A stretch of DNA of 64,000 nucleotides from Eutreptiella sp. 'Long Island Sound 2002' (lineage: Eukaryota > Protista > Euglenida). Under the pieces are notes generated by a model. The model ran no database searches. It was not told the origin of the DNA and saw nothing but the letters and a program-made list of their open reading frames with translations. The translations under genes were made by a program, and so were the position numbers. Positions 1 to 64,000 of this stretch are shown piece after piece. The DNA lies in NCBI GenBank assembly GCA_964036045.1, contig OZ038378.1, positions 172,236,001 to 172,300,000 on the forward strand, written 5' to 3'. Each line of letters starts with the position of its first letter. Position 1 is the first letter of the stretch.

Positions 1-1034
1 AGATGCGCTTGGCAAAAGAGAAGCTATTACAGGAGCTCGAAGCCACCTCAGTGCGTGAGTTGCAGGTTTGGTGAGCTTGGTGGGACCATGTTCAACCTCT
101 TGAGTATGCTGCTTTGACGGTGGTTGGGAATTCGAAACGCGGCGGCCCGTTGCGCGCTCGCCAAATTGCCACCCAAGAATTTGTAAACTATGCCATCCTT
201 CTTGGTCGGCATATCAGTCCGCGGACTTGTCTTGGGGAAGTGGTGGTGCGTTAGGCGGAACATTACACGGTGTACAAACCCTTGTGCAAGGCAGGGCTAG
301 TAGATGGTGGAATGAGATTTGCGCTTTGGATCACTCCCAAGCTATATTGGGTTTCTTTGTGCTACTCTAGGCTGCGTGTTGTTGAAAAGCATGGGTCTTA
401 GTTCGTGTCAATACTTGACCTACACACACACAATTTCATTGGTCTTGTGGTAACGGGTTTCCGAAAGTACGACGATGCCTATTTTAATGGTGCTATGAGT
501 GAAGACCACTTGTGCTTTGTGCTACGTAGGCAGAGATGAAGCAAGTGGAAGATGCGATGGATCACCTCCGAAATTTGGACCGGGAACGGCATGAGGCGGA
601 GATTAGATTCCATGATGCAGTGGCAGAGGGCCGCCAGGAGAGAGAATTATATGAGACCATGCGCAAGAAGGTCCGGTCCATGCGCTTTTGTTTGGGTGTT
701 GGGGTAATAAAAAGTTACGCGTCGGCAGATGGAGCTCTTCAGGTCGCCTCCGGCCCAGGGCCATGGGGTAAGATTGCTCGCGGCGCCAAGCCCAGCGGCC
801 TTAACTCGGCGCTTGTAGACGCGCCCGCCCTCCGGGGGTGGGCGAAGAGAACCTCAGGGGAGGCCTCACACAAAGAAAATCTAAGTGCGTGTGATGCGCG
901 CGCGACTGGGTTCCTCTCGTGGTTCACATATCTCGATGCCAAAGGTGCAACTGAACAAAGGTGGCAAACGACCATCTCCAGGGCTGGACTGTGCCTTTTT
1001 TGTGTACCGCGGCTGATGCTGTGACTGACCTGGC

Positions 1035-1098
<64 letters not shown>

Positions 1099-1133
1099 AG
1101 CTGTGGGGGAAAGGTGGTTACGGGGTTGGTTGT

Positions 1134-1196
<63 letters not shown>

Positions 1197-1198
1197 AC

Positions 1199-1243
<45 letters not shown>

Positions 1244-4200
1244 TGGGGACGCACGACAGCAATTTATCTTCTGGATGGTACAAAGGAACAGGAAGGCATT
1301 GAATGATGTGGGACATTCTTTGCTGAGGGTGAAGGTTGGCACAGAACACTTAAACTACTCAACCGTTTCAATGTTTTGTTTGTTTTTTTTGAGCTTTCAT
1401 TTGCATCGACGACTCAGGTGTGAAGTATGGCCCTTAGGATCATTTTCCATCCACGGAAGCACTAGGTAAACCTGAGTGTGGGGACGAACCTGTCATTAAA
1501 ACCCCCAAACATTTGATGCTCCAGCACACGTTGGTGCTGTGGTTGATGCTTGGGATTCAGATGAAGACACCCATGCCCACGCTCAATGTGTTGGTAGGGT
1601 GGCTCGTCGTGTCACCAAATTCTTCATTGAGGCTGGTGCACTGCGCTAACGTGAGTCCAACCTTCTTGTGTTATTTTTCAGTGCAGAGTTGCTTCTGTGG
1701 GAGGTTGTGGATCACAGGTCGTGCACACATGGGTTCCCCCGCTGAGCTAATGGTGAGGATGAGAGCATCTGGAACACCTGCGTCAGCTTTGAAATGGGTT
1801 CCAGGTTGACATGTTTGCCTTCATGTACCCCTTAGAATGTGCTTGTTTGCGACGTCACGGTGTGGTGTAGATGTCCCACGTTGTATTTGGATCTCCGTTG
1901 CTCTCTTGTGCCCGTTCATTGTGAGAAGCAAAAAACAGAAAAAAGCAAATGAACAAAACAAAGGAAGGCCTGGTGTAGGCTCGGAGTAACACACTACACC
2001 ACACGCCATGCCACGCCACACCGCACCGCACCACACGACACACCACCTCCATAGTAAGTATGCTATATCATGTATCCTGCATCGCCCTGCACGTGAGCAC
2101 AATTGGATGCAGCACTCAATGGCGGATGTAGCACTCAAATGGCGGACAGGCTAGCCTGCAACCACACCGCAGTACACCACACCACATCAGAACCACTGGG
2201 TCAAAAATGGCCTCTGTTGCGTCCCAGGAGGATGAAGTGCACGGTGAATTGCAAGCCAAGCGAAAGCAAGCCGCCTTGTTGCATGAGAAAGCGGTGCAGA
2301 AGCAGGAAAAGATCTGGGAGGAGCAGGAGTCGCAGCAACGCAAAGAGTTTCTGCAGTATGTTACATGCCCGTGGATAGCAACCATCCATTCAGGGAACGG
2401 TCTGATTCATTTGCCAGGACCAATGGCTTTTTGTTGGGTGAGGGCTGGAGGATGGGAGTCCGTCATACTGGCAATTAGTGACAGTATTGCATCACATCAC
2501 ACCTTCCACGCTGACTGGTTGTCGTACAAAGCAAGAGCGAACAGTCTGCTTCTGCTTCCTCCACGCGCTGTTGCGGACATCGAGTGTTTCTGGACTGCAG
2601 TTGCCGCCTGACTTGCGCTCCCTCCTTGAAGATTTCCTTGTTGGCTGCTCGGGTTTTCAGAGAGCCCTTCTGCTTCTTCGACAGTGCAGATAGTATCATC
2701 CAATCATTGTTTTCTGTGTGTTGTCCGTTTGAGGTGACCTCGTGTGAACGCGCCGTGTACAAATTCAGCTGCTTCAGCCGTTGTGATGGGGCCGTGTGCT
2801 CCATGAGGAAGTGCCTTCTGCTTGGTTACTGTTAATTTCTGGTCGCTTCTGGATGGTTACTGTTAACAGCAGCCTGGTGGACAAATGCTTTCTCGCCAAC
2901 TTCATATTTGATCCCTCCTGCGGGCATTACTGTTACCTACACCCGATCAACTGGTGATGGCGTGATTGCCACCGTCTTCTCCGGCTCCTAGTGTGGGCAT
3001 GACGTGAGCATTGAGTATGATGCCGAAGGCCACTGTCTATCTCACCCCACCGTGCCTGGTCACTGAACCGGAGTGATGTGGAAGAAGATTTGGTTGACGA
3101 GTTGGAAGCAGAGGATACTTCCAGAAATTAACAGCAACCAACCAGAGGCCATGGGTCATGGTCCACAAGGCACACGCAATTGCCAGAAACCGTGCAGAAG
3201 CCAAGATGCTCAGCTGTGCTGTGCTTTGCTGCTGTGCGACGCGATGTGATGTGTTACGCTGAGCACATGCTGTGTGACTGATTTGCTGTAGGTCAGTGGT
3301 GCAGCAACAGCAGGACGATCTGAAATTGCAGTTGCAGAAGTCCCGAGAATGTGCTTCCAAGAGGTTTGCAGACTGTCTTTGTAACCTTCCACAGGACGGC
3401 GTGCATTGATTGATCCGGGTCAGGAAGCCATCCCTCTCTGCAGCCCCAAACTGTATCCAAGAGGCTGAAATTCCTAGTGAGCAGAAGGTCACTGCAGAGC
3501 CATGGGGCGAACAGAAATCGAGTATCATTTCTAACTGCTTCTGTAGCCCATGGTAGCTATTTTTCCCTAATGCATGGGGGGCCGCTGAGGGAAGGTTTAG
3601 TGCGGTTTCCATCAAGTGGGCAATGCAGGGCCCCCAATCTTATCCGGGGGTAGCTGTGCAAAAGATTATGGGTCATAGGTGCGGCATCGGGAACTTGCTG
3701 CAAGGATGGTGTGAGCAAGTTTGTAGAGCTGAGGCATGGGAACCGTGTGCATGGGGTGTGGGTTACAAGGTTGGGGAGCTGGTGCCTGATTTTGGGGGGG
3801 GCAAAGGTTGGCGGTTTTGGGCAGTGCTGTGGTGCAGGTCAAGGAGGCTGCAGTGAAAATGAAAGTGCAGGTCTCCCTTTGGCACTTAGGACAGCCCACA
3901 GACAGGCGGGCTTGCAGCCATGCAGAAAAGCTGTTCTCTGTTTTCATGGTCAAGGTGGCGCCTTCGCAGTTTGTTGGGGAAGACGCACAGACCAGATTCT
4001 TGCTTTTAAGACCGGGTTCGAGAAGCAGGGGGCCAGGCAACCCATGGGTCGGAAATCCACTCGGTTGACCCAGGTGCTTGAGGGGCTATGGTGTGGTCTC
4101 CATGAGCCGGACTCCTACCACCTACGGACTAAGTGTTTCGTCATCCAGTTGCAATACCAGATGGTGGCAGCTGCTGAGGGTCTTTCAAAATGACGGCAGA

Positions 4201-7200
4201 AACGTTGTGCGCAGATGGTTGAGTGGTGGCAAAAGGAGAAAGCCCACCGCTTCATCATGACAACTCTGCCCCTCACAAATTTTCTGCCTCTTTCACCCAA
4301 AGAAGGAGGGTTCTATACTCCTGGTGGTTGGTGCCACTCGTCATTTGAGCTGTGGCAATTGGTAAGACAGCACCAGACGTTCTTGCCCATTGCACTTACT
4401 GATAGTCTGATTCTGCCCAACTCAGCACCCCTCTGCAATCGAACCGGACCTTAGCCCGCACTGTTATTATGCAGCTACTGCGCTTTCGTTGTGTGTCAAC
4501 ATGTGCAGCACTGGTTGTGGGGCAAGTACACATTTAATGGGCTTTGCACAAGTGGGAAAATAAGGGGGATTATGGTGGGGTAGCCCAGGATGCCAAAACA
4601 GGGGGCTGGGAGGTAACAACCAGGATGAGCCCAAGCGAGCAGGCGGGGCTGTAGAAGGAGATTCTGCGGCAATAGAAGGTAGTATGGCAGCCGCAGGTGT
4701 TGCTTGAAGAGGAGTTTTGGATGGCTTTGGGGGCCTCCCACACTTTCGCCCAAACTCTGAAAGCTCCCTGTGCCCTTGCAACCGTTGTGTTGGGGGCCTT
4801 TGGGAGAAGGTTTCCGGCACTAAATGCCCCTCTGAGTCTCCTTGGCTCTGCTGCCAGTGAGGTTCTGCTATCTAGCTCCCTTGCCGCCACGGCTCATGGG
4901 TTGTTGGCCGTTCCATGGCAGCAACCCCATCAAATCCTCCCACACCCAAATTGCCCAGTCAGGCACCTGGGGAGGAGTTGGATCTAGGGCCATTGGATGA
5001 AGAGATTGATGGCAATGTAGTGCTTGTGGGTACACGGGTGCAAAGGTGCCAAGACACTGAGTGGGTTGCACACCAAGTGGGGGGTTTGAAGCTGGAGGTT
5101 GGTTGATCGGCCCTTTGAGCACAGGGTTTTGAATGGGCCAAACCCCGCCTCTGGATGCCTTGGACACCCTCCTCTGGCTGCCCCAGAAGCACTGTCCACA
5201 CTTTGCGGTGGGCACACCATGCCTTCGATCGCCACCTCACAAAGAAGGGGTCGTGGTTTTGGGTCGAGAAGGCAAAGACGAGCTGATGGATGTTGTTTGG
5301 TAGCACGGGGGAGTGGGTGTATGTTGAGGGGGGGATGAAGTGGGCCCACCCTGTATGCTTGGTCCTACACCTGAATTTCCGAGCTTCCTTGCTAGGCAGG
5401 CCCACTGCCTCCAAGGTGCCTTTTTTGTTCAAGATGTGGAGGCCCTAGGGCCTAGGAACCTAGTCTTCGTGGGGCCTTCACTTCGGCACCCTCCTCCTCC
5501 TCCACTTTCACACCCTCCTCCTCCTCCTTCACTTCACCCCCCCCCCCTTCACTTTCACTTTCTCCATCCATGTCCAGGTGCTCGTGCACCCCGACCCTCC
5601 ACTGTGCCGCCTTGTGCTCCTTCTTCCACACCTCTGAATTGATAGTTGGGGTTGCTGTTGGGTGGGCCACTTTGCTGCTGGTGTAGCAGGGATGGAAGGA
5701 ATTGTGGTGCACAGGCAAGGTTGGGTGGGGGTAAGTGTGGGGCTGGGCCTTGCTGGACGGCTAGGGTGGTGTGTATGGGGAAGTTGGAATGTAGAGCTAG
5801 AGCCACGGAAAGAAGAGGAAGAGGATAAGTTGTTATGAGGTGGCCTTTGTCCTCTTTGTGTGGGTGAGGGAGGGGCTCCAGCTCAGGGCCAGGGTGAGAA
5901 TGGATGGCCGCCTACTGAGCCAACTGTGGATTCAATATGGGCAAGGGCAAGGGCAAGGACAAGGACAAGGACAAAGGCAAGGAGCAAGTGGTACGCAAGG
6001 TGTACGTTTCGGGCCCATTTGATTACAACCCTCCTACCTCCTAACTGTTGTGAAAGTTATTTGCAAGATTTCGTGACGGTTATTTGGGGATAAATAAGGA
6101 CACACTTCGAATTTCATTGTGTTCCATGTCTTATTCCAATGACATTCTAGCAGCAGCAATCAATTTCATTGCTAGAACAATCTTAGACTAGTGGGCACAA
6201 AAATTTCAAATTTTGGTCCCACTATCAATCTTGAGAGAACTGAAGGGTGGTGTTTGGATAGCCGACAAAATCTGACGAATCCCCCACACCCTCTTGAAGT
6301 CGGCCCCCTTGAGGTCTAGCAACATGCGCAAAGTGGTGTTTTAATTATTCTGATTAGATTTCCCGAACAATTTCATGAGAATAGTGTTAGGTTTCTAGCA
6401 CGCCTAGAGAGGATAGGTGAGGAGGTGTTTAGGTGGCAGGAGCAAGGAAGCGGGCACCCCCAATCCATCAGAAAGACCCTGCCACTAAGGCCATTCAACG
6501 GAGCTGGGGCCTTCACATGTCGCAAATCCCCTCAGCATGAAATATTCTTGTACCTGGACAATCTGAGAATTTTTTTGAGTGGTTGTAAATCGCAAGGTGC
6601 AATTCTAAGCAAGGGCCGGAAAGTTGCATGGGCCAAAAAAAAACCAGTTCTCAGACATTTGGTGCAACACACCACTTGGAAGATCGAAGGCGTCCGCTGC
6701 TTGGAAAAAGTGCTTGGGATTTTGATGGGCGGGGCTGGTTGAGAAAAGTGCTTGCAAGGTTGCATGCGAGGTTGGCGGGTGGGCTAGGCTGGGATTGGTG
6801 CTTGGAAAAGGGGGTGGGGGTGGAGGTTGGAAAAAGTGCTAGGAAATTTTGACGGGTGGGGGTGGTTGAGAAAAGTGCTTGCGAGGTTGCATGCGAGGTT
6901 GGCAGGTGGGCTGGGCTGGGATTGGTGCTCGGAAATTGCCTTGGGTCGATGCAAAGTGTTCGGGGTGTTCCTCCCAAGAACTGCTTCGAAAAAATAGTTC
7001 CAACAATACCACGGAACACCATCACTTGGAAGCGATTGTTGTCTCCATGGGCCAACTTAAAAAGTCGGTTGTGAATAGCAGAGCACAATTGTAGCAATAC
7101 TCCTGGCCAAATACATTTCAAGGGAAGCATATTTGTTACATGTGTCAGAGGTGGTACAATGGTGGGTGCATAGCCACGTGGAGGAGCGTTGCTCCAACCG

Positions 7201-10200
7201 AGACACCAAGCGTAGACGTTGCGGAGACGAGTAGTGGACAAATTCGCCAACATTGGGAAGGGGCACAGTGCCTTGGGCCTCCCGACAGCAATTCTTCCCC
7301 CCCCAGGGGGCAGCCTATGGGGTCATGGGAAAAGACAGCCGCATTGAAGTTGAAGATCCAGGAACCCAGCCATTGGCGGCCTCCAGGCCATTCACCCCCA
7401 GTTCCTCGAGTAGTTGACACAATATCCAGATGATGCACCTCTTCTGGTGCCCTCCGTCTGAGGGGGTGGCATTTGTTGTGTCCTTGGTGTGCTCGGCTCC
7501 AGGAGTCCACCACAACATTCCGGTGCTTATGTCCAAGGGAATGCTAGAGGTGGCGCTGGTGGCTAGGGGACACTGGCGCTTCCCAAAGGGTCCCCGCATG
7601 CTCGCAGTCAGTACCCTCCCTGGCAGTCGCATGTGCTTAGGGGAGCCAAACCACAGTACTCTCCACTGAGCGGCAGTCCCATGCAGTCAGTATGTGCCCT
7701 TAGACATGTTGGCGGTGCTGCTGCCCCAACAGTGGGCACGAGTGGTGTGGGCATTGCTAGACACCCTGTGAGGTTAACGGAGTGCCTTGCCAAAGGGAGT
7801 GCAGGGGGATGGGAGTGCCAGCTGGGGCTAAGAAGTCGATGCCGGGGCAGACAATAGCCCATCAGGCAGACGGAGCACCGAAGGGGTGCATGTCACAAGG
7901 ACCAGGGCCCCCATGAAGACCCCCGTGCGTGGCATAGCCCCCCCTCCCCCAGGGGAAAGGAGGGGCCTGCTGCCAGATCCCTGCACAGCAACCAAACCAT
8001 ACCGAACCAGAACTGCCCCCCCCCCCCCATTTTAATTCAGCAAATTTTGATGGAGGTCAATTTTGTTCTCTCCTTTGTTGCAGGGTCGGGCATTGTGCCT
8101 CTCCCATGCCTTGTAGCCTGTCCATGCATCCTTTGTAATCAGACACCAGTATTGGCAAAAAGCTTTTTGCTTCCAACCTCTCCTAGGAAATGCAAAGCAA
8201 GGAATTGGTCCGTGCTGTTCTGTTTTTCCACCATGGGAAGACAGGGTATGCCAGAAAGGATGCATGGAATGGAACAGCCAAGAACCTCCAGGAAATAGCT
8301 GCATCCAAGAGCCTCCAAGAATTAACAGCATCCACCCAAGAGCCTCCACGAAGTGGCAGCATCCATGACATTTGGCATGCATACGATTTGCATAACTTTT
8401 TCCAGCCCTTTGGTGCCCAATAATATTGGCAATTGAGGGGGTCACCGCCCTTGCAAGTCCCCATGCATTTGGGCACAGCGCTGAACTGGTGCCTCAGTTC
8501 CAAAGCGGCTTGTGAGAGTGGCCAGCCCACACACCACATGCCCATGCCAACGCCCATGCCCATCCCACGAACCGAACGTCCACACCCATGCACATGCAGC
8601 CTACAAGAATGCCATAGCCACGCCCTGCCCGCTGTTGCAGAGAAGAGGCCTTGCGGTTCAAGCAGCAACGGCAGAGGAAAGGCGCAGAAAAGGACCATTA
8701 TTGGGGTGTCCACCAAGAAATTGCCCGCCAAAAATGGTATCTTGCGTGTGGTCTCATGCACAGAGCCGGCAGATGGCATGGCGCCCGGATAACATTCAGA
8801 ATGGTTTAAGTAGTCGACGTTGTACATTTGGTGGGGCCCACACGCAGCATGTGACATCAATGAAATGAGCTCGGGGCTTGATTTGATCCCAAAAATTTGG
8901 GAAGGCGGAGCTTGTCTTGCTGCCTGCGTTTGTAGTCTCTGTGTGTGTGTGTGTGTGTGTGCGTGCACTTGCGTGCATGCGTGACTGTGTGTGGCGTGCG
9001 TGCGTGCGTGCATCCGCACAGGTCTGATTATCTACTTTTTGTTTTTGGACTGAGGGATGCCCTTCCGTTGAGTTGGACACAGAGTATTTTGGAAAACATC
9101 CCTGTTCCACAGCTGCCGTTGTGAAGCTGCACCATGAAAAGGTTGGGCCCACAGAGCAGGCGTTCCAGGGCCAGGGTGTGCTGTTGTATCGCTGGGGCTC
9201 AGGGATGTACGTTTGGGATGCAGTGTGTCCGTTCAGTCTATTGGCACATTTCCCGCAACTGTCTGCAGAAAGGTGCCAAGTTGTGAGTTATTCTGTTGTG
9301 CGCGACCTGACGACGTTCGACCCTCTCCATCCTTTGTCAATCCTCTCCCGGACCATTCCAGCCCCAGCAGGGCGGAGCTTTAGGAGCAGCTGGTACAAGA
9401 CCACCAGCAGCGACCGAGGCTGCGTACACGCAAACATGCGGTAGGCCACACGCCCCCCCAAAAAAGCAACGCGTTGTTGAAGGAGTACAGGGGGGTGCCG
9501 TGGGTTGTACATCGTTGTTGAGGGATGGAGAGACTGTTTCAGGGTTGCAGAGGATTGTGGAGGGCTACAGAGGTATATGGACCACCAAGTATCCTGGATT
9601 TGGCTGGTGGTGGGCATTTGGTGGGGAGTTGGGGGAGGTGCACACTTGCGATTGAGGGCCCGGGCAGGCCGTCTGTTTCACAGACATGGGCACAAATTGA
9701 CTCTACTTGCTTCCAGTTCCATGGGGACGACTCTTGCTGAATGCACGCCTGCAGGCATGACCAGAGCACACGGATCAAACAGCGGATCCTGGATAGACGG
9801 CATTTGCTGGACCGCCGCAGCCAAAAGATCGATGCACAGGAGCTAAGGGAGAGCGGTATGTTACTGGGGTTGGCCACAGCAAGTTGCTTGAACCATGCCT
9901 TTGCTATTGCCGCTGACACCAAGCAGCTTCCACAATGCTCAGGACACCGGTAAGTTTCCAGGCATCACGGGTGACACTAACTACACAGTGTGGCTTTCTG
10001 CCCATTTGCAATGTGTGTTGTGAAGTGTGTGGCAGTGGAGTAGTGGAACTAGGTCATGATTTGATGTTGTGTGATGGGGACCATCAAGAAACAATTGCAT
10101 ATCGCTAGGCATGTGTTCAGCCCATTCCAGGAGGTGATTGGTTTTGCGCAGCTTGCAGCCACACAGCATATGCCACGGAGATGCAATCCAAAGCAGACAT

Positions 10201-13200
10201 CTTATCAACCGTCAAGGGGGGGCACCGTCGGTGAGGATGCCTTGTGCAATTGTTTGAGTGATGCACCTATTGCCCGCAAGCGTATGATTCAGGCACCCAG
10301 CCCAACACACCAAGAGGCAGTGGGCTGGGTTGGTGAGAAATTGGGTTTATGGCTGAGCCAAGTTTGTGGAAGGTATGTCGCTAAATCTTTTTTTTTCGTT
10401 GTCAATGGGCTTCTGGGTTCCTCCTCAAAATCATTGAGGAATTAGCAGCAACCATCCAAAAGCCTCCGAGAAGCAACAACAAACATCCAAAAGCCTCCGA
10501 GAAGTAGCAGCAACCATCCGAAGGCCTCCTAGAAACAACAGGAACCACCCAAAAGCCTCCAAGGAATGGCACTATACATCCAACCTCAGTGCACAGATTT
10601 CTGGGTAGGATGCATCGTAAATCAGCAGCCCCCTCTCCCAACTAGGGGGCAGGTGCATTAAAAAGAAAGAGGCAGCCACGTCCCACAGCGGAGGGGCACA
10701 ATGAGATTTGCTTTGTGTGTATTCAGAATCCCCTCATGTTTTTGTGTGTATTCCCTCCCCTCACTATGCATTCTTGCACTAATGAATACAAGTCACAACC
10801 ACGGAAGGTGAGGTTTTTTTAAAGCATTTAAGGTATGATGCTTGCAATGTGCGCCTAGGATCACTAGGGAGCCTACTAGGGGTCTGGTGGGGTGGGGTGG
10901 GGGGCCAGGCTCGCACGCCTCCCTCGCCCGGAGTTGCAATGGACCCCAGTGTATGCTCTTTCTCCTCATTCTCTCTTTATAAATTTTGCACAATTTCCTT
11001 GAGTCTCTCTGATAGCTCTCATTATTCTCTCCTTGTACGCCTCTCACGCTTTCATCATCACCTGCTGGGGAGCACTCCCAGGTGGTTCTGCCAACCACAA
11101 GACGCGGAGTACCCCCGCCCCCTCCACCAACGTGGCCTCCAACCAATAGTTTGTTGCCAAAGGTGCTGGCTTTAGGAGTCCATGAGAACGCTTTTCCTGT
11201 GGCACCTATGGCGCTTGCGGCTTGCAGTTTGGGAAACCTGCCTGGGTGTGGAATATTGTTGACCTAAAACGGAGGCACGTGTGAGTTGTATTGAAGTTGT
11301 TGTTGCTTGTTTTTCTTTTTGTTTTTTCCCTAGGTTACAGCATATTCCATTGCCAACACATTGCCCCAACCTAAACCTCACCAAATTCAATCGCCACAGA
11401 GCAATGGGAGTTGGCATCTGGGAAAGTGTTCGCCGCAGAGTGATGGAAGCAGGCACTGTGTTGGTGTTGCAATGAATGAGAGCAACATGATTAGGCTGAC
11501 AATGACACTGTGACCCACAACCATGATACAACCAAGACCAAGTACTTACCCATTGTGTGTCATGTTGTTGCTTGATTCAAGGGGTATGGGGAAAGAAGTA
11601 GTATTGGGGCTCTGCTACTTCTGATTGAGGGAGTAACACCCCTCTTCTTTGACCACACTAGAAGACTGAGGTTCCCATCCACGCTTTTGCACGTTGAGCT
11701 CGGCAGGGGTTATGTAGCCATTTCTGATTTCCTCCCCACGTTGGGGACACGAGAAGGTAGCAGTGCAGCCATTTCTACCCCACATGGGAGACCCTAAGAA
11801 GGCAAGGGTTATGTAGCCACTTCCGATTTCCTCGCCTCCTTGGGGACCCTGAGAAGGCAAGGGTTATGTTGCCATTTCCCATTTCCTCCCTGCTTTGGGG
11901 ACCTGAGAAAGCAGAGGTTATGTAGCCACTTCTGATTTCTTCCCTACTTTGGGGACACGAGAAGGCAAGGGTTATGTAGCCACTTGGGAAGGCAGAAAAA
12001 GGTTTGCGCGGGGGGGGAGGGTGTTCGAGCCCCCCCGAAGGAGGGGGGGGGGGGGGCTCCAAAAGGGGCTAAAACGGCAGGACCATTCATAGCACAAAAA
12101 TTTGGGAATTTTTCCCCCATTGAACTGAAAAATGTTCTAGACCTAACTCCCACCGGTCCCTATGGGTGCTCCTGGTATGCTCAACATTGGTGGGCGATGT
12201 CTGGCTGGTGTAACACCTTTTTTTGGCAGATCCAATTAGGGGAGGGGAAAAGAGAAAAAACTGAGGACTGGGGGCGCCTCCTCAGGAGTTGCAATGCCCA
12301 ACCCCCTTATAAAGTGGGCTAAGTGAAATACGCACTCCGACCCCCCCCCCCATCCCTTGGGGGCTACAAAGGTGGAGGAATAAACCAGTATCTTTTTTCA
12401 GCACCAATTGTGGGTGTTCTGCATTTTACGAGAATGTGAGACATCATTCCTTTGCCCTTTAAACCTTTTTTTGTGCCACGCATCCCCTATGAAGAGTTTT
12501 GGAATGAATTCACAACATGTTTTCGTGTGCGAGATGTTTCCATCCACCCTTTTGAAGGACAAAAACCAAGTAGTCCAGCAAAGGTGGGGTTTGAAGCAGA
12601 ACATTGCAAAAGGGATAGCAGACAATAGGTGTACAATTGCAACATTATTGCCTTTAAAAACCAAAGTAAAGGCAAGTTGTCAAGAAGCACACCACTTGAG
12701 GGCAGGTAAACATTTTACTCCCGTGGATCACTTGCTGCGGGACTGTGCATTGGGTCGTGCCAAAGGTGCCCCTGCCCGTGTGAGGTGTGCAGCAAATGCA
12801 TTTGCTTCTTGACATGGAGGAAGGATCTCAACAGCAGCTTCACCTCACAGACCATTTGTGCCTGAATGGTTTGTGAGGCAAGGGGGGCCATAATGAACAC
12901 CTTCATGTCACAGTAGCCCCCCACAAGGTCGTGTGCCGTTGAGTGGTACGTATGTTTCACACGCACGATGTCAAACTGGGCCCTCAACAACCAAACAAAC
13001 CATGTGTGAGCCATCGGAATTTGCATCATTCTGCATAACATCCTCCACATGTGTAGCTTCAGCAGCGTCAACAGGCAACCCCTTAGCCTCACGGATAATG
13101 TTGATGATACAGACACATACACAGACCCAGCATAGGCATAAGAAGATGGACCCGTGCTCGCAATTGCTTGATTAGCAGCACTCGCATCTTGCGGGACTGG

Positions 13201-16200
13201 AGGGAGTGCAAGAGTGGTAGGACTGTTAGATAACTTGAGTCCACCTACTTGTCGCAGCAGGTGGCCCAAGGCACTTGTGGGTGCAATGTCAATGTCAATA
13301 TTGTGCATAGACTTTGCACATGTGCAATCGGTGCAAGCATGATAGACACACTTGCAATTGGGGGACGGGGGGTATGAGAAACAATGGGCATAATGTGGGG
13401 GGCTTATGCAGAGACTTGTGAGCTTGCAAGAATCAAGGAACTGAGATGTGTGCGTTGCCGCACTGGTGTGGATGCTTGGGAAGCGGAGGAGGTTGGGGAT
13501 GGGAGGTAACCTTGTGAACTGTCAATAATAAGTAATCATAAAAAATCAGTAGGAACTGTAACTTTGTGGCCTAGTCTAGAGGCTAGGGTGGAGGAGGAGG
13601 ATGAGCACACAGGGGAAGGGGTGGAGCTGTGTGACCGTGGGGTAAAGAAATCTGTGATGGTGGTTCAGCGTGGTGTGGGTGGTTGTGTGTGTGTGTGTGG
13701 GGTTGGTTGGTTTAAGGAAAATGATTCCTCTTTGTCTAAAACGCTTTTAACAAAGAGTCATGGACACAGATCCAATGAGCGTCACTGGTGGGGTTAGGTA
13801 GGGGGCGAGAATCATCATCAAATCTCTCTACTGAGCACTCATGACAGACCCACAAGCAATCAACAATGCTGATGACAAGGGGTTCACAACACTTTTGATG
13901 GTAACCAATTGTGTGGCTGTGGTCACCATCGCAAATCGGAATGTCATTGTCCTCAGCCATTTCACCACTCAAACAAACTGAGGAGACTCAGATCATGCAC
14001 CATCGGTGCATGCTACATCTTCTAGTGCTACGTCCACGTCCACGTCCACTTCTAGCTCAAGCACTGAGTCCGAATCTAACTCGACAAGTTCTGCTTCTGC
14101 CTGTGATAGCAGTACTTCTGGATCTAATTCGTCCGATTCGTCCGATTCGTCAACTGGCGCCGAGTTGTAGTGCCAACGGGAGGCCATGGTGGGGCGTTGC
14201 ATCCTTTTTTTTTTGTGCTATGGGATGTAGCTGGAATTGACCGGACGTAAGCACCACCACTGTTAGTGGGGGGTGGGGAACTGCAGGAACAATGCAACAA
14301 TGATGATGAGTGCATTTGGGACCAACATGAAATTCCAGTGAACAAACGCATGTATCATAGCGGCTACATAACCTGTTCCTTCTCAGGTCCCAAAGGGGGG
14401 AGGAAAACAGAAGGGGTGGGGGGGGGAAGGTTTGCGCGGTCACGGGCCCGTTCGAGCCCCTTTCCTAGGACCCCCCCGCCCTCCCTTTAGGGCTCAAACG
14501 TCAGGCAGCCACAAGGGTGGCTGATTACATGACAGAAATTGCACATTTACGGATTGGGTGTTTCAAGGTGTGCCCAAGCTAGACGTGAAAAGGTTGCGTT
14601 GGCTTGTGTTGTATGCATGCAAATACTACTTCCGCAATAAAGAGCCCCTGACCACCCATTTGACGTTGGCTGCCACTAGGGTAGTGCATTTATTGGCATT
14701 GCAACATGAGTGCCATCGTTTTGATGACCATTGGTACTGTGACCCAGTAGAGGAGCTAGGTGGGGTGCTTGGGGACGTTCAAGAGCAAGGGATCAATTTC
14801 CTTGGGAGTGAGTATTTCATTTGTCTCAAAGGTAATGATCACCAAGAGAATGCCATTGGTGTTGTGAGACTAGCATGTGGGCATGTGGGCAACGCGGGGT
14901 CTTGGATTTTACACAATGCTGCCGGCGCTTCTTTGTGGCAACCCGAAATTGGGTCCATTTTCGCAGAAGGAGCACGTTGCACATCTTGGTGGAAGGAATG
15001 TGCATTGAGGACAACATGACCCTTGCATATGGTGGTGCGTGCTAGTTGCTCGTTGATTTACAACCCCTTTGGCAACAGGGTTGTGGCACACTTTGTATGG
15101 ATCCTTACACTAACCTCCTGTTCATTGACGATTCCGATGATGCATGTTCCGTAAAGGTTGGTAGTACACCACCAACCTTGGGGCCGTGCCTAATGTGTCA
15201 CAAGTGGGTTGCTTTGCATAGCATGCGGACTCTAGCAACTGCTCTTCAGTCAAGACATTGAACCGTTGGGCAAAGCCATCCCACATATGATGAACATTGG
15301 ACTTCAACTTCATAAATTGGTAAACCTGCCCTTTGAATTTTTGCACTTTGGATCAACATGCTGTTCCAAGCGTACAATTGAGGGCTGGGGTACTCTTGCA
15401 TGGCCATGAGTTGCTCATAGCCCATGACCACACTTGGGCTCTTAGCCTAAGCGGCAAGCAGCCCGCTTCCATTGCGGCCATGCTCTGAGAGGGTCCGCAA
15501 GTAGAACAAACCCAAGAACAACCTCATGTAGCACCTTGTCGTTCATGCCTTCTTTGATGACAACCAGATCACGGAGGTCCTCATGGGCATCCCCCACATC
15601 TCTTGGATTCGCCAATGGTTTCAACAAAAAGGTAGGCAGATTCTCCTTAGAGAATGTGCACACCATGTTTGTGGGTTTTGTGGTGGCGATGATTTGGCCA
15701 ATGCATTGCGTCTTGTGCCGTGATGTGGTTTGATTGTACAGCATGGCACACAATTTTGAAGTGAGGCATCTTGGTTTCTCACCTCGTAGCTCCTTGTCCA
15801 TAGCAGCCAATGAAAAAAAAAATAGTGGTTCGTTGGACTAACAAGAAGAAAAACAACAAGCGGTCGTGTGATGAGGTGGCTGAAGACGATGGAGGGGACG
15901 TTGAGGGCCCCCAAGTGTGGTAACGTCTGCACCAACCCCCATGCCTACCAACACCTGCAATTCCTCCTCCTCCTCCTCCTCCTCCTCCTCCTCCTCCTCC
16001 TCCTCCTCCTCCTCCTCCTCCTCCTCCTCCTTGTCCTGGTCCTCGTCTTGGTCCTCGTCCTGGTCCTCCTCATCCTCCTCCTTCCTCCTTCTTTGGCCTT
16101 CCCCTCCCCCATCTTTTTAGGCCGATCTGCAGAAAGTGTCCCAAGTAGCCACTCTTAGTCTAAGGCCCTTCCCTAGAAAGTGTCCCAAGTAGTACCTGCT

Positions 16201-17104
16201 GGCAACAGGTGCAACAGGTCGTAGGCCCTTCCCTAGGTTTAGGACTGTGAGGCCAAGTGTAGCCTAATCAATGGCCAGCATGCCCTAACCTAGCCACATA
16301 GGTCAGGATTAGAAGGAGGGCAAAGGGTGGCTGGGGAGTCTGGGGCTCCGTTAGTTGGCCCTGCGCTCGTGGGCCTATGATGGGATGAGCTATTAGAATC
16401 ATATCAGGTAGTTGCTTGCCTCTTCCTAGGCTACTAGCGGGACACTTGCTTCCCCTTCCTTGCGCTCTGTAATGTGCGACACCGCTCTGCCCCAGAGGCT
16501 GCCTCGTACATCGAGGAGAAGGGCCACGAGAAAGAAGAAGAGTGTGTGGCCCTTACTTCAACAATTCACCCTCACTGGGGTACTCCGTGTCCAGAGCCCC
16601 CCCCCCCCCCCCCGGAGCGATATAAGAAAATTGTCTGTGTAAGGATAGTACAAGGTTGTACCTGTTACAGCCGCAAGGTACAAAGAGAGTCTCTTCAAAT
16701 GTCGCCTCATATTCGCCTAATGCCCTTGCACCTGCACTCATCGTAACATGCATTTTGCTGTCAGTTTGGTTGGAAACAAATGCAAAGCAGAATGAGGAAA
16801 AGATGGTCCATTTACGAGCATTGCGGAACGAACAATCCCAGTTCAAAGAAGCCCAACGCCGATGGGAGGCTGTATGTGCTATTGTGACGTGTGTGGCTTT
16901 GCTGGCAGTGGCAGTGGCCATTGTGGTGTATGGGTGGAGGACACGATTTCTTTTTTCCGATTTTGATTTCCCTTTTAAAGGACCACACAAGTTACAACTG
17001 CCATCGGCTGCCATCAGTTTCTTTCTAATCGCCGTGAGGTGTGACTGCTGAGCCACGAGAAATCTCTCCACATTCTGCAGGGTTCAGTTCCTCAGAACCT
17101 TTGA
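1..17104 (+). CDS. Gene 1 (5' end outside the window): multi-exon, charged coiled-coil protein; possibly ciliary/trichohyalin-plectin-homology-like, family not assigned
   Basis: Phase-consistent GT-AG exons: <1-50 ([16 protein letters not shown]), 530-670 ([47 protein letters not shown]), 2228-2355 ([42 protein letters not shown]), 8641-~8707 ([21 protein letters not shown]), 16791-16871 ([27 protein letters not shown]), and a candidate last exon 17081-17104 (GSVPQNL*). All are E/K/Q/R-rich and helical. Extra exons in the two long introns could have been missed. Confidence 0.65.
1041..1240. repeat. (CT)n and (GA)n microsatellites facing each other
   Basis: (CT)n at 1041-1094, a spacer of about 44 bp, then (GA)n at 1138-1240. 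Confidence 0.95.
3050..5830 (-). pseudogene. Decayed non-LTR (LINE-like) retrotransposon remnant in a gene 1 intron
   Basis: The minus frame near 3500-3570 reads [23 protein letters not shown], resembling the S..GLQ.QL..L..FC...G segment after YADD in LINE RTs. WKHILGT follows, and there are many stops and frameshifts. The YADD motif itself was not seen. Confidence 0.45.
5935..5990 (+). repeat. Hexamer array (GGGCAA/GGACAA)
   Basis: About 9 degenerate units. Confidence 0.8.
6740..6940 (+). repeat. Tandem duplication with a period of about 127 bp
   Basis: GAAAAGTGCTTGCRAGGTTGCATGCGAGGTTGGC occurs at ~6742 and ~6869. Confidence 0.8.
9200..10400 (+). pseudogene. Possible decayed RT-like remnant
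   Basis: Fragments [16 protein letters not shown] and [13 protein letters not shown] weakly resemble the LINE RT D..KAFD and ..GLQ..LD regions; heavily disrupted. Confidence 0.25.
11690..11990 (+). repeat. Minisatellite with a unit of about 56 bp (GGTTATGTAGCC family)
   Basis: About 5 units of AGAAGGCAAGGGTTATGTAGCCACTTC.GATTT...TGGGGAC; related units at 14361-14405 (reverse) and 31660-31900. Confidence 0.9.
12400..15930 (-). pseudogene. Decayed coding remnant, probably transposon-derived; family not assigned
   Basis: Protein-like stretches broken by stops (for example [30 protein letters not shown] and [14 protein letters not shown]), Cys clusters, and TG/CA-rich composition. Confidence 0.3.
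15961..16085 (+). repeat. (CCT)n trinucleotide microsatellite with a degenerate tail
   Basis: More than 20 perfect CCT units, then GTCCTC/GGTCCT variants. Confidence 0.95.
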
Positions 17105-18118
17105 TAATGGACCCATCTCAGGGGAGGGGGTCGAGGCATGACCGTACTCACCACAACAGTCAGTAGCAGCATGTTTCTATCACCCCAACGCCGGACTGAA
17201 GTGACGGGGGAGGAACCCATTGCAAGCCACGCGACAGTATGTCATGGACAGCCATACTAATACACAAACACGCAGTATTCTGCGCATGGGGGTCGAAGTC
17301 ACCCCTTCAGTCACCCCTTGCGGAAGGTGCTCGTAAACGACCACCAGGAGATCACGCGCACACACGAATGGTAGGCAACACGGCCAAAAGAAGGCACACA
17401 AAAGGTACACCCTTGCTTTGTCATTGTTTGGTCCCTGGTTGTGGTTTTGCATGGCCCCATACGCTATTTCGGTGTGGGCAACCATTCACCTGCTTACATA
17501 CTCCATGTCATTTCTGCCTTGTTGACGACCTGGCACAGTGGTCCTGAAAAGCACCCACGCCCACTTTTATCAGACTAGGTGCCCCAGTGCGGGTGGGGGG
17601 AGATTGAGGTCCACATTTCCCCTGCAATTTCGGAATTTCTCGCTTTTTTTGGCTATTTCCTGCATTTTCCCCCCGCAATTTTCCGCAATTACTTTTGTTT
17701 TTGAGGATGCTTTTCTTGATTTCACAGTCAACTTTTGGTGGTGACTGGCTGTGACGTGGAATGCTTTTTCTCACAGTGCAGCACTGTTTCCAAGCGTCAG
17801 CACAAATTGAATGACAACATCTGCCGCTTTCGTTTCATGGATCAATTCCATGGTCACGGCGGGGACGTCTCCTCAGTTTTGGTACGCGACTCCCCCCCCC
17901 CCTCCCGCCCTCTGGGCCCAATTAGTTGCCAAGGGTCAATAGCTACTGGCCATGCATATGGTGGCACAGAAGGCGCCTGAAAAAAAAATTTATTCCCCTT
18001 GCCCACGTGGCACCCCTCCGTGCCCAAGTTGTGGAGTGTGGATGTGAGGCACCCCCACTTGCCCTCTTGGCACCCCTCCCTGCCCAGGTTAGGGTTCGGG
18101 TTCGGATTAGGGTTAGGG

Positions 18119-19423
18119 TCACCGAGCTGGTGGAACCAGTCTTGGTTTTATAACCCTCTTTAGTGTCTAGGGTGGAGACCTAACAAGTTTGGCAAGCAAG
18201 CAGCAAGCAAGCAGCAAGCAAGCAGCAAGCACGCGCGAAATGGGGAAAAATCACAGCTCTGTCTTGGTGCTTCGCATTTGGCTAAAATTTTCGTGGATGA
18301 TACCCATGGGTGTGAGGGACAACCACACAAAGTATGAGCCAGAAACTCAACAGTGGCGGCTGGGAACGGGTGTCGCATGTGGTGTACCTTCGTTTCCAAA
18401 TTTGTGGAAAATGGCAAAAAATTGCCATTTTTGGGGCAGGTTGGGTGCCTAGGATGTCCATGGAGGGGTGCATTTGCATTGGAACCAACCAAGATGATGA
18501 ACAAACACCTTTTTTCACACTATAGTGTGTTTTGCACTTGACTGGTGGCCTCGGCAACCTCTTTTTGGGGCCAAAATAAGGCAAAATCAGCCTTGAAAAG
18601 CACCCTTTTTGCACACCTTTTCAAGTTCCACCTTCCCATGCTGTATTTGATAGCCATGGAATGTGTTGGGCACCCTCGTGGTGATAAATAACGATGAAAG
18701 GGATCACGCGCAATGTTATTCCATGCTGTCAACACCCTTCACTGCCCTATTGGCACCACCAGCGTGCACGGTGCACGTGTTGGGGTAGGGTTATGGGGGT
18801 CACATGGGGGTCCCAAAATGGTCAAAAATGATTTTTTTTCCAAATTTGGTCCCAGACCACTTGGGGTGCTCAAACAAGTGGCTTAAGGCTATCTTGAGCC
18901 GTGTCTAACCCATGGTAGCCCATGTAAGGTCCCAAAAACCCTTGAAATGGGCAATTTTAGGGCTTGCAGTGCATAAGGGAGGGGGGTGTCCAGGGGGAAC
19001 GTGTTGTGTTTGAATGCTATGTATTGCTTTGGGCACCCTTGTGATGACAAATAATCATGAAGCAGATAATTTTCAACCTAATTGTGCGTAGTCAACACCC
19101 TTAATCCCCCATTGGAGTGCCATAGCATGTACCATGCACATGCTAGGGTAGGGTTATGGGGGTCACTGGTGGGTCCAAAAGGGGTCAAAAATGATTTTTT
19201 CCAAGGCCGTTCTTTGACTACGTGGGGTGCTCAAACAAATGGTTTCGGGCCATGTCGAACTATTTGTGACCCATATTAGCCCATGCAAGTTCGCAAAAAC
19301 TCTTCAAATGGGCAATTTGCAATTGTTAACTACCTTTCAGCCATGTCCCCCCTTGTTGGGCCCATTTTGCTAGTGTAGCTCCTGTTCCCTCCCCAGCACC
19401 TCGGTCCCAATATTGAGTCTTGA
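18119..19423 (+). mobile_element. Telomeric-repeat-flanked element, copy A1 (full length)
   Basis: Starts TTAGGG|TCACCGAGCTGGTGGAACCAGTCTTGG, has an internal (GCAA/GCAGCAA)n tract and an internal duplication of about 360 bp, and ends TCGGTCCCAATATTGAGTCTTGA|TTAGGG. Confidence 0.75.
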
Positions 19424-19435
19424 TTAGGGTTAGGG

Positions 19436-20021
19436 TCACCTAGCTGGTGGAACCAGTCTTGGTTTTATAACCCTCTTTAGTGTCCAGGGTGGACCTAACA
19501 AGTTTGGCAATTAAACAGCAAGCAGTAAGCAGCTAGCAACAAGCAGCAAGCAAGCAGCAAGCAAGCAAGCACGCGCGAAATGGGGGAAAATAACAGCTCC
19601 GTCGTGGTGCTTCGCATTCGGCTAAAATTTTTGTGGATGCTACCTATGGGTGTGAGGGACAACCACACAAAGTATGAGCTAGAAACTCAACGGTGGCTGC
19701 CGGGAACGGGCGTCGCAAGTGCAGGACCTCCATTGCAAAAGCTGCAATTTAGGGCCAAAATCAGCCTTTTTTTGCCCAAAACCGCCCTAGAACCTGCTGA
19801 AAACGGCCGAATGAAGGGAAATAGTGGCTACTCCACACATACAGCTAGACTTCCCCGTGCCGAAGGGCCCTCTAGGGCCCTCTAACTCCACAATATGTCC
19901 TTGCTGCTTGCTGCTTGCTGCTTGCTGCTTGCTGCCTGCTGCTTGCTTGCCAAACCTTTTAGGTCTACCCTAGACACTAAAGAGGGTTATAAAACCAAGA
20001 CTGGTCCCACCAGCTGGGTGG
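19436..20021. mobile_element. Telomeric-repeat-flanked element: truncated copy A2 (+, 19436-19900) fused to an inverted 5' fragment A3 (-, 19901-20021)
   Basis: Both outer ends carry the same approximately 120-bp 5' sequence in inverted orientation; flanked by (TTAGGG)2 on the left and (CCCTAA)2 on the right. Confidence 0.75.
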
Positions 20022-20490
20022 CCCTAACCCTAACGTCTGCTGTTGTAGAGTAACCCCTTAGGCCACTGCATCCCTGCCAGACTGGACTAGACCTCTGCTA
20101 ACCCTCTCACCCGGGCGCCCCCCCCCCCTTAGCGACTAGCCAGTCCCCTATAGAAGCCCTCCTCGACGGCTACCCCCCCCCCCCCCCAAGACCCCCCCCT
20201 CCTGTTGGGGGCCTTTGGCCCACTTCTACTTGGGGGGGAGTCGCATACAAAAGCCAGGAGACGTCCCTCCAGTGTCCATGGTGATGTTGAGGGCCGGCTC
20301 CTGTAATTGTACTGCCTGTGGACCAATTTGTACGATGCAAAGAAAAGATGTTATGCAACTGTCCAGAAGTGATGTTTCCTTAGGGTTGAGGAGGGTTGCG
20401 TGCGCCAGTGCAGTTTCCCCCTCCCTGTCCGGTGTCTCTTGTGTCGCAGTGGGAAGATACCGCTCAGCTTCCAGCCAACAGCAGCAAAGT

Positions 20491-23400
20491 ATGGACGGCG
20501 CGTCAGCGCTGCGCTCAAGAAGTGGGGTCCTTAAAAAAGATTTGCGACCTCGACTCTCTTCAGCCGGAGCGCTTCTTCAGTCCTTGTATGTCCACAATGT
20601 GCGTGCGTGTGTCCTTAGCTGGATGGCCGCGACTCTGGGATGGATATTCCACATGACCCTCCTGACGCAATGTGTGGCCTGCGTTTTCCTGACAGGAAGG
20701 CACGGTGTCGTCTGCAGGCCTTCTTCTTGTTTTGAATGGGACTGGAGGCGGCCCGATGACACTTTGTGGTGCGACGACACTCTCACTGATGCGCGTTGGC
20801 TAGCGCCTGTTTGTTGCGTTTGATGTTGGAGTCGTGAGTCACGCCGATGGATCGTCCTTCCCGTTGACGGTTGGCGGTTGGCGGTTGAGCGACACCAGTG
20901 TGCATTTGCCAAAATTTTCCGTAGGCATGCGGTCCGTGTGCCCATCATGTACCGCACATCATTTCTGGCGTCTGGCACCCTCCAGAGGGTGCCTTGGTGT
21001 ATTCACTACCGCCCCACACCCAGAACAAAGCATGGCAGTCAGTTCGTTCATAGAGAGGAGAGTGCCCCAACAGGCTGGTTCATGCCGTGGTTGGTCCACC
21101 ACCGCAGTCGGCTGGCAATGGAAGGTAAGAAATTCAAAGTCAGTGGCATTTGAATGACGGCGGTTGGTGCTTGGCATAGGCTGCCCCTGCGGCACGTTGC
21201 ACCACAACCTCGCTCACCTTGCCATTACCTCTGCGCTTTCAAGACTATCCTTCGCCAATGCTTCAGCTTGAGCACTTCATTTCTCGGAATCAAGTAATCA
21301 CACGGAGAATGGATCTGGAATGTGGCTACATCTCCCCTGCCGTATCAGGGCCATGCGAAAACTGAGTGTGGATCATCGTGACATCACCATTACCATAACG
21401 AGGCCAAAAATCTGCACATTCGTGTGAGTTTAGTTTGGGGGGCTGGGGAGATGGTGGGTGTTGGGGTCCGGCTCTACACATAACAGCAGCCCCCCAAGAT
21501 ACGACTGCGCAAACAACACAACATATGACCGCACCAACAACACACCAACAAGACAACAACACAATATACCACTGCACCAGCAACACATTCTACGACTGCA
21601 CCCAACAACCAAATATACAACTACACGCGGCCAAAAATTTGCACATTCCTGTTGGTTAGGTTTTGAGGAGTGGGGAATCGTAGTTGTTGGGGTCCGGCTC
21701 CAAACGTAACCGCACCTTCCCCATGATACGACCGCACAGACAACACAATGTTCGACTGCACCAACAACACAATATATGACTGCACCAATAACACAGTATA
21801 CGACTACACCAACAAACACAATCGGCAACTACACCAAAAACCACAATATCCAATTGCACCAAAACAACAACATACAGCTGCACTGAGAACCACCAACACA
21901 ACTACGTAAAGAACAGAGGGAATGCAATCATGCCAAAAAAAAAGAAGAACCAAAAAAAAACTTCGCCCCGTCTGGACTCCCCTGCTCATCGCCCGCGAGG
22001 TTTTGACGCCCCTGCGCCCTCCAGAAAACAGGGCAAGTCTACCAAGGCTCCACCTCCACCTTCGCCTTACTCACCTGAATTAGTTTGTCCCCGCCCCTTC
22101 TGGACCCCACTGTTCACGCTGCTGGTGTTGGGGTCCAGGACTGAAATGAATTTATTTTGTCTGATTGGTGTGTCTGTATGTGTCAGCCACCATTCGTATC
22201 ACTGCTGCTTTCTCTCTCAGGTAAGAACGAAAAAACGCCCCATTCTGCACATCGGAAGTCCCAGGCGCGTTCCATGAGCGACCAGCCCTCACAGACAGAG
22301 AGATGGCAGCCGCCTCCAGTGTCCCCCGAGGACTTAGAGGTGTTGCGTTTTGCTTCCTGGTTTTTTCCTGAGGAGCCGTTTGGGATCTTCATGCTCTGTG
22401 CACCCCCAGGGCAGGGGCATTGATGGTCACCACAGGGCGCCTGCAAAGAGATTGGGCGTTGATAAGGGGGTCTTGAGTCTGGTAGGGTCTGCTTATTCAC
22501 ACTTGATTTTCCCTGAGCCACATCGGGTCATGCTCCGTTTATGGGTGGGAGGGAGGTGGGTGGGGCTCTGTTGGCCTGTGCTTGAATGGGGGCGAGGCTG
22601 AACGGAATCTCAAGAGCAGCTACAGCAGCGGTGAACGGCGATTGCAAAAGCGACCGGGTGGGGAATTCGGGCGGTTACAAAACAATTTGAAGGCAGTCGG
22701 GGACCGACGAGCGATTTGAGCCCTATTGACAGTCACTCCCTGGGGGGCATTCCCCCTTTCAAGCGGAGGTCATGGGCTCTGGACCCCCCCCCCCCCTGTT
22801 AGAAGCCCCTGTCAGGAAAATTATCCTGCAGATGCACACCGCAGCGCGCACAAGTCAGTGCTGGAGCCGGCAAACCCAGCATGGACTCGGAGTGTGCATC
22901 TGGATGCACCTGGTCACCGGCACGGGCAACAGCCCGTCTCCGGGACAGCCGACCCTGGAGTAGTCAAACAGGACAAGTCATCCAGGGGCTCCGTTGACAC
23001 AACCAAAACACGTTCGGGCCCACAGAGTGTCAGAATGAGCAGTGGCGAGAGGCCCATAGGCGCCGCCAGAGGCAAACAATCAGATACCGAGGCTTTGTGC
23101 CAAACCCCCCCCCCCTGTTAACGGGGACTGCTGGGAGGTGCTGTTCGCTGTTTCAGTGGAGTGCTGACAGGTTCAATGCTGTGTGGAAAGCGTAGTCCTC
23201 TGTAGTAGTGCGATTTGGCCCGGCGATACGTGCTTTCCCGTCTCCTTGCAAGGGCACAGGTTTGTTCGTGTGTGTGCGTGTTGTACTCCCGCGCGCACAC
23301 GCACACGCACACGTACACGCCCGCGCACGCGCGCAGTGGTTTTTGATGGCTGCATTTCAATGCGCAATTTCGATGCTTTTCAGAATTCGGAGCTGCGGCA

Positions 23401-26400
23401 TTCGACCTTTCTGAACACTGTACGGAATGCATCTGAGCTGCTCGCAGACAAGGTGCGGTGAAGGGCACAGCAAGTGAAAAGTGTCCGAACACGGGCAAAG
23501 CGTCTGCTGCCGTTCGTCTCTCCGGACCTTGTGATGGTTGCTGGAGGGTTTTGCAGGATGTTGGAGTCTTTGGGAGTGTAGAAAGAAGTTGCGTGGTTGA
23601 ACGCCGTACAGGTGAAGGATAGTTGAATGTTGTAGAGAATTTTCGAGGGGTTGCCGAGGTTGGAAAAGGGTGTACAGGCCTGTACAGGGTTGTTGCAGGT
23701 GCCAGAGGCTTGTGGGAGGTTGTTGAGCATTGAGGGTCGTGACTGGTCAATTCAGTGTTTTATTTCGAGGGAGCGACTTTGCCGTCCCAACTCCACACTT
23801 CATGTATCACCAATGCTCCAACCAAATCTGCATGTACCACAAACCACCGCCGGTATGCCTTCACAACCGTCTATAAGTGTCGCAGCTACGGTCACCACAA
23901 CCGCTTCTGTAACCCCGCTACTTCAGCGAAACCCTCTTGGATACCCCTGTGCAGATATGTCTCTCAGCCTCTCATATTCATCTCCAGACAAGTTGCAAAC
24001 GCCGAAAATTTTGGGTGATTGATGGCGGCTGCCTGTTTGACTCCGTGCGTGTCCGGCAGCTCCCTTCGCTGCATTCTCAAGAGTCGACCCGCCCGCTCCA
24101 GAAGGGGGCTGTCATCGAGGAGTTAGAGCGCCACAGGGATTGGATCAGGCACAACGGCGGATGGTCTGTGGTCACATATGACAACATCACCATGTTGCGA
24201 CGATGTACCAAGGTGTGCTATCGGGTTAGTGTGTCTGGTGCGTGAGCGTGTTGTGTGGCATCAGCGACCATCCGCACTAGCTGCTCTGGCGGTGAGTGTC
24301 GGAGAGCGAAAAATTTCCCATCTTTCCGTCGGTGAGTGCGGTGACTTGCTTTTTACAAAGGGCACTGTGGGGAAGGTCTGTGACCTACGGAAAGATGGGG
24401 AAAATGAATAATGGATATTTCGTCCCATGTTTCTACCATTCTTCTCCCTTTTTCCTCTCGTTTCCCCCCATTCCCCCCCACCTTCCCACTCTGGAAGTTG
24501 TTCCTACACTTTCCATCCTAATCTGGTGATAATTCCCCATCCCCCCCTCATTTTCCCCCGCCCACCCCCTCATTTCCCCCTACTGCCCCCCATTTCCCCC
24601 GTTTTCCTGATTTTTCCAGACTCAAAAATCCTGGTTTGGTGAGTTGGTGAGTTCGGTGGCGGATGCTCGTCCCAGGTATCTGATGTCTCATGCTACTGTT
24701 TACTGCTTTGTGCCTGGTATGTGGAGCTTGGTGCTCACCCTGGAGTGGCACCACGCGCAACATTTAGCTGTGAAGCGTGTGGACAGGAATAACTGTACCA
24801 CTTCCCCCCTCTTCACATGAAGTCAGTGGAGGTACTCAAGCAGGCAACAACAAGCACGTCACCGAATTGTTGTGCCCATCACTCCGTCTCGTCGCAAATT
24901 GCTCTCCCTGTGGACTGACGACTGCCCTTCCCAACATCTCGAGTGTTGAGTCAAAAGTCATGCTGCGTATCGGGGTCTGCAGCTACACGTCAGCCCCCTA
25001 GGCCTGCTATTGATGAATTCTTGAGTTGGAGTCAGCAACGCCAGGTGAGTATCAAGCATTACCAAGTGAGAACCAATCAACCAGTGGTTGGCAGGGTAGC
25101 GCGTCATCCAACCCTCGGTGATGACCTAATGCCTGACAGGTACGGGGTTCAGCCAGGCGCCCAAGGAGAGAGGGGGGTGGGGAATTTTGATTCCCAGCTC
25201 TTCGAAGACAATTTATTTCTCCAGCACACTGCAAAGCATCACGAGGGTACCTGACCCGGAGAATGGAAAATAGCGTCTTTTCGCCCCTTCCCGTTGGATG
25301 GGACAAGGTGTAGCGGCGTCTCTGGCACCAACACAGGGTTCCCCGCACATGAGTCAGGGAGCCCCGACGGGAGCACAGGCAGAGGCAGAGGGCAATGGTG
25401 GTATTGCGCACTCTACACAGGGACAGTGGTGCCCAATGCAGGCCCTGTGCACGCTTGCCCCTGCCCCTACCCTGGCTCTTACCTCTGCCCCTACCGCTGC
25501 CCCTTCCATTGCCCTTACTCCTACCCCTGCCCTCCCTACCCCTAAGCACACCAGCATAGGGAGGGGGGACGGTTTTCCCTCCCCTGTGCGTCGCAGCATT
25601 GGGTGGAGGGACGGCGTTCTCACTCTGTGCACAGCACCACAGGGCAAAGGGACGTTTCCTCAATCCGGTCCACATCAGCAGACGGCAGAGGCGTGGTTCC
25701 CCACCTCTGTGCACACTTGCACAGGGCGGAGGAATGGGCAGCCAAAGGGAGCTGCACGCACAGGCAGCCTAGGGGAGCCATGTGTGCAGACCACATCAGG
25801 GAGCTGCGCTCGCGGGTGGTAGAGGCTGTACAAGCAGGGAGCTACACGCGCGGGCAGCAGTGGCAGCCAAAGGGAGCCATGCACGCGGGCAGGCAAAGGG
25901 AGCAGTGCATGCGGGTAGTTGCAAGGAGGCGCCCACGTGGGCAGCATGAAGGAGCTGTGGACGCAGGCAGCAGTAGGGAGTTGCACACACACGCAGCAGT
26001 AGGGAGCTGCCCACGTGGGCAGTAGCAAAGAGACACGTACACGGTCGCAGCAAGACGCTTGGCACACGGGCACAGGCAGCGTATGGGAGTTGTGCACACG
26101 GGCAGCAACATGGGGACAGCCAACGGGAGGTATGCACGCAGGCAGCAAGTGGGAGCTGTGCATGTGGGTTGCAGTAGGGAGCTATGCACAGGGCAGTAGG
26201 TGGGTGCCGCAGAGGGTGCAAACAGGGTGGGGATTTCCTCACCGACGGTGGGGGATGAGGCTAGGGCCAAGGCATCCTTGCCATCAGTAGGGAGTGATCT
26301 TTGAGCTGCGCAGGCAGGCAGCGGCTGCAAGCCGCGCACATGGGCAGCAGCAGGTAGCTACGCACCTGCTGCTGTAGTAGTGAGCTGTGCTCCTGAGCAG

Positions 26401-29400
26401 CAGCACCACCCCCGTGCACACTAGAAGGGACAGTTTTTCTAGCCCCGAGCACACCAGTATCGGGCGCAGGGACGGGTTTCCACCCCTATGCACATGAGCA
26501 CAGGGAGAAGGGACGGTTTGCCTGCGGGTGGTGGGGTTCAGTTGGTGAGGTAGTGGTGCAACTGCCCCGCACAGGCTGCACCTCTGATCCCGGGGGGTCC
26601 CCGGGATGGATGGCGGCAACTGTCCGGCCTGACTTGGAAGGTGGTTTGGGAGAGTGGGCCAGCCACCTTGACAACGGACAATGTGCCCTTGCAAAGGCCC
26701 GGAGATATCCAACGGACTTGCACAGTCATTCTTCGTGCAACATGGGAAGTTGCAATGCCCCAATCGTGCCCTGCAGGAGATCCACCGCTGTGTGCCACCC
26801 ACGCACCTGTCTTCTGTCCTCCCATTCGGTCACTGTCATTTGTGCGATTGTGCGGGCCGATGCATCCATTGGATTTCTCAGGGCTCTTTGAGGCAGCGCG
26901 TAGGCAGGGGTGATCCCAAAAGGGGCTTGGTGTCGGGCCACTTGTGTTTGGTGTGGAAATGTTATGTCTCGCTGGTTCCTGCTAGTGAGCACCCCGGAGG
27001 ATCAATCTACACCTGATGTGTGACTCAGCAAGACCCACTCAGACCTGATGTGTGACTCAGTAGGACCCAACCACACCTGATGTGGGACTGAGTCGGACCC
27101 CATTGCACCTGATATGGGACACAATGGGACAGTGTGGGACTCGGTATGTCTGTGTGTGAGTGTCTGTTGCAGTTTGGTGCGTGGTGCATGCCCCCTTCTT
27201 TCACCAGCTGGGTGCTCCGCTCACTGAGGAGGAGTTGCTTCTAGAGGCGATGTGCATGCCAAGTCCTGTGGGCAGTCCCCGCAACAGTAACAGGTCAGTG
27301 GCATTGTGCTCCTTTTCTTTCTTTGTTGCTCTGATCCGGGGGTGCACCCTGGGACCGTGTACCATTGAGGGCAGGTGCAGGCCAGGGTTTTGGTTTAGAT
27401 TGGTTGAGCAGCGGTCATAAAAGCAGCTCTTTTGGGGCGGTTGGAGACGTTTGGTTTGGGGACAGTCACGGGCAATTGCGAGGGTGAAGACGGGGTGGCT
27501 GCTTGAGGGTGACACAGGCGTTGCAGGCCATGAGAAAGCACAATGGTACCACCCCTGGTCAGGCTATTGCTTAAGGAGAAACCCCGGGGGGTGGGGGATC
27601 AGAGGCCAGAAAAAAGTTTGTGTACCGAAAATGGGCCTGGAATTTCCGGCCCCTTTGATAAATTTTTTGCCCGAGGAAAATGGGTGGGTCGGCCGGGGCT
27701 GGCCAGGGCCCCAAACAGACCCCCCCCTCCCTCGGGGTCTTTAAGCAATAGCCTGCCCGTGGTGAACCCGGCACAACCGGAAAAAGCATGGAACCCTCGC
27801 GTTTTTATGGCAATTTTGTCCCCCTGAACTCACAAAAAATGCATCACCGGCTGAAATGTGCCCAGGTTCATTGAAACTCTTTGTTGTACACCTGCAAAAC
27901 ACATATTTGGGTAGATCTATGCGCCAATGCGCTGAGAAATCGGTGAATGCCTAAAATAGGGCTCCGCATGGCAGTAGTTTGAGCCTTTTCGTGCTTCATG
28001 CAGAGGTTGCCATCTCCATTGTCAGACTCAGCCGTGTGCAATGGGTTTGGTGTGGTGTGGTACCATCTACATGTATTCTGGGCCTGATGCATGCCACAGG
28101 AGGCGTCCTACAACCAAATGCAACAATTGCATCGACGGTAGCTGTGACCTTCCCCAGCTTTGTTGGCGCATTTGTGCAACAATTACTAGTTTGGTGTGCT
28201 TGGGTGTGCAATTCTAGTATGAACTGATTTGCTGGCAGGATCATACAAACAGGTGCATGCCATCTCTGCAAATAACCAAGTAAGATTCGTTCCCCAAAGG
28301 TGTGCAGCATATTGTTGTGCAAATGCTACCAATCAGCACATTGTGGTGCTGACTGTTGAGGGGCTGTAGTTGCATCTGTGGTGCCCGCTATGCCAATGGG
28401 GCACAATGCAGAGCATTAAATAGTCACTGTGCTGGTGGCTGGCGTTGCACAAACGTGCACGTGTGGGACAGTACTTCCACGCAGGAGTGAACCTGTGAAA
28501 GCCAAAAGAGGTGTCTCATGTCATAGCAAGCTGGTTCAATAGGTGTCCTGGTGTACGAGACCCCCATTTTACAGAAAAGAACCCGGCTGTACATGCTGGA
28601 TGGCTGCCTGTTATCCAGATGATAAGTATCAGCATCGCTGCAATTCTGGTTATGGACAGTCAAATGTGTGCAACCGGAGAACAGAAAGATGGTAACAGCT
28701 GAATGTCAGACCTCTTTGGTCTTACATTGCTACACTCCTGCACAAGTGAATGTTACAAGGGGGTGGTTGGGGGGGGCTACAACGCCACCGGCATGGGGGT
28801 TGTTTTGTGTGTGTGCTGTGTCAGTGCACAAAATGTCCCACAGGATGTGGTGACTACAACCTCAACCATCGACACATCACGGGGGCAGCAATAGAAAGTG
28901 CATAACAGTATCGGCAATTGTGGACAATAAGGCTTGCGTTACTGTTTGCAGGGCTTGCATGGATCTGTTCCCTGTATTCTTGGGGCTGCTCCACCATCAT
29001 TTGTATTCTTTACTGGATAGATTGGCCCAGAACAAAATAGATGGTACCACCCCTTGCTGCGAAACCCATAGCGCAGGGATGCCCCTGACATCTGAGATGG
29101 CGACCTCTGCATGCAACATGGATAAAGGTCTCACACCGCTGTCATGAAGTACCCCATTTTAACAGTATTGCTGCCAGTGGCAAATGGTAGGCCTCAACAG
29201 ATCAGGTACGAGATGGTCCCCCAGCAGTGTACAGCAGTACACACCCGATGTTCAGCCCCCTGAAATACAGAAATGTACCAATGTTGGCGCAAACGCGCCC
29301 AGACCCACTGAAACTCTTATTTTGCACCCCGAAACGACTTATGTAGGCCAATTGAGGCGCAGTACCTGCGCCAGTATACCCGCACCATTTTTCGTCCTCC

Positions 29401-31116
29401 CCACCACCAAGGACACAGAATTGTGAGGCTGCCTGGTTGAGATCAATATCTGGGCGCCTAAGGGGACAAAATGCGTGTTTATGAACGAAACATTGCTCTC
29501 ACTGGAATCGCGCGGGTGAGGGTTTGAGCTGCCCATGCTTGCGGTGCTGTCATCCGCACACGGCCTCATCTGTCGTCCAAAGTCCAAGGAGGCCCTGAGC
29601 AGTGGAAGTATTGAACCTTGATTTCAACTGGCCCAGAGTGTTTCAAGCCGGTGAGGCGTTACCTGAGGCCACTCTGGATGCTGGTGGCAGGTTTCATGTG
29701 CTCACTCTTTCGCACTGCAGGACGTCTACGCTGAGCGCCGCTGCCGAGGCTGAAGCAGCCGCGTGGTTCGCATCGCAGAGGGGCCTGCCTGCTTCCGATT
29801 GCGGGTTCACGCTCAGAAGCATTGATGAAGACAGCGACCTCGAGCGCGATTCTGTAGAATTGGTCCGGCTCTTTGCCACTGGTGGAAGGGCACTGTGCAG
29901 AGACAGCGGCTTCTGGGAATCACGGCCCGTTCCCCTTCCCCGCCTACACCATTGCCCCCCACACCACGCTTCGCCCCCCCCCCCCCCCCCGCCTAGGTTT
30001 CATGGGATACTGTGGTGGGTGGTGGGTGAGCTCCATTGGTTGCCCATGGGTAATGTGGCATCCAGTGGCAGGGCTCGAGGAAAAGAGGGATAAAACGTCG
30101 AGAAATGGGGCTTGGAATAACCCATGGCATGTGCCCGCAGGCCATCCGTGTGCCCAATCAGGTGGCCTTGGTTGCTGCAAACAAAGCAGTATGGTAACAC
30201 ACATTCATCAGGGCCGATGTCCTATACATTGCATGGGCTCATTATCCAGGCTGTGCTTGATCGCCAAATATCTCCAAAACGCATATGCGCTTTTTGATAA
30301 AAAAAATGGCACCAATGCAAATGCAGGGGAGGGCCTGCCTCTGCTTGCAAGCCCTGCTTTCGCCCCTCCTTCCCCCCTCCATCCCCCGACTTTTGTAAAG
30401 GCTGCTAGGTGTAAGTTTGCAAACACCAGCAGGGGTATGGATGCCACATAGACAGTATGCTGCATTGATGAGCAGTGGGACAGACGTTCCACGCTCACCC
30501 TCCACTCCAGATAGACACCGGTCTGAAACAGGGGCGTTCTCTTGAACCCCACTGGCAATGTTCAATCGAAAAAGTGAAAGGAGGACCCCCCCCCACCCCC
30601 CACGGTTTCAGATGGGCCTGGACAGGGGGCCACCACCACCAGGGACTGCCACCCCTTAGGGAAGATGCTATCTGGGCGGGGCAGCCCCACCACTGCCAGA
30701 CAAAGCCAGTCACGGTCTCGAGGAGAGCCTGACTTCCATACGATGGGGTGGGGGTCTCATGCACACTCAGTTCGGTGTCTCCTGCGTACGAGTGGCCAGG
30801 ATCCCGGTGTCTCAGTCCACTGAACTGCGGCCGTGTATGAGTGGGACGGTCCAACGGGATTTTCCATGGCCTTCACTGTCACAAGAGGTCTTGTGGACCA
30901 GCAGGGTTTAACCCTCAGAGTGTCCTGCATGGCCTGGAATCCCTGTACCAGCAGCCACAAGGAGGCACAGCTGCCAGTGCACAGCTCCCAGTGAAAGAGA
31001 GTGGCGAGCTGATGCACTTGGGCACAATGGTAACAGGGGCTGCCGCTGGCTGAACCCTAGCCTAGCTACTGCGGGAGACGCTGTTGATGACTGAGGAGGA
31101 ACCAGAACACGCATAG
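20491..31116 (+). CDS. Gene 2: multi-exon protein of unknown function; one exon is SH3-like
   Basis: Phase-consistent GT-AG chain: 20491-20585, 20718-20808, 21043-21124, (21244-21321), 22221-22339, 23209-23259, 23384-23452, 24060-24212 (RPLQKGAVIEELERHRDWIRHNGGWSVVTYDNITMLRR, SH3-like), 24827-24942, 25002-25044, 27208-27293, 29721-29862, 30771-30887, 31066-31116 (LLRETLLMTEEEPEHA*). The first and last exons are the least certain. Confidence 0.6.
21401..21905 (+). repeat. Two units of about 230 bp, each with internal ~24-bp subrepeats
   Basis: GGCCAAAAAT(C/T)TGCACATTC at ~21401 and ~21629; subrepeat AACACAATATACGACTGCACC. Confidence 0.8.
22785..23115 (-). mobile_element. Interspersed repeat of about 330 bp (MITE-like), copy 1
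   Basis: Its reverse complement is near-identical to 50146-50425; C-run termini; internal hairpin GTGCATC-CA-GATGCAC. Confidence 0.8.
25745..26200 (+). repeat. Degenerate GC-rich minisatellite (GGGAGCTGCACGCGGGCAGC-type units)
   Basis: Repeated GGGAGC...GGGCAGCA blocks. Confidence 0.75.
26995..27135 (+). repeat. Tandem repeat of about 33 bp, 4 units
   Basis: CACCTGATGTG(T/G)GACT core recurring about every 33 bp. Confidence 0.85.
27560..27755. mobile_element. hAT-like MITE in a gene 2 intron
   Basis: 15-bp TIR CAGGCTATTGCTTAA / TTAAGCAATAGCCTG; 8-bp flanks CCCCTGGT and CCCGTGGT (7/8 match). Confidence 0.75.
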
Positions 31117-31635
31117 ACTGGTGTGGCGATACGCTGCTGCGTGCACGTACTACATACACAGATACTGCAAAGCAACCCCTAGATCCCGCAAGAACTACTG
31201 TAGGCCGAGACTGCGACAGGAAGACTGTGCCTGGATTGGCTGCTGGGAGACGCTGCGGGAGTCCAAAACTGGCACCTGAGCACATTTACGCCCCATACTT
31301 CAGGCCCACGCTGCACATGGAGAGCGGCGTGGGGCCACAGGTTGGGTGTTGTCCAAGACCAAGACCTCCCCCCTCCCCCCTCCCCCTAGACCCCCTTCCC
31401 CCCTGCCTCCGCCATCTCAGGCACAAGGTTGCCCACACCCAAGCAGGGAGACAATGAATTGCGACAAAACCCCCATCAGATGCTTTGTGGGTCGGTCACA
31501 GTATGGCTGGTTTTCTCCACCCCTTTGTGGGACACACAGGGGGAGCCTTAAGCGCAGTGCGCGCGCAGTGCAACTATTTGGGCGTCTGGCCGTACTAGAG
31601 ACCCATACTTTGTGATACTAGGGGCCCCTAGGGGC

Positions 31636-31910
31636 ATCATGGTGACCCGTAGCGTAGGTTTTGACTTCTGATTTTGTCCCCCTTTGTTGGGGACCCCCGA
31701 GAATGCAAGGGTGGTGTAGCATTTCCGCCCTCTTTTGGCCCCCAACCTTCCGGTGCTATTGAGGAAACCGGGACAATCTTTGAATCCACGCTTTGTTGCG
31801 TGGTGCATCATGGTGACCCTTGGCCTAGGTTTTGACTTCTGATTTTGTTCCCCTTCTTTTGGGGACCCCCGAGAATGCAGGGGTGACGTAGCATTTCCGC
31901 CCTCTTTTGG
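31636..31910 (+). repeat. Tandem duplication of about 170 bp related to the GGTTATGTAGCC family
   Basis: GCATCATGGTGACCC...GAGAATGCA.GGGT...GTAGCATTTCCGCCCTCTTTTGG occurs twice. Confidence 0.85.
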
Positions 31911-31914
31911 GCAT

Positions 31915-32235
31915 TTGCAGCAATTTTTGATTCGAAGACAGGTACGGTACCCTCCATATGGTCCATGGGAACACGTACCTGCACATGTATGGACCGCACC
32001 TACACAGGAGGACAATGATGATGAGGATGTTGTGGGTGATGATGGGGATGTTTGTGCCCTTTGTTGCACCAAGTTTGACACTGAAAAGATGTCCATGTGT
32101 GACAAGTGTGAATTGCAATATTGTACGGATTGCATTGACACGCACACATGTGACAGTGTGACATTTGGGTCACCTAATTCTAAGGGCGTTTCCAAGGGGT
32201 GTGCTTGGGTTCTCTTCCGGGGGAACATAGTCTAA
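31915..32235 (+). other. Small ORF with an acidic tract and a C-x2-C-x11-C-x2-C-x4-C-x2-C-x3-H-x-C zinc-binding motif, inside a repeat element
   Basis: EDNDDEDVVGDDGDVCALCCTKFDTEKMSMCDKCELQYCTDCIDTHTC. Confidence 0.45.
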
Positions 32236-34475
32236 AAGTAGCGCGCAGTGCGCGCGCAGTGCAAAGATTCCCCCACAGAATCTTCACTCGAACACAATGG
32301 CAGCAGACAGGCACAAATATGATGCCCCAGCAACGTGGAACAAATGGGCGGTGGTGGGATGCCTGGTCCACATTCGTGACCCCCCCACCCCACACACACA
32401 TTATTGGTGGAGAGCACCTAAACATCATGGTCTGGGGATGGACGCCACGAGGGCATATTGGGCGGAAAGTCCAGTGTGCAGGCGACCAAGGACGACTTTC
32501 GTAATCCGCTCATTGGCCTCCCTTGACCCTCAAGTCGTGCACTGTATTTCTTCGTTCCACAGGGCGCGAATGAGGGCAATACCGTAAATCAAAGGCTGAT
32601 GGCGAACTGCATCATGTGGGGTTCAGCCGTCAATTCCCGAGTGTAGTCGCAGGTCTGTAGATCCAGGGCCTGCAAATCTGCTGTGTTCCCAGAATTTTGA
32701 CAAGTCCCCTGTTTGTGCGCGCGCGTGTGTGTGTGTGCATTGTGCTGTGTGTGTATTGTGCTGTGTCCTATCATATTAAGACAGAGTCAATCAGTCAGCA
32801 TCGGTCGGTAGAAATCAGGTACGTGGGGCCAGGGGTCAGTCTGTGGCCGCAACAGCCCCCAGCCCCTTCCTTTCTCCCTTCCTTTTCGACAGATAGTCCC
32901 CCGGCAACGACCTTTGAATGCCCGAAAAAAAGACATTCCATTCGGGAATTTGGGAAATTCCATTGCGTTCGGTAAGTCCACCTCACAGAGAACTGCTCCT
33001 ACCCACTGACCACAAAGTGGGCCAAGCATTTCGCCTAGATCCAATCAAATGGGCTGATATAGTCCGAAAACAGCCTTTTTTTACGGGCCCATGGACGCCA
33101 ATAGGTGGACATAGTTGGTGCTGTATGGCTCCCCGAGGGTTGGTATGTACTCCTATTGTCACCAAATGATGACTCAAGCCTGCCCCAGCCCACGGACTTT
33201 GTCAGTCGTCACCCAAAAATCTTACAGTCAACCCATGTGAGCATGAAAACGGCGAACTGCTAATCAGTGTGGCGGACCCGGGATGCCCCCCATTGGTTCA
33301 CGGGTCCATATAGAAGAAACAAGTTGCATGGGAAAGTTTTTTTTGAACAATGCCGGAGAGACACAGAGATGTCTATGGCGCGACCCAAGGTCAAAGCAGT
33401 AGTGCACCCACCCGCCGCCCACAATCGCAATATCCCTCTCCCACCCCCAAGACACAAAGGACCTCAACCAACGCAACCGGGTCATATGAACGACATGGTC
33501 CTGGATACTGGTTGTACTACACGCCAACCAACGCGCCTTTATGGAACAGTGTGTACCCTGCTTTGGATGCAGGCCTTTCTCATGATTTGAAGGTTATCCA
33601 TCCGCACTCCTCCGGCCCACCATGCACACGAAACACTGGCTGGATAGCACGAGCATCAACACGCAAACAGCGACACCCAATAGCCCACGAGAGCGATGCA
33701 TCCGTTGGTGAGGGTCAGGCACGGATGGGGGGCACACACATGCACAACGGGCAAACACATGCACGGCGGCCTCAGACATGGGCACCGGTCCCCAAAGAGT
33801 GGTCTGTCTCAGACCCCCGCCCGCTCCGCTCCAAAGCGTCCGTTGCTTTGTGGCCAGGAGTGGGTGCCAAGTCGGAGCCCTCCTCCGCCTCTATGGCTCA
33901 GCAGTTGGCGGAGGTATATTTTCCAATGAAGCCCCAATTTTCTTTAGGACTTTGCCATATTTGTAGCCTCATGGGGCCGACCCCCAAGTTGCACGAAGCC
34001 CACCGGCTGTAACAGGCACACACCACGGCATGAGGTGACACTCCGGGAGGCCCAACATACAGCCACATGTCCGGCTCTGTCATGCATTTGGGAACCACTG
34101 CTCGCTGGCAGTTGGCGCGTTTGCACGGGTATAAATGGCTGCTGGGGCTTTGAGATGCGGTTTGCGAATATGGCGCGCCCCGGGGGGGGGGGGGGGGAGG
34201 GAGGCGAGTTGGTTGCCGTGTAGTACCACCAAAGGATAATTTTAGAGAGGGACAAATTTGATGTGGACAAATTTGGAAGCCCTACCTCGTACCAAATATT
34301 TCCTTCAATTTTAAGGATGCGATGTGTCAAAATGTGTGCACCACGCATGGGCTGCAGGAGGGGTGGGTTTTTTGCGCGCTGCATGCAGTGTGAATGCGCA
34401 ACAAAGATGAGACGTGGTGTCAAGTGACACTGCGTTCTCTGTAGGTCCTCAAGACCGCCGATGTTCACAGCAGAA

Positions 34476-34825
34476 GGATATCAGCAGCCATCCAGAGGCC
34501 ACCAGGAAAGAACAGCAACCATCCAGAGCCCATCAGGAAATATCAGCAGCCATCCCATCCAGAGGCCACCAGGAAATAAAAGCAACCATCCAGAGCCCAT
34601 CAGGAAATAACAGCAACCATCCAGAGCCCATCAGGAAATATCAGCAGCCATCCAGAGGCCACCAAGAAATAACAGCAGCCATCCAGAGCCCACCAGGAAA
34701 TAAAAGCAACCATCCAGAGCCCATCAGGAAATATCAGCAGCCATCCAGAGGCCACCAAGAAATAACAGCAGCCATCCAGAGGCCACCAGGAAATAGCAGC
34801 CATCCACCAGGAAGCAACAGCAAGG
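34476..34825 (+). repeat. 31-bp minisatellite, about 11 units
   Basis: CAGCA(G/A)CCATCCAGAG(GC/CC)CA(C/T)CAGGAAATA; relatives at 8270-8370, 10440-10570, 44125-44160 and 2820-2880 (reverse). Confidence 0.92.
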
Positions 34826-36889
34826 GACCTTATACCAAATTTTTCCTTCATTTCTAAGAACCAGTTCCAAATTCCCCCTCCCCTAATTTTAGCCCTCCCA
34901 AAAAAAACCCCCAAATTAATCCTTTGGTGGTACTCTGTGTGCAGTGCTTGCTTTCGTTGATCAAAGTTAATTGTGTCTCTCTAGACTGCGGAGGGAAAGC
35001 GCGGGCTTGTATGCCTGTACCACTGCTGACAGGTGCAGCATACCGCCTCCGTGGCGTCCACTCCGCTACCGGCGCCGGTGGGCTTCAGATTTGGTCATTC
35101 GAATGATCGTGAGGGTGCTCACTGACGATGTGGGAAGTGTAGCACAGAGCCAGGGGGTTCGGGATCACCGAGTGTTACCCATCGGTGGTGGGCTGCATTT
35201 CCAGGCCATTTTTGTCCTGAGTGTTGCTTGGGGGGGGAAGCATGCATGTCAATAGCATGAGCAGAGCACAGGGTACAGCACACCATGCACTGCATGTACT
35301 CCACCAAAGCAGACCCCAAAATCGCGTGGTGCTGGAGGTATAAGCCCATGAATCCATGCCCATGGGGCAACCTCTGGAACTGCCATATTGTTCCCAAACA
35401 ACAAGTGTTGTCGGTTGAATTGGCGGCTCCTCGGGCTCACCGGATGTCAGACATCAAGGCTTTTCCCTGGTCTCACGTCATGGGGCAGCTGCATGCTTGT
35501 CAACCAGCAGCAGCGGATGCCGGACCAGCGGACGCAGTCAACGCAGTGTTGCATTGCGATATTGCACGTACTTTGGACCAGGGGTTTGAGTGTTATCTGA
35601 GGGTGGGTTGGTTGGGTCAGCGCTGGGCAGGGGCTGGTGTGTGTTTTTTTTGGGGGGGGGGGAGTGTAGTTCGTTGTAAAATGTGGGGCTGTGCCGTTGT
35701 GTGTGGGGTCTGGGATTGTGGCGTGCAGGTGTCTGTATTGTGGTGTGGAATTGCGGGTCCAAAGTAGCCTACTTTTCGCAAAGCGCGGGCACAGCGCGGG
35801 CACAGTGCACGGTGCGCCCCCTTGCACAACCAACCACAAAAGCACCAAGTTATATGGAAACAACATCTCGGGTTGTTTGCTCAAGGCTGCTATGTCCCAC
35901 CCACCCTGCAATGCACCAACAGCGTTGTGGTCACAGCAAACAAAGTAAGGGGCAGTAACACTGTGGCTCAGCCCAGGAAATGAGATTTGTGGCGGGTGAC
36001 TATGTGTTGTGTTATGTGGGCATGTGGTGCGGGTCAGGGTGTAGCTTTTCACAGCTTTGAGGGTAGCGGTCATTGTGTGTGGAGGTCCGGTGCGCGGGGC
36101 TGTGCAGTGACATCCAGATTGTCGAGCACCAGGGGGGGGCTCATGGCTCTCCGCATGTCACCTGAATGATGTCGCCAGATGTATTTTAGGGGTTGGGTCT
36201 GAGTACCGATCCGCTGCTAACGTCTTGTATGGGCGTGAAAATGGGCGGCAAACCGGGCAAAATGCCAGGGTTTTAAAAAAGTGTTTCTCGCCCCTCACAC
36301 ACCTCAAAATGATTAGTGCGTGGTGGGTATTTGGAGTATTTTGAGTACCTTCCTCCCGACCCCCGTGTGGGGGTTCCAAAAAGTGGACTCGAATCCCCCC
36401 CTCCCCCTTCCTGCACGGGATTCCCCCCCACCCTTGACAACTCCTTGAAGTTTGATATTCTGGATCCATCGGGTTTCCGAGGGGAAGGGATTTACAAGGG
36501 AGGTGACTCCATACCTCAGGGTGCAAAACGTCTTCTCTCTTGAGGACAGATACACGATGTAACAGTGCTCTGTGGCAGGGCGCAACGTAAGTAGGAAATT
36601 GTTGGCGCAATGTGAAATGTGACGCCCCTTAGCCCAGCCATCAAGTGCACACCAGCAACAAAATGGTTGCCACATTGATGGTTCTTACAGCCACACAGCC
36701 GCGCCATCAGACTGTGGTATGCTCTTGCGACAAACACGGCAAATAAATTGGGCGCCAGAGGCAGTGTGATGCTCCATGACAAAAAGTGTAGGACGTGGGG
36801 GGCGGAGTGAAGAGGCCACAAATGGCAAATTAGAACGACGACCCTCGCCTATGCATCTTAATTGGGGGTACACTAGAATTCTCATCACC

Positions 36890-36892
<3 letters not shown>

Positions 36893-36948
<56 letters not shown>

Positions 36949-36975
36949 CTTCTCCCTGTGTGTGTGTGTGTGTGT
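36893..36975. repeat. Compound (CT)n-(GT)n microsatellite
   Basis: Seen directly. Confidence 0.95.
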
Positions 36976-37888
36976 GGGGCAGTGGCAATGGGTTACTGTT
37001 TGGTGCCGTCCACGGAAGGCCGTGCATCAGCGTACATCCAGCCAAGCTCCCTCACTCCATAGTGTGATCTTAAACTCGGTCCACTGCTAGTCTCTCCTCG
37101 TAGTGCGCATCCCAAGTACCTCCAAGGGATTTTCACGGGAGTTTTGTCAAATTCACAGCCCTGGGCTAAGAGCCACTTGGCACAATTTCTCAGTGTAGCA
37201 GCGTGGTGCCAAGTGGCAGTGCTATGTGGCTACACTCAACGGGACACCAGGCGCGCCATGCACAGTGCGATAGTTCGTAGGTATGCAACCTCGGACCACG
37301 ATTACACGAGGACAGTTGCATACATGCACCAAGTGGTGCTTAGGGTTCCACAACCCCGCTGTTGCCATCTCCATTAGGCACTACAATGGGTTAAACACCA
37401 CGGGATATGGGCACACCACTCCTATGCTTCATGGCGCCTCCCCCACCACGTATCCATCGATGGTACAACGGGAGACTGGTGCAAGGACCACGCCACCCTC
37501 TTCCAACATTGGGCTGACACAGTGCCAGCAGGGCATGTGTGTGTGCGTGACACTACGCTTGCGTGGTGCTCCAATAGGTAGAAGATCAATGTCTCCCACT
37601 CCCCCCTACCTCAGCGACCATGCAGTAGTAATTAGGGACCAGCCTGACTCCTCTCCTGATGCGATGCTAACAGTGTGCACAGTAGGCTCTGAAATGATGC
37701 CCCTGTTGACGTACATTGCACTGCGGTGTTCCTTGTCACATCAGAAAGGCGCCTAGCCTTCAAACAACCATGACTGCTTTGGTTTGATTGGCCTGACAAT
37801 TTGTTAAAGACCAATGCCCTGCCCTGCCTGCCTGTCGATCTACAGTGGGTTGGTTGCTCGGTTTCTTGGTCACCTTGGTTACCTCACG

Positions 37889-37924
<36 letters not shown>

Positions 37925-38368
37925 ATAAGTTGGGGTTTGGACAGCGATCCCTCTCTTTGCATAGACAATGCCCCTCCATGGATCGCAGGGCTGGGGGCCA
38001 TGCATCTCACGGACCTGGCTTTGTTGCCATGCTGGATACCTTCGTCCAGGCAGCCGGTCTTGGCAGCCTATGTTTTTTGTGTCGTGGTACAGGGGTCATC
38101 AGGGACTGTGAACTGTGCCGATGCTGAGCTACAGCCCCCTGCTAGAGCCACCGTATGTCCGCAGGGGCGTTCCATTCTATTAGCTCGCACGCCAGCTGGC
38201 CAGCAATGCGGGGGTTTTAACCTGGGGCAGCAACTGAGGTCATGCCGGAGGCGTATTAGCGCCAGTATGAGCACTGTCTGCCATGACGAGTTGTTGCTGC
38301 AGGAGGATATGGGGCTGGGTTGTCGCCCAGAGTAGAGAACAAGCCCCCATCTTTGAATGCATTGCATT

Positions 38369-38371
<3 letters not shown>

Positions 38372-38421
<50 letters not shown>
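38372..38421. repeat. (GT)n microsatellite
   Basis: Seen directly. Confidence 0.95.
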
Positions 38422-38423
<2 letters not shown>

Positions 38424-39189
38424 AGGTTTGGACCGCAGGGCCCATGCTTTTGATAAGTTTCCCCATCGTCCAATAGCAAGACAGAGTTACTAGCGTTTGA
38501 CGGGTGGAATGAGGTGGACTCTACGATTCGAACTTCTTGCTGACCGATCATTGACACTCTGACAGTCGGCAGATGGACAAGAGGAGGGGATGGTAATCAG
38601 AGACCCTGCAATGGGGGGGAGGCGACTCAATCCCCGGACTTCTGGTCATTCGTTCATCCTCATCACACAGCTTTTTCTGCTGTGCCTGTCGGAGAGACAC
38701 CACACATCCTCGTAGAGCTGTGCCGGTCCAGCTGGTACACCACTCTGACCCTCAACCCACGGCCCATCCCGGATCCGCTTGCCCCTGGGCCGTCGAGGCT
38801 CTTGGAATCCCCCCCCCCCCTCTTTCCCAAAGCCTCATAGAAACTACTTTTGCGACGTCATTCTAAACCTCATCTGTCCTCAAATTCGTTTCATCGTTAC
38901 GCACCTTTTTGTCTATGGCCCTCTGTCACTAGACAACCGCATTCCTTCGACTTCAACGGCCATCGATTGGCACATAACCTCCGTCGTTGTGACCCCGCAT
39001 TCGGTTAGCCCTACCCCGAGCTATAGAAGAGACCGTGCCTGAAGAGTGAGCTCAGCACTAGGCAGTCGAGAAGCGCAAGATACAATACCGACACATTATG
39101 CTCTGGTGTACAGCATGTGCACGGAGCAGGACATGCAGCAGGATCCAGGACGGTCGCATCGGCTGCAAGCAGGGCATGATGAGGCTACC

Positions 39190-42100
39190 TCAGAGCAAAC
39201 CCGAGGGATGACCCCTTTGCTCCACCGGTGCACTGGGGACCTCATGTACGCACAGCCCTTGTAGTCTGGCGAAGGGGGACCCAGGCCATGAGTGAACCGC
39301 ATCAGTATGCTTACTTTCCTGTGTCCACCCATGACAAACCAAGGCCATACCTATCAGCACGACGTCCCAAGACCAACTGGACAGAGAGCACACAGGTCCG
39401 CAGGTAGCCTAGCCGCATTTTCCGATACTGCACCTGATCAATGTCCGTGCAGACGTGTCTTACAGGGATCCACATGCCTGCTCCCTGTCACTTGTGGCCC
39501 ATTAGGTTGCTCGATTAGGATTACAGACGACAGCCGCACCTTCTCATGAGATCAGGACTAGACAGCCCCACTTTTTGCCCCTTGGATGAAAGAATGTCCT
39601 GACAACACTTCAATTCGTTGGGCTGTATTCCTCACGCATCTCATGTGCCGATCGGTACCGGTCCATCGTGCGGCGCTGGGGATTGCGCCTGCCTTATGTC
39701 CAGTGTTCACAGCCTCATACAGCACGCTCTCTCGATGTGTGAAAGTGTTGCAGTGTGAAGGGAATTGGGCCTGTTCGTTGTGTAAGTATCTGCATTATTT
39801 GAAGCCAAAGCCCGTGCTGCTGTACCCGGTCAGGGTGCTGTATGCCTGTGTAGAATGGGTATGGGTTCTTGTGTACGTGTTCAGGGTGCTGCCTCCTCGG
39901 TCTCTTTTGTCTCAGTACAACATGTGTGTAATGGGTTCCTGGGGACACCCCTTCGCACCTTATCATTAGGGGTAGGGGTCGCCTGGGGAAGAGAGCACCA
40001 CCAGTGCAGACAGCAAAAGTTGTGAGTGCGCCCTTTGTCCTGCCCCACCCCATGTCGCCCCCCGCTCCCCCTCCCCCTGCCCGGGAGTTTGGGGCGTCAC
40101 CTGTGTGACCACAAAGAAAGCGGTACAGGCAGGTTCTGTACCGCTGTATTTCGCCCGTACCATACCAGAAGATAAGTGCATGCCCAACAATCTTCTGGCC
40201 CCAGTTGCCAAGTCTCTTGCAAAAAAAAAAGGCCAAGCCACCTTCTCACGGTTCCAGCCAGAGCGTTCCGGTGCAATGTAGTGAGCAGGAATTCAAGATG
40301 AAGTGAACCCAAGTTTCTTCTGAAGCCTTTGAACCACTCAACCAATTTTACTGTCATTGGTCATTAGAACTAAAGATGGACAGTTTGGTGCAGTATATTT
40401 TGGATCGTGGAACTCTGTTGTGCCTTTATGATGCTTGCTTCTCGCTTTCCGTGCATACCAATGTTCGAGTCCTGTGACGGTACTTTCCTGAGAAGGGGGG
40501 GGGGGGGGGGCGGACCGTGAGTTGGCATCCGTCCCCGAGGGGGCGGTGCGCACGCGGGGTGGGTGAGGGACGGGACGCTGCATTAAATACCATTATCCAG
40601 TGCAGCAATCAGCCACTGTTCATGCAACAAGGTTGCTGAACCTCCGTTGCTCTCTAAGAAAGCATCCGAAAGATAGAACTGCACCTCGCTGTGCACTACT
40701 GGCGCCACTTGTGTCTTCAACGTGCCTCAGTAAATGCTTTGTCTGTATTAAGGCTTCGGTGTCACCTTGGGATTTGTCTGAAGGTCCTCCTTTCGATCTC
40801 TCTCACTCTCTCTCTGCCCGCTTGGTGCTTCACATGCCAGCATCATTTTCCTCCCTTCCCCACTGCGCACGTCCATCCAAAAGGCCAGAAAACAACTCCG
40901 CTGGGATGCCGTGCTGAACAAGGCAGTGTGTGCGGTCACGGTGAAACGTGTGGATTTCTGCTCGTCATGTTGCTCCAGTCCTGAGGGGAGGGGGGCTTAC
41001 GGCACCCCCCTCAAGCACAGACATGCCCATTTTTTTGATGTAAAATTCCGGTTTTCTCCAGTCATTACCATGAGTTTGCAAGTCCAGAGATGGAGAGATG
41101 GATGCTTTGCTAGGCATAACGGGTGTCGACGTTCCACTCAGCAATAGCCTGGCCGGGTGTGCCAAATCCTTCGTGCTTTGAGTTTGTTTTATCAGTGTTG
41201 CAACGTTCCTCAGAGATTTCCCCGTGCAATGAACTGCAATAAATGGTTTGCACAATGATGCGCTGCCCCTTGGGGATCTTCTCCCATGTCTGCATCTGCA
41301 TCCTGCGGTTTTGGATTCAACAAGGACCAAGGGTGGCAATGGCACATGCCCCGCCGAACATGCAAAAAAGAAAACCAGCAGCTGGAACAATAACCATACA
41401 GAAACATTCACTGATTGCGAAGTTCATTGACTGCTGGAGGGCGCGAAGCTGTGTACCAGCTGCACCGAAGCTTTCTATCAATGCACTGATCATGCACACT
41501 TGCCTCCAGGTAATCAAGGGTTTGTACTGTACTACACATTGCCCCCTTAAGATCTAGGGGTTGCACCGCTATCCTTCCCACCAATGGAATGCAGAAAGAA
41601 TGAATGTTGCCCGTGTGCATGCCATCTGACGCACCGGTCGGCTGCGGTTAGAAGCTGTAGCTGGATCATCATGCCGCCCCTCAGACCGATTCGTTGCGTT
41701 GCCGGCCTCCGATAACGGTTCCAAACTTGATGTTTGTAGGTGACTGGACCCACAGTTGGTATTCAAAGGGCATTTCACCAGCACAGGGGGGGGGGGGCTG
41801 GCTGTAAAGATGGAGAGGTGTTGAACCCCCCCCTTTGTTTTGCTTTTTTAGGCAACACCCCCCCCCCATGCCCTGCCCTCCTCTTTATGGTCCGGTTTGG
41901 GGGGTCTTGGGTTTGGGTCAGAAGTAATGCCCAATGGGCAGCACGCTGAGTGGTGCCGTCCGTGACCATTGGCAAGCAACCTTTTTGGGCTATTGGAGAC
42001 CACTGGTATCTGAATGGCGTGGCGTGCTTCCCCTGCACTACAGCCAATGAGTGGCCTGCGCCCAACATGCACTCGATGTGCACCCGCACGCAGCCAATAC

Positions 42101-43244
42101 CCAGCCGACGGCACCCGACATGCACCCAACATGACATGCATGACAAAGGGACACCATTGGTCTTGGTGCACGGCTCCTTCAATGAAGCAGAGGCAGACTG
42201 TATCTGCATTGGGTTCCTCGTGCGTGTACCATGGATATTCTGAATTTTTTGCGACAATAATTTATTCTGGCACTTTTTTGCCTTGAAAATGTGCTTTTTG
42301 CAAAAGATAAGAAACGCAAAAAAAAAAAAATCTAATTCATTCTCTCATGTTGCCTTGCAAAATAGGTAAATTCTTCGCAAATTTAGAAAAATGATTATTT
42401 CTTCTGCTGGTGCGTTCCTGCAGGTTGTTGCTGGTCGTTTGTGCTTGACAGATGTTTACTTTGCACAAAGGGAATGGAAGAGGCATACACTTCAGCAAAG
42501 GTTTGCACAATTTGTCTTTCGTGTATAGGTCAGGTGTAATGAAAACAAGGAGTAGGGAAAGACATGAGCGCAAAGGAGCTGAGAAGACATGCCATTGGCC
42601 ACAAGAACGCTTATTTTGCGCAAAATTTTTATTTTGACAAAATTAGCAAAATTTCAATAAATATTTGCTGGGCGGGGTGAATTTCTTGTCGCAAAACACT
42701 AAGTCCCCAGAAAATTCGGCAGAAAAAGAATCTTTTTGACATTTTGCCCTAGAACGCAAAAATTTTTGACAAAATATTAATTCTTTTTCCAATTCGCAAG
42801 AATTCGCCGTTCGCAAAAATTCGATGTTTGGACGGTGAAGGTTTATTGGCCGCTGTTCTGCAATCCCTCTAACAGTACCCAACATCCAGCTGGTGGTGCA
42901 GAAATGTAGGGCAAGGCATCCCCCCCCCCCCCCCCACCGCCTTCTGGAATGATTTAGTGTCTGGGAAGGGGGTGCATGTTGTGGTTGAACGGGAGTGCGC
43001 CAGTGCATTGAATTATGGCTCCGTGGGGGATGGGTGAGTGAGTGGGCGTTGTCCGAACCTCGCTCACTGCATGCACGCTCAACACGCATCCAACCCCCGC
43101 CCGACGCGCACCCGAGACGTACCCAACACGAATCTGACAGGCGTCTGGTCGCATGCTATGTTGTGTGTAAGTAAATCTGGTGAAGATCAGCCACAAATTC
43201 GGGTTAAGGGCGAGGGCACTTTCATCTCGGCAGAGTCTGCACAT
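39190..43244 (-). CDS. Gene 3: multi-exon protein of unknown function, divergent from the CEP83-like gene
   Basis: Phase-consistent GT-AG chain on the minus strand: 43244-43123, 41485-41412, 41233-41069, 40698-40591 (VHSEVQFYLSDAFLESNGGSATLLHEQWLIAALDN), 40350-40242 (VKLVEWFKGFRRNLGSLHLEFLLTTLHRNALAGTVR), 39789-39711, 39484-39351, and a candidate last exon 39265-39190. The 3' end could extend to further exons near 38500-38720. Confidence 0.55.
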
Positions 43245-43409
43245 GCCTTTGACTGCGGCCCCCCTGGCGCAGCGGACTGCCCATTAATGCGCTTTCTCCC
43301 GCGGGGCTCCGGCGCCATCTGCCCGTGCCTGGCGCACTGAGGTCCAGCCCCGAGGCTTTGCCCCCCCTTCAAATTAGTCGCCCACGTTCTGCTGCCACGC
43401 CCCAAAGCA
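43245..43409. promoter_or_regulatory. 165-bp GC/CpG-rich spacer between divergent start codons (candidate bidirectional promoter)
   Basis: Lies between the ATG of gene 3 (43244, -) and the ATG of the CEP83-like gene (43410, +). It is CpG-rich, unlike the surrounding repeats. A pyrimidine tract followed by TAG at 43355-43377 is a possible acceptor. Confidence 0.5.
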
Positions 43410-43577
43410 ATGTCAAGCGACGGCACCCAAATCCACGCGATGCAACAAGAGAACCTCGTGTTGAGGGACCAGTTCGCGCAGCTGCGCCACTTATTGGACC
43501 AGACCAAGGGCGCCAACAGTGAATTGGTGTCAGAGAATGTGCTGCTGAAGACGGAGCTGCAGCGATTCAAGGAGCAG
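43410..43577 (+). CDS. CEP83-like exon 1
   Basis: ATG start, MSSDGTQIHAMQQENLVLRDQ...RFKEQ, donor GTTGTG, phase 0. Confidence 0.85.
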
Positions 43578-46500
43578 GTTGTGTCCCCTGCCTGCAGACC
43601 TGTATCTGCTCCGATGCACACACCAACCCAATCCGGGTGGTGTTACCTGTTGGGTGGCACTGGATCCCTCCCCTTCTCCCGCCTTCTTGTACCCCAGACC
43701 CGACCGTGACCCAAAAGGCGTGGCCGATTGAGTGCTAGCCTTGAGCAAGGGCCGGCTGGTAACGTGAGGGACAATGTAGTGGAATGCAGGCCAGCTGTTG
43801 TGGCTGACAAAACGCGGCCAACCAAGAACAATGGAGCCAACAGGAGAAAGCTGCATGATCGAACTGCCCAACATTGCTGCATAAGGGGGAGGGGGGCTTC
43901 AGGAGGGGAGAATTTCGCGGGGAAAAATTCGCCATTAAGAAGAGTGGCGAAATTTTACCGGCGGCGAAACTTTCGCAGCGTGTGACCAACAATTTCACTG
44001 CGAGTTCAGATGTACTGTGAATTCAGACATGTGCAGCGGTGTACCAGGCGGAGGGAAGGGACAAAGATGTGTTTGTTTGCAACATGCAGTGTTATGAAAC
44101 TGGAATGCATTGCAAATAAGAGGAACCATCCAGAGCCCACCAGGAAATGACAGCAAGCTTCAGGACTCCTGGAGGTGGTGAAATTTTCCCCTTCTGAAAT
44201 TATCCCCGTCGAAATTGTCCCCTCGCAACCCCCCCCCCCCCCCGCTTCTGTATGCCTACCAGGACGTGCATGTGTGGAGCGCTCTTTGACCTGCGTGTGG
44301 CCAATTCTCTGACCCACGTGTCGAAGGTACGGCTTGTCCCATGTGTAACTGTTCAAGGTGGCCGGCCTGTGGCGCCGGATGTCTGCACTGATGGAGTGTG
44401 TTGCGGCTCCACCTCTTTCGTACGCTGAGGATTTGATGAAAGCCGGAGGCATTCCGGAGGATGATGACCATCGTCTGTCTGATGGTACACGGTACACGGG
44501 TACACGGGTACCGGGTACACAGTGGGAGGAGGGGTTTGTAAACGCCCCCGCTTTTTCGCACCGTCGGCGTGTGCAGGAGGGTTAACAGATTTTCGCCCCC
44601 CCCCCCCCCCCCACTCAGTCAACCTCATGAAGAGATTGTTCGGCAGCTTGCGCATTGCGTCAGACAACGTTTACCGCACTGAACACAAGGTGCTCGAGCC
44701 GATGCTCAGTGGAGGGGGGTGGGTGGGTTCAGAGCTTGTTTTTAGTGAGTAGCTATCAGACTATTCTTCTCCCCGCCATTGTATGAGCCCTTTGGTCACT
44801 GAGGAGGGTAGATGGGGGCGACCCCTGCCTGGGCTGCAATTCTCAGTAGGATCCAGATGTTGGTCAGCTCAAGGACCCAGCCACACCCTTCGAGTATGTG
44901 AATACGAAACCGGCCGTATTCTCCGTATTTTGCTCTGAAATTGGATGCTGAAATGGATGAGGATGGGGATCGATCCTCGTGTTCATGCTGGACATGCCAA
45001 GACACGGTCGTAGTGGGCGTGGTGATGGAGTGGGCGGATGTATTTAATTAATTTGGTACTTGGGCGTACCTCCGATAAGGGGTAGCAGAACCCCATGTCT
45101 TGCCTGGGCATGGAAAGCCTGCCAAGGAATGTACGAAGGCCGCGGTGGGAGTTGAGTTCGGATTGTTGCTGGTGCGCAGTGCTGTCACGTGAGACAGCCG
45201 ACAGCACTGTCTCAAGAAATTCTTGCTTGCATGGATGCTTGGATGGAGTCATGGTCATCATAGCTCAGTCAACCAATGATCAACGGTCATTGAGGGCGGT
45301 CCTGAGTGCGAAATGAAAGACCAAAAGGGAGGGAGGGAGGGAGGGAGGGAGGGAGGGAGATTTAAAGGGAGTGGTCACGCCACCTTGCTATCCTGTGTAT
45401 TTTCCGTGAACATGACGACGAACTAGACGAATATCAAGCATCTCAACTCCCGTGAGCTTTGTCAGCTTTAGATATAAATTTTTAGTATGCATGATGGACG
45501 GGGTGGGCGGGGTAAGGGCGGCATCGATGCCCAGTCAACGGCAGTCGGGACATTCCGACTTTGATAGTGAGCTGATGACGGTTGATGGCCAACTCCATGT
45601 CCAGGCGGCGTTTTGGTGGTTGTTGAATGGAGGAGCGCCATGATGACTCCCCCCTCCCCCCCGCCCGCCCGCCCGCATTGCATTCAGTTGGAGCAGAAGA
45701 TCAAGGAGTTTGATGAGCTGATGGTCGCATACCGGTCAGTGTCCAGTGACCGGAGCCAAAGCGACGATGAGGTGCGCAGTCGCTTAGCGGAGGAGGTGGC
45801 GGTCAAGACGCAGCTGCAGCACCAAGTGACGGAGCTGCAGGAGTTCCGGGCTTTGTACATGGAGCTGCGGCGGGAGGTGCAGAGCCGCGAGAACAATTTC
45901 CGCATGGAGCTGGATGCAAAGGTCCCCAACTGCTCTGGAAGGGAACAAGCACAGTGCGCATGATGCACTCTTTTTCGGTTTCAGTCACTGCTGCTTTACA
46001 TACCACTCTTCCACAAGCATAAGTAGAGCTTGTGGGATGGCGGCAGGATCCCAATAGTTGCTATCACCCTATTCATTGGCAAGGGGGGGCCCACCTGGAG
46101 CCAGTCGCTCCTGATGAAGATGGGTGTGGGGTTGTGAGCCAGCACTGTGTATCCCCTTGCTAAACAGCACAGATGTTGAATCTTTTCTGCAATTCTGGTG
46201 TGCAAGGCCGTGCCAAAGAGGTTCCTCCGTGGTCAACGGCTCTCCCCTGGCAGGGGGTGCAGGTGGTCACAACCACCATGGCATTGGAGAAGAGGTACGG
46301 TGGAAGTATCTGTGTTGTATACCAACCCCTTAGGCCACAGTGTCCCTGCCACCTTGAAAAACTGCCAAAAAATGCATAAAACATCAATGGACAACGAGTG
46401 CGCGGTGCGGGCGTGGTGTGCCCCCGCAGCGCACCTGGACAGCCCTCTGGCGCCCAGACGGATACTTTTTTGCACTTCCGGCACAATACATGTTGTGACA

Positions 46501-49500
46501 GATCTGTTGCACTTTGTTGTGCTTCTTTCACATTTTGTTCTGCATCTATTACATTTTGTTGCACTCCTGTTACACTTTGTTGCACTTCTGTCACTCTTTG
46601 TTACACGCCCATTACACTGTATTATCCATCCATTACACATTGTTGCACATCCATCACGCCTTGTTACACATCTATTGCACTTTGCTGTGCATCCATAACA
46701 CTTTGTTGGGCATCCACTTACAGATCCATTCAGCATTGTTGCACATCCGTTACGCTTGATTGCATATGCAGCACACTCGGTTACACACCCATTGCATATT
46801 CATTGCATTGTCACATCCACTATATATTGTTGTGCATCCACAGCGCTTTGTGACACATCCAATACGCTTTGCTGCACATCCCTTACCCGTTGTTACACAT
46901 CCATCATGTGTTGCATGTCCATTACAGTCTGTTGCGCATCCAATGAACCTTATTGCGTTTCCATTAACCTTGGTACACCTGCTTTCGGCCATGTAGCGTC
47001 TGATGAAGATCAGTGTCCCAAAAACATGCAGCGTTTGTGGCGCAAATTCTTGAAGTGACGGTGCACCCTGGTCAAAAGCGCCAAAGCCCTCCGCTCCTGG
47101 GGCTGACAGGAAATTGCCTGAGGGTGGTGAGTCAAACATTACGTGCTGTCCCCCACCATTTGGCGGTGGCAGCGTGAATAGCGCCAACATGCAACAGATT
47201 ACCCGATGTCCTATATTTTGCTGACGTATGCTTACTAGGGTTGTGATCCGTACTGCATGCGTGAACGAGAGCTCTATACCATCACTCTACACTGTCTAAA
47301 CCATCACACTAAACCCTCACTCTATACCATCACTCTGTGGCGTTATTCTGCTTGGTTCTTCTAGACCATCAGTGTATACCATCACTCAATATCGTTACTC
47401 CTTCTCTTTACTGTGTTCCATCGCTGTCTAGCATCACTGTACACGGCGACTATGTACCGTTACCTTATACCATCACCCCACACTGTCTCTGTACACCATT
47501 ATGCTATACCATCACACTATACTGTCACTTCATACTCATACTCTACACCATCACCGTAAACCATCACACAACACTATCACTGGAAGCCGTCGCACGACAC
47601 CATAACTCGAAACCATCGCTCTATACCGTCACTCTACACCGTCACTCTACACCATTACTGTATAACGTCATTCAATGCCACCACTCTGCACAATCACTCT
47701 ACACCGTCACTGTACACCGTCGCTCTACACCATCAGTCTATACCGCCCCTCTATACGTTGTCTAAGTTTGAGGTCTTCTGATCCATTGATGCAGAGGGGA
47801 CCCGGAGACCTGGCCTTTTTTCTGCCTCCCCACAGTCAGACGGCAGGGGTTATCTAGGTAAGGTTGCAACGCTCAACGGTCTGCAGAGAAAGTCTCTGAT
47901 TGAGCCATGGGAAGCTGCAGCAGTTCAGGTGTTCCCACTGTGTTGGGTGGGGGGCGAACAGCAGCGGCAGAAGGATTGTGTGTGCGCACGAAGATGCAGT
48001 TGAGAGGATGATGGTTGAGTACATGTAGGGAACACGCTAGTGGGGGCCGCTGATGCCATGTTCCCGGGTCCAGGTCCCCTCGCTGCTTGCTGCTCCCAGG
48101 CAAAGGAGGCCGAAGAGATGCGGTATCACTTTGAGCAGCAGATCACTGTGCTGCAGCACAGCAACATTGACCTGCAAAGCCGCTTGGACGCTCGTAGTGA
48201 GCCCAACCAGATCGCCATGCTGCAGCACGAGAAGCGTGACCTCGAGGCGCAGCTGCACGCGCTCCAGGAGGAGCTTGAGGTGCTGCGGCACGAGCACGAG
48301 CGGCTATCCGTAAACCAGGTGGGCACGGGAAGGAAGACTGTGGAGAAGATGGCCGAGCTGCAGCGTTGCAATCAAGAGTTGGCCGTTGAGCTTTGTAGAC
48401 AGCGTGAGATGACAAGGCGGCTGGAAGAGGTATTCCATGTTCGTATGGGCTGTGGTTGTGTGTGCCCTCTTGCTCTCAAACCACCTTCTTACACCACAGT
48501 AAGATGCAGGCCTCATGTTTGGCGCACACCAGGCCGTGATGTCCGGAGACGGGTTGGAATCATCAAGGGGAAGGAAATCGGGAGCGGGGGAGTGGACCAC
48601 AAACGCCTTCTCAACCCCCCACACAGAACATCTGGTGTCGGGCCTGTGCATGTGCTTTCCTTGTGCTTGTGCGCGTTCTTCTTCTTGTGTCGGGCCTGGG
48701 ATTGTGCCAATGCTTTCGTGTGGGCTTTGGTATGTGCGTTTGGGGGGGACCACTTGACGTGGTGCGCCCCCAGCACAACTGGCTGACATACCTGTACTTC
48801 ATGTCCTTTTTTTCTGATGCCCCGGTTCCGGGTTTTGAGGGGCCGGGCACAATCCGGCCGTTCCCAGGACAATCCGCTGCAATGGTGCGCGCGGCACAAA
48901 GTGTTCCCCTTTGGACGGATGCTCAGACTTCTGCATGAGTGTGCCTGCTCGTCTGTTTGAAGGCAGGCTTTGCGCTCGTGCTTGCCTGGGCTTGGGCCTG
49001 GGCTCGGGCGTGTTTTCGTGCCGCTGCTCATGCTCGGGCGTGTCTCTGGTCTTGTGCCTGTGGCGGTTCATTTGAGAGACCGTGGGGCTGCTGCGGCGCG
49101 GTGCGGTGCGGTCTGGGCTGCCGACTGTTGCTTTCGGGCAGGAGCAAGTGGCAGAGAAGGAGGAGTCCGAAAAGCTGCACCGCGAGCTGTTGAAGACTCA
49201 GGGAGATATGGCGCACCTCCGCGGCCAATTGGACAGCATGAATCAGTTCTTTGCGGCGGAGCGTGCGGCGCTGCGGCAGTCCGCCCGGGAGCGCGAGGCG
49301 GAGATTGAGAAGGACAAGCTGACCGTGCAAGAAAAGCTGTTTGATTGCGAAAAGCGGTTTGGGCAAGTGGAGGCCCGGTGCCATCAGCTAATGCTCGGCA
49401 AGAGCGAGGTGCTCTGCGCAGTATTGCTGCATCTGCATGTGACATGCTTTTGATGTGCGGGCGTGTGTCCGTCCATGCCCATATGCGCGTAAGGCAGCAG

Positions 49501-51103
49501 CATTCCCAGAAGCACTGGGGGCGGCTACAGCAGCTTCCATGCTCACAGCCACCGCGGCACATATCAAGCGCAGCATCATGCTGAGCTAGAGAGGTGGCCA
49601 CAGTGATAGCCTAGCCACACCACCAGTACCGACAGTTGCCACCGAACACTGAACACTCTCCACTCTTCACTAGATTGAGCCCCAGGTGGCCTCGGGTAGT
49701 CGGGCTGTTTGCAGGACGTTGATAGTACCACTGGGCAATGTTGTCAAGAAACCTGTTTACAGCACATCCTGCGATGATGCGGTGCGTGTGAGTGCCTGTG
49801 TATGTGCTTGGGGCTTGTACGCTTGTGCTTGCGCCTCTGATTCCGTGCTGGGTACCTGTAGCTAAACTGCTGCCCGCAGGTGGAGCGGCTGTCTGCGGCC
49901 AAATTGATGCAAGTGCAGGAGGAGTGTGACGAGCGGGTCCGGGTGGCCGAGGGCAAAGCCGCGGATGTTGTCATGCAGTTTGAGAGCGCCCTCACAAAGC
50001 ATGACCTGGATGCTCAGAATTGGAAGGACACCATCGAGGAACTCCAACGTGAGGCTCAGCAAAGCCAGATCGAGAGGTCCGCACACCCTGTCCTTGCTGC
50101 TGCCTCGAGGTTGCCCCAGAGGGGGTGGGGGGTTGGCATGCGGCCATGGTGTTGGTTTGCTTGCCTTTGGCGGCGCGTATTGCCCGTGCACATTCTGACC
50201 CTCTGTGAGTCTGACCATGTTTTGGTTGTGTCAACGGAGCCCCTGGATGACTTGTCCTGTTTGACTACTCCAGGGTCAGCTGTCCCAGAGATGGGCTGCT
50301 GCCCTTGCCATTGACCAGGTGCATCCAGATGCACACTCCGATTCCATGCTGGGTTTGCCGACTCCAGCACTGACTTGTGCGCGTGGGTGTGTGCATCTGC
50401 AGGGGATTTTTTTCCTGACAAGGGATTCTCACAACCACAACCCTTTCATCCCTTCCTTTGCCTCTTTCTGCACTCTGCACCATTTTCGGCAAGCGCGTTC
50501 TGCCCTGCCCTGTCACCTCCCCTTGTGTTTTCTTTTCCCCAGGCCCAGCTTCCTCTGGGTTCTCCCTGTTCATCCCGTCCTCGGAGTAAAGGGCGGCAGG
50601 GGAACGTGTTGCTGTGGGGAGGGGGAGGGGGGGTGTCGCACCCTGTCCCCTCCTTTCCCTTGAGGAAAGAGATCCTGGCTCAAGGGGGCTCCTTGTTGGT
50701 GTCGGTGTACTTGATGCTGGTGGTTTTGGCCACTTGCTTCTGCTGGCCCACACATTGCAGTCTATCTTGGGCGTAGTTTCATGCTGTTTGCTAGCTTGAT
50801 GGCCTTAGCTGGCGCGGCGGTGGTAGACCATGCATGTAGCACCCGCTATTAGTCCGAGGGTTCGGGACTGGGGCTAGTTCCCCTTTGTATGTGTCCCCGC
50901 AGTTGGGGAGGGGGGGGGGGTGCGGCCTCCCTCCCCTCCCCTGTCAAGTTTAGGGCCCACAGTGTCAAGTTTAGGGCCCACGGTGCCCCAAGCGTCTATT
51001 CTGAGCAGTGGGCTGCCTTATGCTGTTGTTGTGTGGGTGTGGGTGTTCCACTATTGCTGGTGCCGGTGTTGGTCGCCTCCAACATCAGTGCCCCACCACT
51101 CTA

Positions 51104-51166
<63 letters not shown>

Positions 51167-52800
51167 GTATAGCTCTCCATGCCTCTGTGTAGTGTGTAGT
51201 TGCTGTGGCAGGTGGTATGGGTAAGCCCTCCCCCTGTGATTGTATGAGTTAATGTCCATACATTTTCACCCCCAGTTTAGCTGCTAGGATGTTAGCGCAG
51301 TTTGGTTGGGCCATGAGTCTCACTAGGTCGTCCACCATGAAGTGTATCGCTTCTCCCGAGATAACCACTTCCGGTGCCCATATCCTTTCCTCTGATACCC
51401 ACACACAGCCAGCCACTACCTGCACCAAGTAGACTCTGTTTGGTCCCAGGAGATACATTCATGTTCCTCCATCCGGTAGTCTCTTGTCCATTCTGTTCTC
51501 CTCTTTTTCCTCAAATTCGGTCCTCCTATGGTTTCTAGTAGGTGTAGTTCCAGTAGGTTTGCCGTGCACCTCCTGAATTTCTCTTCAAAGGTCAATGGTT
51601 TGGTCGTGGTTGTGCTGTATCCCCGTGGCAGGGGTGCAACTGTCGGCCGCGGCTCCGCTTGTCAATTTTTTCTTGTTCCCCGCAACCACAAACTCTATTT
51701 GTGTTCCAGTCCTTGGTCCCCGCTATCCTCTTCTGTGTTTTGTTGCTACGCTTGTTGAGGGGTCTCTTTGTGCGGCTCATTTTGCGCACAAAATTTTGAT
51801 GTGAAGTATGTTGGGTTGGACTAAAAGTTTGTATGGTATGGTTGTGGGGCGGGTTGGTTGTTCCCTCCTTGCCCTGCTTGTGCCGTGTTGCCCTTCCAGC
51901 ACGCATATGTTGTGTTCAACCGCTTGAACAACTCCGTTTCCTTCTCGTAGTTGTTTTTTTTTGGTCTGGGTAGAGATTGGGGACCATCTTCTCGTATGCT
52001 GCCTTGACGTCCTCCTTCGTTGCCCCAAGTCATATCCCTAACTGGGCATGCAGACTGACCTCTGCAAAATCTAGTGGCAGGCCTTCCACCGGCTCCACCT
52101 CCACACTTGCTCTTAGCTTCCGGTTGCCCACCCATACTCTCCTCACTCCCCCCACCAGGATACCCGGGCCTTCCTCTCCACCACTTCTTCAATTATTCTC
52201 CTACACCCCTCTAGGTCCCCTTGTTTCATTTCTACCAACCTTATGTCCTAGCCCACCACTAGCGCCGCCCCTGTGCCCTGTGATCCTGTGTCCGCCGTTG
52301 TTTCCCTTGCTGTTGCTGACTTCCTAAGCTACTTTTTGCTTGTTCTTTCCCCTCTGAGGTCCCACTAGTTTCAATGGTCTTTTCTTTTCTCTGATGTGGG
52401 TCTTCTCTTGATCACTCTCCCAATTGTTGCCTGTCACATTTCTCTTCTGCCCTTAAGTTTGGGTCCTTGTCACTTGTCACTTGTTGAGTTCACTTGCTCT
52501 GTAGGGCCGGGACGGCCGAGAGGACTGCGTTGTGGGGAACACGCTTCCACATCCTCTTCTCCACACAGAACGAAAGACGTCTAGGGCTGCTCTGCAACTC
52601 CTCGGTATTTTTTTTGTCTTACCGCTTTGCGCCTTCGTTGTACTGTGTGGAGGTTCCCATAGTTTGTTTTTGTGTGTGTTGTGTGTGTGTGTGCGTGTTT
52701 CTGCTGCTGTATCTGTGCCTGTGCCTGTTCCTGCGTGCATGTGTGTGCGTGTGTGCCTGCGTGCATGTGCGCGCGCGCGTGTGTGTTGTGTGTTGTGTGC

Positions 52801-52863
<63 letters not shown>

Positions 52864-55342
52864 CTGTTTCTGTTCCTGTGCCACTGCAAGTGTTTGTGCA
52901 TTTGCCTTTCTTTCAGTCTTTCATTTTGCCTGAGACTGCGCTTGTGCCTGTGCAAACCACATTATGTTTCTCACTACGAGAATGGTGTTTGCTATCGTCT
53001 CCCTTAGCCGTTGCTCGTGACTGTATGATCCTTGGCCTGCCTGTATTAGTGCGGGTGCCGTTGCCTGTGCCCAAGATCATGCCTGCGCCTGTGGTTGTGC
53101 CAGTGCCTTTAGCTTGGCCAGTTTTTGCTAGACTCTGAGCCACAGCCTGAGCCTGAGCACGGCCCATGCCCCTGATTCTGTGTGCAGAGAGTCGCAGCAA
53201 CAGACCCACAGGGACCTGTGCACGAAAATCGAGAATTTGGAGGAGCGCATTTCGTGGCTGGTGCAAGAGCGGGACGCAGCGCTGGAGGAAGTGGCGAGGC
53301 TGACGGAATGGCAAGAAGACGTGGACGCCCGTTTACAGGTGCGTTGTGTGCGTGCGGACTGCAAGCGGTGTGGGGGGTACAGTGCCTGTGCCTGTGCCCA
53401 TGCCTGTGCCTGTGCCTGTGCCCCTTTTCCAACCCCCCCCCCCCTTCTGCAAATGGACTGTTCAACTCTCTTGGGGTTGCCTCCCTGGTGTGTGGCCTCC
53501 TAACCGCTGGTGAAGTCCGTCCTTTGTCACCGAGGTGACCTCGGTCGCCCCAGTCATGGCTGACGGAGGTGCCTCTGTCCCTTCCATGCGGGGGTGTGCG
53601 GCCGCAACCCTTACCCTGACACCCCTCCCAACATTCCCAGTGCGGGAACCTCGCGTGTGCAACGTGGCCCAGCCAAAACTTCCCATGGTCCTGGAAAGTT
53701 GATGGATGCCCTCGACTGTGTCACTTTGCCATGGCTTGAACGCTTCGCTATTGCCACCCGTCGATATAGTGCGGGACACGCTATCGGATCCTGCGAGAGC
53801 GTTGAAGCTGGATCCTAGAAACATGGCTCCAGGTCTGGAACACCGCTGGAAACTTTGGCAGAATTTTCTGGAGCTCCGGGGTCAGGCAGAGGAGGAGGAG
53901 GAGGAAGAGAAACAACGGCAAGAACAAAGCAGAGCTCAAACCAAGAATGCTCGGGCACACAGCCTATGCAGCTGTGATCGGCCTCTGTTTCCTGCTCTTG
54001 TTGCCTACGATTTTGCCTGTGTGGGTACCCAGGGCTTGTCGCTCCCTTCAATCGTCGCGCCGTTGCTTAATACCCAGGCGACGTGGGTTATCCGCCAATG
54101 GCCAGCAATCACCGACCTCTGCACCAACCGCTGTTCCTTCCTCAGCCCCCGAGAAGTTTGCCTCTTTTCCCAGTGGGGCTGTGGTTATGGGGATCCCTTT
54201 TGTTTGCCACGGCAGGCGTATCTCTTTTTGTGACCAGGAGACCCTCAGTCTGGGTGATGAGAACAAGCATTTGAAGCTGCAGAACGCGCATGCGCAGCAA
54301 ACCATCGAGCAGCTCACCACAGAAGGGCAGAACGTGAAAGACGAGCTGACCAACAGCATCTTGAAGATCCGCCAAGCGGCTGCTGAGGAACAGGGCCTGT
54401 TGCAGCAGCGCATCACCAAACTGCACGCCGAACTCAAGAAAGCTGCAAAGGTACTGCGGAGTGCGTTTGATGCGGGTCAGGGCAGAAGGCAGGACCCACA
54501 GCCTTTTGTTTAGAGGGCGGGAGCCCACAACACAGTCACCCAAAGCCACACCCAAGCCCTACCCAAGCCTCACCCAAGCTTCATGTACACCCAGGCTCCG
54601 CTCTAGTCCATCCGTGACCCCGTCCCACCCAAGTCCCCTACCCTAGCGCTGCCTGCACCCACCCAATCCCCACTCAGTCCCTCCACCCCCACCGCTACCC
54701 TCGCTCGCAGCCCAACAATTGAATGCCCCCCACCCGCGTCAGGTCATCGACAAACAGAAGGCCACCTTCAGCACGGCGCTCGTGCGCGCCGAGAAGCGCA
54801 ACCAGCAGGCGACGCAGAGGGTGTCCGACCTCCAGGCCCACAAACGGGAGCAGCAGGAGCGACTGGACCTCATGACCGAGACCCTGCGGCAGACGGAGGC
54901 GCAGGCGGCCTATTTTCAGCGGGCGCCCCCCCGTCCGGCCCCCGGCGGTGCGGAGGGCGGCGGCACGAGGGCGGCCGTCTACCCCACGGGGCCTGACCTG
55001 GGGCACGGGGGCTTCGTGCACAGGGCCCCTTCTCCGGAGGGATCGGGGCTGGGGAAGGAGGGGGACGGGAGGCCGCTGGCGGGGCCCAGTGGCGCAGGAC
55101 CGGGAATCGCGGGGCCCAGTGGTGTGGGGCAGGGGATCGGGGGGCCCGGTGGTGTGGGGCAGGGGATCGGGGGGCCCGGTGGTATGGGGCAGGGGATCGG
55201 GGGGCCCGGTGGTATGGGGCAGGGGATCGGAGCGGCGGGGTCGTCGGGGTCGGATGACCTGGTGGACAGCGTTCTGGAGCAGGCGAAGCGGGTGGAGGCG
55301 CTGCGGCTGCGCGCGGAGGCGCTTGGCAATGCGACTCTGTGA
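43410..55342 (+). CDS. CEP83: Gene 4: about 785-aa coiled-coil protein resembling CEP83/CCDC41 (basal-body distal appendage protein), with a Gly-rich C-terminal extension
   Basis: Ten GT-AG exons join in frame with no stops: 43410-43577, 44358-44484, 44619-44689, 45688-45921, 48100-48429, 49142-49408, 49880-50076, 53188-53338, 54238-54450, 54743-55342. Segments match human CEP83 recalled from memory, in order: EEMRYHFEQQITVL~DEGKIKYESEIARL; IAMLQHEKRDLEAQLHALQEELEVLRHEHE~[41 protein letters not shown]~RIQVRQLAEMQ; EREAEIEKDKLTVQ~AKSELERERNKIQ; LKKAAKVIDKQK~LQRAAIAQKKRK. The gene structure is high confidence; the orthology is moderate because coiled coils can mislead. Confidence 0.75.
43885..44243. 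mobile_element. MITE-like element with imperfect TIRs
   Basis: G-run + GAGGGGAGAATTTCGCGGGG at the left end versus the reverse complement of the right end, G-run + GAGGGGACAATTTCGACGGGG; carries one unit of the 31-bp repeat family; no clear TSD. Confidence 0.55.
44358..44484 (+). CDS. CEP83-like exon 2
   Basis: AG|VAGLWRRMSALMEC...DHRLSD|GTACAC, phase 0 to 1. Confidence 0.8.
44619..44689 (+). CDS. CEP83-like exon 3
   Basis: CAG|(V)NLMKRLFGSLRIASDNVYRTEHK|GTGCTC, phase 1 to 0. Confidence 0.8.
45688..45921 (+). CDS. CEP83-like exon 4
   Basis: CAG|LEQKIKEFDELM...RMELDAK|GT, phase 0 to 0. Confidence 0.9.
46490..46975 (+). repeat. Degenerate 21-bp minisatellite
   Basis: Approximate unit TTGTTGCACATCCATTACACT, about 20 units. 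Confidence 0.85.
47270..47760 (+). repeat. Degenerate minisatellite of about 15 bp
   Basis: Approximate unit CACTCTATACCATCA. Confidence 0.75.
48100..48429 (+). CDS. CEP83-like exon 5
   Basis: CAG|AKEAEEMRYHFEQQ...MTRRLEE|GTATTC, phase 0 to 0. Confidence 0.9.
49142..49408 (+). CDS. CEP83-like exon 6
   Basis: CAG|EQVAEKEESEKLHRELL...MLGKSE|GTGCTC, phase 0 to 0. Confidence 0.9.
49880..50076 (+). CDS. CEP83-like exon 7
   Basis: CAG|VERLSAAKLMQVQEE...QSQIE(R)|GTCCGC, phase 0 to 2. Confidence 0.9.
50146..50425 (+). mobile_element. Interspersed repeat (MITE-like), copy 2, in CEP83-like intron 7
   Basis: Homologous to 22785-23115 in the opposite orientation. Confidence 0.8.
51108..51164. repeat. 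(CT)n microsatellite
   Basis: Seen directly. Confidence 0.95.
51240..52480 (-). pseudogene. Decayed ORF containing a J-domain (DnaJ-like), antisense in CEP83-like intron 7
   Basis: SLHAQLGI*LGATKEDVKAAYEKMVPNLYPDQK, then a frameshift in a T9 run, then NNYEKETELFKRLNTTYACW (51895-52060). Confidence 0.65.
52670..52865. repeat. (GT)n microsatellite with a degenerate flank
   Basis: Perfect GT run at 52803-52861. Confidence 0.93.
53188..53338 (+). CDS. CEP83-like exon 8
   Basis: CAG|(R)ESQQQTHRDLCTKIENLEE...DARLQ|GTGCGT, phase 2 to 0. Confidence 0.9.
54238..54450 (+). CDS. CEP83-like exon 9
   Basis: CAG|ETLSLGDENKHLKLQ...LKKAAK|GTACTG, phase 0 to 0. Confidence 0.9.
54743..55342 (+). CDS. CEP83-like exon 10 (terminal)
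   Basis: CAG|VIDKQKATFSTALVRAEKRN...ALGNATL*; contains the Gly-rich decapeptide repeats. Confidence 0.88.
   Translation, partial: VIDKQKATFSTALVRAEKRNQQATQRVSDLQAHKREQQERLDLMTETLRQTEAQAAYFQRAPPRPAPGGAEGGGTRAAVYPTGPDLGHGGFVHRAPSPEGSGLGKEGDGRPLAGPSGAGPGIAGPSGVGQGIGGPGGVGQGIGGPGGMGQGIGGPGGMGQGIGAAGSSGSDDLVDSVLEQAKRVEALRLRAEALGNATL
55076..55230 (+). repeat. Coding 30-bp tandem repeat (GPGG(V/M)GQGIG), about 5 units
   Basis: GGGGCCCGGTGGT(G/A)TGGGGCAGGGGATCGG repeated within the last CEP83-like exon. Confidence 0.92.
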
Positions 55343-56734
55343 CCTTGACGGGGAGGGGGTGGGGGGCTCCCGGCGGCGTGGCGGCCGCGCGCGCCGGCGC
55401 GGGGGCGGGGGGAGGGCGTGGGACGGCATTGGCAGGATGCGGAAGGACCCGTTTTGCAGCCTTTGGCCCTGCGTGGGGCCGGGCCCCCGCCTGTGGTATG
55501 GCCCGCCAATGGACTGGACTTTCACTGTTGGCACTGAATGGGGGGACAAGTGCTCCTCTCAGCCTCAGGGGCTGGACACGGAATCCCCTCTGCAGAGGGC
55601 GCGAGGTTGAACCCCGGCGGGCCCGCACGTGTGGGAAACGCCACCTGCCCCCCCGCTTTTGGGCCCATTCGCCCGTGGCCCATTGCCCAGGGGGTCAAAT
55701 CCGGGGGTCTCTCCGTTGTAAAACCCTTATTTTGTCCCCCAAAGTCCCCCAATGCCCCCCAAATGGGGCTTTTGGCCAGGGACTCCCCAGACACCCCCAC
55801 TGAATTGCGATGCAGTAGCTCTTGGCAGGGGGCTGTGTTCAACAGGGGTGCGTCTACCAAAGGTGCCACCTCCACCTTCGCTTCGCTCACCTTAACCCTC
55901 CCTCCCCCTCCCGCTGAAGACCCGCTTTTTGTTGGCGGGGGGAAGGGGGTCGCAGGGTTTTGACTGGGCGCTCTCGAGGAGAGTTGGTGCCCCCATTTAT
56001 ATATGTCTCTGCGGGCGTGTGAGGTCGCCGCCAACAGGGCCGTACCCACGCAAATATTGCGGACCCAACGAGTCCCGCAGCACATCTGCCCCTGTGCCGA
56101 CCAGGGGAACCCTGTGACACCAGCCAGCATCTGTCAGCATGGGGTTGGGGGCAGAGACCTGTGCTGCAATGGGAGAATGGAACGACCCCCCCCCCCCCCC
56201 CGCCCCCCGCCTCTGGGCCCGACAGAAAATTCCTCAGAGTAAAAATCAAATTTTGCGAACGAAACCAATTTGTGGCCATTTTCCTGCGCAAACCCCTTGG
56301 GATCCAGGACTCCCCCAATCCACTCCCCCTGTGCAAGTGCAGGTCTTGTCGGGGGCCAGGGCAACTGGATTGCATGGGGCCTCTGTTGCATTTGAAAAAG
56401 GAGACGCTTGCCACTGGGATGGGTCACCCTCTGCACGTGTGGCAAATCCTTTGGGCTGCCGTACAACGTCTTCGGGGGCAGGGGCGCCCAGATTTTCCCT
56501 GCTGTTGGCAAGCTGAAGCGGGTTTGATACCAGATTCACCACGGGGGGGACGTCTCCTCGGTCCCGGTACGCGACTCTCCCCCCCCCCCCCCCTCCCTGC
56601 CCTCCGGGCCAACTTAGTTGCCAAGGGTCAACAGCTACTGGCCATACATATAGTGGCGCCGAAGGCGCCCGAAAATTTTTTTTCATTCCCCTTGCCCATT
56701 TTGTCCACTTTGCACCCCAACATTATCCCTGAAC

Positions 56735-56835
56735 CCAACCTTGACTCTAATGCCCACCCCAACCCTCAGCCTACTCCTAACCCTACCCCCAAACCTTTCC
56801 CTTGACCCTAACCCTAACCCTAACCCTAACCCTAA
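56735..56835 (-). repeat. Interstitial telomeric-type tract
   Basis: Five perfect CCCTAA units next to the element, preceded by increasingly degenerate units. Confidence 0.85.
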
Positions 56836-57979
56836 TCAAGACTGAATATTGGGACCGAGCTGGTGGGGGAGGGAACATTAGATATGAATGGTGAGGGACA
56901 TCAAGAATGATTCACACATTGATGGCTCTTGACAAAGTGAAATGCACCTGAACCCCATCACCACGAGGCCCACTTTCAAGGCTTTTTGGACTTCTCAGGG
57001 GCCAAAATGCCCCAAAATGGGCTCAAAATGGGCTCATTTCACCCTTTTGTGCACCCCAAATGGTCTACGATGAGTTTTGGAAAAATGTGTTTGTGACCCA
57101 TTTTTGACCCATTTTTGGTCCCAAAACAGCCCATTTTCAAGGCATTTTGGGATTTTTGGAGGACCCAAATGGGCCACCACAAGCTCAAAACAGTCCAAAA
57201 ACACTTGTTTTAGCGTCGCACATGGTCTAGGATCATTTTTGCGGAAAGTCATATTTTTACCCCTTTCGGACCCCGTCGACCCATTTGGGTACCCACCTGT
57301 TTGGGCTTGAGCTTGCAGCTTGCCACAGCCTAGTGGGCCTAGGTATTGGGGTCTAGGCGTCCGTTTGGGCAATTCTGAGGGGTGGAAACCACAAAACGTG
57401 GGGGGTTGCGGGTGGAGTAGGTGCCCTCGGAATCGCATTTTGAGCCATGTAGCCAAACATATGGCCTATTCTTGGTTTGTGGTTGTCGGCAGTTGGAGCT
57501 TCTGGGGGCCTTTTTGGGCCGCTTCCGCGGCATATCATGGAGTTAGAGGGCCGCAAAGAGCTCGTTGACACGGGGAAGTCAAGCGGCACGTGGAGTGTAC
57601 CCACCGTTTCCCTTCGTTTGGCCGTTTTGAATGTGTTCCAGGGCATTTTTGGCCCAAAAATGGCTGTTTTTGGCCCTAAACTGCAGTTTCTGAAACTGAG
57701 GTCCGCCACTTGCGAATCCCGTTCCCGGCCGCCACCGTTGAGTTTCTTGCTCAAACTTTGTGTGATTGTACTTCACACCCATAGGTATCATGCACCAAAA
57801 TTTCACCCGAATCTGAAGCACCACGACGGAAATCTGATTTTTACCCATTTCGCGCGTGCTGCTGCTTGCTGCTTGCTGCTGCTGCTTGCTGCTTGCTGCT
57901 GCTGCTGCTAAACCTGGTAGGTCCACCCTAGACACTAAAAAGGGTTATAAAACCAAGACTGGTTCCACCAGCTCGGTGA
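56836..57979 (-). mobile_element. Telomeric-repeat-flanked element, copy A4 (full length, reverse)
   Basis: The reverse complement has the same termini as A1; flanked by (CCCTAA)5 at 56806-56835 and a degenerate CCCTAR tract at 57980-58032. Confidence 0.78.
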
Positions 57980-58348
57980 CCCTAGCCCTAACCCTAACCC
58001 TAGCCCTGCCCCTAGCCCTAGCTCTCACCCTAGGCTCGGGTTAGAATGAGTGTTGGGGTCCAAAATGGAGAGCAATGATGTGGCAAACGCAGCCATGAAC
58101 GAAATTTGGGGGATCTTTTGCAGCCCAATCAACATGGCTGGCATGGCCAAACCAACTGGCTGCAAAGGTTAGGGTTAGGTTTATGGTGATGGTATGGTTA
58201 GAGGGAGGGCAAGGGGAGGTAAGGGGAGCGTGTGCCCCCCCCCCCCCCACCACCCCAAATCTCCCCACCTGGACCCCCCCCCCCCAACCGACCCTCCCAA
58301 CCGCCCCGCCCCCCTCGCCCCTCCCTGAACCCCCCCCCCCCCTTCCAA

Positions 58349-58382
<34 letters not shown>

Positions 58383-58785
58383 TGGGGGCCTTCGGCCCAC
58401 TTCTACTGGGGGGGGGAGTCGCGTACAGAAGCGAGGAGACGTCCCCCCCGTGAGATTCACATTCCGGCCGCCCTCGTTAGTGGCCCTGAAGCAACCGGGT
58501 CACACCCGTACCGCAGTGAACCGCCCCAGTGCTGCAGGCGGGAGTCTTCCAGAGCGCTTTGACACTTGACGAGGCCCAGGTCTTTGGTTTTTGGAGAAAC
58601 CTTTGTAAAAACTCACATGTTTTGTGCCGGGTTGTGCACACTGGCCTTGTCCGACCGCTGCTGTGGTAACGCCACAGACTTGCTTCGGTCTTCACCATCT
58701 GCCCAGCCGTCGCTGTTTTGGAAAGGTGCACCTCCAACCCCCCACACGAGCCCCAGCGGCACCAAGGTAGCACCTGATTGCACCG

Positions 58786-58822
<37 letters not shown>

Positions 58823-58834
58823 GAGGACAGCACA

Positions 58835-61126
58835 CTATGTAAGCAGTCGCCAGCCTGCCCAGAAGCCAGCGATGACCAGTCGGCCAAGCGGCTCCGCAAG
58901 AGCCCCTGGGTGCATGGGCAGGCCGCTCTGGAGAACACCTGGATACGCGGCGCTGGGAGATTCTGACCAAAGGCAGGGGGGCGGGCGCGTTAAGGGTGGT
59001 CGGCTGCTACCTGCAGGCAAGCAGGCCATGATGCGGATACCTGTCGTCATCCCTAACCCCTCAAGCACGCCAATGCTGGTCTCCCTCCTGAATACGAGAT
59101 ACACCGGGTGGGGTGCGGGTGGGCGACGGCAGGCTTGAGGCAGGCTCTAACCCGCTAACCCTGTCCCTTCCCCTTCGCATTAGCGTCCAGGACCTTAATA
59201 GGTAGATGCCCTCCTAAATACAATACCCCCCCCCCCCCCACACACATGCACGCACGCAAGATGAAGGCAATCTGAGCACCCACCCTTAGAGCAACAGGAC
59301 ACAGGAAGGCAAGGGGCAGTGAACTTCGTGTCAGGCCCAATACACAAAGAACAAAGAATACGCCATGTCGCTCGGGCAAGGCGCTGTCCTTCGAAAGTGA
59401 AACCCCCTGCCCACGCCCACATAGCAGGCACCTTCACAGACCTGTGTCATGGCAGCGGCTTTTCTGTGAAGGCAAACGCATGGAAGCAGAAACCCCGTAT
59501 CTCGTGGAGCCATGGCGGACCATCGGTTACGGGACAGGCTGCAGATAACCAGCAACATCCCGCAGGTTTTGGGCACCTGCCACGCCAACAAACGGTTACC
59601 GGGCAGCGGACCGGACAACAGAAGGAGTGTGAGAGCTTTGGTGCCGACGTCTCATGTCCACGGAAACGATTGAGATGTTTCAGAGGCTCCGGTCCGACGC
59701 CAAGCGACTCCATCAGTGTGTACAGCGGGGGGCCCAGAGGGAGGCCTGGTGTGGGTTTGGGGCACGTGCAGGACACACACGAACACACCAACTGCATTGA
59801 CCTGAACCCGGTTTTTCGATTTTCGCATCGCAGCCCCAACCTCAACGCTACCCATTGACCCGGACCTTTCATCCGGATTTGACCCGGATCTTTTCTCTGA
59901 AGTCTCGATTTCTGTTAGAAATAGTTTTTCGTGTCCTTTGTTTACCGCTCGATTTGTTTCTGTTGTGACCATTTGTCCATTTAATTTTTCAATTCGGTTG
60001 TGCAAAGACCAACCAGTTTCCTGGTCTTTTGCCTAGTTCCCTTCGAGTATGGACGTCTATGTGCTGCATGTTTGTGTACAACACACGGGACTCAACAATC
60101 ACAATGTTCAATAGGGAACTTTTTGACATGGGAGGCTCTTCGAGATGCCTTGCCGAAGGCAACAGAATTTTGCAGAAAACTTCTTTCGGGTCATTTTTGG
60201 TACACGAAGCCTGCCTGAGCTCCAGGAGCTGCTTCTCAGTGATTAACAAGGCTTGACGGCTCTTCACCACTGCTGTGCCAGGGCGACCACTGTGCCATGG
60301 CCACCAATGTGCCGCGGCAACCTTTCCGCTCGTTTCACACCTCCAGCGCAACAGAGCTCCATGCGGTGCCGTGTTCCTAAACACAGCATTGCAGGGGGGC
60401 TCACCCCATCCTCGCCCTCAAGCCGCTTTGGCTGTTTTGAAAACGTTCCTCTGCACGGCGCACTTGCCAAAGAGCAGTAGAATTTCTAACCGCACGAGCA
60501 AACAAGCTGTACCCGGCACGCAAAGCAAATCTATGGGTGCCAGACCCCTGACTTTGGGCTGTGGTCAACGATTTATGGCATGCTTACCAACTTGATGAGC
60601 CCCCTGCATTCCGGTCGCACATGATGTGCATCAACAGCTTATTAATTTGCTGTCCCAAATGACCAGATGTTTATCTCTGTCCGGCCTCGGCCTAATGGAC
60701 AGCATGCGTGGCAGGACAATCTCTCTTGCCTTGTTCTAGCCCCTGTAGAACCATAGAGAAGTATTCCTCACTCTTGCCGGTGCTTACAATCCACATGACA
60801 TGTTACTGCTCGTTGCTTTTTCGTGCCCGTGTGCTCCTACCGTTCCTTTGCGCTGTATCCACAGTACCCCTGGGGGACCTGCTCATGAATTTGCCACGCT
60901 AGCATCCCCCATCACGCTGCGTACAAGTTGCCTGGTCCGCACACCTGTACCCTCACTCTGGTTGACTGCACCAGTCCAGGGCTGTTGCCTCCCCTTGCAT
61001 GGGCAGTTGGCGTGACTTCATGGTTGCAAAATGCCGCCTGCAAGCAGACACGATTTTGCAGGATGCAGGATAATACAACGATTCATTTGAAGGCAACAAT
61101 CGACCGCCAGAGAGAGACACAGACAC

Positions 61127-61197
<71 letters not shown>

Positions 61198-62556
61198 TGG
61201 GGGGGAAATTGCGTAAAAAATGCAGCCGATGAGGCAGTGTAATGGAAACTATTTTGGAAATCTGCAGAACAAGTGCTTTCCAAAGATCCATTGATTTGGG
61301 ATCTGTGGGGTGGTTGTCATCAAATTATTTTTTGGGTGCAAGTAGTGGGGCATCATGGCACACATCACGATGTCATTTGCAGGGACATTATCCTTGAGCT
61401 TTCCCAAGTCGTGCAGCCTGGCACCCTGTGATCAAAGGCATGGCACAGCCCATCAGTTGTGAGCTGGGGGGGGGGGGGGATGACGGTCCACAATTTACCG
61501 CAATTTACCGCAATTTTACCGCAATTTTTTAATAATGCCTCTATTCAAAAATTTCAGTTTTCCCCTGAGGAATATTCTTTCCCTCCCTTTGCTGTTACTA
61601 GGCCACTGTTCGTTGATGTGTTCTCATCTGTCCTGCATGTCATTTATGTGTCCACTTCTGGGGACAGTGATTCCGGCAATGGTAAAAGGCCAGTGAAACG
61701 TGGCAAAGGACAGGGTGGCCAAAAGGCACGCTATGCCACACAGATTTGGCCTGCAGCACATGTCCACATTGTCCACGATATGGAGTATGCTTCATCAACC
61801 GTACTTTGTATGAAAATTTCAAAATACATTCATGGCCCATTATAATGGTGACGTGGAAGGATGGTTGGATTAGCTGCTTGTGCTGAAAGCTCTGGTGCAG
61901 CGTGCATGCTATGTGCTGAAAGCCTCACTATCCTACCAATTGGGTGCATAATTGGTCAAAAAAACCTTTTTGCAAAAAGCCCTGTGCTCCACTGCTGCTC
62001 ATGGCTGGCATAGAGTCTGGGGACCAAAAAGCAATGTACCGCAATTTACCGCAATTTTACCGCAATTTACCAAAATTTTACCGCAATTTTTTCAGGCTTG
62101 GGGGACCGCAATCCCCCCCCCCCCCCCGTGTGAGGTGGATGTTCCTCCACTTGAGAGTCTTTTTTGCCAAGGAATGGACATATCCAAGCCAGGCGAGACC
62201 TACCTTTAGTGCAGAACAGGTCAAGACTGCTCCTCCCACCTCATCTTCTCATCACGAATGACAGTATCTTGTTGACATGAAGGAGATGTGAGCAACCCCC
62301 AGATCCATCTAAATAGACACTTGCAGGATTTTGTGGTGTCCGTGACCTCACAATTTCCCACGCATTTGCACAGCCCGTCACACTGCAAAAATGCCGTGTG
62401 GTCTTGCGCTGATGACACGGTGCCCAAATTGCCGGGCGTTTTCAGGTGCAGCCTTCCGGCCAGAACGGAGGTATTGCAATAATGCGCCCGCCAGTGATAG
62501 ATGATGAATGCTTTGTATGTGGCCCAGTCCTGCTCCGAAAGGGACTGCGCTACCAT
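58835..62556 (-). CDS. Gene 5 (tentative): multi-exon gene of unknown function
   Basis: Several protein-like segments bounded by AG/GT on the minus strand: MVAQSLSEQDWATYKAFIIYHWRAHY (from 62556), GARLHDLGKLKDNVPANDI (~61420), QINKLLMHIMCDRN (~60650, donor GTAAGC), VKSRQALLITEKQLLELRQ (~60270), AKDQETGWSLHNRIEKLNGQMVTT (~60040), GPPLYTLMESLGVGPEPLKHL (~59740). I could not close a single phase-consistent chain, and some + strand frames are also open here. Confidence 0.33.
61110..61195. repeat. (GA)n microsatellite
   Basis: Seen directly. Confidence 0.95.
61466..62127. mobile_element. MITE-like element with G/C-run termini and CGCAATTT(T)AC subrepeats
   Basis: Left end G-run ATGACGGTCC versus the reverse complement of the right end, G-run ATTGCGGTCC; subrepeat arrays at 61490-61530 and 62035-62095; a partial relative at 17590-17720. 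Confidence 0.6.
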
Positions 62557-62905
62557 TCAATACCGTTCAATGGTGGTCAGAAAGAGCGCAATGAAACATG
62601 AAATGGGGAACTCGACCGAAACCAGAGCTGTGCTTAAAGCAGAGGAGTTTCAGGCGTGGTGGCAAAAGCGGGGAGATTTGGAAAAGCGGTTGGGGACAGA
62701 AGCGGGGCGGGCCGGTTGGAGGGCGGTTGGGGACGGACGGATGGTAAATCCCGAAGGGAGGGGTGGTGCACCTTCCAGCACAGGCCTGCGCATCCAAACT
62801 CTTTTTTTTCCCCCAGACTGCTGCAAGCCTGGTGCTTGGGCACCGCTCTTCGGTGGTTGCACCCTGTTTCGCAGGGTCAGCCCTGAGAGGGTGGCCGAAC
62901 ATCGC

Positions 62906-63343
62906 ATGCAGGGCACCCTCTGCGCCAGCGTCACCGCTCGGCTCCTTCGCGAATCCAAGTTCCTGGCCTTGCTCTGCGCCACGACTGTGCTCTCGACGCT
63001 TCTGTTGCTGGGCTACGGCGACGACCCGGACGCAGCCCCACTTGTGCACTGGAATTCCATGGTGTGCTGCCTGTGCGCGCATGTCCCACGTAAACCCTTT
63101 AAAAGCCTTCCCCCCTTCTCCCCTGCCCAAACATTTGTCCAAACGTTGGTGCCAGACGGTCTTCTGCCACATCTTCCGACCAGTGTACACGAGCACGCCT
63201 ACGGGCACGAAAATGACAAGGACAAAGCCAAGGCTAAGGACAAAGACAGTGACAAAGACATGGACAAGGACAAGGATCAAGAGAAGGACAAGACCCCTCC
63301 CTCTCGGGCAAAATGTGCTGCAAAGGAAGTCGTCGGCTGTTGA
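62906..63343 (+). CDS. Gene 6 (5' part): probable type II membrane protein with an N-terminal signal anchor; likely continues past this point
   Basis: Exon 62906-63061 encodes MQGTLCASVTARLLRESKFLALLCATTVLSTLLLLGYGDDPDAAPLVHWNSM, with donor GTGTGC and an upstream acceptor TTTCGCAG at 62874. A D/K-rich or T/R-rich stem follows at 63156-63340; its frame is unresolved. Confidence 0.5.
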   Translation: MQGTLCASVTARLLRESKFLALLCATTVLSTLLLLGYGDDPDAAPLVHWNSMVCCLCAHVPRKPFKSLPPFSPAQTFVQTLVPDGLLPHLPTSVHEHAYGHENDKDKAKAKDKDSDKDMDKDKDQEKDKTPPSRAKCAAKEVVGC

Positions 63344-64000
63344 TTGGTATCCGCCGCTTGTGGGGCGTGTCTGGGGGGGGGGGGGGGGGGGGCAAAAGCG
63401 AATCCGGCCCTTACAAACCGTCGTGGATCAAAAGGGTGCCAAATTTTCACCCGTTGATCGTCCCCCAAATCCGACGGCGAAATGCAAGTGACAGCAAAGA
63501 ACAGCGATCCGCATTTTACCAGACTCATGTCCCGATGACACACGGCGAAGAACAGGACAGACGGTACTACGTCCCCGCCCCCCTGCGCAAACAACGGCAC
63601 GGGCAGCAAAAGTAGCGGAAACAACAGCCCGCGTTGTTGGGACTGGACGGCCTGAAGGAACAGCAGAGCGAACGAATGCCATTCCCAACCGACCATTTCA
63701 GCCAAGCCTGTAGAAGGAGCACTCCATAATTCTCTGTTACAAACGGCGGCCTTACAACACCGAAGAGAGAAGGGTTCGTAACAAGCCCTAGCGGCAAACA
63801 GAAACAGAACAGATCCCAGCCTGCAAACCGCACCATTCCTATTACACCGAGTGACGTTTGGACAGGGCGGGGTTTGCACAAAATGGGAGTTGGGGGGGGG
63901 GGGGGAAGTTTGCTCAAATTCCCACGACAATTCTTCCCGTCATAACTGTCCCTGTGTTCGCGCGATGACCTTTCTGCAGAGTGTAGTGATTCCTGATGCC

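Follow-up and report, generated by a model that had tools for sequence, protein, structure and literature searches.

An abundant family of noncoding elements, comprising approximately 10,000 copies of 1.1 to 1.3 kb in a 2.3-Gb genome, occupies telomere-type repeats in one register and one direction. Integration is scarless and unidirectional, at GGG^TTAGGG, and the TTAGGG repeats are the target of the element, not its cargo. On the basis of its termini and internal organization, the element is probably a nonautonomous DNA transposon of the Helitron kind, nearest in build to HINE/DINE-1, the passengers of Helitron2/Helentron elements. As such, the family would be an unusual, target-specific form of rolling-circle (Helitron-type) passengers.

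The window (i.e., the whole stretch of 64,000 nucleotides analyzed) contains two loci of the family, each situated inside a hAT-like element with terminal inverted repeats (TIRs) and an 8-bp target site duplication (TSD). These host elements are referred to as carriers. The features of the two loci are listed below in window coordinates, except where element positions are given.

17847-17854 and 20275-20282: 8-bp TSD of carrier 1, TCCATGGT, identical on both sides.
17855-20274, plus strand: carrier 1, nonautonomous TIR element (hAT-like), with flanks homologous to carrier 2.
17855-17900 and 20230-20274: TIRs of carrier 1, about 45 bp.
18088-18118, plus strand: degenerate telomere-type tract forming the 5' flank of A1, G-strand on the plus strand, last letters TTAGGGTTAGGG.
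18119-19423, plus strand: A1, full-length element of 1,305 bp, starting with 5'-TC and with the 3' end ...GAGTCTTGA.
18121-18133, plus strand: 5' subterminal inverted repeat of A1.
18192-18231: (GCAA/GCAGCAA)n microsatellite of A1.
Element positions 521-839 and 884-1200: internal direct repeat of A1, about 363 bp.
19393-19405: 3' inverted repeat of A1, degenerate.
19424-19435, plus strand: (TTAGGG)2 spacer separating A1 from A2, letters TTAGGGTTAGGG.
19436-19897, plus strand: A2, truncated, the first approximately 460 bp of a second element from a sublineage other than that of A1.
19898-20021, minus strand: A3, inverted 5' fragment of about 120 bp that includes its own microsatellite, head-on against A2.
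20022-20033, minus strand: 5' flank of A3, (TTAGGG)2 on the minus strand.
56532-56539 and 58453-58460: 8-bp TSD of carrier 2, AGATTCAC, identical on both sides.
56540-58452, plus strand: carrier 2, a further copy of the hAT-like TIR element.
56700-56835, minus strand: 3' flank of A4, (TTAGGG)5 followed by the degenerate telomere-like tract of the carrier.
56836-57979, minus strand: A4, full-length element of 1,144 bp from an abundant subfamily, with both subterminal inverted repeats perfect.
57980-58040, minus strand: 5' flank of A4, degenerate telomere-like tract of the carrier, last letters TTAGGGTTAGGGCTAGGG.

An earlier note on this DNA had described the two full-length copies, A1 and A4, and the junctions that they share. 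Their extents and junctions were confirmed in the window letters, as were the start of A2 directly after the (TTAGGG)2 that trails A1, the internal (GCAA/GCAGCAA)n tract, the AATATT palindrome near the 3' end, and an asymmetric subterminal inverted repeat, whose arms are set back from the 5' and 3' ends by 2 and 18 nt, respectively (degenerate in A1, perfect in A4). The TTAGGG motif given for the 5' junction is exact in A1, but the hexamer abutting A4 is CTAGGG; the letters directly before A4 are ...TTAGGGCTAGGG. The interiors have diverged, as the note had observed: the similarity of A1 to A4 is confined to 320 bp at the 5' end (81%), 42 bp at the 3' end (90%), and an internal module in which it is weak. 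A4 is 95 to 96% identical to copies on other chromosomes. The nearest relatives of A1 and A2 are found elsewhere (86 to 88%) and are closer to them than they are to each other; the assignment of the two copies to different sublineages indicates separate insertions. The inverted fragment A3 and the enclosing carriers had gone undescribed in the note; A3 forms a 129-nt palindrome with positions 19424-19552. The reported lack of a transposase or reverse transcriptase (RT) open reading frame (ORF) also held, the longest ORF (114 amino acids [aa]) being without a Pfam match. No tRNA was found, leaving a SINE/tRNA origin unsupported, and Rfam yielded no match at an E value of ≤1 in positions 17000-21000 and none in the full window when the gathering score was applied.

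Genome-wide counts bore out the existence of a nonautonomous, interstitial family bound to TTAGGG in a fixed register. The 27-mers representing the 5' and 3' ends occur 11,334 and 9,922 times, respectively, and the reversed-pattern 27-mers that served as a control have no occurrence. A TTAGGG-like hexamer abuts 97 of 100 sampled 5' ends in the identical register. Across the genome, (TTAGGG)2 followed by the 5' end was found 8,316 times, and (CCCTAA)2 followed by the same end was never found. The earlier note had envisaged that most copies might lack TTAGGG flanks or join them in variable register; instead, most have such flanks, and the register is one. Conservation is highest at the termini (0.93 to 0.96 and 0.92, versus 0.5 to 0.9 in the interior). 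The number of flanking units is variable, ranging upstream from 1 to at least 5 and downstream from no more than TTAG up to several units. The flanks of many copies are unique and comprise only 1 to 3 hexamers. Near-perfect units, at least 5 upstream, are present at 232 copies, about a dozen of which are no farther than 600 kb from the end of a contig (in one case, on C16, the distance is 50 bp); the orientations of these near-end copies are mixed.

That nearly all copies have TTAGGG repeats on their two sides is what might be seen if the repeats had been added by telomerase. This origin is barely credible, since telomerase addition would give opposite G-strand orientations at the two sides, whereas in this family one and the same strand carries TTAGGG on either side; the same orientation argument has been made for Paramecium Helitrons (PMC13085455). 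The unit numbers vary as well, and empty sites and a repeat-free off-target copy exist.

Those empty sites are found in the carrier element. The predicted unfilled site in the TIR element with the 8-bp TSD occurs 184 times (control, 0), and the filled junction on the same carrier anchor occurs 159 times. Empty and filled carrier sites have equal numbers of hexamers between the marker and the anchor; a gain of one hexamer upon insertion may be possible, given that the hexamer number in the carrier tract is polymorphic. The off-target copy is nested in another copy of the family, at a T-rich nontelomeric site (a T run), with no TTAGGG at either end and no evident duplication. It is from the variable flank lengths, the unfilled sites, this repeat-free copy, and the separate insertions of A1 and A2 that we identify the repeats as the target. 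The earlier note had left a choice between an element that targets telomeric repeats and one that carries them, and only targeting stands. Since the T at the junction may be counted as part of either the element or the target, GGG^TTAGGG and GGGT^TAGGG are indistinguishable, and insertion at TT instead of GT is a permitted reading. Because GGGT^TAGGG contains the sole TT of the repeat, insertion there would fix the register.

The direct TTAGGG units on both sides, with 1 to 3 hexamers common to tandem units, might also be produced by a DNA circle integrated by a tyrosine recombinase through a crossover at a TTAGGG core, as for Crypton/DIRS-type elements and resembling the telomere-associated TATE elements of Leishmania. 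Euglenozoa have telomere-associated recombinase elements, which lends this idea a precedent. Such a crossover would, however, add the units of the circle, and the hexamer numbers of empty and filled carrier sites are equal. The nested off-target copy without TTAGGG on either side, the lack of a recombinase gene seen near the copies, and the asymmetric inverted repeats with 5'-TC/3'-YTRR ends, which are foreign to such elements, make integration of a circle very improbable.

The carriers raise a different question, namely whether the family moves by itself at all. Both window loci lie within carriers that have their own TSDs, 87 filled junctions at scattered loci are identical over 35 nt, filled carriers have a common CTAGGG variant that is absent from most empty ones, and long arrays contain identical spacer variants. 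These observations would be in keeping with a family that is not self-mobile but is a satellite-like module within the hAT-like TIR transposon, multiplied by unequal crossing-over and spread only by carrier jumps. The 87 identical junctions, for their part, are explained equally well by spread with the carrier and by repeated targeting. We nevertheless consider such a module unlikely. Carriers explain hundreds of the approximately 10,000 copies, many copies have unique flanks with 1 to 3 hexamers, and 184 carrier sites are empty; A1 and A2 each have nearer relatives elsewhere, and one copy is nested within another. The units of the head-to-tail arrays have constant ends, unlike the random phases of a satellite. 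A concern of the earlier note, that the element might be only an internal part of a larger repeat, thus applies to the window copies and to several hundred others inside the hAT-like carrier, but the family is also found alone. The carriers themselves resemble hAT nonautonomous elements in their 8-bp TSD and in TIRs starting with CAC(G/T)G, whereas their TIRs are long (approximately 45 bp) with poly-C, and other superfamilies with 8-bp TSDs may also fit.

The termini of the element are 5'-TC and 3' TTGA/CTGG/CTAG (i.e., YTRR). The subterminal inverted repeat is formed by the 13-nt sequence ACCGAGCTGGTGG, separated from the 5' terminus by 2 nt, and its complement, separated from the 3' terminus by 18 nt; each is at least 88% conserved (47 and 38 local copies, respectively). 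A 5' hairpin, in which ACCGAGCTGGT pairs with ACCAGTCTTGGT, has one arm inside the 5' inverted repeat, and its predicted fold has a z score of -1.7 alone and -2.6 with the flank. Among the variants of this hairpin, one (L026) is compensatory and most others weaken the stem, few being informative for covariation. The 3' end has only the AATATT palindrome and a 3-bp stem (TCA-GTCT-TGA), with a fold not better than those of shuffled sequences (z = -0.2 and +1.8). Internal repeats of 160 to 363 bp accompany the (GCAA/GCAGCAA)n microsatellite, and the copy at C9:25.96 Mb has an internal array of 768 bp.

A canonical Helitron has 5'-TC and 3'-CTRR ends, is inserted between A and T, and has a palindrome of 16 to 20 nt approximately 11 nt from its 3' end. 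The 5'-TC of the family fits this description, but the 3' end is YTRR, the upstream flank is G (or T, if the junction is read the other way) rather than A, and there is no 16- to 20-nt palindrome. A closer counterpart is found in DINE-1/HINE elements, the nonautonomous partners of Helentrons (Thomas et al. 2014, PMC4067079), which are characterized by subterminal inverted repeats (subTIRs) of 12 to 15 bp, the 5' one 2 to 4 nt from its terminus, a nested inverted repeat, a microsatellite, tandem repeats, arrays, and the absence of a TSD (PMC4067079). The family matches them in the spacing of the 5' subTIR, the nested 5' hairpin, and the microsatellite and central tandem repeats, and it resembles them in its 13-bp subTIRs, high copy number, and arrays (PMC4067079). 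HINE/DINE-1 elements produce no TSD and prefer TT or T-rich targets; the family is likewise scarless, and its off-target site is T-rich. Elements of this kind also have a stem-loop or palindrome toward the 3' end, and their autonomous partners, which possess identical termini, encode Rep/helicase (with an added AP endonuclease in Helentrons). The earlier note had held that the element fits none of the classes it considered neatly, a view that we do not share, as the anatomy is that of published DINE-1/HINE elements almost feature for feature (PMC4067079). Differences also exist. Approximately 95% of the copies of the family target a single position of the telomeric hexamer and share one direction; the 3' inverted repeat is 18 nt from the end, compared with 38 to 60 nt in mite HINEs (PMC4067079); the stem-loop on the 3' side is weak; the terminus there is YTRR, as in canonical Helitrons; and no Helentron/Helitron2 partner was identified.

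Telomere-repeat-specific retroelements are well known, and a nonautonomous, site-specific element that is copied from RNA and target primed into telomeric repeats, like TRAS/SART or telomere-attached Penelope-like elements, would form stacks by repeated targeting or template jumps. TRAS/SART elements (insect non-LTR retrotransposons) resemble the family in their fixed register and direction within telomeric repeats and in their stacking. The single-direction stacks observed here and the 3' side, with its variable, tail-like number of repeat units, are compatible with such an origin, as is the presence of the family in contigs of estuary RNA libraries. The Logan contigs that contain the family, identified with the element interior (1,123 letters), come from both RNA and DNA libraries, however, and give no transcript ends; because DNA carry-over is possible, they are no proof of transcription. 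The endonuclease and RT, poly(A), and frequent 5' truncation of TRAS/SART elements are all missing from the family: no RT was present in local ORFs, poly(A) is absent, and the near-equal numbers of 5' and 3' ends (11,334 versus 9,922) indicate no 5' truncation. These absences speak against a TRAS/SART-type element or passenger. A Penelope-like element of the Athena type would have a hammerhead ribozyme in a pseudo-LTR and an RT partner (with or without GIY-YIG), and it is disfavored as well, there being no hammerhead ribozyme or other Rfam match. Together with the conserved inverted repeats at both ends and the off-target copy without a repeat tail, these features render a retroelement quite improbable.

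Helitron-type elements with a comparable target have been described in Paramecium aurelia, where telomere-capping Helitrons insert into telomeric repeats in one orientation (BMC Biol 2026, PMC13085455). They resemble the family in having ORF-less derivatives, telomeric flanks of one polarity on both sides, and internal satellites, and they were interpreted as inserting specifically into one strand of the repeat (PMC13085455). The Paramecium elements are located at the ends of germline chromosomes, their orientation is that of the C-strand, and autonomous copies are known (PMC13085455), whereas the present family occupies overwhelmingly interstitial positions (short tracts and the carrier transposon), has the G-strand orientation with single-nucleotide register, numbers approximately 10,000 copies, and has no known partner. 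Among bacterial HUH elements, IS91 and IS200/IS605 also show oriented, scarless insertion directly 3' of a short specific sequence, and they have subterminal hairpins and single-strand intermediates; unlike the family, they are prokaryotic.

Potential sources of the enzyme are plentiful. The Helitron_like_N profile identified 863 candidates in the genome, and all 150 that were scored passed the cutoff. Many of the Rep candidates have open frames of 1,400 to 2,600 aa, and hundreds of Helitron Rep genes appear to be intact. No autonomous copy with the termini of the family was found, and among the matches listed, none of the 17 Rep loci on contig C1 had an exact A-type 5' end within 20 kb; no Rep domain was located close to the sampled copies of the family either. 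The 59 ORFs of at least 230 aa in approximately 340 kb around 45 copies included no transposon domain and no recombinase or RT gene; their only matches were a FYVE-KH-RING host gene and two chance matches.

We propose that a Rep/helicase (HUH) enzyme is supplied in trans by one of the many Helitrons of the genome. This enzyme would recognize the conserved 65 nt at the 5' end and 40 nt at the 3' end (i.e., the subTIRs and the 5' hairpin), move one strand, and join it to single-stranded G-strand repeat DNA. Register and direction would be fixed because each hexamer offers TT, or a required TTAGGG left flank, a single time and on just one of the strands. Since every insertion leaves TTAGGG on both sides, later copies would land beside earlier ones and form head-to-tail stacks, of which A1 and A2 may be an example; local duplication may enlarge the stacks further. 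The hAT-like TIR element, with its degenerate telomere-like tract, would act as a landing pad and then as a passive vehicle for stacks, and both window loci would represent such passive carriage.

A TAACCCT heptamer is located at element positions 33 to 39, just past the 5' hairpin, and is kept in at least 90% of the local copies. It is complementary to AGGGTTA of the G-strand flank, with which it is paired in the predicted single-strand fold of A1 plus flank. That target choice is programmed by this base pairing seems doubtful. If functional, the pairing would act like the guide sequences of IS200/IS605 HUH elements, and the family would be a eukaryotic rolling-circle element with nucleic acid-guided homing to telomeric repeats.

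Target-specific DNA transposons are rare. The family unites single-nucleotide register, absolute strand choice, and approximately 10,000 copies, and it offers a natural system for studying how rolling-circle (HUH) machinery reads its target. Considered with the 2026 report on Paramecium, it suggests more than one origin of telomeric-repeat homing among Helitron-type elements. Short interstitial telomeric tracts are able to seed kilobase-scale tandem arrays, and one transposon (the hAT-like carrier with its telomere-like tract) can be both landing pad and vehicle for another. For annotation, the family explains several thousand interstitial TTAGGG tracts of the genome. A metagenome scan found no long element and returned one contig, of 1.1 kb, that contains a tandem junction of three hexamers.

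The window holds two full-length and two partial copies of the A-family, a non-coding element of 1.1 to 1.3 kb in TTAGGG repeats:

18119-19423, + strand: A1, full length; a degenerate tract ending in TTAGGGTTAGGG before it, TTAGGGTTAGGG after it
From 19436, + strand: A2, partial; 5' sequence the same as in A1
20021-19898, - strand: A3, inverted 5' fragment, head-on against the truncated A2
57979-56836, - strand: A4, full length; ends as in A1, with ...TTAGGGCTAGGG before it and (TTAGGG)5 after it

As an earlier note had described, A1 and A4 share the same junctions and A2 begins after the two hexamers that follow A1, all of which can be read directly in the window. The asymmetric placement of a 13-nt inverted repeat (ACCGAGCTGGTGG, 2 nt from the 5' end, with its complement 18 nt from the 3' end) was likewise borne out, the (GCAA/GCAGCAA)n tract and the AATATT palindrome are present, and the element lacks coding capacity, again as described. 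No tRNA or Rfam family was found in it. Similarity between A1 and A4 is confined to the first 320 bp (81%), the last 42 bp (90%), and one internal module, where it is weak.

Both window loci are enclosed by copies of a larger, hAT-like element with terminal inverted repeats of ~45 bp, and the two carriers have perfect 8-bp target site duplications (TCCATGGT and AGATTCAC). Carrier 2 contains a single A-family element, A4. At the same place and in the same direction, carrier 1 has A3, shortened to ~120 nt and head-on to A2(+), which comes after A1(+). A2 is cut at about position 460 against A3 (window 19424-20033), forming a palindrome of 129 nt (89%) with a centre of 350 bp; this junction is not derivable from a single inversion.

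Fixed register of the TTAGGG flanks, proposed from the window, held when junctions were tabulated across the 2.28-Gb assembly (2,317 contigs). With up to two mismatches allowed, the 5'- and 3'-terminal 27-mers had 11,334 and 9,922 genome matches, respectively, and the reversed patterns used as controls had none. In an unselected sample, a TTAGGG-like hexamer adjoined 97 of 100 5' ends in the same register, the three exceptions being an internal rearrangement, a nested copy, and a tract with six odd bases. Two hexamers plus the 5' end occurred 8,316 times in the G-strand form and never in the C-strand form. TTAG... directly followed ...TTGA in ~87 of 100 sampled 3' ends, a sample from which the choice of anchor base excluded tandem copies with two hexamers, and unique DNA often began after only TTAG, TTAGG, or TTAGGG. 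Units are ~1.12 to 1.2 kb long and are frequently stacked head to tail with one, two, or three hexamers between them; an environmental contig has the same junction with three hexamers. Flanks added by telomerase would have opposite orientations on the two sides, and this explanation is contradicted.

Four results say that the TTAGGG repeats belong to the target, so that of the two possibilities raised earlier, repeat targeting stands and repeat carrying does not. First, the number of flanking hexamers differs from copy to copy. Second, unfilled sites exist. The most frequent flanks of A-family copies are those of the hAT-like carriers, and the unfilled tract predicted from filled junctions, CTAGGG TTAGGG (C/T)TAGGG^TTAGGTGTAGGGATAGGA, has 184 genome matches (control, 0), with 159 for the filled 3' junction with the same anchor. 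The hexamer count between marker and anchor is equal in filled and unfilled carriers; thus, insertion added nothing detectable, a gain of one hexamer being possible since tract length is polymorphic. Third, at locus L026, an inverted copy is interrupted by another copy at a T-rich site that is not telomeric (...GGCTTGT|TCACC... and ...CTTGG|TTTTTGG...); by comparison with the uninterrupted A4 sequence, neither end has TTAGGG and no duplication is evident. Fourth, A1 and A2 each have relatives at 86 to 88% on other chromosomes and match each other at ~79 to 84%. They are not mutual closest relatives and therefore represent two separate insertions side by side, with exactly two hexamers between them.

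These observations bear on other modes of movement. If a tyrosine recombinase integrated a circle through a TTAGGG core, hexamers would be gained on insertion and TTAGGG would be expected even at off-target sites; neither is observed. A retroelement copied via target-primed reverse transcription is unlikely: the 5' and 3' ends are equally frequent, a tail is absent, inverted repeats occur at both ends, and no repeats trail the off-target copy. The presence of the A-family in RNA-library contigs is no proof of transcription. The carrier does spread the element passively; 87 filled junctions show no difference over 35 nt, and a CTAGGG variant common to filled carriers is missing from most empty ones. 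Empty carriers, solo copies, one copy nested in another, and constant unit ends nevertheless contradict the view of the A-family as a satellite moved by the carrier alone. Local growth of arrays is also real. Arrays of 9 to 16 units with identical odd spacers (C1:53407780-53428702, C1:14122393-14133025, and C1:22172812-22183294, where C1 is contig OZ038378.1) indicate local amplification; among them, the spacer ...TTGATTAGCGGGGGTCATCTGT has a period of ~1,395 and TTAGCCCTAAAGTTAGGG one of ~1,180.

The sole TT of TTAGGG repeats is GGGT^TAGGG, and TT and TC are both absent from the C-strand. A rolling-circle element inserting at TT would therefore be held to one register and one direction. The TT rule alone does not explain why ~95% of A-family copies are at telomeric TT rather than other TT. 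Recognition clearly involves the left flank (one hexamer as a minimum, usually two), as in IS91- and IS608-type HUH transposons. A conserved TAACCCT (element positions 33 to 39) is the complement of sequence in the G-strand flank, with which it is paired in the predicted A1 fold; such pairing might, purely as a hypothesis, be part of target recognition.

Conservation in the A-family is highest at the ends (column identity, 0.93 to 0.96 in the first 80 nt and 0.92 in the last 38, versus 0.5 to 0.9 in the interior), which are common to subfamilies with different interiors; A4-subfamily copies are 95 to 96% identical across chromosomes. The termini are 5'-TC and 3'-TTGA, CTGG, or CTAG (YTRR). In a predicted hairpin, the 5' inverted repeat pairs with a downstream ACCAGTCTTGGT, one arm lying within the repeat; the 3' stem-loop expected in the HINE/DINE-1 class is weak in the predicted fold. 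DINE-1/HINE elements are non-autonomous partners of Helentrons, and Helitron2 elements are similarly built (PMC4067079; summarized in PMC13085455). The ends, hairpin, microsatellite, internal tandem repeats, arrays, lack of target site duplication, and T-rich off-target site of the A-family match the published anatomy (PMC4067079). In one copy (C9:25961367-25968284; loci L024/L031), the internal part (~123 to 882 of A1) is repeated at least nine times with a 768-bp period.

Helitron Rep genes are numerous, with 863 candidates genome-wide (profile Helitron_like_N), many apparently intact and many in stop-free frames of 1,400 to 2,600 aa. Matches are often clustered, 12 to 30 kb apart (e.g., C2:47279491, C11:29.05-29.24 Mb, and C9:69.2 Mb). 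Given these many long, open, clustered frames, Helitrons look recently active in the genome. No Rep gene was found near the examined A-family loci, and, among the matches listed, exact A-type 5' ends were all more than 20 kb from the 17 Rep loci on C1. An uninterrupted 597-aa ORF located 4 kb from a stack of elements (L035:4694-6484, +; C12:53467693-53469483) encodes FYVE, KH, and RING domains and looks like a host gene.

In Paramecium, Helitrons inserted in telomere repeats were reported in 2026 at germline chromosome ends, in C-strand orientation and with autonomous copies known (PMC13085455). In contrast, the A-family is in G-strand orientation and no autonomous partner was found. Our literature search found no paper on telomere-repeat-inserting Helitrons in euglenids.

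An element at C16:50487933-50487977, preceded by at least five perfect hexamers, is 50 bp from the contig end, and three others lie within 106 kb. These copies are candidates for a place in or near a real telomere; their orientation misfits a simple terminal array. Perfect long TTAGGG arrays account for 51,406 overlapping 48-mers in the assembly. One large perfect array, from C1:200826502-200827151 onwards, lies 140 kb from the C1 end with CCCTAA on the + strand, a polarity opposite to that of a right-hand telomere; the array is either internal or a terminal piece assembled in the wrong orientation. TTAGGG is the product of Euglena telomerase (PMC3622300), and the repeat is compatible with a euglenid source. 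The A-family was found under four organism labels and in several estuary metagenomes/metatranscriptomes.

The window (C1:172,236,001-172,300,000) has a G+C content of ~53% and numerous dinucleotide microsatellites. A 237-nt inverted repeat (88%; 22817-23053 and 50175-50411), with arms 27 kb apart, probably consists of a pair of copies from another repeat family. Two sites, 34457-34864 and 10421-10606, have related tandem arrays (period, 31 bp), and a G-rich tandem repeat (period, 30 bp; 55051-55239) lies within a 2-kb stretch at 66% G+C. Elsewhere, a 3.4-kb satellite (L046:1-3400; C27:8429000-8432400) consists of TAATGCTGCGCCCCTTACGACGCGTCG-like units of ~27 bp and has four frames without stop codons.
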